Positions 1 to 64,000 of a DNA stretch of 64,000 nucleotides are shown piece after piece; position 1 is the stretch's first letter; each line of letters begins with the position of its first letter. The DNA is from Piromyces finnis finn (taxonomy: Eukaryota; Fungi; Neocallimastigomycota). The DNA lies in contig MCFH01000074.1 in assembly GCA_002104945.1 (NCBI GenBank), forward strand, positions 160,177-224,176, in the 5' to 3' direction. Below the pieces are notes generated by a model. It saw only the letters and a list, made by a program, of their open reading frames with translations. It was not told the DNA's origin and did not search any database. Made by a program: the position numbers and the translations under genes.

Positions 1-22
1 TATACCTAATTTAAATTAAAAG

Positions 23-97
23 ATACATATTGAAGCAGCAAAACTACTTCAATTTACTGAAGAAGAATTTTTAAAAGCTTTAAATTGGAGTAATTAA
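23..97 (+). CDS. Probable last exon of an unidentified host gene (IHIEAAKLLQFTEEEFLKALNWSN*)
   Basis: CTAAT branch-like motif and AG at 21-22, then a 25-codon open frame ending in TAA, followed by an AT-rich/poly-A tract. Upstream exons would lie outside the window. Phase and product are uncertain. Confidence 0.3.
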   Translation: MHIEAAKLLQFTEEEFLKALNWSN

Positions 98-881
98 ATA
101 ATAATAAGGATGAATAATGAATAATCTGTTACAATTAATAATATTTCTTTATATACCTCTTCAAAAAAAAAAAAAAAAAAAAAAAACATTATTAAAATAA
201 TAATACCTTTATCAACAAAATATTTAATATACTAATAACTTCAATAATCTATATTATAGAAGATTTAATATTAACTATGTTAACTATACTATATTATCTA
301 TTCTTTTTTTTTTTTTTTTTCTTAAAAAAAAAAAAAAAAATAAAAACAAGCAAATTGACTTGTAATTTTATGAAATTAACTACAAATATTTTTTGTAATT
401 ATTTTTAAACTATAATAAAATAAAATAAAATAAAATAAAAAATAATTACTTAATATATAAATATATTTAGAATTTAATTGAAATTATACTAATTCAATTA
501 AATGAATATATTTTCCTACTTTTCTTTTTTTTTTTTTTTTTCTTTTCCTAATAATCATATAAAAATGAATAAAATGGTTGAATTACATTTCATTTTAAAT
601 TTTTAATATATATATTATTGGGTGATATTTATAGTGATGAATGTATTTATTTAAATTTAAAATGTCTTTAAATAATAAATAGCATAATTATTATTAGTAT
701 TGTTATTACTATTTTTTTTTTTTAAAAAAAAAAAAAGAGCTAAAGATTTGGGATAATATTCTATAAATTCTATAAATAAAAGGTATATATATTTAATAAT
801 TAAATTTAAAATTAAAAAATCATTGTTTTAAAAAATACATTAATAGGCTTTTTTTTGTTTTGTTTTCCCGAATCATTTTAC

Positions 882-1737
882 TTATTTTTTACTTTTTTTG
901 GTTTTAGTAGCATTAGAATCTGAATTAGCCTTTCTTTTTCCTTTGGTTTTAGTTTTGGATGAAGAAACAATCTTTTCCGCTACTTCTTCTTTTTCCCCTT
1001 CTCCTTCTCCTTTACCATTTTTTATTTTTTCTACTTCTTCAGATACTGAATTTAGAAGATTTTCTACTGATTTTTTAATTTCTTCTTCTTTCACTTTTTG
1101 TTCGGAATTAAGAGCATTTTTTATCATTCTTCCTGCAGCGTCTTTATCAAGTTTAAATTTAGCTAAAAATCAAAAAAGATTGTAAAAAATAATAAATATT
1201 ATATATATATATATAAATATTTTTAGATTTAAAATTAAAAATATTTTTTTTTCAAATATAATTGTTATAATTATTTAATTTTGTAATATACCTTTTGTGT
1301 CATTCTTTTCTAATTTTTGTATTTTAATGAAATATTTTTTTACTCTATCAAGTTCTTTCATTATTGGATGGTCTTTGGTTGGAACACCATTGGTTTTTAA
1401 ATATACTTTTAAAAAATTTATATTAATTATAGTAATATTAATTATAATGATATAAATAGATATTATTGCTTTTTTTTTTTTTTTTTTTTTTACTACTTTT
1501 TTTTTTTATACTATATATATATATATACTAATGTTGAATATTGAATTATATACCATATAAAAGAGTATCAATGACATAGGCCATCATAATATTAAATTTT
1601 GCTCTATTCATGTTATCTAATTTAGAAAGTTGTTCTTGATATGATTTTGAAAATATTTCTTCTAAAATAGTTTGAACATTGTCAATATTGGCATCCAAAT
1701 TATCAACGTAAAGTTTTAAATTATCTAAAATATCCAT
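882..1737 (-). CDS. C1D: C1D / Rrp47 (Lrp1) exosome-associated nucleic-acid-binding protein; exons 1737-1554, 1405-1292, 1162-882
   Basis: GT-AG introns at 1553-1406 and 1291-1163 join into one frame: ...KLDNMNRAKFNIMMAYVIDTLLYVYLKTNGVPTKDHPIMKELDRVKKYFIKI...KLDKDAAGRMIKNAL plus a lysine-rich tail. This matches the Sas10/Utp3/C1D family pattern (L.Y..LK..G.....HP...EL.RV..Y..K; LD..AA.R.IK.AL). Confidence 0.85.
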
Positions 1738-2739
1738 TTTAATTTGATATAATGTTAATCTTTATTTTTTTAAAGAAAAATTAGATTTTAAAATGTAATT
1801 TTAAGATTTTTAAAATTATAATATATATATATATATATAAAAAAAAAAAAATTCAAAAAAATACTTTTAATTTTTATTGGCTAAATTTTATATAAAATTC
1901 AAATTTTTAATAATTGGATTGAAATTTGAAATTTTCAAAGTTTTTTGTTACTTTTAAAAGGTACTGCTTTTTTTCATTTATTTCAATAAAGATCATTGCA
2001 TTATTAAGCAATTAAAGGAAAAGTATTTAATATTGAATTATACCCATATTATTATTATAAAGAATATTATATTGATTTCATGAATAATTATAACACAATT
2101 TTTCATAAATATATTATAAATATTATGATTGAAAGGAAAATATTTATATATATATATTAAAAGACCTTTAAATATTAATATAAAAAGTAATATCAATATA
2201 TGTTATTAGATTTGAAATTTAAAAATATTTCATCTAAAGTAATGATAAAGAGTAATCTATTTATTAGTATATTTAATTCTATTAAATACCAAGAACAATT
2301 ATTGAATAATGATATCTTTAAAGAAAATGTCTTTTATTATTACAATTTAATATATAGTTTTATTTAATTATTTTAAAAAAAAAAGTTTTCTAAAAATATA
2401 TAAAATATTAATTTTTTTTGTTATTTTATTTAAAGGAATTGTTTTCATTTTATTTTTGTTATTAGTAATCATTGAATGGTAAATATTTAATAAACTTTTA
2501 TTTTTTATCTTCAAAAAATATACTTTTGAATAACTAATACAATTTGATTCTATTTATTTCTATTTATTAATTCATCTGAGAAAGTATTTATATTATTTTT
2601 TATAATTGAGTTTTGTAAATACTTTTACCTTTTCTTTATTTATTTATTCATATTTTCTATTTTTTTAATATATTTATTAAGAAATATTATATTATTATAT
2701 ACGATTGTTTTATATTCTAGCCAGATTAATAAAGACTTA

Positions 2740-4460
2740 ATTAGTCATGTATAAGTAACATACTCTGGAATCATATATATTATAATAACAATAATGCTAA
2801 TCTAACCTTTATAAGATCATCGGATCATATACATCAATTATGGGTCATAACACATTCATAATTAATTTATATAATTCCATGACTAATAAAATATCCTCCA
2901 ATAATAACAACATCTATAATATTGACTACAAATTATGGCACAGAAGGTCAGGATATTTTTACAGTAATAATTTCGACAAATATTTAAAGGACAAACAATG
3001 CAATAATTATAAATGTCCTTACTGCGGTATTTCAAAACTAGAACGACTTCCTCATAATAAAGAAACCCCCAAAACTGGCAAGATTCTAGAAACTATTCAC
3101 TCTAACATTATTGGTCCTGTACCTCTTAAAACTTATAATTGCTATATCTGCCAAAATGAACTGAAACATATATCAATTAAATATAAAGATTGCATACTTT
3201 AATGTCAAACTTAACAAAGAAATATATACCGCAATTTCCATAGGATACTGGAAACTCAACAAAGCATTATACGGTCTCAAATAATCTGGCAGACAGTGGA
3301 ATGAAACTATCATGGATTCCTCAAAATTGTGTTCACGCAATTAAAATCAGAGCAATGTATATTCAAACTTGGTATTGATGGAAATATAAAATGTATCATG
3401 GGGTTATATGTAGATGAAATATTCATAGCCGGTGAAGAATCCAATATATCTATTTCAATAAGTAATATCAAAGAAAGACTTAAAGTTTCAAAAATGTGAA
3501 CCTGTGTACTTTATATTAAGAATAAAAAGTGGAAAAATTAATAATCAACAACCATAACATATACAACATATACAGTATATCTCAATTGTGTTTATAAACA
3601 ATATTCTCAACAAATTTAATATCAAAAATACAAGACTCTCAAAATGTAAAAGTATAAAGTTAAAACAGATTTTATACTTAAAGCAAAACAATTTTTATTA
3701 ACACAGAAAATAAAAAAATAAACATTATATTTTTTATTTTTAAAACAGTTTATTTAAAATTCTTATAAAATATTATTAATCATATAATAAAAAATAATTA
3801 AAATATTAAAAAATAACAGTTACATTGATTTAACAAACCAAAAACTACATGCATTTATATTTTTCATAATTATATTCTAATATATTATTCTATTTAAATA
3901 AACATATACTTAATATAAAATAAACAAAACTAATCTAATTAAATAATAAAATAATAAAGCTAAACTAAAACTAATTCATTATACTTTTAATTCAATTTGA
4001 GTAAGCATAAACTGAATAAAGCCATATGTATTATCTATAAATTAATTTAATACTATTAATACTATTCATAATATATTTCCTATTGAAATATAAACACACT
4101 TATTTTTAAAACAAAATTAAAATTATTAAATTATTCTAAATTTAAATAAAAAAGTATTTAAAAACATTTTGAATATTTAAAATATTTGAAATATTTAAAT
4201 TTATTTAAAATTCTTTTATTCCTTAAATTTAAATATTTATCTTAATTTAAATTTAACGGAATTATTATAAAACAATTTACTATTAAATTATTCCATAAAA
4301 TTTATTCTAACAACAAAGGAATATAAAATTAAATATAATGGAATGGGAGAAATATTGGATATATCGATTTAGACTTTGCTGGAGATATAGAAGATAGAAA
4401 ACCAACTTCTGGAAATATGATATTAATGGGAAGAAGCCCTATTTGTTGGAAATTCAAGAA
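2740..4460 (+). pseudogene. Degraded Ty1/copia pol relic (GAG-pre-integrase/integrase start, RT, RNase H fragments)
   Basis: LWHRRSG..CPYCGISKLERLPH..LETIHSNIIGP (2930-3120); WKLNKALYGLK*SGRQWNET and MGLYVDEIFIAG (3245-3435); IGYIDLDFAGDIEDRKPTSG..GRSPICWKFKKQS (4355-4467). Integrase-before-RT order, with stops and large deletions. Confidence 0.85.
3645..4300 (-). repeat. Truncated gypsy LTR (M-like) inserted in the copia relic
   Basis: 3846-4295 is the reverse complement of about 8715-9178 with scattered substitutions. Begins TGTAAAAGTATA at 3645, similar to the reverse complement of the M terminus. The right end is uncertain. Confidence 0.7.
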
Positions 4461-6445
4461 GCAAAGCTATTCTATATTATTATAACTTAATAATTAATTT
4501 CGTAGAATATTTTTCTGTCCTTTATGAAATTTTTATATAAAGAAAATTTTATATTTACCTTATTTTGATTCTCCGGTTCGTAGAACCATTGATATAATTT
4601 GATAATAATCTTAATTTTGAATTTTAATTCAAAAAGCGATTATTACATTATATTTATAGATATAACTGTAAAAGTTATATTTATAAGATATTGTTTTATA
4701 AAAATTAATAAAAATTGTTTTATGATACCACTAAATTGTTTTATTAGAAATACATGTTTTTCTAATATTTAAAGATTTAAAATTTTATTTATTTAATTAT
4801 GAAACTGATTATTAAGATTATAAAAATATTAACTAAACTATATAATATTTCTTTAATAATAATAATAATAATGATTAAAATAAGGATATTTACATGTATT
4901 TATATTTTCTTTTAAATTTAAACTATTTACATTAAAATAATAAAATTAATAACTATTTATAATAAAAGTAATAAAAGTAATTAGAAATAACAATAAAAGA
5001 AATAATTAAAAGTTAAAGAATATAAAAAGTTGTTTATTTTACAAGTAATTAAAGTAATAATTATTTTTAATATTTTAATAAAAGTGTTTAATTATATTAT
5101 TTTATAACATGAATTATTATATTTGTTAACTTTTAAAGTGTAATCAACTAAAGAAATTATTGAATATTTAACAATTAATTTAACAAAAGTTATATATTTT
5201 GATCTCGATTAATTAAAGTTTATTATTTTCTTTCAATAATCAAAGTATATGCAGTGTTAAGGATTAATTTCATTTTAAAATTTTTGTAAAGTAATTATAA
5301 ACTATAATTTATTTTAAGTTATAGTTTAGGGTTAACTTAAAAATCAGGTTTAATAATAATTTTACATTTATTAATTTCATTATTTATAAATTTGATGCAT
5401 TGACCGATAAATTTTTAAATAATATAATATTTTTAATAAATAATAAATTCTATGATTTAGATGAAACAATAAATTTAAAATAAAATACGTTTTATAATTA
5501 GCAAATAAATCTCTTTAAAACTTGAAATAAACTCTTTAATTATGTTTTTAAATTATCTTTTATTATATTTTTATTATTTATTTATTATCTATTTATTGTC
5601 TGTCTTTTTACAGAAGAAATTTGTCTTCCTTTTATACATTTTTTATTTATTACATGTACTATTATTTTAACTATTAAATTTCACTATTATTATTGTTATT
5701 ATTTGTTAAAATTAAAAGAATAAATTAAAATTATACTTTAGTATTATAAAATATTACTTATTTTATCTTTTTTTGCTTCAAAATGTTCAAATTTAAAAAA
5801 ATTATTATAATCTATCATTAACTTATCATTAAATGTATAATACATTAAATAAAATAATTAAAATTTAAAATTAAAAGAATATTAAAATAAAATTAAAATA
5901 AAATTATAACAAAATTAAAATATTAAAAGTATCAATTATTATAAACACTCATTTTATACAGAAACATAGAAGAGTTCTGTATTTTATCTTTGAAATTGTT
6001 ATTATTGTTCTATTTCCATGTTTTAAGTTTGTCACTTTTAGTAATAATTACTTAATTATTTAATCATTAGTTTATAAATATAATTTTAAAAGAATTTCTA
6101 TAGAACACTTGGATAAAACACTAATTTGATGTATACCATTCTATTTAAGTTTATTTATTCATTTTTATTTATTTATTAATTATTATTTTTATTAATACAC
6201 TGTTTAATTAAGGCGTTTTTATTTAATAATTTATTTATATTTATTTCTATTAATTAGGTCGACCTTATTATTATTTAATAAAGAGAATCTTATTTAAAAG
6301 GGTTATATTTTTCATAGAATTATTATTCATTTATTTTAAAGAGTTAGAGTTATTTTTATTTGTTCTCATTAAAAGTCACTATGGGTTAAGTTGTGTTTAT
6401 TCAGCTAGTTTTTATTATATTTTTGTGTGAGTAACATATCACAAA

Positions 6446-6635
6446 TGTTACTGTTCGAGGAAATTAATTTATTTATAAAATATTAATAAATTTATTAATA
6501 TATAATATTAAAATAAAATAAGAAAAATTGTTTTATTAAAATATTTGTTTTATTAGTATTTTAAAATATAATATTATGAATAAGAAAATAAAAAAAAATC
6601 TATATTTTCTAACTCTTATAATATATTTGTAAAGA
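6446..6635. repeat. Truncated K-family LTR fragment
   Basis: TGTTACTGTTCGAGGAAATTAATTTATTTATAAAATATTAATAAA... aligns with the start of LTR K at 13624 (TGTTACGGTTCGAGGAATTTTAATTTTATTTATAAAATATTAATAAA). Confidence 0.65.
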
Positions 6636-7957
6636 TATAAAATGTACAATAATTCTTGTGATAATCATCCTTTGAATATACGCCACAACTATATTTTTTA
6701 TGTAAACTTAATATTTTGTTGTAAATAAATTTATGGATTTTATGTATTTATTATAAATTTACCAATTTATAATAATTAAGGTTTATAATTTATATTTTAT
6801 ATCATATGCCTGCCCTAAAATACAACTATATGGTAGTTGGAAATTTTTTTATTTATATTTTTAAGATGTACTGGTCGTTCTAACTTCAATTTTGTATCTG
6901 GGTCTTTAAAAAGACCATATTAAATTGTTTATTTATCACCTTATATGGTCCTACAAAGTATGGATCCAGTTTATATCTTAAAAAGTCTCTAACTTTCACT
7001 AAATATCCAACTTTAATTTCATTTTGTTTATTAAAACTTGTTTCTTCTTTTCTTTTAATTTCCCAATATTTATTATTTTTGTTTATATTTTCGCATGCTT
7101 CTAATATCCACTTATAGTGGTCTGTAAAATTTTCCAATAGTTGTTCTTCTTTCGTTCTCTGAACACTGGCTATTGGTAATGAGCTAGCGATTTCGAATGA
7201 TTGTCTAGTCATAAATGAGTGAAAGGAGCTTCTATTGGTGTGGTATATTTTTCTGTTGGGTCCGGAACTTCATTTTTCTTATTTAACTGACAGGTTTGAC
7301 ATTCTTTAATTATTCTCTTTATGTCAGTTGTCATTCCCCTCTAGTAATAATCCTTCTTAATTTGTTCATAGGTTTTTTCAAATCCTTCATGCCCTATTAA
7401 ATGGGCTTTCCAAATTATTTTAAAATTTTCTTCTGGTGGAACGCTTCTTATATTATTTAAGAAGCTTTATTACTCCAACAGGTTTACACTAATAAAAGTG
7501 GTTTATTAGAAAATTTGTTGTTAATTTATTTTTTTTTTATTTTTATTAATTTTATTTGTTAATAAAAACACAAAGGAAAATTTTTATTATTTATAATTTT
7601 ACAGCTATTTATATTTTTTCAATATTTAAATAATCCAATTAAAAAAAATATAATTCTAAATCTTTAATTTGATTTAAATAATTTAATTAATAAAACTTAA
7701 AGAAATAAAGCATTAATTATATAAAATAATTAATATATTAGTTTTGTTGGAAACAATATGAATCGAACAATATGATGGTTTGATTCATAGTCTTAGTATT
7801 TTACAACTAGGACAAGTTTCTAAATCTAATAATAAACAGATTCGTTACATCTGGTGGACTAATTATTTTTTTTATAATAGTTTTTGTCTTTGAAATAATT
7901 TTCTCCATTTAATTTAATTTTATTTTCCTCGATGAAAGATTTCATAAGGTCAACCAT

Positions 7958-8569
7958 TGTAATACTGACACAGAAAGAATAGATTACTATTCTATTACAA
8001 TAACACTAAATTTAAAATAAAAAATAAAAATTGTTTTATTAAAAAATATCTTTTATTATAATAGAAATTTTATTAGTAACAATTACATCGATAAAATGAT
8101 GAAAAATATCTTCTATTTATATTTTTCCTAATTACATTTATATTATATTATAACTATTTATTTCTTATATATTATTATTTAAAATCTACACTAAAATCTT
8201 AATTATTAATAAATATTTAAACTATAACTATTTTTAGTAAAATACAATCGGCAATTCAAATTAACTACTATTCAATTTGAATATGTGCCCATGTATTATT
8301 GATATATTAATCATTTATTATTTATATACTATTTATCTATTTCTATGAAAAAAACAATACTAAAACTAGGGATTTAAATTGAGAATATTAATTTACTTGT
8401 TAAACATTAAAAATAAACTAAAAATTTATTTTGTTTTAAACTTTAATTATTAATAAATAAATTATGTCTCATTTTCTTTTTCTGAATATAATTTGTGTAA
8501 CTTAAACAATAATACTTGTGGCTTAAGTTACATTAAAGATATCAAGTTGAGGCGTTTGATATCTTTACA
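7958..8569 (-). repeat. Solo LTR, family A (diverged)
   Basis: TG...CA ends, colinear with 21452-22060, 5-bp TSD ACCAT on both sides. Confidence 0.93.
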
Positions 8570-8622
8570 ACCATAATCTCATTTTCATTTGCTACCATAC
8601 TTGTAACACCCTCCTAATTATT

Positions 8623-9332
8623 TGTAAAGATATAATATATATCTTTAGATTATTTAATAATTAACTATTAATTATTAAATAATAAATTAATATTTATTAA
8701 AATTAACTATGAAATTTTTAATATTCAATGGAATAATTTAATAATAAATTGTTTTATAATAATTCCGTTAAAATTAAATTAAGATAAATATTTAAATTTA
8801 AGGAACAAAAGAATTTTAATTAAATTTAAATATTTCAAATATTTTAAATATTCATAATAACTTTAAATACTTTTTATTTAAATTTAGAATAGTTTAATAA
8901 TTTTAACTGAGTTTTAAAAATAGATGTGTTTATATTTCAATAGGAAATATATTAAGAATAGTATTGATAATATTAAATTAATTTATAGATAATACATGAG
9001 CTTTATTCAATTTTGAGTTTACTCAAATTGAATTAAAAGTATAATGAATTAGTTTTAGTTTAGTTTTATTATTTTATTATTTAATTAGATTAGTTTTGTT
9101 TATTTTATATTAAATATATGTTTATTTAAATAGAATAATATATTAGAATATAATTATGAAAAAATATAAATACATGTAAATTTATCAATTGAATCGATGT
9201 AATTGTTATTTTATTTCTAACCATTAATAAAGAAGATAATTTTTAAAAAAAAAAACTCCTATTTTTATTTTATCGTGTGTTTAATTGTTTTATTGTTAAA
9301 TATATAATCTGTTTTAAGATTAATATTTTACA
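8623..9332 (+). repeat. Solo LTR M (A-related)
   Basis: TGTAAAGATAT...TTTACA, TSD TTATT on both sides, shares ATCGATGTAATTGTTATT (the self-priming site of the A LTR) at about 9193-9210. Confidence 0.8.
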
Positions 9333-12298
9333 TTATTTTTATTTACTGTGCTTATTTTAAAATTCTTCTCCATATAACTATTCAGATTACTATTGAATAT
9401 ATTATCCATATAATTTAATATATTAGTATAATGTTGGTACAATTTTTTCTTGTTATTACAAAAACTCATAGATTTATGTATTTTATACTTAGATTCGGAA
9501 TTTGTATTACATTATAATAAATTGCCTTCTATATGTACCAATTGACTTTTCATATATTTTAATATATCTACTATCCATTGAATTAATTTAATTAAAAATT
9601 TTTTTTAATTTATTTTGATTTAATCTATGTATATTGGAACCTGCTTTTATATTGTCAAATATATTATCAGTATATTTAAATATATTTTCTAATATATGAA
9701 TCAATCCATACATATAATAATTTTTAAATTGAAAATTTTCTCCAATTTCTCTATTATTAGATTCTAAATTTTCTATATATCCTCCAATTTCCCTCAATTT
9801 TTCCAAATTGAGTAAATTTTTGATTTCACTATTAAGGTTTTTGTCCCAGTGAACATTAAAACCTATATTTCTCTTGTTATCCTTCTTAAATTTTATTTTA
9901 TTAATTTTTATAGAGTTTTCTTTAAATTCTTCTTCCTGGTTTCCACTTCCATTTCCTTTTGCTGTTTTAATCCTCGATAGAGCATCCGCTAGTGCATTTT
10001 CTTTTCCTTGCTGATACTTATTTTTAATTCTCAGCATACTAATAAGGATGCATAACCTTGTGTACCTCATACTAATAGGCTCTTTGTTGTCAAACAGATC
10101 TACTAATGGTTTGTGGTCTGTATATAAAAAAGTTTCAAATTTATTTCCTGATATATAGTGTTTAAACTCTTTTGCACAGTAGTATACCGCCGTTCCTTTT
10201 AAGTCGGTAATACTATAATTCCTTTCTGCCTTCGTTAAAGTTCTACTAATGAAGTGTATTGGATGTTCTAAATTGCCTTTTTCATCCACTTGCAATACCA
10301 TCTAAGCAAGCATCTGTTCTAATAAATTGTTTATTATAATCTGAGTATTTCAAAATCTTAAAAGGAAGGGGACCTGGCTTTAATTCAATGTGGTATGGAT
10401 TTAACTTAGATGGAGTTAATTCTTCTGTTGGTGTAATTACCACATCGATATATTCACTGAGAAGGTTGGTAATATCCTTTCTATATGCTGGTTTGGTTCC
10501 AATAAAAATTCGGGATTCATAATATAATCATACGGAGACAAGAATTTTGAATCAACATTAGCATTTAGTGTGACTATATCATTATCAGAGATCTCTTCTT
10601 CCCAATTTAGAAAAAACAATTCTTGGTTGGACCTATATATTTAACAAAGCGTGTAATAATAGTGTAAAAGTTTTACTAAACTTATAATTTAATATTAAAA
10701 TATTAAATTAAATAAAAGATTAAAAGATAACTAGGTTAGAAAAAATGTTTTATTAAAATAATCTTAATTGTTTTATAAATGAATAGTTAAATTATATATT
10801 GTGGTTAAAATAATTTCTTTTTATTTTATTTAAATAAAATATTAATAAAGAATATAATAATAAGATTATTTAATAGCAATACTTATTAAGTATTAATTAT
10901 TGATAATAACCTTTACAAAGATTTTAATTTCATAAACTATTTATACTATTTGTAATTTTACAAAATAACTTTTCAATACATGATTATATTCATAATATAT
11001 TTTATAATACTAAAACTAAACTTAAGACTTATTATTACTAATTATTGAAAATAACTATTGTTTATAATATTTATAATATTAATTATTTCATAATTATAAT
11101 ATAATTCATTGTATATAATATTAATAATTATAATCTTCTAATTCAAAGATTATAAGTTATGTTATTGAAATAATTATTATAAAATAAAGTTAATTAGTTC
11201 CGGAAAATAATTTTAATTTAATTAAAACAATAATTTTCATCCTTTTGAGTGAATGATTTATGTTTGATACATCAGGGGTGATCATTCTCTGAGTAAACAA
11301 TTAATCATTACTAACAAAATATCTTTAAATTGGAATATCTCGTGAACCAGCAGAGATATTGACCTGATTTTAAGATATGTTGTTTATCTTGAGCGTGGCT
11401 TTCTAACGAACATAGTTTCATCCAAAACACAATTATCCAAAATCGCCATTCGTTGAGGAGTTACGATTGTTTTTCCTTATTCAATTTTGACGATAAGGGT
11501 TAAAGTTATTTATTATAAAAATATTAAGGATTAAGGTCATGTCTTAACTTTTTCTAAATTATTTTAAATATTTCTTAATATAATTTTATAATTTATTTGG
11601 AAATAAAATATTGTTGATTTTGAAATTTTATAAGTAATCTCACAATTTCAAGTGATCTTGAAATTGCAGATTTCACTAGTATTCGTGACAAATTTTCTAC
11701 TAATATCAAATTTATAATATATTTATAAAATATTAATAAAATAAAACATGAAAAATGTATACATTTTAATAAGAAATATAGAATTACTTAAGTTTAATTC
11801 TAATTTCTTACAATATATATATTGTCAAAAAGCGATTTTTTATTAAATAAAAGTGTGGTAAGCACACTAGTTATATTAATTAACAAATATAATACGCTTT
11901 CCTATAGAAGGCGTAAAGTTAATAATATTTATATAAAGAAAATTAAATAATATTTTTATTTTAGCAATTACTTAATATCAGCATATATTAAGTTATTAAA
12001 AATATTAAAATTTTTAAAGTTTTAGGTTTTATAGGAGTTTATAAATTTTATTAACTTTAAGTTAAAAAATTACTAACGCTAAAGCTTCGTAATTTTTGTC
12101 AAATTTTGTTCTTTTTATACATGAACAATTTTAATTATTACATTTTTTAATTTTAATTAATTATTATCTAATTATAAAATATTTAATTTTTATAAATTAA
12201 TAATTAATATAATTATTGTAAATAGTTAATAAATTTAAAATAAGATTTTTAATAATAAAATTTTAATAATTTAAAAAAAAATTTAATAATTTCAAATA

Positions 12299-12914
12299 TG
12301 TAAAGATATCAAACGCCTCTGTTTGATATCTTTAATGTAACTTAAGCCACAAGTATTATTGTTTAAGTTACACAAATTATATTCAGAAAAAGAAAATGAG
12401 ACATAATTTATTTATTAATAATTAAAGTTTAAAACAAAATAAATTATTAATTTATTTTTAATGTTTAACAAGTAAATTAAAATTTTCAATTTAAATCCCT
12501 AGTTTTAGTATTGTTTTTTTCTTAGAAATAGATAAATAATATATAAATAATAAATAATTAATATATCAATAATACATAGGCACATATTCAAATTGAATAG
12601 TACTTAATTTGAATTGCCGATTGTATTTTACTAAAAATAGTTATAATTTAAATATTTATTAATAATTAAGATTTTAGTGTAGATTTTAAATAATAATATA
12701 AGAAATAAATAGTTATAATATAATATAAATGTAATTAGGAAAAATATAAATAGAAGATATTTTTCATCATTTTGATCGATGTAATTGTTATTAATAAAAT
12801 TTCTATTATAATAAAAGATATTTTTATAAAAACAATTTTTTTCCTTATTTAAATTTTAGTGTTATTGTAATAGAATAGATATCCTAATCTATTCTTCCAG
12901 TGCCCAACATTACA
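12299..12914 (+). repeat. Solo LTR, family A (inverted relative to 7958 copy)
   Basis: Reverse complement of the A LTR, TG...CA ends, TSD AAATA on both sides. Confidence 0.92.
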
Positions 12915-13004
12915 AAATATTAGAAATTTTATACTTTGAAATTTTTTAATTTTTTCCATGTGTCCAAATTTTTTTAAATTTTTATATATGTTATTGTGAC
13001 ATAT

Positions 13005-13620
13005 TGTAATTATTTTATTACATGTAAATATTTCACATAATAAAATTATTAGCTACATTTTAACACTAATTGTTAAAATGAGATAGTTATAAAGAAATTA
13101 TTTATTAAAATAAAGAAAAATATACTTATCGAGTTTATTATAAGAGCCTACAATAAATAACACTCGAATTAGGTTTTAATATTTTTTATTATAAAGGTGA
13201 TTTATTAGTATTAAAAGTGTATAAGTTTTTTTTATGTTAATTTATTATAATTTCTTATAATAATAACTATTGATTTTCAAATGAAACTCAGGAGGTCTTT
13301 TATATAAAAATTTAAAGAATAAAGAAAGTTCTAATCTTAATAAATTTATTTTCTAGAAAAAGATTAGAAGAAAAAACTAGAAAAGTTTCGATTGATAATC
13401 TATTCTTATCAATCATCGTATTATTAGATAAAACCGAATGGATTCGGGAAAATTCTAATAATCGATTTTATCGTTATATTTAAAATACATTATACATTAT
13501 GTATTATAATAAAATTTAATAAAATTTAATAAAATATTGAAAGTTAAATAAAAAATATAATAAATTAATTTTAATAAGAAATATTGATTATTTATTATAA
13601 AATAAATCTAATTTTTTACA
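13005..13620. repeat. Old solo LTR L, distantly related to F
   Basis: Shares blocks with 60166-61106 (ACTTATCGAGTTTATTATAA; TTCTAATCTTAA; AAAAGA(T/C)TAGAAGAAAAA; TAAAACCGAATG...TCGGGAAAA). Ends TTTACA. Left flank CATAT, right flank CAT. The left boundary is uncertain. Confidence 0.55.
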
Positions 13621-13623
13621 CAT

Positions 13624-14334
13624 TGTTACGGTTCGAGGAATTTTAATTTTATTTATAAAATATTAATAAATTTATTAATATTCAAAAATAATATTAAAAT
13701 GAAATAAGAAAAGTTGGTTTATTAATAAATTTGTTTTATTAAGATATTAATATAAAATTGTAAAATAAAATAAAAAAAAAAGTAATTAAAAATATCTGTA
13801 TATTCTCTAATTCTTGTAGTATACACCTTTTTATACTTTTTGTAAAAAATTAAGTAGTGTTAATTATAAGAATTAGTCTTTAATTATTTACATTAATTTT
13901 AGTATTTAAATTACTTTTAAATGAATAATAAAATTACATTACTATTATAATAAATATTTATACATATTATTAAATTGATTAACATACATTAAAAATTTAC
14001 TTTAAATATATTTAACTAAAGAATTTTACTATTTTACAGAAATATTATTCATAATTTTAATTAATAAAAATTCATTAACTTGATAAATTAAACTAAAAGT
14101 TCAATAAACTATAATTTTCAATATATTATTATTACTATATTAATTTTTAAGTTTAATAAAATAAAATTTAAGTTCAATAAAAATAATTATTAATGATTTT
14201 AAATATAATTTAAGTGTATACATTAATTTACAAATAAGAATATTGTAAAGTTTTCATACATTTAGGAACAATAATGGATTAGGTCATAATCATTAATTAT
14301 GACAAGAATAACATTATTTGTTGGTTCCTTAACA
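13624..14334. repeat. Solo LTR K
   Basis: TGTTACGGTTC...TTCCTTAACA. Terminal sequences resemble LTR H (TGCTACGGTTC...TTCCTTAACA). Confidence 0.75.
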
Positions 14335-14338
14335 AATA

Positions 14339-15152
14339 TGCTACGGTTCAAATAAGATATCACAAAACACTTGAATAGTTATAAAAATAAAAATTTATTT
14401 AATTTTAATTTTTATTCATTTAATTTATTTTTTGATTTTTCAATTTTTAATATTTTTCTCAAAAATCCTCGTACTTTTTCCAACTATCCATTATTTGAAA
14501 TTTAATGGTTTTGGATAGCTAAGGATTTAAATTGATTTCATTCATAATATATGGATCATTCACTGTAACATATATTAATTAAATCCTTAATATATATTAT
14601 GAATAATCTCTTAATATTTGAATAGAAAAATTTTTAATTTATAATTAATAAATTTTTAATTTATGATATGTGTAACATTTTTGCATATCATATATTATAT
14701 ATTCAATTATAACATATAATAAAATTATATTATCCAATTAATTATGCCCTTTTTTAGACATAAATAATAATTTTTCTGTCGAGGTATCTTCTGTTTTGGG
14801 TGTAACAGTTGCCTCTTTTAGTAAAAATTATAATTAATTTTTATGTCATAATTTTAAATTATAAAATATTATACAATAAAGTTAATTAATAAAATGAACC
14901 TTAAATAATAATAAAATACCTATAACTATTTTAATAATAAAATTTGGTAAAATTATATAAGTATAAAATATTATAAGTAATTATACTAATACTAATAATA
15001 AAGGTCTTAAATAACTATATAAAAATAATATAACTATATAATAAAAATATTAATAATTACTAGAAAAATGTATAAAAATTATATATTATAATTTTTATAT
15101 TTTAAAAATAGAGTTAAACACTAGTAAGGAATATAAATAGTTGAAGGTTAAA
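14339..15152. repeat. Solo LTR H1, left part (split by element J; remainder at 33532-33576)
   Basis: Colinear with 59308-60161. Rejoining across the J TSD TTAAA restores the LTR. 4-bp TSD AATA (14335-14338 / 33577-33580). Confidence 0.88.
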
Positions 15153-15833
15153 TGTCAAAATCACAATTCATGAAATTTGACATTTCATGAAATTTCATAA
15201 TTTTGAATTATTAGTTAAATTAATTAAAATATTAATTTAATAATATTTTACTAATAATAGTTTATTTAATATAAATATTAATTGGAAAGCTATTTATTAT
15301 CCGGAGATAAATAGAGTGTAACAATTAATTAATATTAAACAAACCAATTAGTAAAATAAGATTCATTTAAATAATTATTAATATTATTTTTAACAACTTA
15401 TTAATATCGATATTTAAAGAAAATTATATTATTATTATTATTATTATATTTTATTAATATTTATATTTATATTATTATACATGTATAACTTAAATTATAT
15501 TATTATTATACTTTATTAATATCAATGTTATATTAAAAATGAAAGTATAAATAAGTTGAACAAAGAACAACTTTAAGAAGTTCTTTGTGAGATTATTATA
15601 CTCATTTTTATATAGTAAATTCAATATTTAAAATTAATAATTATCATTTACTTATATTATAAAAATTAAATAAAATATTTCTTAAAAAACTATATTTATT
15701 ACTCTTTTATTTATAAAAATTTATTATTTACTATATAATTAAGCCTATCCTAACCTAGTAGACTTAATTATAATTCTAAATCCACTCTAACTCTTGACAA
15801 TAATCTCACCTTAACTTTGGTTACTACCTTAGG

Positions 15834-18800
15834 ATGGCAGAACAAAACTTTGCTAGCTCTTGGCAAACTATGGATGAAGTTAATCAACTCCGCGAAGATG
15901 CTAAAACTACTGCTGTAGACATTATGAACAGCGTTCAAGAAAACTTTGCTACTATTAGTCAAGTTAAAGACTTTGAAAAACATATTGAATCTCAGTTTCA
16001 AGAAATTAAAAGAAATACTGCTAATTTCGCACAAGTTTTGGAATCGGTCTCTAACAATATCAACACCATTCAAGAGTATTTAAATAAGAATGGAAAACCA
16101 AGTGGTGGTCAGCCAGACCTAACCCCTTCAGTTGCCCCATCTACATCTACAAAATATGATTTGGATTTTGATGTAATAATGAGATCAAAATATTCCACTC
16201 CAATAAATCAAGTTCCAGACCCAGGTCTTTTTTCTGGTGATCCTCATGAAACTGAACTATTCTGTCAAATTTGTGAAGATACTTTTAGCACCTATCCTAA
16301 TAAACATATGATGGAAGAAGCCAAAATTAATTTTGTTAAAACAAGATTAAGAGGAATTGCTAGAACTTGGTATTTAACAAGATACAGTGGAAATACCCAT
16401 CCCTCTACTATGTTCGAATTATTAGGAGAATTAAAAAACGCTTTTCCAAATGTTTCAAGCCGTAAATTAGCTAAGATCAAGCTAAGTAAATTGAAACAAA
16501 CATATGGAAAAATTAATGAATATATGGAAGAATTTAGATCATATATTCAATATTTTAACTGGGATCAAGAGGCTGTTACTCTTATGTTTTATACTGGTCT
16601 TCATCCTAAGTATCAAGAAGATATTGAAAGATTAGATGACTTTCCTACTACTCTCGAAGCTATTTTCACAAGATGTATTATATTTGAACAAAACAATGTT
16701 TCAAATAAAAAGTTAACCAAATTAATAATAAAAGCCATGGAAGAAAAAATTCATTTTATAATAACAATAACAATAATTATAATAATAATAGAAACAATTA
16801 TCAAAAATATCACAATAATAATAATAACAATAATAATTTAAAATCTAATTATTCAACTAATAATAATGGTGGTAATAATAATAATAATTATTCCACTACA
16901 AAAACCCAAAAAATTTCTTCAAAAAATTTTTAAACAATGAACACCATAAGACGTCAATGGATGTTCATAATACACCAAAAATTATTTATTATAATTTCCC
17001 ATCTCTAGAGAACAAAGAAAATCCCAATTTAAATTCATTTCTAACCTTTAATTCATATATTCCTAAAGAATTTCTAAATAACAACTCTAATTTTATTACC
17101 AATTCTCCAATAACCTGTAATTCAATACTTGATTCAGGTTCCTCATGCAACTTTATTTCTACCATATTTGTAGAAAAATATAATTTAATTAAAAGAAAAT
17201 TAAAAAACAAATTGATTATAAAAGGTATTAGTGGGTTTACTACTGATATCAATGATTATGTTTATTTAAAATTTCAATTAAAAATTTTTATCAAAAATAA
17301 ATTTTATTTTATATCTTTTAAAGAAAAATTCTTAGTTTCAGAACATATTCCTATGGATTTATTATTTGGAAATAAATTCATGAAGAAATTTAAGATTCAT
17401 TTTAATTATAAAAATAATCATTTATATTGTAATAATTTTAAACACTTCAATAATAAGAATTTAAAAATTTTTTCAAAAAATTTAAAAATTTCTCATTCTA
17501 AAAAAGATTTTAATAATTCATTTTCCGATAATACTAATAATAATTCTACTAATTTCTCTCATAAATCTAATCGTCAAGTTAAAGATAATAATTCTACGTC
17601 TTTTAATAAGAGTGATATCAATTATTTTATCCATTCATTTTTATCTGAAAATGTCGAAAATTTTGAAGATGATGAATAAAATGACCTAACCCTTATCATG
17701 GATGATATCCCTAATGAATATAAAGATCTTGCTGTTGTTTTCAGCAAATCAAAAGCTGATAAGTTACCTCCACACCGTTTAACTGATTGTAAAATAGTCC
17801 TAGAAAATGACGCCACTTTACATTATGGACCTATCTATCCTTTATCAAGACAAGAGGAAGAAGCCTTACAAGAATATATTAATGAAAATCTTAAAAAAGG
17901 TTTTATTAGGCCCTCTGAATCTCCTGCAGGTTACCCTGTTGTTTTCCAGAAGAAAAAAGATGGCTCATTAAGGGTCTGTATTGATTACAAAAAGTTAAAC
18001 GCTATAACAGTAAGAAATTCGTACCCTTTACCTCTAATTTCAGATATCATTGAAAGGGTTAGGGGTTCAAAAATTTTCACTAAATTGGACTTGAGATCAG
18101 CTTATAATTTGATAAGAATAAAAGAAGGTGATGAATATAAGACTGCTTTTAGAACAAAGTTTGGTCATTACGAATATTTAGTAATGCCATATGGATTAAA
18201 AAATGCTCCAGCAATATTTCAATCATTCATAAATTCAATATTACGCGAATATTTGGATAAATTTGTTATTTTATACATGGATGATATTTTAATTTTCTCA
18301 GAAAATCTCAACGATCATATCAACCATGTAAGATCTGTTTTAGATAAATTAATACAAAACAACTTATATGCAAAATTTGAAAAATGTGAATTTCATAAAA
18401 ATGAAGTTGAATTCTTAGGTTTCACTATTTCAGGTAATGGTATCTCTACTGATCCAAAGAAGATCGAAGCTATTAAAGAATGGCCTAGACCAAAATGTGT
18501 TAAAGATGTTCAACGCTTTCTTGGTCTTTGTAATTATTATAGAAGGTTTGTTAATAATTTTGCCAAAATCGCCAAACCTTTACATAATTTAACTAGGAAA
18601 AATGTTAAGTTTCATTGGAATAAGATATGTGATGATGCTTTCGTAAATTTACAAAATAAATTAATTACCTCTCCCGTTTTAGTTTTTCCTGACACTAATA
18701 GGCCGTTTATAGTAGAATGTGATGCCAGCAATTTCGCAATAGGTTCCGTTTTATCTCTATGATGATGATAAAAAACTACATCCTGTTGCTTATTTTTCCA

Positions 18801-20635
18801 GAAGTTTAAATGATACAGAAAGGAACTATTCTATTACAGATAAAGAACTTCTTTCTATTAAATCTGCTTTTTCGGCTTGGCGACATCTACTTTTAGGTGC
18901 TAAATTTAAAGTAAAAGTTTATACAGACCACCGCAATTTACTTTATACTTTAGGTGGAAAAATTCAAAATCAACGTCAACATCGTTGGCATCTCTTCTTT
19001 CAAGAATATGATTTTGAATTAATTTATCGCCAAGGAAGAAAAAATGGTAAGCCAGATAGTCTCTCTAGAAGACCTGATTATAATTCTGGTAATGAACAAA
19101 TAAAACCTGAGCATATTTTAGATATAAAAAATGTTAAAAACATTCCATGTTTTGTGGGAATTCTTAGTGACTTTATTGATAAAGTTATCGAATATACTAA
19201 AACAGATAATACTGCAAACGATATTAGATTATATTTTGCACCAAATAATGCTAATCAAGGTTATTTTTATAGACCTTTTAGAAAAATGAATAAATTCAAG
19301 ATTCAAAATAATATGATTCTTTATAATAATTTAATATATATTCCTGAAGCTTTAAGATTAGAAGTACTTATGCGATACCATGAAAATCCTGCTGCTGGTC
19401 ATTTGGGTATTAAAAGAACTGAAGAATTAATTACTAGAAACTATTGGTGGCCAAAAATTCATAAAGATGTAACTGAATTTGTTAATTCTTGTGAAACTTG
19501 TACTAGAAACAAATTCAATAAACACAAAAAATATGGTCCTTTACAACCTTTAGAAACTCCTGATAGACCATGGCGTTCTGTTGAAATTGACTTTTTATGT
19601 GGTTTACCTGATTCTAAAGGATATACTGTTCTAATGGTTACTGTAGATAGATTTTCAAAAATGATTCATTTAGTTCCTTTTAAGAAAATACCCGATGCTA
19701 AACAAACAGCTACAGCTTTTATTAAAAATATATTCAAACTTCATGGATTGCCTTCTGATATTTATACTGATCGTGGTTCTCAATTTACTAGTGATCTTTG
19801 GAATAGTTTAATGGAAGAACTTAAAGTTAAAACTAAAATTGCTACCACTGATCATCATGAAACAGTCGGGCAAGTTGAAAGATGTAACTCTTTTATTGAA
19901 CAATATTTCCGCTGTTATTCAAAGTCCTATTATCATGATGATTGGGTTGAATGGATTCACTTAGCCGAATTTGTTTATAACAATTCTATTAATGAGTCTA
20001 CCAAACAAAGTCCTTTCTTTATTAACTATGGATTCCACCCTCCTGTTGATGATGTTTTCCTTTATGACAAATCCTATACTAATAATAATTTTATTAGAAA
20101 TGTTTGTGATAATTTTAATTATGTTAAAGAAGTTTTATTTAGAGCCAAGGATTTATATAAAAAACATGCCGATAAGAAAAGGATGTCACCTCCTATATTT
20201 AAAGTTGGCGATAAAGTTTGGATTCAAGCTCCTCCATCCTTTTCTACGGAAGAAACTCCAAAACTTTCTCCTTGTAAATATGGACCCTATAAAGTTTTAT
20301 ATGTTTTGGAAAATAACAATTATAAAATAGATATACACAACTCTCCTTTCCCAAAACATCATCCAATCTTCCATATTTCGGAACTTGAACCTTTTATTCC
20401 TACCCCTTCAAGATTTTTATCAAGATCAAAGGATCCCGAATCAATTAAAGACATCATTGAGATTGCGGGATTTTGAACTAATTATAAACTTAAACGGTAT
20501 GAATACAAAATTAGATACAAATACCGTTCTCAATATAATTGGGTTCCTTCTAGTGAAGTTGAAGATAACCCAAGAAACCAAAATATCTTCTTATTATATT
20601 TAAAGAATAATAGGAAGCCTATTGATATCGCTTAT

Positions 20636-20641
<6 letters not shown>
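15834..20641 (+). pseudogene. J gag-pol, disrupted
   Basis: Gag (15834), protease ILDSGSS, RT YMDD, RNase H, integrase HHCC/GPY, divergent chromodomain-like tail 20477-20641. Lesions: two frame changes in the gag 3' region (~16700, ~16900), in-frame TAA at 17677-17679, frameshift at ~18757, in-frame TGA at 20474-20476. Confidence 0.88.
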
Positions 20642-20676
<35 letters not shown>

Positions 20677-22096
20677 AGAGAAAGAGAGAGAGAATGAAAA
20701 AAAAAATGAGAAAATTATTATAATACAAAATTACTTCAATTTAACCCATCACAGATTTAAAAATTGAAATTTCAAAAATTTTTATATTCACTATTTTTTA
20801 ATTATAAAATTTATTTTTCAGCTTATTATTATTAATATTTTTAATATCAAATTTTAAAAATTTCAAAAAACATAAAAAACCCTTTAAAATCAAAATTTAA
20901 AATTTCAAAAAATTCAAAATTTCAATTATGACAGTTGTACAACATAAAAAATTTCAAAAACACATTTTTTATACAATACATATATGTATTTCATAACAAA
21001 ATTTCATTTTTACCAATTTTTGACAACTTTTGAAATTTCGCGAAATGGCCATTTAAAATTCATTCCTCCATCCTCATGTGACCATTTCGAAATTTCAAAA
21101 ATTTTGAAAATATTAAAATTTCAATATTTTAAATTCAATATAAGATATTCCACTATCAAAAAATTGTCTAGTATCCAATTTTAGTGGAAGGGCGTTGTCA
21201 AAATCACAATTCATGAAATTTGACATTTCATGAAATTTCATAATTTTGAATTATTAGTTAAATTAATTAAAATATTAATTTAATAATATTTTACTAATAA
21301 TAGTTTATTTAATATAAATATTAATTGGAAAGCTATTTATTATCCGGAGATAAATAGAGTGTAACAATTAATTAATATTAAACAAACCAATTAGTAAAAT
21401 AAGATTCATTTAAATAATTATTAATATTATTTTTAACAACTTATTAATATCTGTAATGCTGACACAGAAAGAATAGATTAGGATATCTATTCTATTACAA
21501 TAACACTAAAGATTTATATAAAATTGTTTTGTTAAAAAAATATCTTTTATTATAATAGAAATTATATTAATAACAATTACATCGATAAAATGATGAAAAA
21601 TATCTTCTATTTATATTTTTCCTAAATACATTTATATTATATTATAACTATTTATTTCTTATATTATTATTTAAAATCTACACTAAAATCTTAATTATTA
21701 ATAAATATTTAAACTATAACTATTTTTAGTAAAATACAATTGGCAATTCAAATTAAGTACTATTCAATTTGAATATGTGCCCATGTATTATTGATATATT
21801 AAACATTTAATAATTATATACTAGATGTCTATTTCTATTACAAAACAATACTAAAACTAGGGATTTAAATTGAGAATATTAATTTACTTGTTAAACATTA
21901 AAAATAAATTAATAATTTATTTTGTTTTAAACTTTAATTATTAATAAATAAATTATGTCTCATTTTCTTTTTCTGAATATAATTTGTGTAACTTAAACAA
22001 TAATACTTGTGGCTTAAGTTACATTAAAGATATCAAACAGAGGCGTTTGATATCTTTACAATCTCTCTCTCTAAGTCGAGCTCCTGCGAGATTAAT

Positions 22097-24349
22097 TTAT
22101 AAGGAATCTTTTCTCGAAGGAATTTCAATTACAAATGGTTGGTATCTGTGCTTGATTAGATTACCAACTTTATTCTTTCTAATTTTCATGGAGGAGTCGT
22201 TCGACTTATATTTTGACTTTTTAGAGTTTCTTTCAAACTCTTGTATTAATTGTTTATCTGGAATCTGATCTTCAGAAATCCAAGTGGATTTGTCAAATCC
22301 TTTCCATGATAACTTATAAAATGTTTCACCATTAACAGATTTCATCTTTTCAATTTTCTCTGGAATTTTTTCAATTAAATCTGTGTTAAGGTGAATGTTC
22401 CTCTTCCTACGATTAGACCTGTCGTTAAACTTGTTTTCAAAGTATGGTTCTAACAATGAAACATGAAAGACTGGATGACATCTCATTGTCTTTGGAAGTT
22501 TCAGTTTGAAAGCGAGAGAACTAACTTTTTCAATTATCTCAAATGGGCCAAGCATTTGAGGTGCTAATTTTCTCTTTAGGTTAGTTCCAGGAGAATCTTT
22601 CAATAACCATACCTTCTTTCCCATTTCGAACTCCGGGGGAATCATTCTCTTCATATCGGCATATTTCTTATATGTTTCTTTTGCTTTTTCTAAGTTTTCT
22701 TTTAATAATTTAAAGTTTTCATTCATATCAATTACTCTTTGTTCAGCTCTACTAGGTCTATCATTAGCTGGAATTTCTAAGCTGAACTTTGGATGAAAAC
22801 CATAATTAGCAAAGAATGGAGATTGATTTATAGATTGTTGTAAAGTATTATTATATGCAAATTCAGCAAATGGGATAAGATCAACCCAGTTATTCTGCTT
22901 TTTATTTATAAAACAACGGAAATATTGTTCTAATATGCCGTTCACCCTCTCCGTTTGACCATCTGTCTGCGGATGGTTGGCAGTTGATAATGAATGATTG
23001 ATATTAAGAAGGTCACAAAGTCTTGACCAAAAGTCAGAAGTAAATTGCGAGCCTCTATCAGAAATGATGGAATCAGGAAGACCATGCAAACGGAAGACAT
23101 TAGCAATAAAAGCATCAGCAGCAATCGAAGCAGTAGGAAGACAACGTAAAGGAATGGCGTGAGCAAATTTAGTAAATCTATCGACAACAACCATGAGAGT
23201 TGTCATATCTCTGGACTTAGGAAGATCAACAATAAAATCAATAGAAATATCAGACCAGGGCCTACTGGGAGTGTCCAAAGGGGATAACAATCCATAAGGC
23301 TTATGTCTGGGGACTTTGGATTTGCAACAAGTCACGCAAGATTTGATAAAAGATTTAACGTCTGAATGAAACCTTGGCCACCAAAAGTTTCTGGAAATCA
23401 GTTCAGTGGTTTTCTTAATACCGAAATGACCAGCAGCAACAGAATCATGATGAAGTTCCAAAACTCTTGTCCTAAGAGATTTAGGAACATAAATAAGATT
23501 ATTATATAACAAAAATCCTTCGTTATCAATAATAACTTTATCAATATTTTTAATAGGTGCATTACATGCAGAACCATTCATTTTAAATTGGACAATAGAA
23601 TTATACAAATCGTCATTTTTAAGTTCTAATAAAATAGAATCGATTAACGGTTTGTTATCGCTATGATGAAACGAAATAGTAAGACAAGAAACATCAGAAT
23701 TAATAATATTCTCTACATGGTCACTTCTACGAGACAGGATATCAGGCTTACCGGATTTCTTTCCAGCTCTATAAATGAGTTTAAAACCAAATCTGGATAA
23801 GAACAAATTCCATCTAATTTGTCTCTGAGATAACATTTCAGGTTTTCTAGGAAATGTTAAATTCTTGTGATCAGTATAAATTATGAACGGATGGCGTGCA
23901 CCTTCTAAATAATGACGCCATTCTTCAAGAGCAACTACAATAGCTAAAAGTTCCTTGTCATATATAGGATAGTTTCTTTGACAACTCGTCAAACTTTTAG
24001 AAAGAAATGCAATAGGATGTAATTTGCCATCAAATTCTTGAGAGAGAATAGCACCGACAGCATAATTACTAGCATCAGTTTCTACAATAAATTGTTTATT
24101 ACTATCCGCATGTTTTAGAATAGGAGCTGACGTGAACAGAGATTTTAATAAAATAAAAGCGTCCTGATCTTCTTTCACCCAGTTAAAAGCAACATTCTTT
24201 CTAGTGAGTTTGTGAAGAGGGTTTGCAATTTTAGCAAAGTCTTTAATAAAAATTCTGTAATAGTTGCATAAACCAATAAAAGACTGAACCTCTTTAACAT
24301 TCTTGGGAACCGGCCAATCGAGAATTGCTTTAACTTTATTCTCATCCAT
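22097..24349 (-). CDS. A pol, 3' part (RT end, RNase H, integrase, divergent chromodomain)
   Basis: Continues the frame of 29780-31126 once B and one ATTTG copy are removed (GLQ-MDENKV). DAS/DKE RNase H motifs, integrase HHCC and D,D35E, GPF, FYKLSWKGF...W. Confidence 0.9.
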   Translation of the reverse strand: MDENKVKAILDWPVPKNVKEVQSFIGLCNYYRIFIKDFAKIANPLHKLTRKNVAFNWVKEDQDAFILLKSLFTSAPILKHADSNKQFIVETDASNYAVGAILSQEFDGKLHPIAFLSKSLTSCQRNYPIYDKELLAIVVALEEWRHYLEGARHPFIIYTDHKNLTFPRKPEMLSQRQIRWNLFLSRFGFKLIYRAGKKSGKPDILSRRSDHVENIINSDVSCLTISFHHSDNKPLIDSILLELKNDDLYNSIVQFKMNGSACNAPIKNIDKVIIDNEGFLLYNNLIYVPKSLRTRVLELHHDSVAAGHFGIKKTTELISRNFWWPRFHSDVKSFIKSCVTCCKSKVPRHKPYGLLSPLDTPSRPWSDISIDFIVDLPKSRDMTTLMVVVDRFTKFAHAIPLRCLPTASIAADAFIANVFRLHGLPDSIISDRGSQFTSDFWSRLCDLLNINHSLSTANHPQTDGQTERVNGILEQYFRCFINKKQNNWVDLIPFAEFAYNNTLQQSINQSPFFANYGFHPKFSLEIPANDRPSRAEQRVIDMNENFKLLKENLEKAKETYKKYADMKRMIPPEFEMGKKVWLLKDSPGTNLKRKLAPQMLGPFEIIEKVSSLAFKLKLPKTMRCHPVFHVSLLEPYFENKFNDRSNRRKRNIHLNTDLIEKIPEKIEKMKSVNGETFYKLSWKGFDKSTWISEDQIPDKQLIQEFERNSKKSKYKSNDSSMKIRKNKVGNLIKHRYQPFVIEIPSRKDSL

Positions 24350-24352
24350 TTG

Positions 24353-25129
24353 TGTAACGAAATATTATAATAATAAACACACACACTCTAATGTATCAAA
24401 TATATATGTATTTTTTTAATAATGTTTATTTATTAAATTTATTATTATAATACGACTAACTCGCTAGGTCAGTGTATTATCAAACTAAAGACGAAATAAA
24501 AAAACTAATTTTTATTAATTATTAATAAAAACACTAAAGAACTATTTTATCTTTCTTATTCTCTCTTTTATACATGAAAATTATTATTTTTTTTTTTAAT
24601 ACAATTTGATAAGTGAATTAATTACTTAATGATTGGTTATAAAAATATAATTATGAAATTTTCATTAATCTAACCTTAATGATTTTCTAGTCTAACCCTT
24701 ATCATTAGATATACCTCATTACAAGCTCCTCCTCTAAATTCGGATTCCAGACGAATTTATAAGCTAATAATTTTTTTTTTTTTTTTTAAATAGGCAGTTG
24801 ACTTCATATGAGAATTAAAAGGTGTGGTACAATGGTCGAGTAGTTGGCAATGAACTAGAAGGTTGTGGGTTCGAAGTCGGGGTTGGTAGAGTAACTTTGA
24901 TGTAAGGCGGGTTGGCGCCAAGACTAAAGTATGTCCAACAAGTACTAGAGGTTTCATAGGCAAGGTTCCAATATGGCCGTTTGATAGTACTTGTTCTTGG
25001 TAGCTTGTAAGTCCAGTAAATCCCTATGGGAGCTTCGCCAAAACGGTATCGGTTAAGTTTATTCTAAAAATTAATATTCCCTCATTTGTGTCTAAAAATT
25101 AATGAAAATTAGTTAATTTTATTATTATT

Positions 25130-25164
<35 letters not shown>

Positions 25165-28100
25165 GGGTCTTGTTGAATTCTCTTAGCTTTGCTGGACAGT
25201 TCAGATTTTCTTCGGGTTCCCATGAGGCTTCTGAAATAGGATATCCTTTCCATTTGATCAAGTACTGAGTTTTGTTATAGCGTCTTCTTTTGTCCAGAAT
25301 TTCTTCTACTTCGTATTCCTCCTCTTCGTTTATAATGACAGGTGGTGGAGGTTGAACTTTTCGGTTTGTACTTTTCCCTTCGAAGTAAGGCTCGAGAGAT
25401 GATTTATGGAATACCGGATCAATCTTCATGTTACCAGGGAGTTTCAATTTGAATGAGACTTCTGATATTTGTTGTTCAATTTCATAGGGACCGAGTTTCC
25501 GAGGGGTGAATTTTTTATTTCCCTTAACTAAATTATTATTGATTAACCATACCTTTTCTCCTGGTTTGAATGACGGGCCTGGTTGTCTATGTCTATTGGC
25601 GAAATGTTCTTGTTTCTTTTGGGCTTCCGAAAGGTTTTTCTTGAGGGTGCTGATAATTTCTTTTAATTCTTTTGTGTATTCTTCAGCTCTTGGAACTTCA
25701 CTTGTTGTTGGAATTGTTGGATTAAAATTAGGATGGAAACCATAGTTCAAGAAGAAGGGTGTTTGTTTTGCAGATTCTTGAACTGAATTATTGTAACTAA
25801 ATTCAGCTAGGCTTAAGTATTCGATCCAGTTAGTGCCTTTGTAATTTGAGAAGCAGCGTAGATATTGTTCTACAACGGAGTTCACTCTCTCCGTCTGGCC
25901 ATTGGATTGGTGGTGATAAGCAGAAGAGTATTTCAAATCAATCTTGAGGGTAGCAAAGAATTTCTTCCAAAACTTTGAAGTGAACTGAGAACCTTGGTCG
26001 AGAACAATGTCGGAGGGGCATCCATGAAGTTTGAAGACGTTGTTAATGAAAGCTTCGGCAGCACGTTCAGCAGTGGGAACTTTTTCAAGAGGGATAAAGT
26101 GAGCCATTTTTGTCAATCGATCAATGACAACGAAGATACAGGTAAATCCACGAGAAGAGGGGAGGTCAGTGATAAAATCCATAGCAATGGAAGACCAGGG
26201 ACGTTCACCTAAAGGAAGAGTGGATAATAACCCGTAAGGTTTATGTCTAGAGGATTTCGAACGACAGCAGACCTCACAAGAACGGACATAGTCCTTAACA
26301 TCCTGATACATTTTGGGCCACCAGTAGTTACGGGAAATCAAGGATAAAGTTTTTGAAATACCAAAATGGCCGGCAGCAGGGGAGTCATGACAAGAAGACA
26401 GAATTTCAACTCGGCAATCATTAGGAACATAGATTTTATCTTGGAAAAGGAGGACGTTGTTACTAAGTTTGTAGTCAGAAGAACAATTATCATTGAGAAG
26501 TTGATTAGAAGTCTCAATGAAGAATTTGTCAAGTTTACAAGAGAGAGCAATTTTTTCAAGAAGAGAAGAAGGAGTGGATGAAGCAAAGCAGGAGCTGAAA
26601 TTTTCGGGACGAAAGACAGAGTTATTAGAATCGGAATTGCAAGAGTGATCAAGATAATCAGGTCTTCTTGACAAGGCATCGGTTTTCCCGTTCGAGGAAC
26701 CAGGGCGATATTCAATGACAAAATCGAATTCAGCAAGGAAAAGGGACCATCTAATTAATCTCTGAGTCATCTTCTCCGGTTTCTTCTGAAAAAGGAGGTT
26801 TCTGTGGTCTGATATAATTTTGAAAGGATGATTCGCACCTTTCAAAAAATGTCTCCACACTTCTAAGGACGCGACGATAGCCAAAAGTTCTTTATCATAG
26901 ATAGGGTAGTTCTTCTCCGGGTTTGTAAGGGATCTAGAAAAGAACGCAACAGGGTGAAGAATATTGTCGGACTTGTTGACTTGAGACAATACAGCACCTA
27001 TGGCGAAGTTACTTGCATCGGTTTCGACAACGAAAGGTAGGTCAACATCAGGATATGCAAGGATAGGCTGACTAATAAAATGCTTAACCAAAGCATCAAA
27101 AGCATCTTGAGCGGTATCGTTCCAAACGAAGGCGGTGTTCTTCTTGCAAAGTTGGTGGAGTGGGTGAGCAATCTTAGCAAAGCCAGGAATAAATCTACGA
27201 TAATAGTTGGCTAAGCCTAGGAAAGATTGTAGCTCATGGACCGATTTAGGAGTCGGCCATTCCGCAATGGCTTTCACCTTATTAGGGTCCATTCCGATAC
27301 CAGAGGCAGAGATTCTATGACCAAGGAAGTCAAGACAAGGAGAGTCGAATAGACATTTTTCAAGTTTAGCGTACAGTCCGGCTTCTTCGAGTCTACGAAG
27401 GACTTCATTGACGTGTTCATGATGTTCGGCTATATTATCAGAGAAAATGATAATATCGTCAATATACGAAAAGACGAATTTACCGATAATGCCTTCAAGA
27501 ACGTCGTTAATAAAATGTTGGAAGACTGCAGGAGCGTTCTTGAGACCGAAAGGCATTACCAGATATTCGAAATGGCCAAATTGACAGGTGAAGGCGGTCT
27601 TATATTCATCGCCTTCTTTGATTCTTACCAAGTTATAGGCGGATCGAAGATCTAGCTTCGAGAACACCTTAGCTTTTCCTAGATGATCCAACATGTCTTG
27701 GATCAATGGGAGAGGGTACGAGTTCCTAATGGTGATTTCGTTCAAGCGGCGGTAGTCGATACACATACGAAGTTCTCCACTCTTCTTCGGGACAAACAGA
27801 ACGGGAGCACCAGCTGGCGATTTGGATTTGCGGATAAACCCCTTTTTTAAATTTTCATTAATGGTTTCTTCTAATACCTTTGATTCTTTCTCAGTAAGTC
27901 GGTAGATTGGACCATAAAACAAGTTGCTATTTGGTCTCAGGTTGATCTCACAGTCGTACGGGCGATGAGGAGGGAGTTTATCAGCGAGCCTTTCCTCGAA
28001 CACTTTGGAGTGTTGAGAGTAGTGAATTGGAATTTGGGGTGACTCAACTTCAGGTTCTTCTAAACAAGTGAATACATTGAAAGGGTATTCAGGTGTATTT

Positions 28101-29798
28101 CCAACTGACATTTCGTCCTTCGATTGGTCTTCGAGTTCAGAAGTGGTAGAGCTAGCAGATTCTTTCCTTAAGCAATTTTCCTTACAGTATTCAGAATGAT
28201 AGGAAACGTCCTTACTAGCAAAATTGATTGTCGGATTGTGAAGGGCCAGCCAATCAGAGCCAAGAATACAACAGTAAGAAGGCAATTCTACGACGTAAAA
28301 TTGTAACTGGCATGAGTGATTCATGTGTTCCACAGTTATAGGCCAAGTCTGGCCGATAATCTTTTGGTGACCTCCGATACCTATAATTTGTGGGCATTTT
28401 ACTTTGGTAATTATAGGGATCTCATGGGCCTTAACAAAGGCGTGGTCTATCAAACAGAATTGTGAACCACTATCTAAGAGAACTTTAGTTCCGACAGATT
28501 TGTATGGAAGAACAACATCAACATCGATAACAGTTTGAGGTAAAGAGGAGTTATCCGAAAGTCGAGTGGATTTTTCTTGTTCATTCAAAACATGAACCCC
28601 AGCATTATTAGTATGGTTTTCCTTTTTGGTTCTAATAGGGCATTCAGATAATCGGTGACCAGGTTTACCACAATATAAGCAGAGATTCTCTTTCATTCGG
28701 CGGCTACGTTCTTCACTTGAAATGGGGCCAAAATTATTTTCCTTCTTGGGCTGAGTGGATTTACTTGTAGATCTTTCTGAGGAGCGGGATTGGAAGCTTT
28801 GTTTAGAACGGAAACTTCTATTGGATCTTCTGTTTATTTCCTCTTGGTGGCATGCCAATCTACTTCCTATACGACTGGCTATTGTTTGTAAGTTTATCAA
28901 GGTAGAAGGGCCAGGAAACATCTGAAGGATATGGGTGGCGATTCTATCGTCCAACCCATCAACAAAAGCATCCATCTTGGCTTGTTCATTCCAAGTGGAT
29001 TCATCAGCATAGTAGTTAAATTCCTTGATATACTCTTGAGTATTGGATAGGCCATGTTGTTTGATCTTCTTGAGCTTTTGGTTGGCAGTATAGACCATAT
29101 CCTGAAAACCAAAAGCAGCCTTCAGCTTTCCAACAAAGGCGCCATAATCCTGTAAGCAAGGATCATGGTTGTTAATCAAGGTAGCAGCCCAATTCATTGC
29201 ATCCCCGTAGAGGCGACTAACGACGTAGAAGACCTTTTCTCCATCGTCCCTTCCTATTTCAGGATGGATCATAAAGATCATGTCCATTTTGGCTAAGAAT
29301 CCCTTCAGGTAGCGACGGTTGCCATCAAAACCGTTCTTCAAATCAGCAGAGTTATCCATAAAAAAAATTAGAAGTAAGCAAATAAACGAGGCACTGAGGT
29401 AGCGATCTTTTTCTTAGAGTGTTTTTATTGTAACGAAATATTATAATAATAAACACACACACTCTAATGTATCAAATATATATGTATTTTTTTAATAATG
29501 TTTATTTATTAAATTTATTATTATAATACGACTAACTCGCTAGGTCAGTGTATTATCAAACTAAAGACGAAATAAAAAAACTAATTTTTATTAATTATTA
29601 ATAAAAACACTAAAGAACTATTTTATCTTTCTTATTCTCTCTTTTATACATGAAAATTATTTTTTTTTTTTTAATACAATTTGATAAGTGAATTAATTAC
29701 TTAATGATTGGTTATAAAAATATAATTATGAAATTTTCATTAATCTAACCTTAATGATTTTCTAGTCTAACCCTTATCATTAGATATACCTCATTACA
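24353..29798 (-). mobile_element. Apparently intact chromovirus element B
   Basis: LTRs 24353-24723 and 29429-29798 (371/370 bp, differing only around one T-tract). TSD ATTTG. PPT AGAGGAGGAG at about 24726-24735. Single long ORF. Confidence 0.97.
25160..29359 (-). CDS. B Gag-Pol polyprotein with canonical chromodomain (1399 aa)
   Basis: CCHC knuckle ([14 protein letters not shown]), protease LLDSGS, RT YIDD, RNase H, integrase, GPY, chromodomain [29 protein letters not shown]. Confidence 0.95.
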
Positions 29799-32141
29799 AT
29801 TTGCAATCCATCCTTTGAAATGACATAACCAAGAAAAGTGGTTTTCTCAACATAAAACTCACATTTTTCTAATTTAACATAAAGATTATTTTCAAGTAGT
29901 TTCTTAAGTACCTTTTTAACATGCTCATGATGTTCTTCGATATTATTAGAATAAATAAGAATATCATCAATATATGAGATAACAAAATCGTCTAAATAGT
30001 CACTAAGGACATCGTTAATGAAGTGTTGAAAAGTTGCAGGTGCATTCTTTAATCCAAAAGGCATAACCAGATATTCAAAATGACCATACCTAGTACGAAA
30101 AGCCGTTTTGTATTCGTCACCTTCTTTAATACGAACAAGATTATAAGCGGATTTAAGGTCTAATTTGGTAAAAATCTTAGCATTTTTCACCCTATCCAAA
30201 AGGTCACTTATTAAAGGTAAAGGATATGAATTACGAATTGTAATATTATTCAACCTTCTATAATCAATACAAAGTCTTAAGGAACCGTCCTTCTTTTTAA
30301 CAAACAAAATTGGGGCACCAGCAGGAGACGATGATTTCCTAATAAAACCTTTATTTAAATTTTCATCTATATACTTTTTAAGTTCCTCTCTTTCAACTTC
30401 AGTTAATGGATACAAGGGTCCATAAAATAAAGTTGAATCATCCTTAAGTTTGATTTCACAATCATAAGGTCTATGAGGAGGTAACACTTCACAATTTTTT
30501 TCGTTAAACACTTCACTAAATTCTAAATATTGGGTTGGTACGGCGACCAATTTATCTTTATTAATATTCTTTTCATTATTATTATTACTACATGATTCAT
30601 TATCATTATTACATGTTTCATTAATTTTCGTTACAATACATTTAACTTTTTTATTAAAACTAATATATTCATCATCGCTGTCATCTTCATCATTAATGGT
30701 TCTAACAAGGCGGCCTTTAACATATTCTTTTTCTTCATGGTTTGGGACGGAGGGATCTACTTTCGGTTTTTTGGTTAAGCTTCGGTCGAGAACATCATGA
30801 TCTAATTGATCATTCTTGGACTTCTTTCTTGGTTTTCTTTTTCTTTTACCTTTGTTACAGTGTCTGGCACAATAACCAGAAATAAAAGCGATTTTCTTAG
30901 AGTCATAGAAAGCATTTGGATTATGCTTCTTTATCCACGGCAAACCAAGAATAACATCAACACCGGGGACTTGTAATCCATAAAGTTGAATTACTTCGAA
31001 GTGATTTTTGCAACGGAGCATGCACTTCTCAGTCCTTTCCCAAACAAACACTAACAACTCCATCACTAACACCTGAAACACGGAATGGTTCCACTTTTTC
31101 CAAATTAATACCAAGTTCTTCAGCAAGACTTGGATTAATGAAATTTAATTCAGAACCGGAATCAATTAAAACCTTAATCTTAACTTCCGAAACTTCATTG
31201 GTACTCAAGTAAAAGTCCACAAGGTTTAAATCACTTTTCACTCCCTTGACTCCAACTTTGTAAATTTTTGGATTAACAATTTTTGGAGTCCTTTCTTTCA
31301 CAATTCTTAACACTTTTCTGGGCTTTACTCTATTAGGACAATTAAATTTTAAATGTCCTGGCTGTTTACAAAGAAAACATAATCCTTTTTTCTTTTCTTC
31401 TTCAAAGTTGTCCATGTTTTCATTGTAATTTTTACTTGATCCTTGGATATTCACATACCTTCTACGCTTGTTTTCTCTACTAATTCTAAATACATCCACA
31501 TCCATAGGATCATCAGCCCTTCTACTATTAAAATAAAATTCACTAAGCGAATTCCTTTTCATCATATCTTCAACTAAAATAGTTGAAGAAATCAATTGTT
31601 CAATTGAAGTTGGGTTTGATTCAATGAAAGCCAACTTCTCCCTAAGTGGTGGTAGTAAACCTTTCAGAAACATGTAGATTTTTGCGCTATCATTAAAGCT
31701 TGAATTTTGGCTAATACGTTGAAACTCGGTAATGTAATCTAATACCTGACCAAGTTTCCTTTGGCGAATATTATCTAATTTACCGTTAGCTACAACGGTA
31801 TCGTATCTATAACTGCCAAAGTTAGCCTTCAACCTATCTACAAATTCATCATAATGGTTTAAAACCTCACTATTATTCTTCATCAACACTGAAGCCCATT
31901 CCAACGGTTTACCAGAGAAGTATGATATAACAAAGTCGACCTTGACTCGATCTGTATTATACAGTGTCGGTCGAGTACGAAATACCAACTCAACTCTGGT
32001 TAAAAATCCATCCAATTCTCTTTGTTTACCAGAAAATACAGGTGGAGCATTAATAATGTTCCCCGAGTTCCCAGAAACACCTACAGTCCCATCACCCATC
32101 TCCAAATTCAAACTTTTAAACTCACTAATTAAGTCCTCCAA
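29799..32141 (-). pseudogene. A gag-protease and RT 5' part, frameshifted inside the protease
   Basis: Gag with CFLCKQPGHLKFNC and protease LIDSGS (31029-32141). The frame changes at about 31045-31055 (GTTTGTTT, likely a 4-bp duplication) into ...[13 protein letters not shown]...RT YIDD (29780-31126). Confidence 0.85.
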
Positions 32142-32337
32142 TTCAAAATATAATATACAATATAAAATTAAAATGGTTTCTTACTACTGTTTCAAGTAAG
32201 TAATCTTAAAAAAAATTTTTTTTTTTTTTTTTTTAATTACACTAGTACAATATATTCTAATACAAAAGTTATTCAAACGCGTTCTGCAAAGCAGTGTCGA
32301 ACAAGTTTTGTATTACTAATTCCTTTAAGATTTTAAT

Positions 32338-32479
32338 AGTTTTCTTTCTTCAATTTCTTGTCCTTCGGCGGTAGAATCCAACCAAGTAGCTTTTTCTTTC
32401 TTCAATATCTTGTCCTTCGGCGGTAGAATCCAACCAAGTAGCTTTTTCTTTCTTCAATATCTTGTCCTTCGGCGGTAGA
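32338..32479. repeat. 52-bp tandem repeat (~2.7 copies) in the 5' leader of A
   Basis: TCCTTCGGCGGTAGA recurs at 32361, 32413 and 32465. Confidence 0.92.
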
Positions 32480-33531
32480 TACCCTAACGTATTCTTGGAT
32501 TTCGTTAGGTAATTGTTATTGTAATGCTGACACAGAAAGAATAGATTAGGATATCTATTCTATTACAATAACACTAAAGATTTATATAAAATTGTTTTGT
32601 TAAAAAAATATCTTTTATTATAATAGAAATTATATTAATAACAATTACATCGATAAAATGATGAAAAATATCTTCTATTTATATTTTTCCTAAATACATT
32701 TATATTATATTATAACTATTTATTTCTTATATATTATTATTTAAAATCTACACTAAAATCTTAATTATTAATAAATATTTAAACTATAACTATTTTTAGT
32801 AAAATACAATTGGCAATTCAAATTAAGTACTATTCAATTTGAATATGTGCCCATGTATTATTGATATATTAAACATTTAATAATTATATACTAGATGTCT
32901 ATTTCTATTACAAAACAATACTAAAACTAGGGATTTAAATTGAGAATATTAATTTACTTGTTAAACATTAAAAATAAATTAATAATTTATTTTGTTTTAA
33001 ACTTTAATTATTAATAAATAAATTATGTCTCATTTTCTTTTTCTGAATATAATTTGTGTAACTTAAACAATAATACTTGTGGCTTAAGTTACATTAAAGA
33101 TATCAAACAGAGGCGTTTGATATCTTTACAATATCGATATTTAAAGAAAATTATATTATTATTATTATTATTATATTTTATTAATATTTATATTTATATT
33201 ATTATACATGTATAACTTAAATTATATTATTATTATACTTTATTAATATCAATGTTATATTAAAAATGAAAGTATAAATAAGTTGAACAAAGAACAACTT
33301 TAAGAAGTTCTTTGTGAGATTATTATACTCATTTTTATATAGTAAATTCAATATTTAAAATTAATAATTATCATTTACTTATATTATAAAAATTAAATAA
33401 AATATTTCTTAAAAAACTATATTTATTACTCTTTTATTTATAAAAATTTATTATTTACTATATAATTAAGCCTATCCTAACCTAGTAGACTTAATTATAA
33501 TTCTAAATCCACTCTAACTCTTGACATTAAA

Positions 33532-33576
33532 TCCTAAAATTCTAGCTAATTCAACTATTTATATTCATTCTTAACA
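33532..33576. repeat. Solo LTR H1, right part
   Basis: TCCTAAAATTCTAGCTAATTCAACTATTTAT...TTAACA matches the end of H2 (60116-60161). Confidence 0.85.
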
Positions 33577-34303
33577 AATATTGATAAATAATAATTATAA
33601 ATATATTATACATTTGATATTAGTAGAAATTTTTATTATAAAATAATTATTAAATAATTTTATATAGTTTATTATAAAAATATAATTTACATAAAATCAA
33701 ATATTTTATAAATTTATATATTTGATTGGGTTAAATTATAAAAATAATTTTTATTATAAAGAATAATAATAATTTTTAGTAGAAAATGAGAAGACTTAGA
33801 TTACTAATAATAAGTTAAATTTTAATAATAGTTAATATAATTAATTAGTGAATACATAATAATATTTAAAAGACAAAAAATAAGTTTTTATATAATAAAA
33901 ATTATTGTTAAAAAGAGCGTAAGAACAATAAATAAAAGAAAATATAAAAACGAAATTAAACTTGTCTAATTTGTAATTATTGTGTTAATAATAAATAATA
34001 TTTTATAGAATAAATCTGGTGTTATTATTCTATATAAATATTATTAAAATAATAAAACTATTAAAATTATAAAATAACTTAAAATAAATTAATAAAACTA
34101 GTAGATATTGTTAAAGCTCGTACAATAGCTGTCGAGATAAAACAATATAAGATAACAGAAGAAGTAGTTAAAAAGTTGTAATATAACTACCAATCCGTTA
34201 TCAAGTGGTGGAGAACCTCAGTCGTCCCGTGGGAAAGCCGAAAATTTAAATAATTCCTATTAATTAGTATATTTAGTATAATTATCTTATTTATTTACTA
34301 AAT

Positions 34304-35158
34304 ATGACTGAAAATAAAAACAATTTTGAAAGAGCCGCTAGTATGGCTAAAGAAATAAGCCCTCTTGGCAAGAAAGATACTAAGTTCTTCAGATGGAAAA
34401 TGGAACTTGAAGATATCTTAGAAGACTTAGCTCTTTCTGAAAAAGAAAAGAAGAGAATTGCTTTGCTTGCTACTACCGGTAACTCAAAGGATCTTTGTAG
34501 TGATATTTATTATGAAGATAGATCCCTATCTTATAATGAATTTATCAATAAAATATCTAACTTATTTGAGGATGATAAAACCTCTAATAGAAACCTAAAT
34601 AAGTTAGAAAAAATAAAAGTAAACAAAAGCTCTGTTAGAGAATTTAACCGTTCTTTTAACGACCTTTTGAAAGAAATTAAAGAAAGGGACAAGCCTTCTG
34701 AAGAAAGACTTGTTTTTCTTTATACAAAAGCTTTTAATAGGAGAACTTCTATATTAAATTCTCTTATTAACAAACAACCAAAAACTTTAAAGGATGCTAT
34801 GGTCATTGCTATTAAAGCAGATGAGCTTCTATCTGCTTATGAAAGTGATGATGAATATGTACCCAATAAAAGAACTCAAAACAAAAATAATTATTATAAG
34901 AGAAAAATAGAAGTTGAAGATAAAACCTCTTATAATAATAACGAAAATAATAGTAGTACTGATAATGAAAAGACTACTAAAGAAGAAGCTAAAGAATCAG
35001 ATCTGGATGCTTTGACCAAAAGCTTTGCCCAGATGAAAATTCATATCTGCCACCGTTGTAACCAGAAAGGACATGATGCCCGCTTCTGCCCAAACGAAAT
35101 GACCGATGTGAACAAAATCATAGCTACCCTCCTCAAAACCCAAAACCATTTAAATTAA
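34304..35158 (+). CDS. I Gag (284 aa)
   Basis: CCHC knuckle ICHRCNQKGHDARFC. Position immediately after the PBS. Confidence 0.88.
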   Translation: MTENKNNFERAASMAKEISPLGKKDTKFFRWKMELEDILEDLALSEKEKKRIALLATTGNSKDLCSDIYYEDRSLSYNEFINKISNLFEDDKTSNRNLNKLEKIKVNKSSVREFNRSFNDLLKEIKERDKPSEERLVFLYTKAFNRRTSILNSLINKQPKTLKDAMVIAIKADELLSAYESDDEYVPNKRTQNKNNYYKRKIEVEDKTSYNNNENNSSTDNEKTTKEEAKESDLDALTKSFAQMKIHICHRCNQKGHDARFCPNEMTDVNKIIATLLKTQNHLN

Positions 35159-35183
35159 ATGGGGGAAGTTCTCAATCTTCCCC
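35149..35183 (+). promoter_or_regulatory. Putative -1 ribosomal frameshift signal of I
   Basis: Slippery T TTA AAT in the gag frame just before the stop, 6-nt spacer, stem GGGGAAG/CTTCCCC with an 8-nt loop. The -1 frame is open into ORF2. Confidence 0.75.
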
Positions 35184-37146
35184 TTCTAACTCCAAAATTG
35201 ATAATAACCAAACCCACAACATCAACAACATTAATGAGCAAATCTATATTGATGATACACGTGATTCCCATAAAACAAAAAAATTTCCAAATTCTAAAGA
35301 AAAATTCTCTAACCCTTTGGTGGATGATCCAATCAATGAAAATGATAAGGATTACGTTACACGTGATCACGTGACAAATACAGTCGATGATAAGGACATC
35401 GAAAACCTTATTTATGCATTCAAGAGAAAAAGTTCTGAAGAAAGTGATGAAAGTGATGATGAGGATCACGTGACTCAGTCGAAGAAAAAGAAACTTCGAG
35501 AAAATCCATTACCAATACACACAAAGGCCACTCAGATGAAAGAACAGCAAGAAATTCGTAATGAGAAAAATTCAAATTTTCATACCACTACTTCCCGCCT
35601 AGACATCTTAGACCCCTCGGTAATTGCAGGCAAGAATATTTCCTCTGCTAAGATGAAAAATAAAGAAACCAGAAATAAAAGAAGAATTGGTCCAGATATA
35701 TCAAGTAAACAGGACGAATTAGAAGAAGTTATAGATAGCAAAAAGTCTCCCAAAAGCAACTATTATGACTTCCTACGTTCTATTGTCATGTTGGGCAGAA
35801 ATAAAGAATATAATATTTTTGATGCCCTTAATAATACAAATGCTGGTATCTCTTTTGCACAATTACTTGCAGTCAGTCCTATCATCAGAAGACTTTGTGC
35901 CAAAGGTTTAAAGCTTGATCCAAATGACGTTCGGAAAATAAACGCCATTCAAAATATGGATCTTAATGATGATGATATTAATTCATTTATTAATATCATT
36001 AATGAAAATTATAATAATAAAAATAATGAAAACAATGATGATGCTGATAATGACAATGATGATGATATTATCAATATAGCAGATAACGAAATTAATGTCA
36101 TTAATAAAATCAACATTGCTTCTGTCATTGGCTCAATTGATAATAACATTGTCCGAGTTTTAGTAGATACTGGTTCTGATGTTAATGTTATTACTAAATC
36201 CTTCTTTAATTTAATATCAGCAAATTATAATATTACACATTTTAAGAGAACTTTCTTTAAATTAGCTAGCAAACAAGTTATTTCAACAAATCAAGCTGTT
36301 AATTTAACTCTTAAATTTGGTGATTTAAAAATCTATGCATTATTCTGGATTCTAGAAGATGAAGATTCATGTTATGATATTATATTAGGTCGTCAATCTC
36401 AAAAGAATCACCGATTATACATTGATCCTGATGATGACTCTCTCTTCATGAAAACTAATTCATCTCCTATTATGGTTGCTCGTCCCTCAAATTTTAAACA
36501 AAATAAAAATAATCTTTCAAATATTTCAATGATTCATTGTTTCAATCCATCAAATATTAATGAATCTCAATTTAATTCATTTAATAATAATATCAAAATT
36601 CAAAATTTTAATTCGACTTTTAACAATAAAAACAAACTTTTATATTCAATTAAATTTCGACATTTATTCAAATTTAAAAATAAATATTTTTATCCAAAAT
36701 ATCACATTTTTCATTCAAATTTCAGCAAATTTCCAAAAAGAATTAAAAACAATTCACTTATTAAATTTTCAATTAATAAGTCAAATCTTGTCGGCCGTGA
36801 TGAAGCAGAAAAAACGCCAATTATTCACGAAAAATGCCACAAAATCAAGATATATAAAAATAAAAGTAAAATTCTAAAATATAATCATTTGAATATTAAT
36901 ATTAACAGGAAATTAAAATCAAGAAAAAAGCGAAATAAACAAAATGATATAATCAAAAATTCATCAAATAATTCGTTTAAGAATATATATTTCAGTATAA
37001 TAAAAAGTGTAAAAGAAAGTATTTCAAATTCAATTATTTTCAATCTAAAAGATTATATCAAATCAGTAACTTCAATTTTAAAACGACATTATTTCGACAT
37101 ATTAAAATCAAAATTTCATCTATTTTCAAAGTTTAAAGAAAGATAA
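35149..37146 (+). CDS. I ORF2 (-1 frame): acidic/N-rich spacer, aspartic protease, low-complexity tail
   Basis: VLVDTGSDVNVI...DIILGR protease motifs. LDPSVIAGKNI block shared with G pol (LDPSIIANKNI). The ORF track starts it at 35317, but the frame is open from the slippery site. Confidence 0.8.
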   Translation, partial: FKLNGGSSQSSPSNSKIDNNQTHNINNINEQIYIDDTRDSHKTKKFPNSKEKFSNPLVDDPINENDKDYVTRDHVTNTVDDKDIENLIYAFKRKSSEESDESDDEDHVTQSKKKKLRENPLPIHTKATQMKEQQEIRNEKNSNFHTTTSRLDILDPSVIAGKNISSAKMKNKETRNKRRIGPDISSKQDELEEVIDSKKSPKSNYYDFLRSIVMLGRNKEYNIFDALNNTNAGISFAQLLAVSPIIRRLCAKGLKLDPNDVRKINAIQNMDLNDDDINSFINIINENYNNKNNENNDDADNDNDDDIINIADNEINVINKINIASVIGSIDNNIVRVLVDTGSDVNVITKSFFNLISANYNITHFKRTFFKLASKQVISTNQAVNLTLKFGDLKIYALFWILEDEDSCYDIILGRQSQKNHRLYIDPDDDSLFMKTNSSPIMVARPSNFKQNKNNLSNISMIHCFNPSNINESQFNSFNNNIKIQNFNSTFNNKNKLLYSIKFRHLFKFKNKYFYPKYHIFHSNFSKFPKRIKNNSLIKFSINKSNLVGRDEAEKTPIIHEKCHKIKIYKNKSKILKYNHLNININRKLKSRKKRNKQNDIIKNSSNNSFKNIYFSIIKSVKESISNSIIFNLKDYIKSVTSILKRHYFDILKSKFHLFSKFKER

Positions 37147-39478
37147 AACCACATTAAACATTTATATACAAATAATACGACAATTACATTACAAAAATAT
37201 ATAAAAACACAAAAATATTTACACTACGACATTTAACAAAATTTCACTTCATTTTTTTTATTTCTCTTTGAAAAAAAAAATTTTATTAATAAAAATTTTC
37301 AAATTTTTCATCATTTTTTTTATAAACCTTATTTTATATTATTTTTATCATATATATAGAAAAAAAAAAATTTAAATTTTTAAATATTTAGTATAAAAAT
37401 ATCAAAAACTTATATATTTATTATTATTTATGAATATTTTTATCAGCTACCACTAAGTCGTATCTTAGGGGAGGAAATCTTGATAAATAATAATTATAAA
37501 TATATTATACATTTGATATTAGTAGAAATTTTTATTATAAAATAATTATTAAATAATTTTATATAGTTTATTATAAAAATATAATTTACATAAAATCAAA
37601 TATTTTATAAATTTATATATTTGATTGGGTTAAATTATAAAAATAATTTTTATTATAAAGAATAATAATAATTTTTAGTAGAAAATGAGAAGACTTAGAT
37701 TACTAATAATAAGTTAAATTTTAATAATAGTTAATATAATTAATTAGTGAATACATAATAATATTTAAAAGACAAAAAATAAGTTTTTATATAATAAAAA
37801 TTATTGTTAAAAAGAGCGTAAGAACAATAAATAAAAGAAAATATAAAAACGAAATTAAACTTGTCTAATTTGTAATTATTGTGTTAATAATAAATAATAT
37901 TTTATAGAATAAATCTGGTGTTATTATTCTATATAAATATTATTAAAATAATAAAACTATTAAAATTATAAAATAACTTAAAATAAATTAATAAAACTAG
38001 TAGATATTGTTAAAGCTCGTACAATAGCTGTCGAGATAAAACAATATAAGATAACAGAAGAAGTAGTTAAAAAGTTGTAATATAACTACCAATCCGTTAT
38101 CAATATTGATACAATATTTTTATAAAGTAACATAAAATAATATTTATTTGTTTTTAGGACTAAGCAAGTGGGAATAGTATAAAGTAATATATTCTAACAA
38201 AGAAAATTAACTAAGAATAATTTATTGTAAAATTATAATAACACTAAAACTAGAATAATAATATTTGTTTTTTTTTTATAATATATATTTTTTTTTCTTT
38301 ATTTATTAATAAATATTTTAAGAGGTTTATAAGTAAAATTAAGAATAAGAATAAAATACTAAGATTTAATATCTTTAATAAAAATATAGAATTATTCAAC
38401 TAAATAATAATTCTCTTCCAAAAAAAATAATAATATAATAAAATAAAATAATCCTAAAAGTTTTACTTATTCTTTTTTTTTTATAACTTATTTTTATCTT
38501 TCCTAATTAACGTCTTTTTCTTTATAATATTTTTTTTTCTTTTTTTTCTATATCTATTTCTATCAACTCCGCTATAATACTATTATTAATTATATTACAT
38601 TGAATAAATTCTTGTACATATTTAATTACATTACTTAAATGTAAGAATTAAATTATTATTATAATTTAACCTATTTTCACCTATAATTTATTATTTCTTA
38701 TTTTTATAGTAACAACGTATCAAGACGCCCTCACTTAGTCTAGACTTCGTCCCCTGAAGTCCAGCTTAGTGTTCTTGTCATAATACCTTGAATTAATATT
38801 AAAGTTATTTTATTATTTTTTTTTATTATATTATATTATATTATATCATTTTATATTATATTATATTATATTATATTGTACTATTTATCTAAAAATGTCC
38901 TATAAATTATCTTAAAAATATAATTTAAATTTTTCTAATATTTTATATATAAAAAAATTTTTTTTTTTTTTTTTTTTTTTTTTAGGTAAGTTAACTGAAT
39001 ATTAATAACTATATAATTTATATATTATAATTTGATGTAACTATAATCTAATGATTATTATTATTATTTTTTTTTTTATATATTCATATTCTTATATATA
39101 TATATTTTTCTATTATTTTATTATTTATATATTTTTATATATTTATATATTTATTTATTCTTATGTTAATGAAATTTAAACAAACCATTTTTAAAATGTG
39201 ATCTGAAATTTGAATTTGGAAATTTTAATTTGAAATTTGAATGGATTTCATCAGGATTAAAAAAATGATTTTCAGGATGTTGTGATTATATATATATTAT
39301 TTGTTCTATGTATTCTCATTCATATCTTCTTCTTCCGTACGTATTACCATTTTATTCTATTAATATTGAATTTTAAATAAAAAAATTTTTTTTTTTATTT
39401 ATTTATTTTATTATTATTATTATTATCATCATTATTTTTTTTTTTTTTTTTTTATTATTATTATAATTTTTTTTTTAA

Positions 39479-42400
39479 TTATAATTCCTCGTCTAGATTA
39501 ATTTCTGTTATATAAGGAATAACATTTTTTAAATGAATATTCCTTTCTGCAATTTCCTTTGTGATTGGATCACAAACGGTTACAGTATTTAATTCCCTTT
39601 TTACAATTTCTAAAGGTCCTGTAAAGAACGGGTCTAGTTTCCTCCTATTAAATACTTTTACAAGAATTAAGTCTCCAGGTTTGTAATCACTTTTCATTCT
39701 TTTAATTTGTTTACGGCGATCTTCCCATAGTCTATTTGCCGTTTCAATATTTTTTATAGCTTCTCTTATCCATTGATCATGAGTAATAAATTTCCGTAGC
39801 CAATATTCATCTTCATTTTCTAATTCATTCTTCTTTTCAATATTGATTGATAATTCGAAGGGTTGTAAATCTCTTCTTCCGTACAGTAGTTCAAAACTAC
39901 TGTGTTTCGTAACTTCACTTTTACATGTCCTTAAGGCCCAAAGTGCACTGTAAAGAGTTTCGTCCCATTCGTCATATTTTTCCCCTAATAGTCGTAAGTA
40001 TTTTCCTATTTCACGATTCCTATTTTCTACTTCACCATTAGATGCAGGGTGGTAAGTAGTAATGTAATGGACATAAACATCATGTAGGTCTAAGAAGGCT
40101 TTTGTTTTATCAGAAGTAAACTGCGGTCCGTTGTCCGTTACTAATATTTCAGGTATCCCATGTCTAGAAAAAACCTGTTTCAAGAATTTTATTACGTCTT
40201 CTGATTCAGCTGACTTTAAGGGTTCAGCTTCTACCCATTTAGTTAAGTAATCTACTAATACTATAATATATTTGTTTTTATTTTTTGTAATAGGTAGAGG
40301 ACCTATTAAATCTAAGCCTACTCTTGAAAATGGATAACTGGGAGGGGTAGCAATATCTTCTGAATATTTGTTTAATGATTGAGGCCTACAGGTTTGACAT
40401 CTATGGCAACACTTAATATAATTTATTATATCACTTTTCATATTTTTCCAATAATAACATTTTTTTAATCTATTATAGGTTTTATAAACACCTTCATGAC
40501 CAATCTGATGAGCATCCTTTATTAAATTTGCTTTCAGGTTAGTATCATCAATAATTTTTCTTAATATATCTCCTTGCTTATAGTATTTTGCATCATCCAG
40601 CTCAATAATTCTTGTATTTATAAATTCTCTCATATAATTATTAAGACTATCATTATCATTAGTATTATAAGTTATATTAATTGTTTCATAATTATCATTA
40701 TTATTATCATTTTTAGAGTTTTCTCCTTCTTTTACTGTATCCAGTCTTGATAATGCGTCTGCAATCACGTTTTTTCTCCCTTCCTCAAATTGAACTTCCA
40801 CGTTCAATATACTTAATTCAGTTACCCATTTGAGATGGCGACTATTGGTAGGTTCCCTTTTTTTAAATATACTAACCAACGGTTTGTGGTCAGTAATAAC
40901 AGTAGTAACCATTGAGTTACCTGTTATAAAAGATTTAAACTTTTTTACACAGTGAAATACAGCTTTACCTTCCAAGTCGGTAATGCTGTAATTAGCTTCA
41001 GAAGTTGACAAGGACCTACTTTCGAAATAAAGGGGAAGTTCATCGTTATTCTCGTTCTTTTGCAATAATACACCGCCTAAACCATCTCTTGAGGCGTCTG
41101 TCCTGATAATGAAAGGTTTGGAATAGTCTGGGGAGGAAAGAATAGGAGCTACCATTAACCGGTTTTTTAATTCTTCAAAAGAAATAGTACAATCATCAGT
41201 CCAAATGAAAGGTACGTCTTTTTTTAGTAAATTAAATAAAGGTTTAGCGATCTGAGCAAATTTGTTAATAAATTTTCTATAATATCCAATAGCTCCGAGG
41301 AAGGATTTTAATTGTGTTACATTTTTCGGTGGGACCCAATTATTAATAACACGTATTTTATCTGGAATTGGTGAGATACCATCAATTGTAAGTATATGAC
41401 CTAGTAGTTCAACTTTTGTTTTAAAGAAATCACATTTTTCAATATTAATTTTTAATTTGTTATTTAATAAAATTTGAAAGACTTTAGAAAGATGATTTAT
41501 GTGGGATTCAACTGAATCTGAGAAAATAACTAAATCATCTATGTACACGAACATGCAGGATCCGATAAGGTCAAAAAATATCCTGTTCATTTCACGCTGA
41601 AATGTAGCAGGGGCGTTACATAATCCAAAAGGCATGACCTTGAAGTTGTAATTGCCAAACATCGTGGTGAAAGAAGTTTTGTCTTTATCCTTGGGATCCA
41701 TAGGGATTTGATGATATCCCGAAAATAAATCAATAGTGGAAAGAATTTTTGAATTTTTATTAATAAAAGTAAGTATCTCGTCAATTAAAGGTAATGCATA
41801 AGAATCTTTTAATGTTATATTATTTAACTGACGATAATCAACACACATTCTCCATTTTCTATTCTTTTTAGGAACTAAAACCACAGGAGATGCCCAAGAA
41901 GAACTGGAAGGTTCAATCAATCGGTTTTTAATTAGCTTTGATAATTCACCTTTCAAAGCTTCCATTTGGGATTTAGAGAGTCTATAAGCACGTTGCTTAA
42001 TTGGTTGTGAATTTGGAATCAATTCAATTTTATGTGGAAATAAATTGGATCCACCTAAATCATCTGTACTAACAGCAATTACCTCCTTATACTTTTGGAA
42101 TAGTTCAACGGTTTCTGCTTTAACTTCAATCGGTACCGTATTAATTATTTCATTGATTAAATTTTCTTTTAAATTCACATTATTACCATTATTAAAATTA
42201 TCTACCTTATTGACAGTGATCGTTAATAGAATAGGTTCCTCGCATTCAGTAGTATTCTCATTCACAGTGGAGGTTGGTTGGATATCGTAAGTGAGGTCTG
42301 CTAATTTCAAGTAATTTCCATTATCATCAATATGATATAAACAATCACTCACTAAATTAATATCAAATCTATTTCTTTTTAACGAATCTACACCAAGTAA

Positions 42401-42495
42401 TATATCAAATAGATCATCCTTCTCAATTACCCTAAAGTAGTCGTTGAAAGTAATATTACCAATGGAAATGTTTAAATCATAAATCTCAGTATCCA
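39479..42495 (-). CDS. G pol, 3' part (protease end, RT, RNase H, integrase)
   Basis: RT YIDD, RNase H TDAS..., integrase HHCC/D,D35E, ends HLKNVIPYITEINLDEEL with no chromodomain. Joins 55880-57160 across the D insertion (NSVMD-TEIYDL). Confidence 0.92.
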
Positions 42496-43024
42496 TGCAA
42501 TGAATACTGTAAAAGGTTTATTATAATATTAGTTAATAGGTTATTAAATTAGTTAATTAAGTTAGTTATTACCTCTCTATACGAGTTAATAACTAAATAA
42601 AGTTTTATAAAAAATAATAAAAGAAGGAAAATAAATATTATAACACTAAAATAAATATAAACACTTATATAAATATTTTATGAAATAACTTTTACTTAAA
42701 TAATTATATTTTAATTATATCTTTTATTTATTAATTATAATTATCTACATTAATTATTATTATAGTTATTAATTTACTTTAATACTAACGCTAAAGTATT
42801 TAACGTTAGTTTTGACTATACTATTTAACTATATGAGTTTATTTTCTTTACCACTTGATTGGGTAAAGCAAATAAACTTCCTATTTAATTAATAACCATT
42901 AATATATGGTTATGCATATATTTGGCCAATAAATGGTGACCAGAATATATGGTTTCAATTGAAATATTTGTGGGCAAACTTATGGCCACAAATATTTCTT
43001 ACAATGCCCCCCTAAGGAGAAAAC

Positions 43025-46000
43025 CTAGGCAGGGTTTTGGACACTAACCATGAATTCCTGGTAGCATTTATCTTGAAATTCCTTGAGTAGCTTATCATAG
43101 TGGGAGTTCTTGTCAATGATATCGGCATCAACCCACTCTTGTCTAAAGTCACTAAAGGTAGCTAAGTATTGGTAGTTATCCTTCTTTCTTCTGGCATTCA
43201 TGATTTTGATAATTTTCTGGTAGCCCACTGGTGCAGGTGTTAGTTCTTCAGGTTTGTTATGGTAGGGTTCAAGTTCACTGATGTGAAACACAGGGTAGAC
43301 ATTGGGGAAAGGTGACTTGCTGATATCTAACCGGTAGTTGAGCTTGCTTTCATCAATTCCAATAACCTTGAAGGGACCGTACTTTCTTGCTTGTAGCTTG
43401 TAGAAGGGAAGAGGGTTGTAATTTTCTGGTTTTCTTAACCACACCAAATCCAGGAGCCTAATTTTAGGGTAGTTAAGTTCTCTTCTATGGTCCAAATGGT
43501 CTAAGAACCGTGTTCTTGATATGTCCAACATGTGCTTTAAGTTACCTAAGTTGTGAGCGAAGCTATCTAATATAGGAGCTTCACCAAGTGAGTGGACAAG
43601 TTCTGAGTCTTGAGGGTTCATATGTACCTGGTAGTTATACAAGGCTAGGAATGGGGACTGCTTAGTAGAACTGTGCACTGCATTATTATAACAGAACTCA
43701 GCTAAGTACAAGTACTTCAACCATTCGTCGTCATCAAAGGTCTTCACAAAGCATCTAAGGTACATACTTACGTAGGAGTTGTTACGTTCTACCTGACCAA
43801 CTGTTTCATGATGGCCAGTAGTAGCAAGGTTTACTTCTACGCCAAAGAACCCCATAATGTCCTTCCACAACTTACTAGTGAACTGGACACCACGATCCGT
43901 AGTAACCGATCTGGGACAACCATGTAACTTGAATACATGTTGTAAGTATGCTAAGGCTGTCTCTTTAGCAGTAGGCATACTCCTAAATCCCACTAAGTGT
44001 ATCATCTTGGTTAACTTATCGCTACAAACCATGATACAACCTCTTCTAGTGACTTCTGGGGGTTCTGAGGGACTACTACCTGGTTTTCTACGTTCCTTAA
44101 TAGGTAGGTCCGTCAGGAAGTCAATTTCTACTTCTTGCCAAGGTAAGTCTGTAACTTTTACCCTAGCAGCGCTACCGTACGGCTTGTGTCTGTTGTCCTT
44201 TTGGGTACAACATATGGTACAAGCTTTAATATATCCCGCAATGTCATCCTTCATTTTTGGCCAGTAGTAGTTTCTGGCTATCAGGTCATAAGTTTTATCT
44301 TTTCCCAGATGACCTGCTGTTTCACTATCGTGGTTAAGTTTTATGATTGTTTCCCTTAACACCTTTGGTACATATGTACGTTCTGGTGCATCCTTTCTAA
44401 CAATCAACCCATTAACCATCAACCACTTCTTTTTGATGAGCTTGTGGCCTCGTTTTGCGTCAAGACCATCTCTAATTTCCCTAGCAAGCTCATCCGTGTT
44501 GTAAGCTTGTTTCAGTTCTCCCACAAAGCTTACTTCTAACACCGCATAGCACTCTTCTTCCACGGGTGGAAATTCTTTTACCTGTTCAGGTCGAAGGAGG
44601 CTAGCTTTTTCCATCTCCAGTTGTACCTGTTCTGGAGATACCATTCTTGATAGGATATCGGCTCTACCATTCATTTTCCCTGGCCGATATATTATTTCGA
44701 AGTTGTATGCAGCAAACAGCTCTTGCCATCTTGCCTGTCTTGCTGTCAACAACTGTGGTTTTGTGGCGAACAGGAGATTCCTATGGTCACTATATACTAG
44801 GACCTTATGTTTCGCACCCATTAACAGGTGTCGCCACTCGATGAAAGCATTCCTAATAGCCAACAACTCCTTTTCCGTGATGGAGTAGTTGATTTCTGCT
44901 TTCGTAAGCTTCTTGGAATAGTAATACACAGGGTGTAATTCGTTGTCATCGCCTAGTTGTGATAGTACACCACCCACCGCGTAGTTACTAGCGTCGCACT
45001 CCACTATGAACTGACGGTCATGGTCAGGATATGCTAATACTGGTGGAGACAACAGCATTTCTTTTAACTTCTCGAACGCCTGGATGCGTTCTTCATTCCA
45101 CAGGAACTGTACCTTTTTGGACGTCATAGCATATAACGGCCTTGCTATCTTAGAGAAGTCCTTTATAAACTTCCTATAATAGTTGCAGAATCCAAGGAAT
45201 GACTGTAGTTCTTTAATGTTGGTTGGTTGTGGCCAACTTGCTACAGCTTTTAACTTTTCTGGGTCGGTTTTAATACCATATTTTCCAACTACATGACCCA
45301 GGAATGCAAGTTCTTCCTTGTGGAACTCACACTTCGCCAACTTAGCTACTAGACGATTATCTATTAGCTTTTGTAGGACTCTTTTTACATGCCCTACATG
45401 CTCTTCAAGTGACTTGGAGTAGATGATGATATCATCCAAGTACACTTGACAGCAATCATTGATTTCCTCTGCCAGCACCGTATTAATGAACCCTTGGAAC
45501 GTGGCAGGAGCATTAGTCAACCCAAATGGCATCACTAGATATTCATAATGCCCAAACTTGGTTGAGAATGCCGTCTTGTATTCGTCACCTTCACGAATAC
45601 GCACGAGGTTGTAGGCAGACTTCAAATCCAACTTGGAGAAGATAGTCGCGCCTTTCATAGCCTCAAACACTTGACTGATGAGTGGTAAGGGAAAGGAGTT
45701 ACGCACTGTTACCTTATTAAGACGCCTATAATCAGTACATAATCGTCTTTCACCACTCTTTTTGGGCACGAATAACACAGGATAACCTGCAGGACTTTCT
45801 GACTTCCTGATGAAGCCTTTTGCCAGGTTTTCCTCTATATATTCCTTCAGTGCTTTTTCCTCTTCTGGATTGAAGGGATATATAGGCCCTTTATGAAGAC
45901 TAGCATCCGGCTCCAGGTCGATCTTACAGTCGTAAGGACGGTGTTCTGGTAGCTGGTTAGCTATTTCTTCATTAAATGCTTCTTTGAAATTGTGGTAGTA

Positions 46001-48565
46001 CTTCTCCACGATTTCTTCAGGTGTGGGTTGATTTTCGTTTAAGTTTTCTCCCTGTACCAACCCTACGTAAATGTGATTTTTCTCTAAGTTCGACTCTTGT
46101 ACCAACCCTACTGAAACACAAGTTTTTTTTAAGTTGGATTCAAATGTCAACCCTCCGGAATCACATTTTTTCTCTAAGTCAACACTCTGTACCAACCCTA
46201 CTGAAACGGGATTTTTCTCTAAGTCAGAACTTCGTGTCAACCCTCCGGAAACACAAGTTTTCTCTAAGTTGGAACTCGATGCCAACCCTCCGGAACTTCC
46301 GTTTCTGGTTTCTTTTGTAGCCTTGTGGCTACCATTGCCCACGATTTCGGCTTCAATGTTTTCTGCGGTTACAGTTACCAGAGGCCTTCTTGCTTTTGCA
46401 TTAGTAACTGTATTTATGGGACTTAATTGAGTACAGTAGTAGATGTCACCACCATTCACACCATAACTGTTGGTATGTCCTTTATCCTTATCATTATCTA
46501 CTACGAAGTACCTCACTTGTGCATCTTTATCGTAACCTCTGTAGATAAAGTGCTCATCCATGAAGCCCAGTCCCACAATGATCATCTCCGGCATGTTGTC
46601 GGATAGGTGACAACTTGTGTTGAAGCAGTATGGTTTAGCTTCTTGTTCGCCAGATGGAGTTAACCATAACTTCAACTGCAAGTCATCTGAGAACTGCTTT
46701 AACTCGATATCTCCATTCACAGTTCTGAATATGGCTGGTTTGTCCACTACCTTTAACCCGAGCTTCTTTGCCAAATTTGGATGAATGAGGTTTGTAGTGG
46801 AACCAGTATCATACAAGACTTCTACCCTTTTTATATCTCGAGGGTTGCTTCTTGCATTTATTTCAGCTACTAATTGGTTCTGACTGTAGTAGCTGTTATT
46901 AACCGTCGTTTGACTTGCCATAGCCTTAGGTAATGGGTTATTTCCCATACTAGAAGGTCCTTGCCTTGGTTGGAAGCTAGAACTTCTTCTAAAGCTTGAC
47001 TTGTTTAATGATTCACGACGTTCTTTAATACCGTTATTGTTTTTTGCGTAAGCCTGAGTGTTGGTCTGCTCAACTTTAGGCTTATTATTTGGCTTGTTGT
47101 TCTTCTGCTTTAACTCAGCCCATCTAGATGGTCTACATGGGTCTGTGATGTCCAACAAGGCCATAATAGTGGTCTGGCGGTCTCTTTTGTCGTACTTTTC
47201 TATGGTTTCATTACGGAAGACTGCTTGGTGATCATCGCACTTTAACAAGACTTCACTTAATGTTTCCAGCGTACGTTCCTGTTCAGGGATATCATAGAAC
47301 GCTTCCCTGACAGAAGGCCTGACCTGTTGTATTAACACCTGTCTCCTAACATTTTCAGGAAGCCCAAGTGTTTCCGTCAATTCATTGAACTCTTCCAAGT
47401 AGTCGTATGCTTTTCCCCACTCATGTGTGAGTTTAAGCAACTTTGACTTGCAGAGTTCATGGGGAGACTCTGGTGGAAACTTATCTTGAAGGTGGAGGAA
47501 TAGTCTTTCAGCATCAGGATTCCTACGCTGCAGCGTCCTCTCTCTAAGTCTATACCATCTCAATACTTTACCACCTAGATGATCTTCAATGAAGCTAACC
47601 TTTGCCTTTTCGTCGTTACCATAGTCATATGGATAACGTTTGAAATGACGTAAGCACTTCTCTTGAAAACCCTCTAAGTCTATCCCATTATTATCAAACA
47701 TAGGCACTTTTTCTTCATACCTATGTACTCGCCAGTCGAACATCTTCACGTCCCCATCCTCGGAGTATTCCGTAGGGTTGGTGCTGCTACTAGTTCCAGC
47801 ACCATGAGGATTACCCGTACCACCGGTTTGATAGGATGTTCTTTCATGAGCTCTGGCTTCAGCTCTTCTGTTCATGGCTTCGACTTTAGCCTCGAACAAT
47901 TTTTCTCTTTCTTCTAGAGCGTTTCGTTGCTCCCTCAATCTGGCCATCTCTTCTTCAAGCTCTTTTTTATAAGAGACAAAGGCACTAGATTGACGGTACA
48001 ACGTTTCTTGGTTGTTTAGCACTTGCTGGTGGTCTTGTAACCTTTCCTCATGTTCTGCAGTAAAGGCATTTTCCACAGCATGCAGCTCTTCCAAGCTAAC
48101 TTGGCTAGCTGACTCATTTGCTTCCAACCTTTGATCCACTTCAACAAATTTTTGCTGAAGAGCATCGTTTATCTCGCTCTTGTAAACCTCAATACCCCGC
48201 AGTTGTTCTTCCATAGCACCCAGACGGTTTCCCATACTAGCAAACTGGCTAGATATTTCCGAAACCCATCTATTAAGAAGAACCTCAATGTGTTGCATTG
48301 GGTTTACCTCACTATTATTAGTAAAAAAGAAAGAAGGATCAACAGGGGCGGGCATAGAATCCCCCTGTTGAACCTGTAAATTCTGATTAGATTCGACCTC
48401 AGTGCTTTCGAGAAGCACCGGGGTTCGAACCCGTGACATTCCCTCTACACCATCCATGCCATCCGCGCTCGCCGCGTCAGGACGGGTCCCGTCCCTTACG
48501 AATGATGTTTTTGTGTCCAATTTATGGACACCCCGAGGGTTAGGCGACTTACCTGCGTTTTTCAT
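43025..48565 (-). CDS. C Gag-Pol polyprotein (1846 aa) with degenerate chromodomain-like tail
   Basis: Coiled-coil-like N-terminus, protease LYDTGS, 15-aa repeats, RT YLDD, RNase H, integrase HHCC/D,D35E/YGPF, C-terminal YQYLATFSDFRQEWVD. Confidence 0.95.
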   Translation of the reverse strand: MKNAGKSPNPRGVHKLDTKTSFVRDGTRPDAASADGMDGVEGMSRVRTPVLLESTEVESNQNLQVQQGDSMPAPVDPSFFFTNNSEVNPMQHIEVLLNRWVSEISSQFASMGNRLGAMEEQLRGIEVYKSEINDALQQKFVEVDQRLEANESASQVSLEELHAVENAFTAEHEERLQDHQQVLNNQETLYRQSSAFVSYKKELEEEMARLREQRNALEEREKLFEAKVEAMNRRAEARAHERTSYQTGGTGNPHGAGTSSSTNPTEYSEDGDVKMFDWRVHRYEEKVPMFDNNGIDLEGFQEKCLRHFKRYPYDYGNDEKAKVSFIEDHLGGKVLRWYRLRERTLQRRNPDAERLFLHLQDKFPPESPHELCKSKLLKLTHEWGKAYDYLEEFNELTETLGLPENVRRQVLIQQVRPSVREAFYDIPEQERTLETLSEVLLKCDDHQAVFRNETIEKYDKRDRQTTIMALLDITDPCRPSRWAELKQKNNKPNNKPKVEQTNTQAYAKNNNGIKERRESLNKSSFRRSSSFQPRQGPSSMGNNPLPKAMASQTTVNNSYYSQNQLVAEINARSNPRDIKRVEVLYDTGSTTNLIHPNLAKKLGLKVVDKPAIFRTVNGDIELKQFSDDLQLKLWLTPSGEQEAKPYCFNTSCHLSDNMPEMIIVGLGFMDEHFIYRGYDKDAQVRYFVVDNDKDKGHTNSYGVNGGDIYYCTQLSPINTVTNAKARRPLVTVTAENIEAEIVGNGSHKATKETRNGSSGGLASSSNLEKTCVSGGLTRSSDLEKNPVSVGLVQSVDLEKKCDSGGLTFESNLKKTCVSVGLVQESNLEKNHIYVGLVQGENLNENQPTPEEIVEKYYHNFKEAFNEEIANQLPEHRPYDCKIDLEPDASLHKGPIYPFNPEEEKALKEYIEENLAKGFIRKSESPAGYPVLFVPKKSGERRLCTDYRRLNKVTVRNSFPLPLISQVFEAMKGATIFSKLDLKSAYNLVRIREGDEYKTAFSTKFGHYEYLVMPFGLTNAPATFQGFINTVLAEEINDCCQVYLDDIIIYSKSLEEHVGHVKRVLQKLIDNRLVAKLAKCEFHKEELAFLGHVVGKYGIKTDPEKLKAVASWPQPTNIKELQSFLGFCNYYRKFIKDFSKIARPLYAMTSKKVQFLWNEERIQAFEKLKEMLLSPPVLAYPDHDRQFIVECDASNYAVGGVLSQLGDDNELHPVYYYSKKLTKAEINYSITEKELLAIRNAFIEWRHLLMGAKHKVLVYSDHRNLLFATKPQLLTARQARWQELFAAYNFEIIYRPGKMNGRADILSRMVSPEQVQLEMEKASLLRPEQVKEFPPVEEECYAVLEVSFVGELKQAYNTDELAREIRDGLDAKRGHKLIKKKWLMVNGLIVRKDAPERTYVPKVLRETIIKLNHDSETAGHLGKDKTYDLIARNYYWPKMKDDIAGYIKACTICCTQKDNRHKPYGSAARVKVTDLPWQEVEIDFLTDLPIKERRKPGSSPSEPPEVTRRGCIMVCSDKLTKMIHLVGFRSMPTAKETALAYLQHVFKLHGCPRSVTTDRGVQFTSKLWKDIMGFFGVEVNLATTGHHETVGQVERNNSYVSMYLRCFVKTFDDDEWLKYLYLAEFCYNNAVHSSTKQSPFLALYNYQVHMNPQDSELVHSLGEAPILDSFAHNLGNLKHMLDISRTRFLDHLDHRRELNYPKIRLLDLVWLRKPENYNPLPFYKLQARKYGPFKVIGIDESKLNYRLDISKSPFPNVYPVFHISELEPYHNKPEELTPAPVGYQKIIKIMNARRKKDNYQYLATFSDFRQEWVDADIIDKNSHYDKLLKEFQDKCYQEFMVSVQNPA
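46035..46300 (-). repeat. 45-bp (15-aa) tandem repeat, 6 units, in C pol between protease and RT
   Basis: (A/G)(C/T)CAACCCT(A/C) recurs at 46056, 46101, 46146, 46191, 46236 and 46281. Protein consensus about S(G/V)GL(V/T)xxS(N/D)LEKxxV. Confidence 0.92.
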
Positions 48566-49383
48566 TTCTAATTCGAAAATAAATTCTTTTAATAAATTAA
48601 AGAATTTATTATATAAAATATGGTTATAATGAATTTTAAAATTTAAAAATAATGAATTTTTAATGCTAAACTATTAAAAAATAATTATTTTTAATAATAA
48701 ATTTACTTCTTTTAAATATAATATTTGAATATTATATAAAATATTGTAAATAATTATTATTAAACAATAATTTAAATAAAATAAAATATGTTTTTTAAGA
48801 ATTTTTTAATAACACTAACCTAATTAAAACTAAGCTAACGTAAGAACTAACTATAAAGCGTTAGTATTGTAAAAGGTTTATTATAATATTAGTTAATAGG
48901 TTATTAAATTAGTTAATTAAGTTAGTTATTACCTCTCTATACGAGTTAATAACTAAATAAAGTTTTATAAAAAATAATAAAAGAAGGAAAATAAATATTA
49001 TAACACTAAAATAAATATAAACACTTATATAAATATTTTATGAAATAACTTTTACTTAAATAATTATATTTTAATTATATCTTTTATTTATTAATTATAA
49101 TTATCTACATTAATTATTATTATAGTTATTAATTTACTTTAATACTAACGCTAAAGTATTTAACGTTAGTTTTGACTATACTATTTAACTATATGAGTTT
49201 ATTTTCTTTACCACTTGATTGGGTAAAGCAAATAAACTTCCTATTTAATTAATAACCATTAATATATGGTTATGCATATATTTGGCCAATAAATGGTGAC
49301 CAGAATATATGGTTTCAATTGAAATATTTGTGGGCAAACTTATGGCCACAAATATTTCTTACAAATACTAGAAATAACTAAAT

Positions 49384-49454
49384 TGTCTTAGTGGTTAGTA
49401 GCTAAGACTTTGAGTCTGAATGACACTAGTTCGAGACCTCATAGATACTATTTT
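49384..49454 (+). promoter_or_regulatory. Putative Pol III type-2 (tRNA-like) promoter inside LTR D; second copy at 55468-55521
   Basis: A-box-like TGTCTTAGTGG (49384-49394, one mismatch to TRGYNNARNGG), B-box GTTCGAGAC (49429-49437), start-to-start spacing 45 nt, TTTT at 49451-49454. No acceptor stem, so it is not a tRNA. Confidence 0.6.
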
Positions 49455-50686
49455 AAAAAAATTATAATTTTATTTTATTTTATTTTATTTTTAAATTTTA
49501 TTTTATATGAAGATTATTGATTGGTTAAGAATTTTAAGTTGAAAAAATTTTATAAATTAATTTAAAAAATTTTTAGTATAAATACGAGTGAATTTTCCCA
49601 AATATTTTAAAGAATCGAGATTTTATTAATAAATAATTATATTATTAAACACTAACTTATTAAGTTAAATTCTATGTGTTTTTAATGATATTTTTATAAA
49701 TTAATAATTTACAGAATATTTTAAAGTGTTAATATTACTAAGTTATTTAGTAAATATTATAATTTGTTTTATTGTTAAAGACACATTTCTTTACAATAAA
49801 ATCTCCTTATAATATAAAAGCTTAATACCTTAGTGTTTAAGAAATTGTTATAGATAAAACTTTTAAGTTTTATTGTTGAAGCTTTTCTTTAAAGAAATAT
49901 TTTTACTTAAAGTAGTAGAATTAGTACGCTTTAGAAGCGGTATATAATTCAAACTATAAAAAGTAAAAGATTAACGGGATCGAGTTTAACCTGTACAATA
50001 ATTGGGTTGGCAGGCTCTGAGCTATTCTACTTTGAATAAGGAAGTAGGAGAATCCGAGGTACACCACGTACAAGACGCTGTAATAAGCAAGCTGGCGTGA
50101 GATTTATAGTTGTATACTATCTTTTGCTGTTTGATTATAGACCGGAAAATAGCCGGAAATGCCTTACTTTAATAAAATAATATTTCTTAATTAATACATT
50201 TTAAAATTAAGTTTTCTAATAAAACAATTTCTAATTTTTAATTATAATTATTAATTGTTAAGACAATTTATTAAAATTGTAATAATATAAAATAATATTC
50301 TTTATAACTCCTTTAGCGTGAGAAGTTAAACTCTTATACATAATACTTCTACGTTCGGATAAGGTTGATATAGGGAAAGAAAACCTGTAATAATTTTTAT
50401 TGCTAACAATAAGTTAGACACTAAAAAAAATTTTTACACCGTTCCTTTCTTTTATTAATTTAATTAATATTAACAATCGACTTTATACGTGTTATCGTGA
50501 AGAGCTACGAAGGACTTATTATAAAGAATAAAACAGGTTATATATTTGATGGTTTAACACTATATAATCTGGTTTGTATTATTATTTAATAAAAAGATTT
50601 ACTCAATTAATAAATATAATTAAATACTTTATTCTATTATTTTTACAAATTTATTAAAGCTTATTAAAGAAAACATCATAAGTACT

Positions 50687-53600
50687 ATGGAAGAGAACGA
50701 AAACAACCACATGGATAATAATAATATTTTCGAAAACGCAACTCTTAAGGATGGTTTTGCAGGGGATCGCAGGTATCTGAAGGGTTTCTTAGCTAAGGTG
50801 GAGCTAGTGTTTATGCTATATCCTGAACGGTATCAAGACGACGCAACCAAAATTCTCTATATAATATCAAGACTTTATGGGGACGCTATGAATTGGGCTG
50901 CTACTCTTATAAACAACCATGATCCGTGTCTTAATAACTACCAAGCTTTTGTTGACAGATTTAAGGCTTTTTATGGTTATAACGATGCTACCTATGTTGC
51001 AAATCAAATGCTTAGAACCTTAAAACAACGCCGATTAGGAGGAATTAGAGGCTATATCTTGGAATTTAACCGCTATGCTGATGAATCAAACTGGAATGAA
51101 CAAGCCAAAATGGATGCATTTATAGCTGGCCTTAATCAACAAGTTGCAGTTCGTATTTTGGAAATGTTTCCGGGTCCTAGGGATCTTCTTTCATTACAGA
51201 CTATTGCTTCAAGAATCGATTCAAGATTATCTACACACCATACCTTTTTCCCTTCTGGTTCAAACAATGACCAAAACCGAAAGAAAAGATCTTTTCATCA
51301 CTCTTCAAAAATAACAAAGTCCATTACAAACAGGAATAACCATGGCCCTATCTCAAACGAAGAAAAGGAAAGAAGAAAGAAAGAAAATTTTTGTGTGTAT
51401 TGTGGTGCTTCAAGTCATAAGCTTAATAATTGTCCAAAAAGAAAGAATAAAGATCGTGAAAATCCTTCACTAATATCTATTCCCACACTTATATCCGCTC
51501 CTAAAGAAGAAAACAAAACTCATAATAAAATGACAACTAAATTTAAACTTTCTTATGAACTAAATACGGATATTCTTATTGACTCAGGATCCAAACTTAA
51601 TTTAATTGATGTAGATTACTGTAACGATAATAACATTCCTTATCATGATGACGGTAACCTACCAAATATCGTTGGTATCGGTGGTCGACAATCTCTTTTT
51701 GGAATTACATCTCCTTTGAATCTTCGCTACAAAGATCATCTCTGTCGAACACAATTCTATGTAACTGATCTACCTTATTATCCTTGTATTCTTGGAATAG
51801 ACTGGCTTAAAGAACACAATCCTTCTATCGATTTCACAAAGAACAAAATTTCATTTGTATCCGATTACTGTTATAATCGTTGTATAACACTCTCCAATAA
51901 TGTCCCTGAATTTCCTGAAGAAAGATCTGCTTTTCCTGCAATGGAAAATCCTTCCTACGAACCTCCGCATGATTCATTCGCTTACCCTATATTTGTCGAT
52001 AAACAAAACATCCAATCTCAAAACGAAACTAATCGTACTTGTACTATTCTCTGTTCGGGTTCTTCAAAAAATATTAACAATTCTGTTTCTAAGAAGTCTT
52101 CTGTTAACTTTTCTACTTCGTCTCTCTCAAATCAAGAACCAACTTCTGTTTTGACTTCTTTTTCTGATTCTAATATTCATTCCAATTCTATTCTCAAATC
52201 CGATTCAAACTCTAAATCAGAACCTAATTCTTCTATTATACTTCCGGATGTTCTCTCTGACTTTGCTGATGTCTTCAATGAATCTAATGCCGAAAAACTT
52301 CCTCCACACCGTCCATACGATTGTGAAATAAAACTCAAAGAAAATTCAAAACTGTTTTATGGACCGATTTATCCCTTAACAGAAACCGAATCAATTGCTT
52401 TAGAAGAATATATAAAAGAAAATCTCAAGAAAGGATTTATTAGAAAATCAAAATCGCCTGCGGGAGCTCCTATTCTGTTTGTACCTAAGAAAAACGGTCA
52501 ACTTCGTATGTGTGTTGACTATCGCCAATTAAACTCCATAACTATTCGTGATTCTTATCCCCTTCCTCTTATACAAGATATGCTTGAACATCTTGGAAAA
52601 GGGAAGATTTTCTCAAAATTGGATCTTCGTTCTGCCTATAACTTGGTCAGGATTAAAAGTGGTGATGAATATAAAACCGCTTTTACTTGCAAGTTAGGTC
52701 ATTTTGAATACTGTGTGATGCCTTTTGGGTTGAAAAATGCACCTGCTGTTTTTCAACATTTCATTAATGATGTTCTTGAAGACGTTCTTGGTAAATTCGC
52801 TTTCTCTTACATAGATGATATTATTATTTTTTCCTCGGATTATAAATCTCATATTTCTCATGTCAAAACTGTTTTGAAACTCCTGAGGGATGCTGGGCTC
52901 TATGCTAAATTGGAAAAATGCGAGTTCTTTGTTTCTTTTATTGATTTCCTTGGTCATAGGATTTCTACTGATGGTATTCACATGGACCCAAATAAAGTTT
53001 CTTCTATTTTAAACTGGCCTACTCCATCTAATGTTAAAGAGGTTCAATCTTTTCTTGGTCTTGCGAACTACTACCGTCGATTTATTCCAAATTTTGCAAA
53101 GATCGCTCATCCTTTGCATAAACTTTTGAAGAAAAATGTTAAATTTGTATGGTCTAAAGAAGCTCAAGATGCTTTCGATTCACTCAAGTCCTTATTTGTT
53201 TCTGCTCCTGTTCTTATATTTCCTAATCGTGAACTTCCATTCATAGTCGAAACTGATTCAAGTAACTTTGCCATTGGTGCTATTCTCTCGCAAGTCTCTC
53301 CAATTGATAATATGACCCATCCAGTTGCTTTCTTTTCTCGCTCTCTTACTGGTCCTGAACGTAATTATCCAATATATGATAAAGAGCTCTTAGCTATCGT
53401 TGCTGCTCTTGAAACATGGCGTCATCTACTTAAAGGCTCTTCTTCTACTTTTAAGATTTACTCGGATCATCGAAATTTACTCTATCAAAAAAAACCTGAA
53501 AAAATGTCTCAACGTCTTGTTCGCTGGGCTTTGTTTCTCTCTGAATTTAACTTTGTTATTATTTATCGTTCTGATTCTTCTAACGGTAAGCCTGATGCCC

Positions 53601-55129
53601 TATCTCGTCGTCCTGATTATGCTATCAATTCGAATTCCTCTTCTGATGTTCCTTTTAATGTTCTTCGCCCTGAAAACTTTTGTGCCATTGTGACTTCTGT
53701 TTCGTCCATTAGTGATTCTTTTCTTTCCGAATATATAAATGATGACTTTTACAATAAAATCTGTGAATATCTTGATTGTAGGAAACCTCCAATACCTCAC
53801 CCTCAAATTGACAAATTTTCCTTAAGCAATAGTTTTCTCCTTTTTACTGACAGAATCTATGTTCCTCCAAATTGTCGTCTTTCAATTCTTAAACTCTGTC
53901 ACGACTCTCCTTCAGCTGGTCATTTCGGAATAAAGAAAACATCTTCTCTTATTGCTAGAGACTTCTGGTGGCCTTCTATTTCTTCTGATGTTAAAGACTA
54001 CGTTCGTTCTTGTGAAGTTTGTTGTCGTTCAAAAACCTTTCGTCATAAACCTTATGGTCTTCTGAATCCTCTTGATATTGCTGAGCGTCCTTGGTCATCC
54101 ATTTCAATGGATTTCATTACAGATTTGCCTTCATCTTCTGGTTTCACTTGCATTCTTGTTGTTGTTGATCATCTTACAAAAATGGTTCATCTCATTCCGT
54201 TCAAAAGTATTCCTTCCGCCGCCGAAACAGCCACAGCCTTTATTGATAATATTTTCCGTCTTCATGGCCTACCTGAATCTATTGTCTCGGATAGAGGTTC
54301 TCAATTTACCTCTAAATTCTTCCAATCCATCTGTTCCTCCCTTGGCATTGAACTTAAGTTGTCTACTCCATTTCATCATCAATCAAACGGTCAGACGGAG
54401 AGGGTGAACTCCGTTATAGAACAATATTTAAGATGTTTCTCAAATTATAAAGGTTCAAATTGGAAAAGTTTTCTTAGTCTTGCAGAATTTAGTTATAACA
54501 ACGTGGTTCAAGAATCATCCAAATTTTCTCCATTCTTTTTGAATTACGGCTTTCATCCAAAATATTCACCAGTTATTCCAGACTTATCTAAAGTCCCAAG
54601 AGCAGAAGAGTTTACAAGAGATTTTAAAACTTTAATTAATACCTTAAAAGAAAATTTAAAATCTGCCATGGAAACCCAGAAGAAGCATGCTGACAAACGT
54701 AGAAAAGAAGCTCCGAATTTTAAAGTTGGTGACAAAGTTTGGCTGGATAGTTCTTTAATTATCCACAAAGGAAATAAAAAATTTAAGCCAAGAAAACTCG
54801 GCCCATACAAAATCTTGGAAAAAATATCAAATGTTACATTTAAATTAAGTCTCCCAAAATCTATTAAGATTCATCCAGTTATTCATGTATCCAATCTCGA
54901 GAAATATGTCGAAGATAAATTTGGAAGATCTCAACCACCACCGCCACCTATTACCGTTGACAATGAAGAAGAATACGAAGTTGAAGAAATTCTGGATAAA
55001 AGAAGACATTACGGAAAAATACAATACCTGATTAAATGGAAAGGGTATTCAATCAATGAAGCTTCGTGGGAGCCTGAAGAAAATCTAAATTGCAAGGGGC
55101 TACTTAAAAAATTTAATAGAAAGAAATAA
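50687..55129 (+). CDS. D Gag-Pol polyprotein with canonical chromodomain (1480 aa)
   Basis: [14 protein letters not shown] knuckle, LIDSGS, RT YIDD, RNase H, integrase, [32 protein letters not shown]. Confidence 0.95.
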
Positions 55130-55879
55130 AAAATAGTTAAAAAATTCAAATTATATTTATTATTAATATTAAAATCACAATTATTATTATTATCAAAACT
55201 TATTAATATCATTATCAATATCAATTTTATTATTAAACAATTTATTAATATCAAATTTATCAATATTTTATTTTTAACTTTAGTAATATTAAAAAAAAAA
55301 AAAATGTATTTTATTATATTAAATGTATTTTTATAATTAAGAAAATTCACTCCTTAGTTTAGTTTATTAAAAAAGAAAAACATATATTTAAATATTAAAA
55401 TTCTAGATTCGTTTGGTATCCGAATCCTGGAGGAGGACCATGTAATGAATACTAGAAATAACTAAATTGTCTTAGTGGTTAGTAGCTAAGACTTTGAGTC
55501 TGAATGACACTAGTTCGAGACCTCATAGATACTATTTTAAAAAAATTATAATTTTATTTTATTTTATTTTATTTTTAAATTTTATTTTATATGAAGATTA
55601 TTGATTGGTTAAGAATTTTAAGTTGAAAAAATTTTATAAATTAATTTAAAAAATTTTTAGTATAAATACGAGTGAATTTTCCCAAATATTTTAAAGAATC
55701 GAGATTTTATTAATAAATAATTATATTATTAAACACTAACTTATTAAGTTAAATTCTATGTGTTTTTAATGATATTTTTATAAATTAATAATTTACAGAA
55801 TATTTTAAAGTGTTAATATTACTAAGTTATTTAGTAAATATTATAATTTGTTTTATTGTTAAAGACACATTTCTTTACA

Positions 55880-57284
55880 ATCCATAACAGAGTTTGAGTA
55901 AGCTTGAAATATCGTTTCCGAGATTCTTCCAACAGCTGGTTTGTTAATATTATATTTCTTTAGAGCGGTACGTGTAATAATATTTACACTGGCACAAGTG
56001 TCCAGAAAAATATTACATGAAACTTCTTCAACTTTTCCTTTAACTTTAATTATTTTATTTTTACTTATTGCTGTCATTACGTTTGTAATGGTATTTTTAG
56101 GTTGAAGTTTTAACGCTTTTAGAAATTCCGTTCTAAATTTCGGGAACAAGTCCAATAGGTAAGCTAACTTTGTCATTACTTCGGTTGAAGCAACTTCCTT
56201 AATTAAATCTTGTATATAATATTTTTCAAAATCTTCCATTAGGTTAATATGTCTTTCTTTCAGTTTCTCAGGTAATTCTTTTTGTACTAATTTTATTGAA
56301 GTATTATCACTATTTTTAGTAGAATTATTACTAACATTTACTCTTTCACTCATCTCTTTAAATTTCACTTGTTTATTTTTTTTCTTAACATTATTTATAT
56401 TTTTATTTGCAATTATGGAAGGATCTAAAAATTTTAATTTCTCTGTTTTATTAATATTTTCATCTTGTTTATTTAGATTTTTCTTTTCCTTTGCTATTCT
56501 CCTATTGTTTTGTGATTGATCGTTATCCACAAGGTAAGTTTTATTGAGAGATTCAATATCTGATTCTTCGCTTTGATTATAGTCTTCTTCTAATACCATG
56601 TCTTCATCTTCTTTCTCTACAGGTATTATTTTATCACTTTTTAATTTTTTATTACTATCTATTTTATTACTTAATTCACTTTCATTAACACCATTTTTAT
56701 TATGATTACTATTATTGTCTTCAATACGGGGATTTATATTTATACTACCAACGTCTACATTGCTTTTGACCTTGCTATTATTTGTAATCTTGTTATTATT
56801 ACTTACATTTTCATAATTGTCTGTATTTGGAAAATGGAGATCTGGCAACTTAGCATTATAATTCATTGCATCGGTCTGTATGGGCCTTGGATTATCTTTC
56901 AATTTTGATTTTAGTTTATCATTATGGTATGGATTACTTCTATTATTGTTATCCTTTTCTCTACGAGTAGCGACAGCCACCATTTCAAGAGAATCATTAT
57001 TGAGATAACCAATTTCATTATTATAACCACTGTGTAATGTGCTTGTTTCTTGTATATATGTATTGTTGTAATTATTATTGAATAAATTATCCTCAACATT
57101 TGTATTATCATAAATATTATCGTGTTTTTTTATTATAATTATTTTGATCACCATTAACAATAGTCATCAAATTATTTTTATTATTGTTATTATTATTATA
57201 TTTCATATTGTTATTTATATTATTAGGGTGGATTATAGTGGTTTGATTAATGGAAGTTGTCCTTCTTCCATTTATTAGTTTAAA
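55880..57284 (-). CDS. G pol, 5' part (N-rich spacer and protease)
   Basis: Protease IFLDTCASVNII. The -1 frame from the slippery site at 57284 is open until a 7-A run at about 57125-57131, where a 1-nt indel (mutation or sequencing error) shifts into the 55859-57160 ORF. Confidence 0.78.
57249..57284 (-). promoter_or_regulatory. Putative -1 ribosomal frameshift signal of G
   Basis: T TTA AAC directly before the gag stop, 5-nt spacer, stem AATGGAAG/CTTCCATT with an 8-nt loop. Confidence 0.78.
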
Positions 57285-58375
57285 GGCTTCTTTAATAATC
57301 CTTTCTCTTCCATTTCAGCTAACTGTTTATAACTATATGGACAATTTGGCGATTTGTGCCCTGCTTGGTTACATTTAAAACATGTAATATTTTTATTTTC
57401 TCTATAGATTCTATTATCCTGATGATAGGTGTTATGATTGTTGTTATGGTTTTGATTACTATTATTATTAATAATGCTAGGATAAGCATTATTTTCAATG
57501 TATGTATTCTGAGATTGGTTCCAATTTTTATAAGATGGTTTGTTTCTTGCCAGCATAACATTAGCTTGACCATACTTCATGTTATGATTAAAATTATTAT
57601 TTCTTCTTTCATTGTTTTTAGCGTTATAATTCATTCCTCTGTTATTATTGTTTCCAAAGTTATTTTGAGGATAATTATTAATTTGTGAATAGTCCATTAA
57701 GTTATTGTTTAAAGTATTTGGGTTTATATAATAAGGGGGAGTATTAAAATTTCCAAAGAACGGGTGACCTAAAAGAGGGTTATTGTACTGGTTATTAAAA
57801 GCTTGAGTAAGCATAACATTAGTTCCATTATTATTATTGCTAGAATTTGTTCCTGTAATTTCTCTTTCAGCTCCTTCGGCAATTTCAGCAACTTTATAAG
57901 CTTCATCTAAGGTAGAACATTGAGAGGTAATCACACTGGAACACGGATAGAATCTGGAATTAATTGCATTTGTATAATCTTTTACAGAGATTAATTTTTT
58001 GAAATCCTCACTAAGATGGTTGTACATCTTTTTATGTCTACAATTAAATTTTCTTATAGTTTCACCCATATTAATCTTTATAGTTTTAAGGTTAGAGCAT
58101 TTATCAGACTCTGTTATTTCTAACGAAGCTTCAATGGCTTTTTGAATTTCATGAAGACTTGGATAAATTTTCTTATTTCCTTCTTCTTTTACCAAGATAT
58201 CTAAATCTCCATGAATTTCTTCTTCTACAGCTTCTTTCACCCAATTAAAAAGTTTTCTTGCATCTGTGATGTCATGCAAGTCCATAATTCTAGAAAAGTC
58301 AGACACCCAACTGTCGACATCTTTTCCATAATCTTCGAGAAGAGGAAGTACCCTTTGTAGTTTTGTAGCATCCAT
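57275..58375 (-). CDS. G Gag (366 aa)
   Basis: CCHC knuckle TCFKCNQAGHKSPNC, N-rich region, first ORF after the PBS. Confidence 0.9.
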   Translation of the reverse strand: MDATKLQRVLPLLEDYGKDVDSWVSDFSRIMDLHDITDARKLFNWVKEAVEEEIHGDLDILVKEEGNKKIYPSLHEIQKAIEASLEITESDKCSNLKTIKINMGETIRKFNCRHKKMYNHLSEDFKKLISVKDYTNAINSRFYPCSSVITSQCSTLDEAYKVAEIAEGAEREITGTNSSNNNNGTNVMLTQAFNNQYNNPLLGHPFFGNFNTPPYYINPNTLNNNLMDYSQINNYPQNNFGNNNNRGMNYNAKNNERRNNNFNHNMKYGQANVMLARNKPSYKNWNQSQNTYIENNAYPSIINNNSNQNHNNNHNTYHQDNRIYRENKNITCFKCNQAGHKSPNCPYSYKQLAEMEEKGLLKKPLN

Positions 58376-58661
58376 TATATTATTATTTAATTATTTACTT
58401 AAAATTATAAAATGTTTTAATTATGAGATTTGTTTTATAAAAAAAATGAATAAACTTAAATATAATAATTTATTTATTATTAAAAAAAATTTTTTTATAT
58501 ATATAATTATAAAAATATCTTAGTAATAAGAACTATCTTAATAAAAAAAAACGAATAAAACTAATATTAAAGTAATAATTTCTTTTATATAATAAAAATA
58601 ATAGTTAAAATTATTAATAATTATTCTTCTTTATTATTTTCATATTACTTTATCTTGCTTC

Positions 58662-58678
58662 GCCCGGATTCTCCACCA
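58662..58678 (-). promoter_or_regulatory. tRNA primer-binding site of G (likely tRNA-Ala)
   Basis: TGGTGGAGAATCCGGGC is complementary to a tRNA 3' end GCCCGGATTCTCCA-CCA, which resembles eukaryotic tRNA-Ala 3' ends as I recall them. It lies 6 nt inside the LTR end. Confidence 0.7.
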
Positions 58679-59307
58679 AAATTATGATACAATATTTTTA
58701 TAAAGTAACATAAAATAATATTTATTTGTTTTTAGGACTAAGCAAGTGGGAATAGTATAAAGTAATATATTCTAACAAAGAAAATTAACTAAGAATAATT
58801 TATTGTAAAATTATAATAACACTAAAACTAGAATAATAATATTTGTTTTTTTTTTATAATATATTTTTTTTTTTCTTTATTTATTAATAAATATTTTAAG
58901 AGGTTTATAAGTAAAATTAAGAATAAGAATAAAATACTAAGATTTAATATCTTTAATAAAAATATAGAATTATTCAACTAAATAATAATTCTCTTCCAAA
59001 AAAAATAATAATATAATAAAATAAAATAATCCTAAAAGTTTTACTTATTCTTTTTTTTTTATAACTTATTTTTATCTTTCCTAATTAACGTCTTTTTCTT
59101 TATAATATTTTTTTTTCTTTTTTTTCTTTATCTATTTCTATCAACTCCGCTATAATACTATTATTAATTATATTACATTGAATAAATTCTTGTACATATT
59201 TAATTACATTACTTAAATGTAAGAATTAAATTATTATTATAATTTAACCTATTTTCACCTATAATTTATTATTATTTCTTATTTTTATAGTAACAACGTA
59301 TCAATAT

Positions 59308-60161
59308 TGCTACGGTTCAAATAAGATATCACAAAACACTTGAATAGTTATAAAAATAAAAATTTATTTAATTTTAATTTTTATTCATTTAATTTTTGAT
59401 TTTTCAATTTTTAAAATTTTTCTCAAAAATCCTCGTACTTTTTCCAACTATCCATTATTTGAAATTTAATGGTTTTGGATAGCTAAGGATTTAAATTGAT
59501 TTCATTCATAATATATGGATCATTCACTGTAACATATATTAATTAAATCCTTAATATATATTATGAATAATCTCTTAATATTTGAATAGAAAAATTTTTA
59601 ATTTATAATTAATAAAATTTTAATTTATGATATGTGTAACATTTTTGCATATCATATATTATATATTTAATTATGACATATAATAAAATTATATTATTCA
59701 ATTAATTATGCCCTTTTTTAGACATAAATAATAATTTTTCTGTCGAGGTATCTTCTGTTTTGTGTGTAACAGTTGCCTCTTTTAGTAAAAATTATAATTA
59801 AATTCTATGTCATAATTTCAAATTATAAAATATTATACAATAAAGTTAATTAATAAAATAAACCTTAAATAATAATAAAATGCCTATAACTATTTTAATA
59901 ATAAAATTTTGTAAAATTTATAAGTATAAAATATTATAAGTAATTATACTAATACTAATAATAAAGGTCTTAAATAACTATATACAAATAATATAACTAT
60001 ATAATAAAAATATTAATAATTACTAGAAAAATGTATAAAAATTATATATTATAATTTTTATATTTTAAAAATAGAGTTAAACACTAGTAAGGAATATAAA
60101 TAGTTGAAGGTTAATTCCTAAAATTCTAGCTAATTCAACTATTTATGTTCATTCCTTAACA
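59308..60161. repeat. Solo LTR H2
   Basis: Colinear with H1, with scattered substitutions. TG...CA ends, flanked by ATAT on both sides. Confidence 0.88.
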
Positions 60162-60165
60162 ATAT

Positions 60166-61106
60166 TGTAGTAATTTCTTATTATTGTTTACAGAAATTAC
60201 TATCTACAATAATATTAACGAACAATATTGTAGTATTATTATGCGGAAATAAGAAGTATTGAACAAATTAGAATAGAAAATAGAAAGTAAAAATAAAACT
60301 TATCGAGTTTATTATAAAGATTTATAATAAACAACCAAACACAAAGAGTCAAATGGGTCGTAAGTTTTTTTATTTAAATTACTGATTTATTAGAAGGATA
60401 TTTTATTTAATTAAAAAGAAAAATGTATTTATGTTATTTATTATAACGTATTCCTTTATAATAATAACTCTTGAATTTCTAAGGAATTTCAAGAGTGTTT
60501 TATTTATAATTTTATTAAAAAATAAGGTTAAATAAACGGGTTCTAATCTTAACAAATAAAATGTTTAGGAAAAGACTAGAAGAAAAACCTAAACATGATT
60601 TTCGATCAATATTCTAGTCATATTGATCTTCGTGTAATTTTAAGTAAAACCGAATGCTTCTTTAAAGCGAAATCGGGAAAACCTTAAAATTCCGATTCCT
60701 ATTTTATCCGTGCTTAATACAATACATAAAATATAATTAATACATAATTTAAAACAATAAGTGTAATGAATATAGTTAGTCAAAATTAAATGTATAAGAT
60801 AAATAATAAGTAAGTAAATTATTTATATTAATTAAATGTACATAAAAATTAATAATTAAATAAATTTATAAAGTTAATTAAATATATAAGAATATAGCAA
60901 GTAAATAAATTTTATATTTTATATAAGTGTATAAAAAATTAATATTTTAAGTAAATCATAAGTATTAACTAAATGAATGAAATATTAAATAATTTAATAA
61001 ATTATTAGTAATAGTTGAATGTATAGAAAATAATAATTTAAATAAATTTGTATTAAATAATAAGAAATAATAATTATTCAATTATGAATAATTAATATTT
61101 CTTACA
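60166..61106. repeat. Solo LTR F (941 bp) abutting the tRNA gene
   Basis: TGTAG...CTTACA, 5-bp TSD AATAT (60161-60165 / 61107-61111), ends 14 bp upstream of the tRNA +1. Confidence 0.82.
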
Positions 61107-61120
61107 AATATATTTAAGTA

Positions 61121-61213
61121 GCTCGTGTAGCCTAGAGGTTTAAGGCGTCGTGCTTATAAGGGTGATCCTCTTATGCAACGCGAAGATCGCGGGTTCGACC
61201 CCCGCCATGAGCA
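61121..61213 (+). tRNA. tRNA-Ile (anticodon TAT) with 19-nt intron at 61159-61177
   Basis: Acceptor stem GCTCGTG/CATGAGC, anticodon arm TCGTG-CTTATA^A-CGCGA, T-arm GCGGG-TTCGACC-CCCGC, intron one base 3' of the anticodon, T-tract downstream. Resembles yeast tRNA-Ile(UAU). Confidence 0.96.
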
Positions 61214-61598
61214 ATTATATTTTTATATTTAAAAATATAAATAATTTATATGAATATTTAAATTTTTATTAAATAGATACAAAAGAAAAGAAAGAAAAGG
61301 TCAATTTATTATAAAAATTAAAGCAAAAAATTAAAGTTAATAATTATTTTAAATATCCATTTTATACAGAAATATAAAAAGTTTTTAAGTTATTTATAAT
61401 TTTTCTTCAAGTTTTGAATTAGTCGTTTTTAGTAATTTTTATTCAATTATTTATTATTTTAAAAGTTAAAGGGATTCAAAAAAAAAAATTTAAATATGGC
61501 ACTAGAATTAATAATTTGATTTACAATATTATATTTTGAATTTATTTATTAATTTTTATTTATTATTATAATTTCAATACATTAATAATTTAAATAAG

Positions 61599-64000
61599 TG
61601 TAAGGAACTAGTGTTCAATAAATAAAAACACAAATATATAAAAAGGAAAAAAATAAAAGCAAATAAAATTTTTATTATTGAACACTTAACAAAATTATAA
61701 CAGGTTAGTGTTTAATAATTTTATTTTATTATAAAAATTTTTGTTAATAAAAACTCTAATTAAAAAATATTTTTTTAAAGAAATTTCACTCGTATTTATA
61801 TAAAAATTTTAAAATTAAATTTATAAAAATTTTACAACTTAATTTTTAAGACCAATCAGAAATTATTTTTTTTGGTAAAACTTTGTTATAAAAATATTTT
61901 AATAATTAATAAAAGAGATTAATGAGGTTTCGAACTCGAGTAGTCCAAACCAAGGTCTTAGCTACTAACCACTAAGACAGGTTACTAATTTCTATGATTC
62001 GTTACATGGTCCTCCTCTAGGATTCGGATACCAGACGAATCAACTAAATTTAGTTGTTATTTTATTATAAAAAGAAATAATTAAAACAAGTGAATACATT
62101 TTGATAAAATTTTTTTTTTAATTACATGAATATTAAATTATAAATATATTTTTTCATTTTCGATTTTCTATTCTTTTTTTCTCTTGTCAATTACTAGATT
62201 TTTTTTAAATAATAACTATTACTAATGTGAATTATTAAAATTTTTAATTAGTTCATCACAGTTTAAATTGCTTTCAGGTTCCCAAGATGCTTCTGAAAGC
62301 GGATAACCTTTCCATTTTATAAGATATTGAATCTTCCCATAATGCTTTCTTTTATCAAGTATTTCTTCTACTTCGTATTCTTCTTCCTCATTTATTATAA
62401 TAGGTGGAGGTGGATCTTTGATATTTCCAAAACTATCTTCATAGTATGGTTCTAGGTTCGAAACATGAACAATTGGGTAAATCTTCAGTGATTTTGGTAA
62501 TTCTAATTTATAAGTGAGATTAGAGATTTTACTGATTATCCTGAACGGGCCAAGTTTCCTAGGATTAAATTTTTTATTTCCTTTATGAATTATCAAGGAG
62601 CTATCCAACCATACTTTGTCACCTGTCTTGAATGCCGGAGGTTCTTGTCTATACTTGTCGGCATATTTCTTTTGAACTTGGATGGCCTTCTTTAGGTTTT
62701 CTTTAAGTTTCTCCATTTGGTCTTCAAAGTCTCTTGTAAATTCTTCAGCTCTTGGAACATTCGTTTGGTCAGGAATTATCGGAGAGTATTTTGGGTGATA
62801 ACCATAATTTAGGAAGAATGGTGAGAATTTTGTTGAATCTTGAACAGCATTATTGTAGCTGAATTCTACCAATGGAAGGAGATTGATCCAGTTTGTTCCT
62901 TTATAATTAGAAAAGCATCTTAAATATTGTTCAACAACGGGGTTTACCCTCTCCGTTTGGCCATTGGATTGATGATGATATGGTGAAGAATATTTAACAT
63001 TGACGTCCAAAGCTCGGCAAATAGATTTCCAAAATCTCGAAGTGAATTGCGCGCCTCTATCGGAAATAATTTCAGAGGGGAAACCGTGAATTCTGAAAAT
63101 ATAATTCAAAAAAGCAAAAGCAGTATCAGAAGCAGATAGAATACCTTTAAAGGGAATGAGGTATCACATTTTTGTAAGGCGGTCAACTACAACAAGAATA
63201 GTATTAAATCCATCAGAAGGAGGCAGTAATGAAATCCATGGAAATAGAAGCTCAAGGATGGTCACTAATCTCAAGGGCTTGAAGTAAGCCATATGGTTTG
63301 TGACGAGAAGGCTTTGAGCGGCAACAAATCTCGCAAGATCGGATATAATTCTTAACATCAATAGAAATGGATGACTACCAAAAGTCACGAGAGATCAAAG
63401 AAATAGTTTTGCGGATACCAAAATGACCGGCAGAAGGGGAATCATGACAGAGCTTCAAAACGGAGGGAAGGCATTTTAAAGGAACATAGATTCTATTATC
63501 AAAAAGAAGAAAACTATTACTAAGAGAGAATTTGTTACTTTGTGGATGTGGAGCTGGGAGATTCTTATTTTCAAGAAAATTGCAAATGTCAATGTAAAAA
63601 GAGTCGTTCACATATTCAGATAATATTTCATCATTAAGAGAAGAAATGGGACAAATCAAAGCGAAGAAATTCTCAGGTCGTAAAACCGAAAATGGAGCAT
63701 CAGAAGGAAGAGAGGAATCCATATAATCAGGTCTTCTTGAAAGCGCATCAGGTTTACCATTAGATGAACCAGAGCGGTAGAGAATTTTAAAGTTAAAAGA
63801 GCCAAACGAAAAAGACGTTGTGACATTTTTCCGGTTTCTTTTGATATAATAAGTTTTGATGATCTGAATAAATAGTAAACGAAGATAAAGCACCTTTGAG
63901 AAAATGTCGCCAAGTTTCAAGAGCATTAGCAATAGCTAAAAGTTCTTTATCGTATATAGGATAGTTTCTTTCAGCGGAAGTAAGAGATCTTGAATAGAAA
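61599..64000 (-). mobile_element. 3' part of chromovirus element E (D-related), frameshifted, runs off the window
   Basis: 3' LTR 61599-62006, PPT AGAGGAGGA at about 62010-62018, RNase H/integrase fragments (63164-64000, several frameshifts), integrase C-terminus and canonical chromodomain in 62222-63109. Confidence 0.9.
61927..61979 (-). promoter_or_regulatory. Putative Pol III A/B-box cassette in LTR E
   Basis: TGTCTTAGTGG (61979-61969) and GTTCGAAAC (61935-61927), spacing 44 nt, homologous position to the cassette in LTR D. Confidence 0.6.

Follow-up and report, generated by a model that had tools for sequence, protein, structure and literature searches.

Kojima (2024, PMC10886601) groups the retrotransposons Helenus, with tRNA-like LTRs, and Cassandra, with 5S LTRs, under the collective name TRIMp3. 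According to that paper (PMC10886601), both are non-autonomous TRIMs of 0.3-1.3 kb, their own promoter is presumably the Pol III promoter, Helenus is found in fungi, and its tRNA-like LTR sequences are probably not functional tRNAs. Targeting of these tRNA-like LTRs by other elements is not described there, as far as the accessible part of the paper goes (PMC10886601). For Ty3 it is established that integration is targeted via the TFIIIC/TFIIIB complex, and for Tj1 and DGLT-A this has been inferred (PMC4600332, PMC5006619, PMC6101501). In addition, integrations of TRE5-A on the Dictyostelium rDNA element have been used to infer the sites of Pol III complexes (PMC5391098).

LTRs with Pol III promoter sequences and retrotransposons that target Pol III genes meet at the locus analyzed here, a combination that we did not find described in the literature searched. 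In it we found no report of a Pol III unit inside an LTR that other retrotransposons use as a target for integration, and a literature search on the retrotransposons of anaerobic fungi gave no relevant result. Like Helenus and the other TRIMp3 elements, the chromovirus studied here (element D) carries in its LTR a tRNA-type sequence with A and B boxes. Unlike them, it is a 6.5-kb autonomous element with gag-pol, it has its own conserved TATA block, and a terminator directly follows the unit. Like Ty3 of S. cerevisiae, Tj1 of S. japonicus (PMC4600332) and DGLT-A of Dictyostelium (PMC5006619), the elements that insert here (among them C, T2 and T4) are of the Ty3/gypsy type, lie ~11-17 nt upstream of the coding regions of tRNA genes and have TSDs of 5 bp. 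They differ from these in being new families in another host, in the strong polarity bias of C (41:2), and in that retrotransposon-borne units, not host genes, make up about half of the Pol III-type sites recorded for C. As in the TRE5-A study (PMC5391098), we take it as a sign of Pol III factor binding when elements have integrated at the canonical distance from an A/B-box-like sequence without an annotated gene. However, that study dealt with the host rDNA palindrome by experimental profiling, whereas ours are sites on mobile elements, numbering ~290 or more, with natural integrations fixed in an assembly.

The window and its resident elements

The window, i.e. the whole 64,000-nt stretch of DNA that was analyzed, consists of nested LTR retrotransposons, and the host assembly has 56,455,805 bp, 232 contigs and ~20% GC. 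Comparison of the window with itself and direct reading place chromovirus D at 42496-55879 on the plus strand, with 438-nt LTRs (TG..CA) and TSD ATCCA. Its 5' LTR is split by element C into 42496-42507 and 49364-49795, and its 3' LTR is at 55442-55879. The ORF at 50687-55129 encodes a 1480-aa Gag-Pol protein with Gag, PR, RT, RNase H, integrase and a chromodomain (PF00385, E = 3e-15, residues 1430-1479), which at the C-terminus of the integrase meets the criterion for a chromovirus. The element has a TATA box at 49577-49584, a PPT (GGAGGAGGACCA) just 5' of its 3' LTR, and a PBS of the self-priming type at 49796. Self-priming appears to be like that of Tf1/Tj1: the sequence ATAAAATCTC behind the 5' LTR (49796-49806) is complementary to GAGATTTTAT (49617-49626), which sits ~40 nt past the TATA box, and the related lineage D2 has a matching double change, ATAAAAACTC with GAGTTTTTAT (locus L043, about 2410-2440).

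Element C (42508-49363, minus strand) is a Ty3/gypsy element with 496-nt LTRs (TG..CA) that are 99.8% identical, and its 5-bp TSD AATAC is present at 42503-42507 and 49364-49368. Its ORF at 43025-48565 encodes 1846 aa and is 42% identical to D in Pol. A Pfam search of this ORF gave no chromodomain match; the C-terminus of the protein aligns weakly with the start of the D chromodomain. The ORF also contains tandem 45-nt repeats in four to six copies (46032-46295).

ARAGORN predicts one real tRNA gene in the window, an intron-containing gene with the anticodon loop CTTATAA at 61121-61213 on the plus strand. The terminus of LTR-element F (..ATTTCTTACA) ends at 61106, 14 nt before the tRNA +1 and 21 nt before T8 (61128), the latter being the distance given in an earlier reading of this DNA from its sequence alone (hereafter the sequence-only reading). 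Several elements are stacked 5' of this gene. We inspected positions 14300-14340, 33555-33600, 38085-38125, 59285-59325 and 61080-61135, and between the elements there are AATA, ATAT or AATAT remnants that match the tRNA-proximal AATAT at 61107-61111. Judged by sequence, these remnants fit what repeated integration at one spot would be expected to leave. They also fit the insertions of elements I, G and H2 that the sequence-only reading had reconstructed upstream of the tRNA gene, although we did not re-derive that reconstruction in full. A T2-type terminus ends at 14334, among the stacked elements.

A tRNA-gene-sized unit in the LTRs of one chromovirus clade

Direct reading and a box scan identified in U3 of the D 5' LTR a Pol III-type unit of the size of a tRNA gene (49377-49454, plus strand). 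Counting from a nominal +1 at 49377, it consists of an A box TGTCTTAGTGG (49384-49394), a B box AGTTCGAGACC (49428-49438) and a T-run TTTT (49451-49454) 12 nt past the B box. The A box makes up the 5' arm and the loop of a hairpin of 7-8 bp (hairpin 1, 49385-49408). The sequence-only reading had reported an A box and a B box 45 nt apart followed by TTTT, which is what we found: its B box GTTCGAGAC begins at 49429, 45 nt past the A-box T at 49384, and lies within the full B box, whose offset of 44 nt equals the distance between tRNA positions 8 and 52. An identical unit is present on the plus strand in the D 3' LTR (55461-55538; A box 55468-55478, B box 55512-55522, TTTT 55535-55538), where 26 nt of LTR separate the PPT from the unit. 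The 3' LTR of the related chromovirus E has a homologous unit on the minus strand (61911-61986), with the A box at 61979-61969, the B box AGTTCGAAACC at 61936-61926, TTTT at 61914-61911 and an A-to-B offset of 43. The 24-nt A-box hairpin is identical in E and the spacer has diverged, so the earlier statement that E keeps the hairpin exactly, together with a B box, is correct, as are all the other statements on sequence from that reading that we checked.

Both boxes of the D unit are close to the consensus. The A box matches eight of the nine specified positions of TRGCNNAGTGG, the deviation being T for G10, and the B box matches eight of nine positions of GGTTCGANNCC, which is placed 30-60 nt past the A box, the deviation being A for G52. 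There are at least four T's at 11-20 nt past the B box in D, D2, E and the two metagenomic relatives introduced below (L122 and L123), and no TTTT inside the units. The terminator criterion is thus met, but it is weak by itself because the genome is AT-rich. We searched the window on its two strands for A boxes followed by a B box at tRNA spacing and obtained only five sites, i.e. the real tRNA gene, the two LTRs of D, the LTR of E and one further unit at 24825-24878. In the whole genome the 24-nt hairpin occurs 289 times with no more than three mismatches, versus none for the reversed control. Annotation of this genome has to deal with sequences, ~290 or more of them, that look like tRNA promoters without belonging to tRNA genes.

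The LTR unit is not a tRNA. ARAGORN made its only call in the window at 61121-61213 and none at the LTR unit, and a search of Rfam with E values up to 10 gave no tRNA match at the unit. By direct reading, the would-be acceptor and T stems of the D unit are unpaired, and its MFE fold has two hairpins and no cloverleaf; the MFE z-scores of -1.4 (D) and -2.4 (E) are unremarkable alone. We therefore rejected the tRNA assignment and regard the unit as a promoter look-alike. Descent from tRNA-Gln was also considered, as the D spacer has C-T-TTG-A-G at the anticodon-loop position with four of five flanking pairs. This loop is not shared by E, L122 and L123, so we do not use it as evidence. A role of the unit RNA as the primer of reverse transcription was rejected as well: the 3' end of the unit has no complementarity to the PBS, and D looks self-primed. 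Pol III cannot make the genomic RNA of D, since the T-run terminator lies directly after the unit; the TATA block of D is separate from the unit, ~190 nt downstream, and conserved.

The unit is conserved across several lineages. D is represented by ~100 exact hairpins in the genome, with LTR pairs ~6.08 kb apart, and E2 by ~81 copies, with pairs ~5.72 kb apart. The E lineage is the copy in the window, D2 is locus L043, and D3 is a further lineage with the A-box variant TGTCTTAATGG. One scan of public metagenome contigs gave the relatives L122 and L123; no mention of the accessions of these contigs was found in papers. We aligned five lineages, namely D, D2, E, L122 and L123, with Gag-Pol identities to D of 75% for L122, 63% for L123 and 64% for E.

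The three-way LTR alignment of D, D2 and E has 52% invariant columns. Its two longest conserved blocks are the A-box hairpin, with 17 + 7 invariant positions and one loop change between them, and the Pol II TATA block. The spacer of 18-19 nt between the boxes has diverged in these three lineages, and the T-run is kept 11-13 nt past the B box. In all five lineages the A box TGTCTTAGTGG and the AGTTCGA of the B box are invariant and C61 is kept, and position 62 varies only in D2, which has T there instead of C. L122 and L123 retain the full hairpin, including 9 nt outside the requirement of the search pattern, and they have the B box AGTTCGATTCC, a downstream T-run and yet another spacer; in L123 the hairpin region is the sole part of the LTR that can still be aligned to D. 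The sequence-only reading had inferred selection on the boxes and proposed to compare them with their flanks in D/E-family LTRs. This comparison supports the inference: the hairpin is among the two longest conserved blocks, the B-box core does not vary, and the boxes are kept while the spacer has diverged in five lineages, including the two that come from unrelated metagenome contigs.

Some older LTR copies (L026, L065, L069-72, L077, L083, L108, L111-116) have CpG changes in the B box (GTTCAAG, GTTTGAG) or GTTA[AG]AG. GTTCAAG is still within the consensus (R57); GTTTGAG and GTTA[AG]AG would inactivate C56. Some of the copies with a mutated B box have been hit by insertions, which perhaps predate the mutation.

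Insertions upstream of the LTR units and of real tRNA genes

We retrieved 90 LTR copies with the exact hairpin. Among them 35 are 3' LTRs behind a PPT, 27-28 are intact 5' or solo LTRs, and 27 are abutted, 17-24 nt before the A-box T, by a foreign LTR terminus (..ACA or ..TCA). In BLAST alignments, 29 of 93 copies are homologous to the D LTR only from a point within nt 3-12 onward, and there are no more than nine breakpoints across the remaining 426 nt, which is an enrichment of roughly 100-fold per nucleotide. The abutting termini come from at least eight families, i.e. C, F-like (..AATTCTTACA), T2 (..GGTTCCTTAACA), T3 (..CATTCCTTAACA), T4 (..GTAGCGTATCA), T5, T6 and T7. Six insertions are in 5' LTRs of full-length elements and 14 in 3' or solo LTRs. 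The insertion of C in the window lies after nt 12 of the D 5' LTR, and its last base (49363) is exactly 20 nt before the A-box T with the TSD AATAC, as had been read from the sequence. In two-sided cases the first 10-12 nt of a D-type LTR and the 5-bp TSD (AATAC, ATCAT or TGAAT) are found beyond the inserted element, and therefore the foreign element entered the LTR and not the reverse. When junctions with an identical offset and LTR variant are counted once, there are ~30 independent events, 16 for C and 14 for the other families; assembly or segmental duplicates are possible among them. The idea of a landing pad for tRNA-targeting elements, put forward earlier on the basis of one event, can now be judged by these ~30 events from at least eight families, all of them 17-24 nt upstream of the A box.

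The same elements insert at real tRNA genes. ARAGORN runs on 30 loci with a C LTR placed the C terminus 11-13 nt from the +1 of tRNA-iMet, Arg(TCT), Trp and Ser(GCT) genes. We also counted junctions genome-wide using patterns made of a terminus, a gap and the A-box consensus, with reversed patterns as controls. Only C, T2 and T4, of the at least eight terminus families, were examined at real tRNA genes. C gave 41 junctions, 21 at tRNA genes and 20 at LTR units (control 0), the latter spread over the LTRs of D, D2, D3 and E2. Its distance to T8 is 18-21 nt (mode 19) at tRNA genes and 17-22 nt (mode 20) at the unit. For T2 we found 10 tRNA-gene junctions (control 0), with distances of 21-23 nt at tRNA genes and 20-22 nt at the unit, and for T4 there are 13 (control 0), with 20-24 nt and 21-23 nt, respectively. 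The orientation of C at A boxes is the same in 41 cases versus two opposite ones, both at real tRNA genes. As the opposite orientation was seen only twice, the polarity bias is common to tRNA genes and LTR units.

The family-specific spacing and polarity are thus reproduced at the LTR unit. C, T2 and T4 fit the Ty3-like pattern of short TSDs and of insertion into the ~20 nt that precede tRNA genes, many different ones in each case. The landing-pad geometry proposed from the window alone agrees with these data, as all three families keep the same distances from real tRNA genes and C also the same polarity. A search with RF00005 scored 63 of ~2914 rough tRNA candidates, and the total number of tRNA genes is undetermined; hence the per-site rates of units and tRNA genes cannot be compared.

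A few further observations concern these sites. The ~2900 rough candidates suggest a very large or repeat-inflated tRNA complement, and one tRNA gene (tRNA-Arg TCT type) has at least 33 copies with an identical score. Locus L101 (G000:C192:124294-125755, minus strand) is a tandem array with a unit of ~211 nt, made of 31 nt of host flank joined to nt 1-180 of a D LTR, the Pol III-type unit included. Two of its three units were hit by C-type LTRs at slightly different positions (one with TSD TGAAT, one with the junction after ..AATAC). At two other loci, L083 and L113 (G000:C156:58433-59183 and C200:874869-875619), an element ending in ..ATATTTTACA sits inside a D-type PPT, 36 nt before the A-box T, and may represent a family with a different spacing rule.

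Possible nature and roles of the LTR unit

Our analysis makes it likely that the LTR start in the D clade is a type-2 Pol III promoter unit, which assembles factors like a tRNA gene and hence is a landing site for tRNA-targeting elements; binding and transcription are inferred. We propose that the first ~95 nt of the LTR (U3) in one chromovirus clade (D, D2, D3, E and E2) would act as a compact unit of A box, B box and oligo-T. Most likely this unit would assemble TFIIIC and TFIIIB, oriented as at a tRNA gene, which we infer from the integration behaviour without any binding data, and by analogy only, the oriented complex would be what Ty3-like integrases recognise. If the Ty3-like elements of the genome are directed in this way to 11-17 nt upstream of tRNA genes, they would for the same reason integrate 17-24 nt upstream of the LTR A box, with the same polarity. 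The D-clade LTRs would then be a major landing site that drives nesting.

Since tRNA-targeting elements land upstream of the look-alike about as often as upstream of tRNA genes, the cell very probably handles it as a real RNA polymerase III gene, although there is no factor-binding or RNA evidence for this. Transcription of the unit by Pol III into an RNA of ~70 nt is likewise only inferred, without RNA evidence. The LTR is present in public runs only as Logan contigs, which are of uncertain type and broken at repeat boundaries, and hence are uninformative on small RNA. Because the A box is at a constant distance from the LTR end in every lineage, sequence alone cannot separate measuring from the A box and measuring from the LTR terminus.

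An alternative hypothesis could be that the two-hairpin segment by the PPT is mainly a cis-acting replication signal, for plus-strand priming, packaging or RNA 3'-end structure, with the likeness to the boxes being secondary, Pol III factors opportunistic and the insertions a side effect. We consider this unlikely, though not negligible. The entire 24-nt hairpin is invariant and not the A box alone, the unit lies 26 nt past the PPT/LTR boundary, and the spacer is approximately the reverse complement of the B box, forming a helix 2 that is 80% paired on the five-lineage alignment, with two pairs changed on both sides (UA/AU and CG/UA). This covariation is weak, however, since it rests on five sequences and 25 of 500 shuffles reach its score, and the register of the helix varies between lineages. 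Going by these alignments, part of the constraint may be structural and not related to a promoter. A replication signal would leave unexplained the 44-nt spacing that is exactly that of tRNA, the CC at positions 61-62 in four of five lineages (CT in D2) and the retained T-run. Moreover, no such hairpins are present in the LTR of a related chromovirus (24353-29799) that has the PPT region in common with D, so they are not a general requirement of replication.

The hot spot could also be unrelated to Pol III, if integrases prefer some sequence or structure at the start of the D/E LTRs, where an AT-rich ..GAATACTAG.. stands beside the hairpin, and the tRNA-like distance is a coincidence. Such a preference would account for the TSD AATAC common to many insertions, and the distance from LTR end to A box is fixed in all lineages. 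But the same families are found upstream of at least ten different real tRNA genes, with upstream sequences that resemble neither one another nor the LTR, and at equal distance in four LTR lineages with differing upstream sequences (..AATACTAGAAATAACTAAAT, ..ATCATAGAAATTAGTAACC, ..ATCATAGAAATAAAGAAAT and ..TATTAGAAATTTAATAT). Together with the identical polarity bias at tRNA genes and units and the convergence of eight families with different termini on one 8-nt window, this makes a purely sequence-driven hot spot very improbable. We give hardly any credence to the view that a tRNA gene or a tRNA-derived SINE was once captured in an ancestral LTR and that the unit is its neutral remnant, without function or factor binding. 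The length and numbering of the unit do fit a tRNA exactly, the D spacer resembles an anticodon loop (CTTTGAG), and many Repbase LTRs contain tRNA-like pieces, probably from SINE insertion, as reported by Kojima (2024, PMC10886601). However, the boxes and the T-run are intact while the spacer and other LTR parts diverge at Gag-Pol identities of 63-75%, the anticodon-like loop is not shared by E, L122 and L123, and a dead relic would not attract tRNA-targeting elements.

Under our preferred reading of a Pol III type-2 promoter unit, its role for the chromovirus could be that of a TFIIIC barrier shielding the TATA promoter when the element lies in heterochromatin. The unit could also encode a small RNA with two hairpins or act as a replication signal next to the PPT; all three are candidates only, without assay data. 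TFIIIC-bound B boxes act as chromatin barriers in budding and fission yeast, where they are known as tDNA, ETC and COC barriers. Similar to these, D has a B-box unit upstream of a Pol II promoter, and its chromodomain implies integration into heterochromatin, which gives a rationale for this candidate but no barrier data. We tentatively speculate, without regarding it as probable, that the chromovirus clade keeps its own Pol III unit under selection, as a TFIIIC barrier or as a gene for a two-hairpin RNA of ~70 nt, and has thereby become a principal safe harbour for Ty3-like tRNA-targeting elements, so that one family provides several others with their integration niche and seeds the growth of nests. 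An adaptive role as a decoy is unproven.

The ~30 independent integrations act like an in-vivo footprint, and they indicate that a non-tRNA sequence of ~75 nt is treated as a Pol III gene. They also reveal an interaction between transposons in which one family multiplies the landing sites of others, and the multiplied sites may explain how the large nests of this genome can grow at a distance from tRNA genes. Small, shaped by natural selection and made of boxes only, the unit is a minimal module.

A second Pol III-type unit, unrelated to the LTR unit, is present in the window at 24790-25165 on the plus strand, with an A box TGGTACAATGG at 24825 and a B box GGTTCGAAGTC at 24868 (offset 43). Its position is within the 3' UTR of a minus-strand chromovirus (24353-29799), to which it is antisense; this chromovirus has the PPT region in common with D, and its LTR is without boxes. 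With a GC-richer body of ~300 nt and long T-runs on its flanks, the second unit looks like a SINE-like insertion or module.
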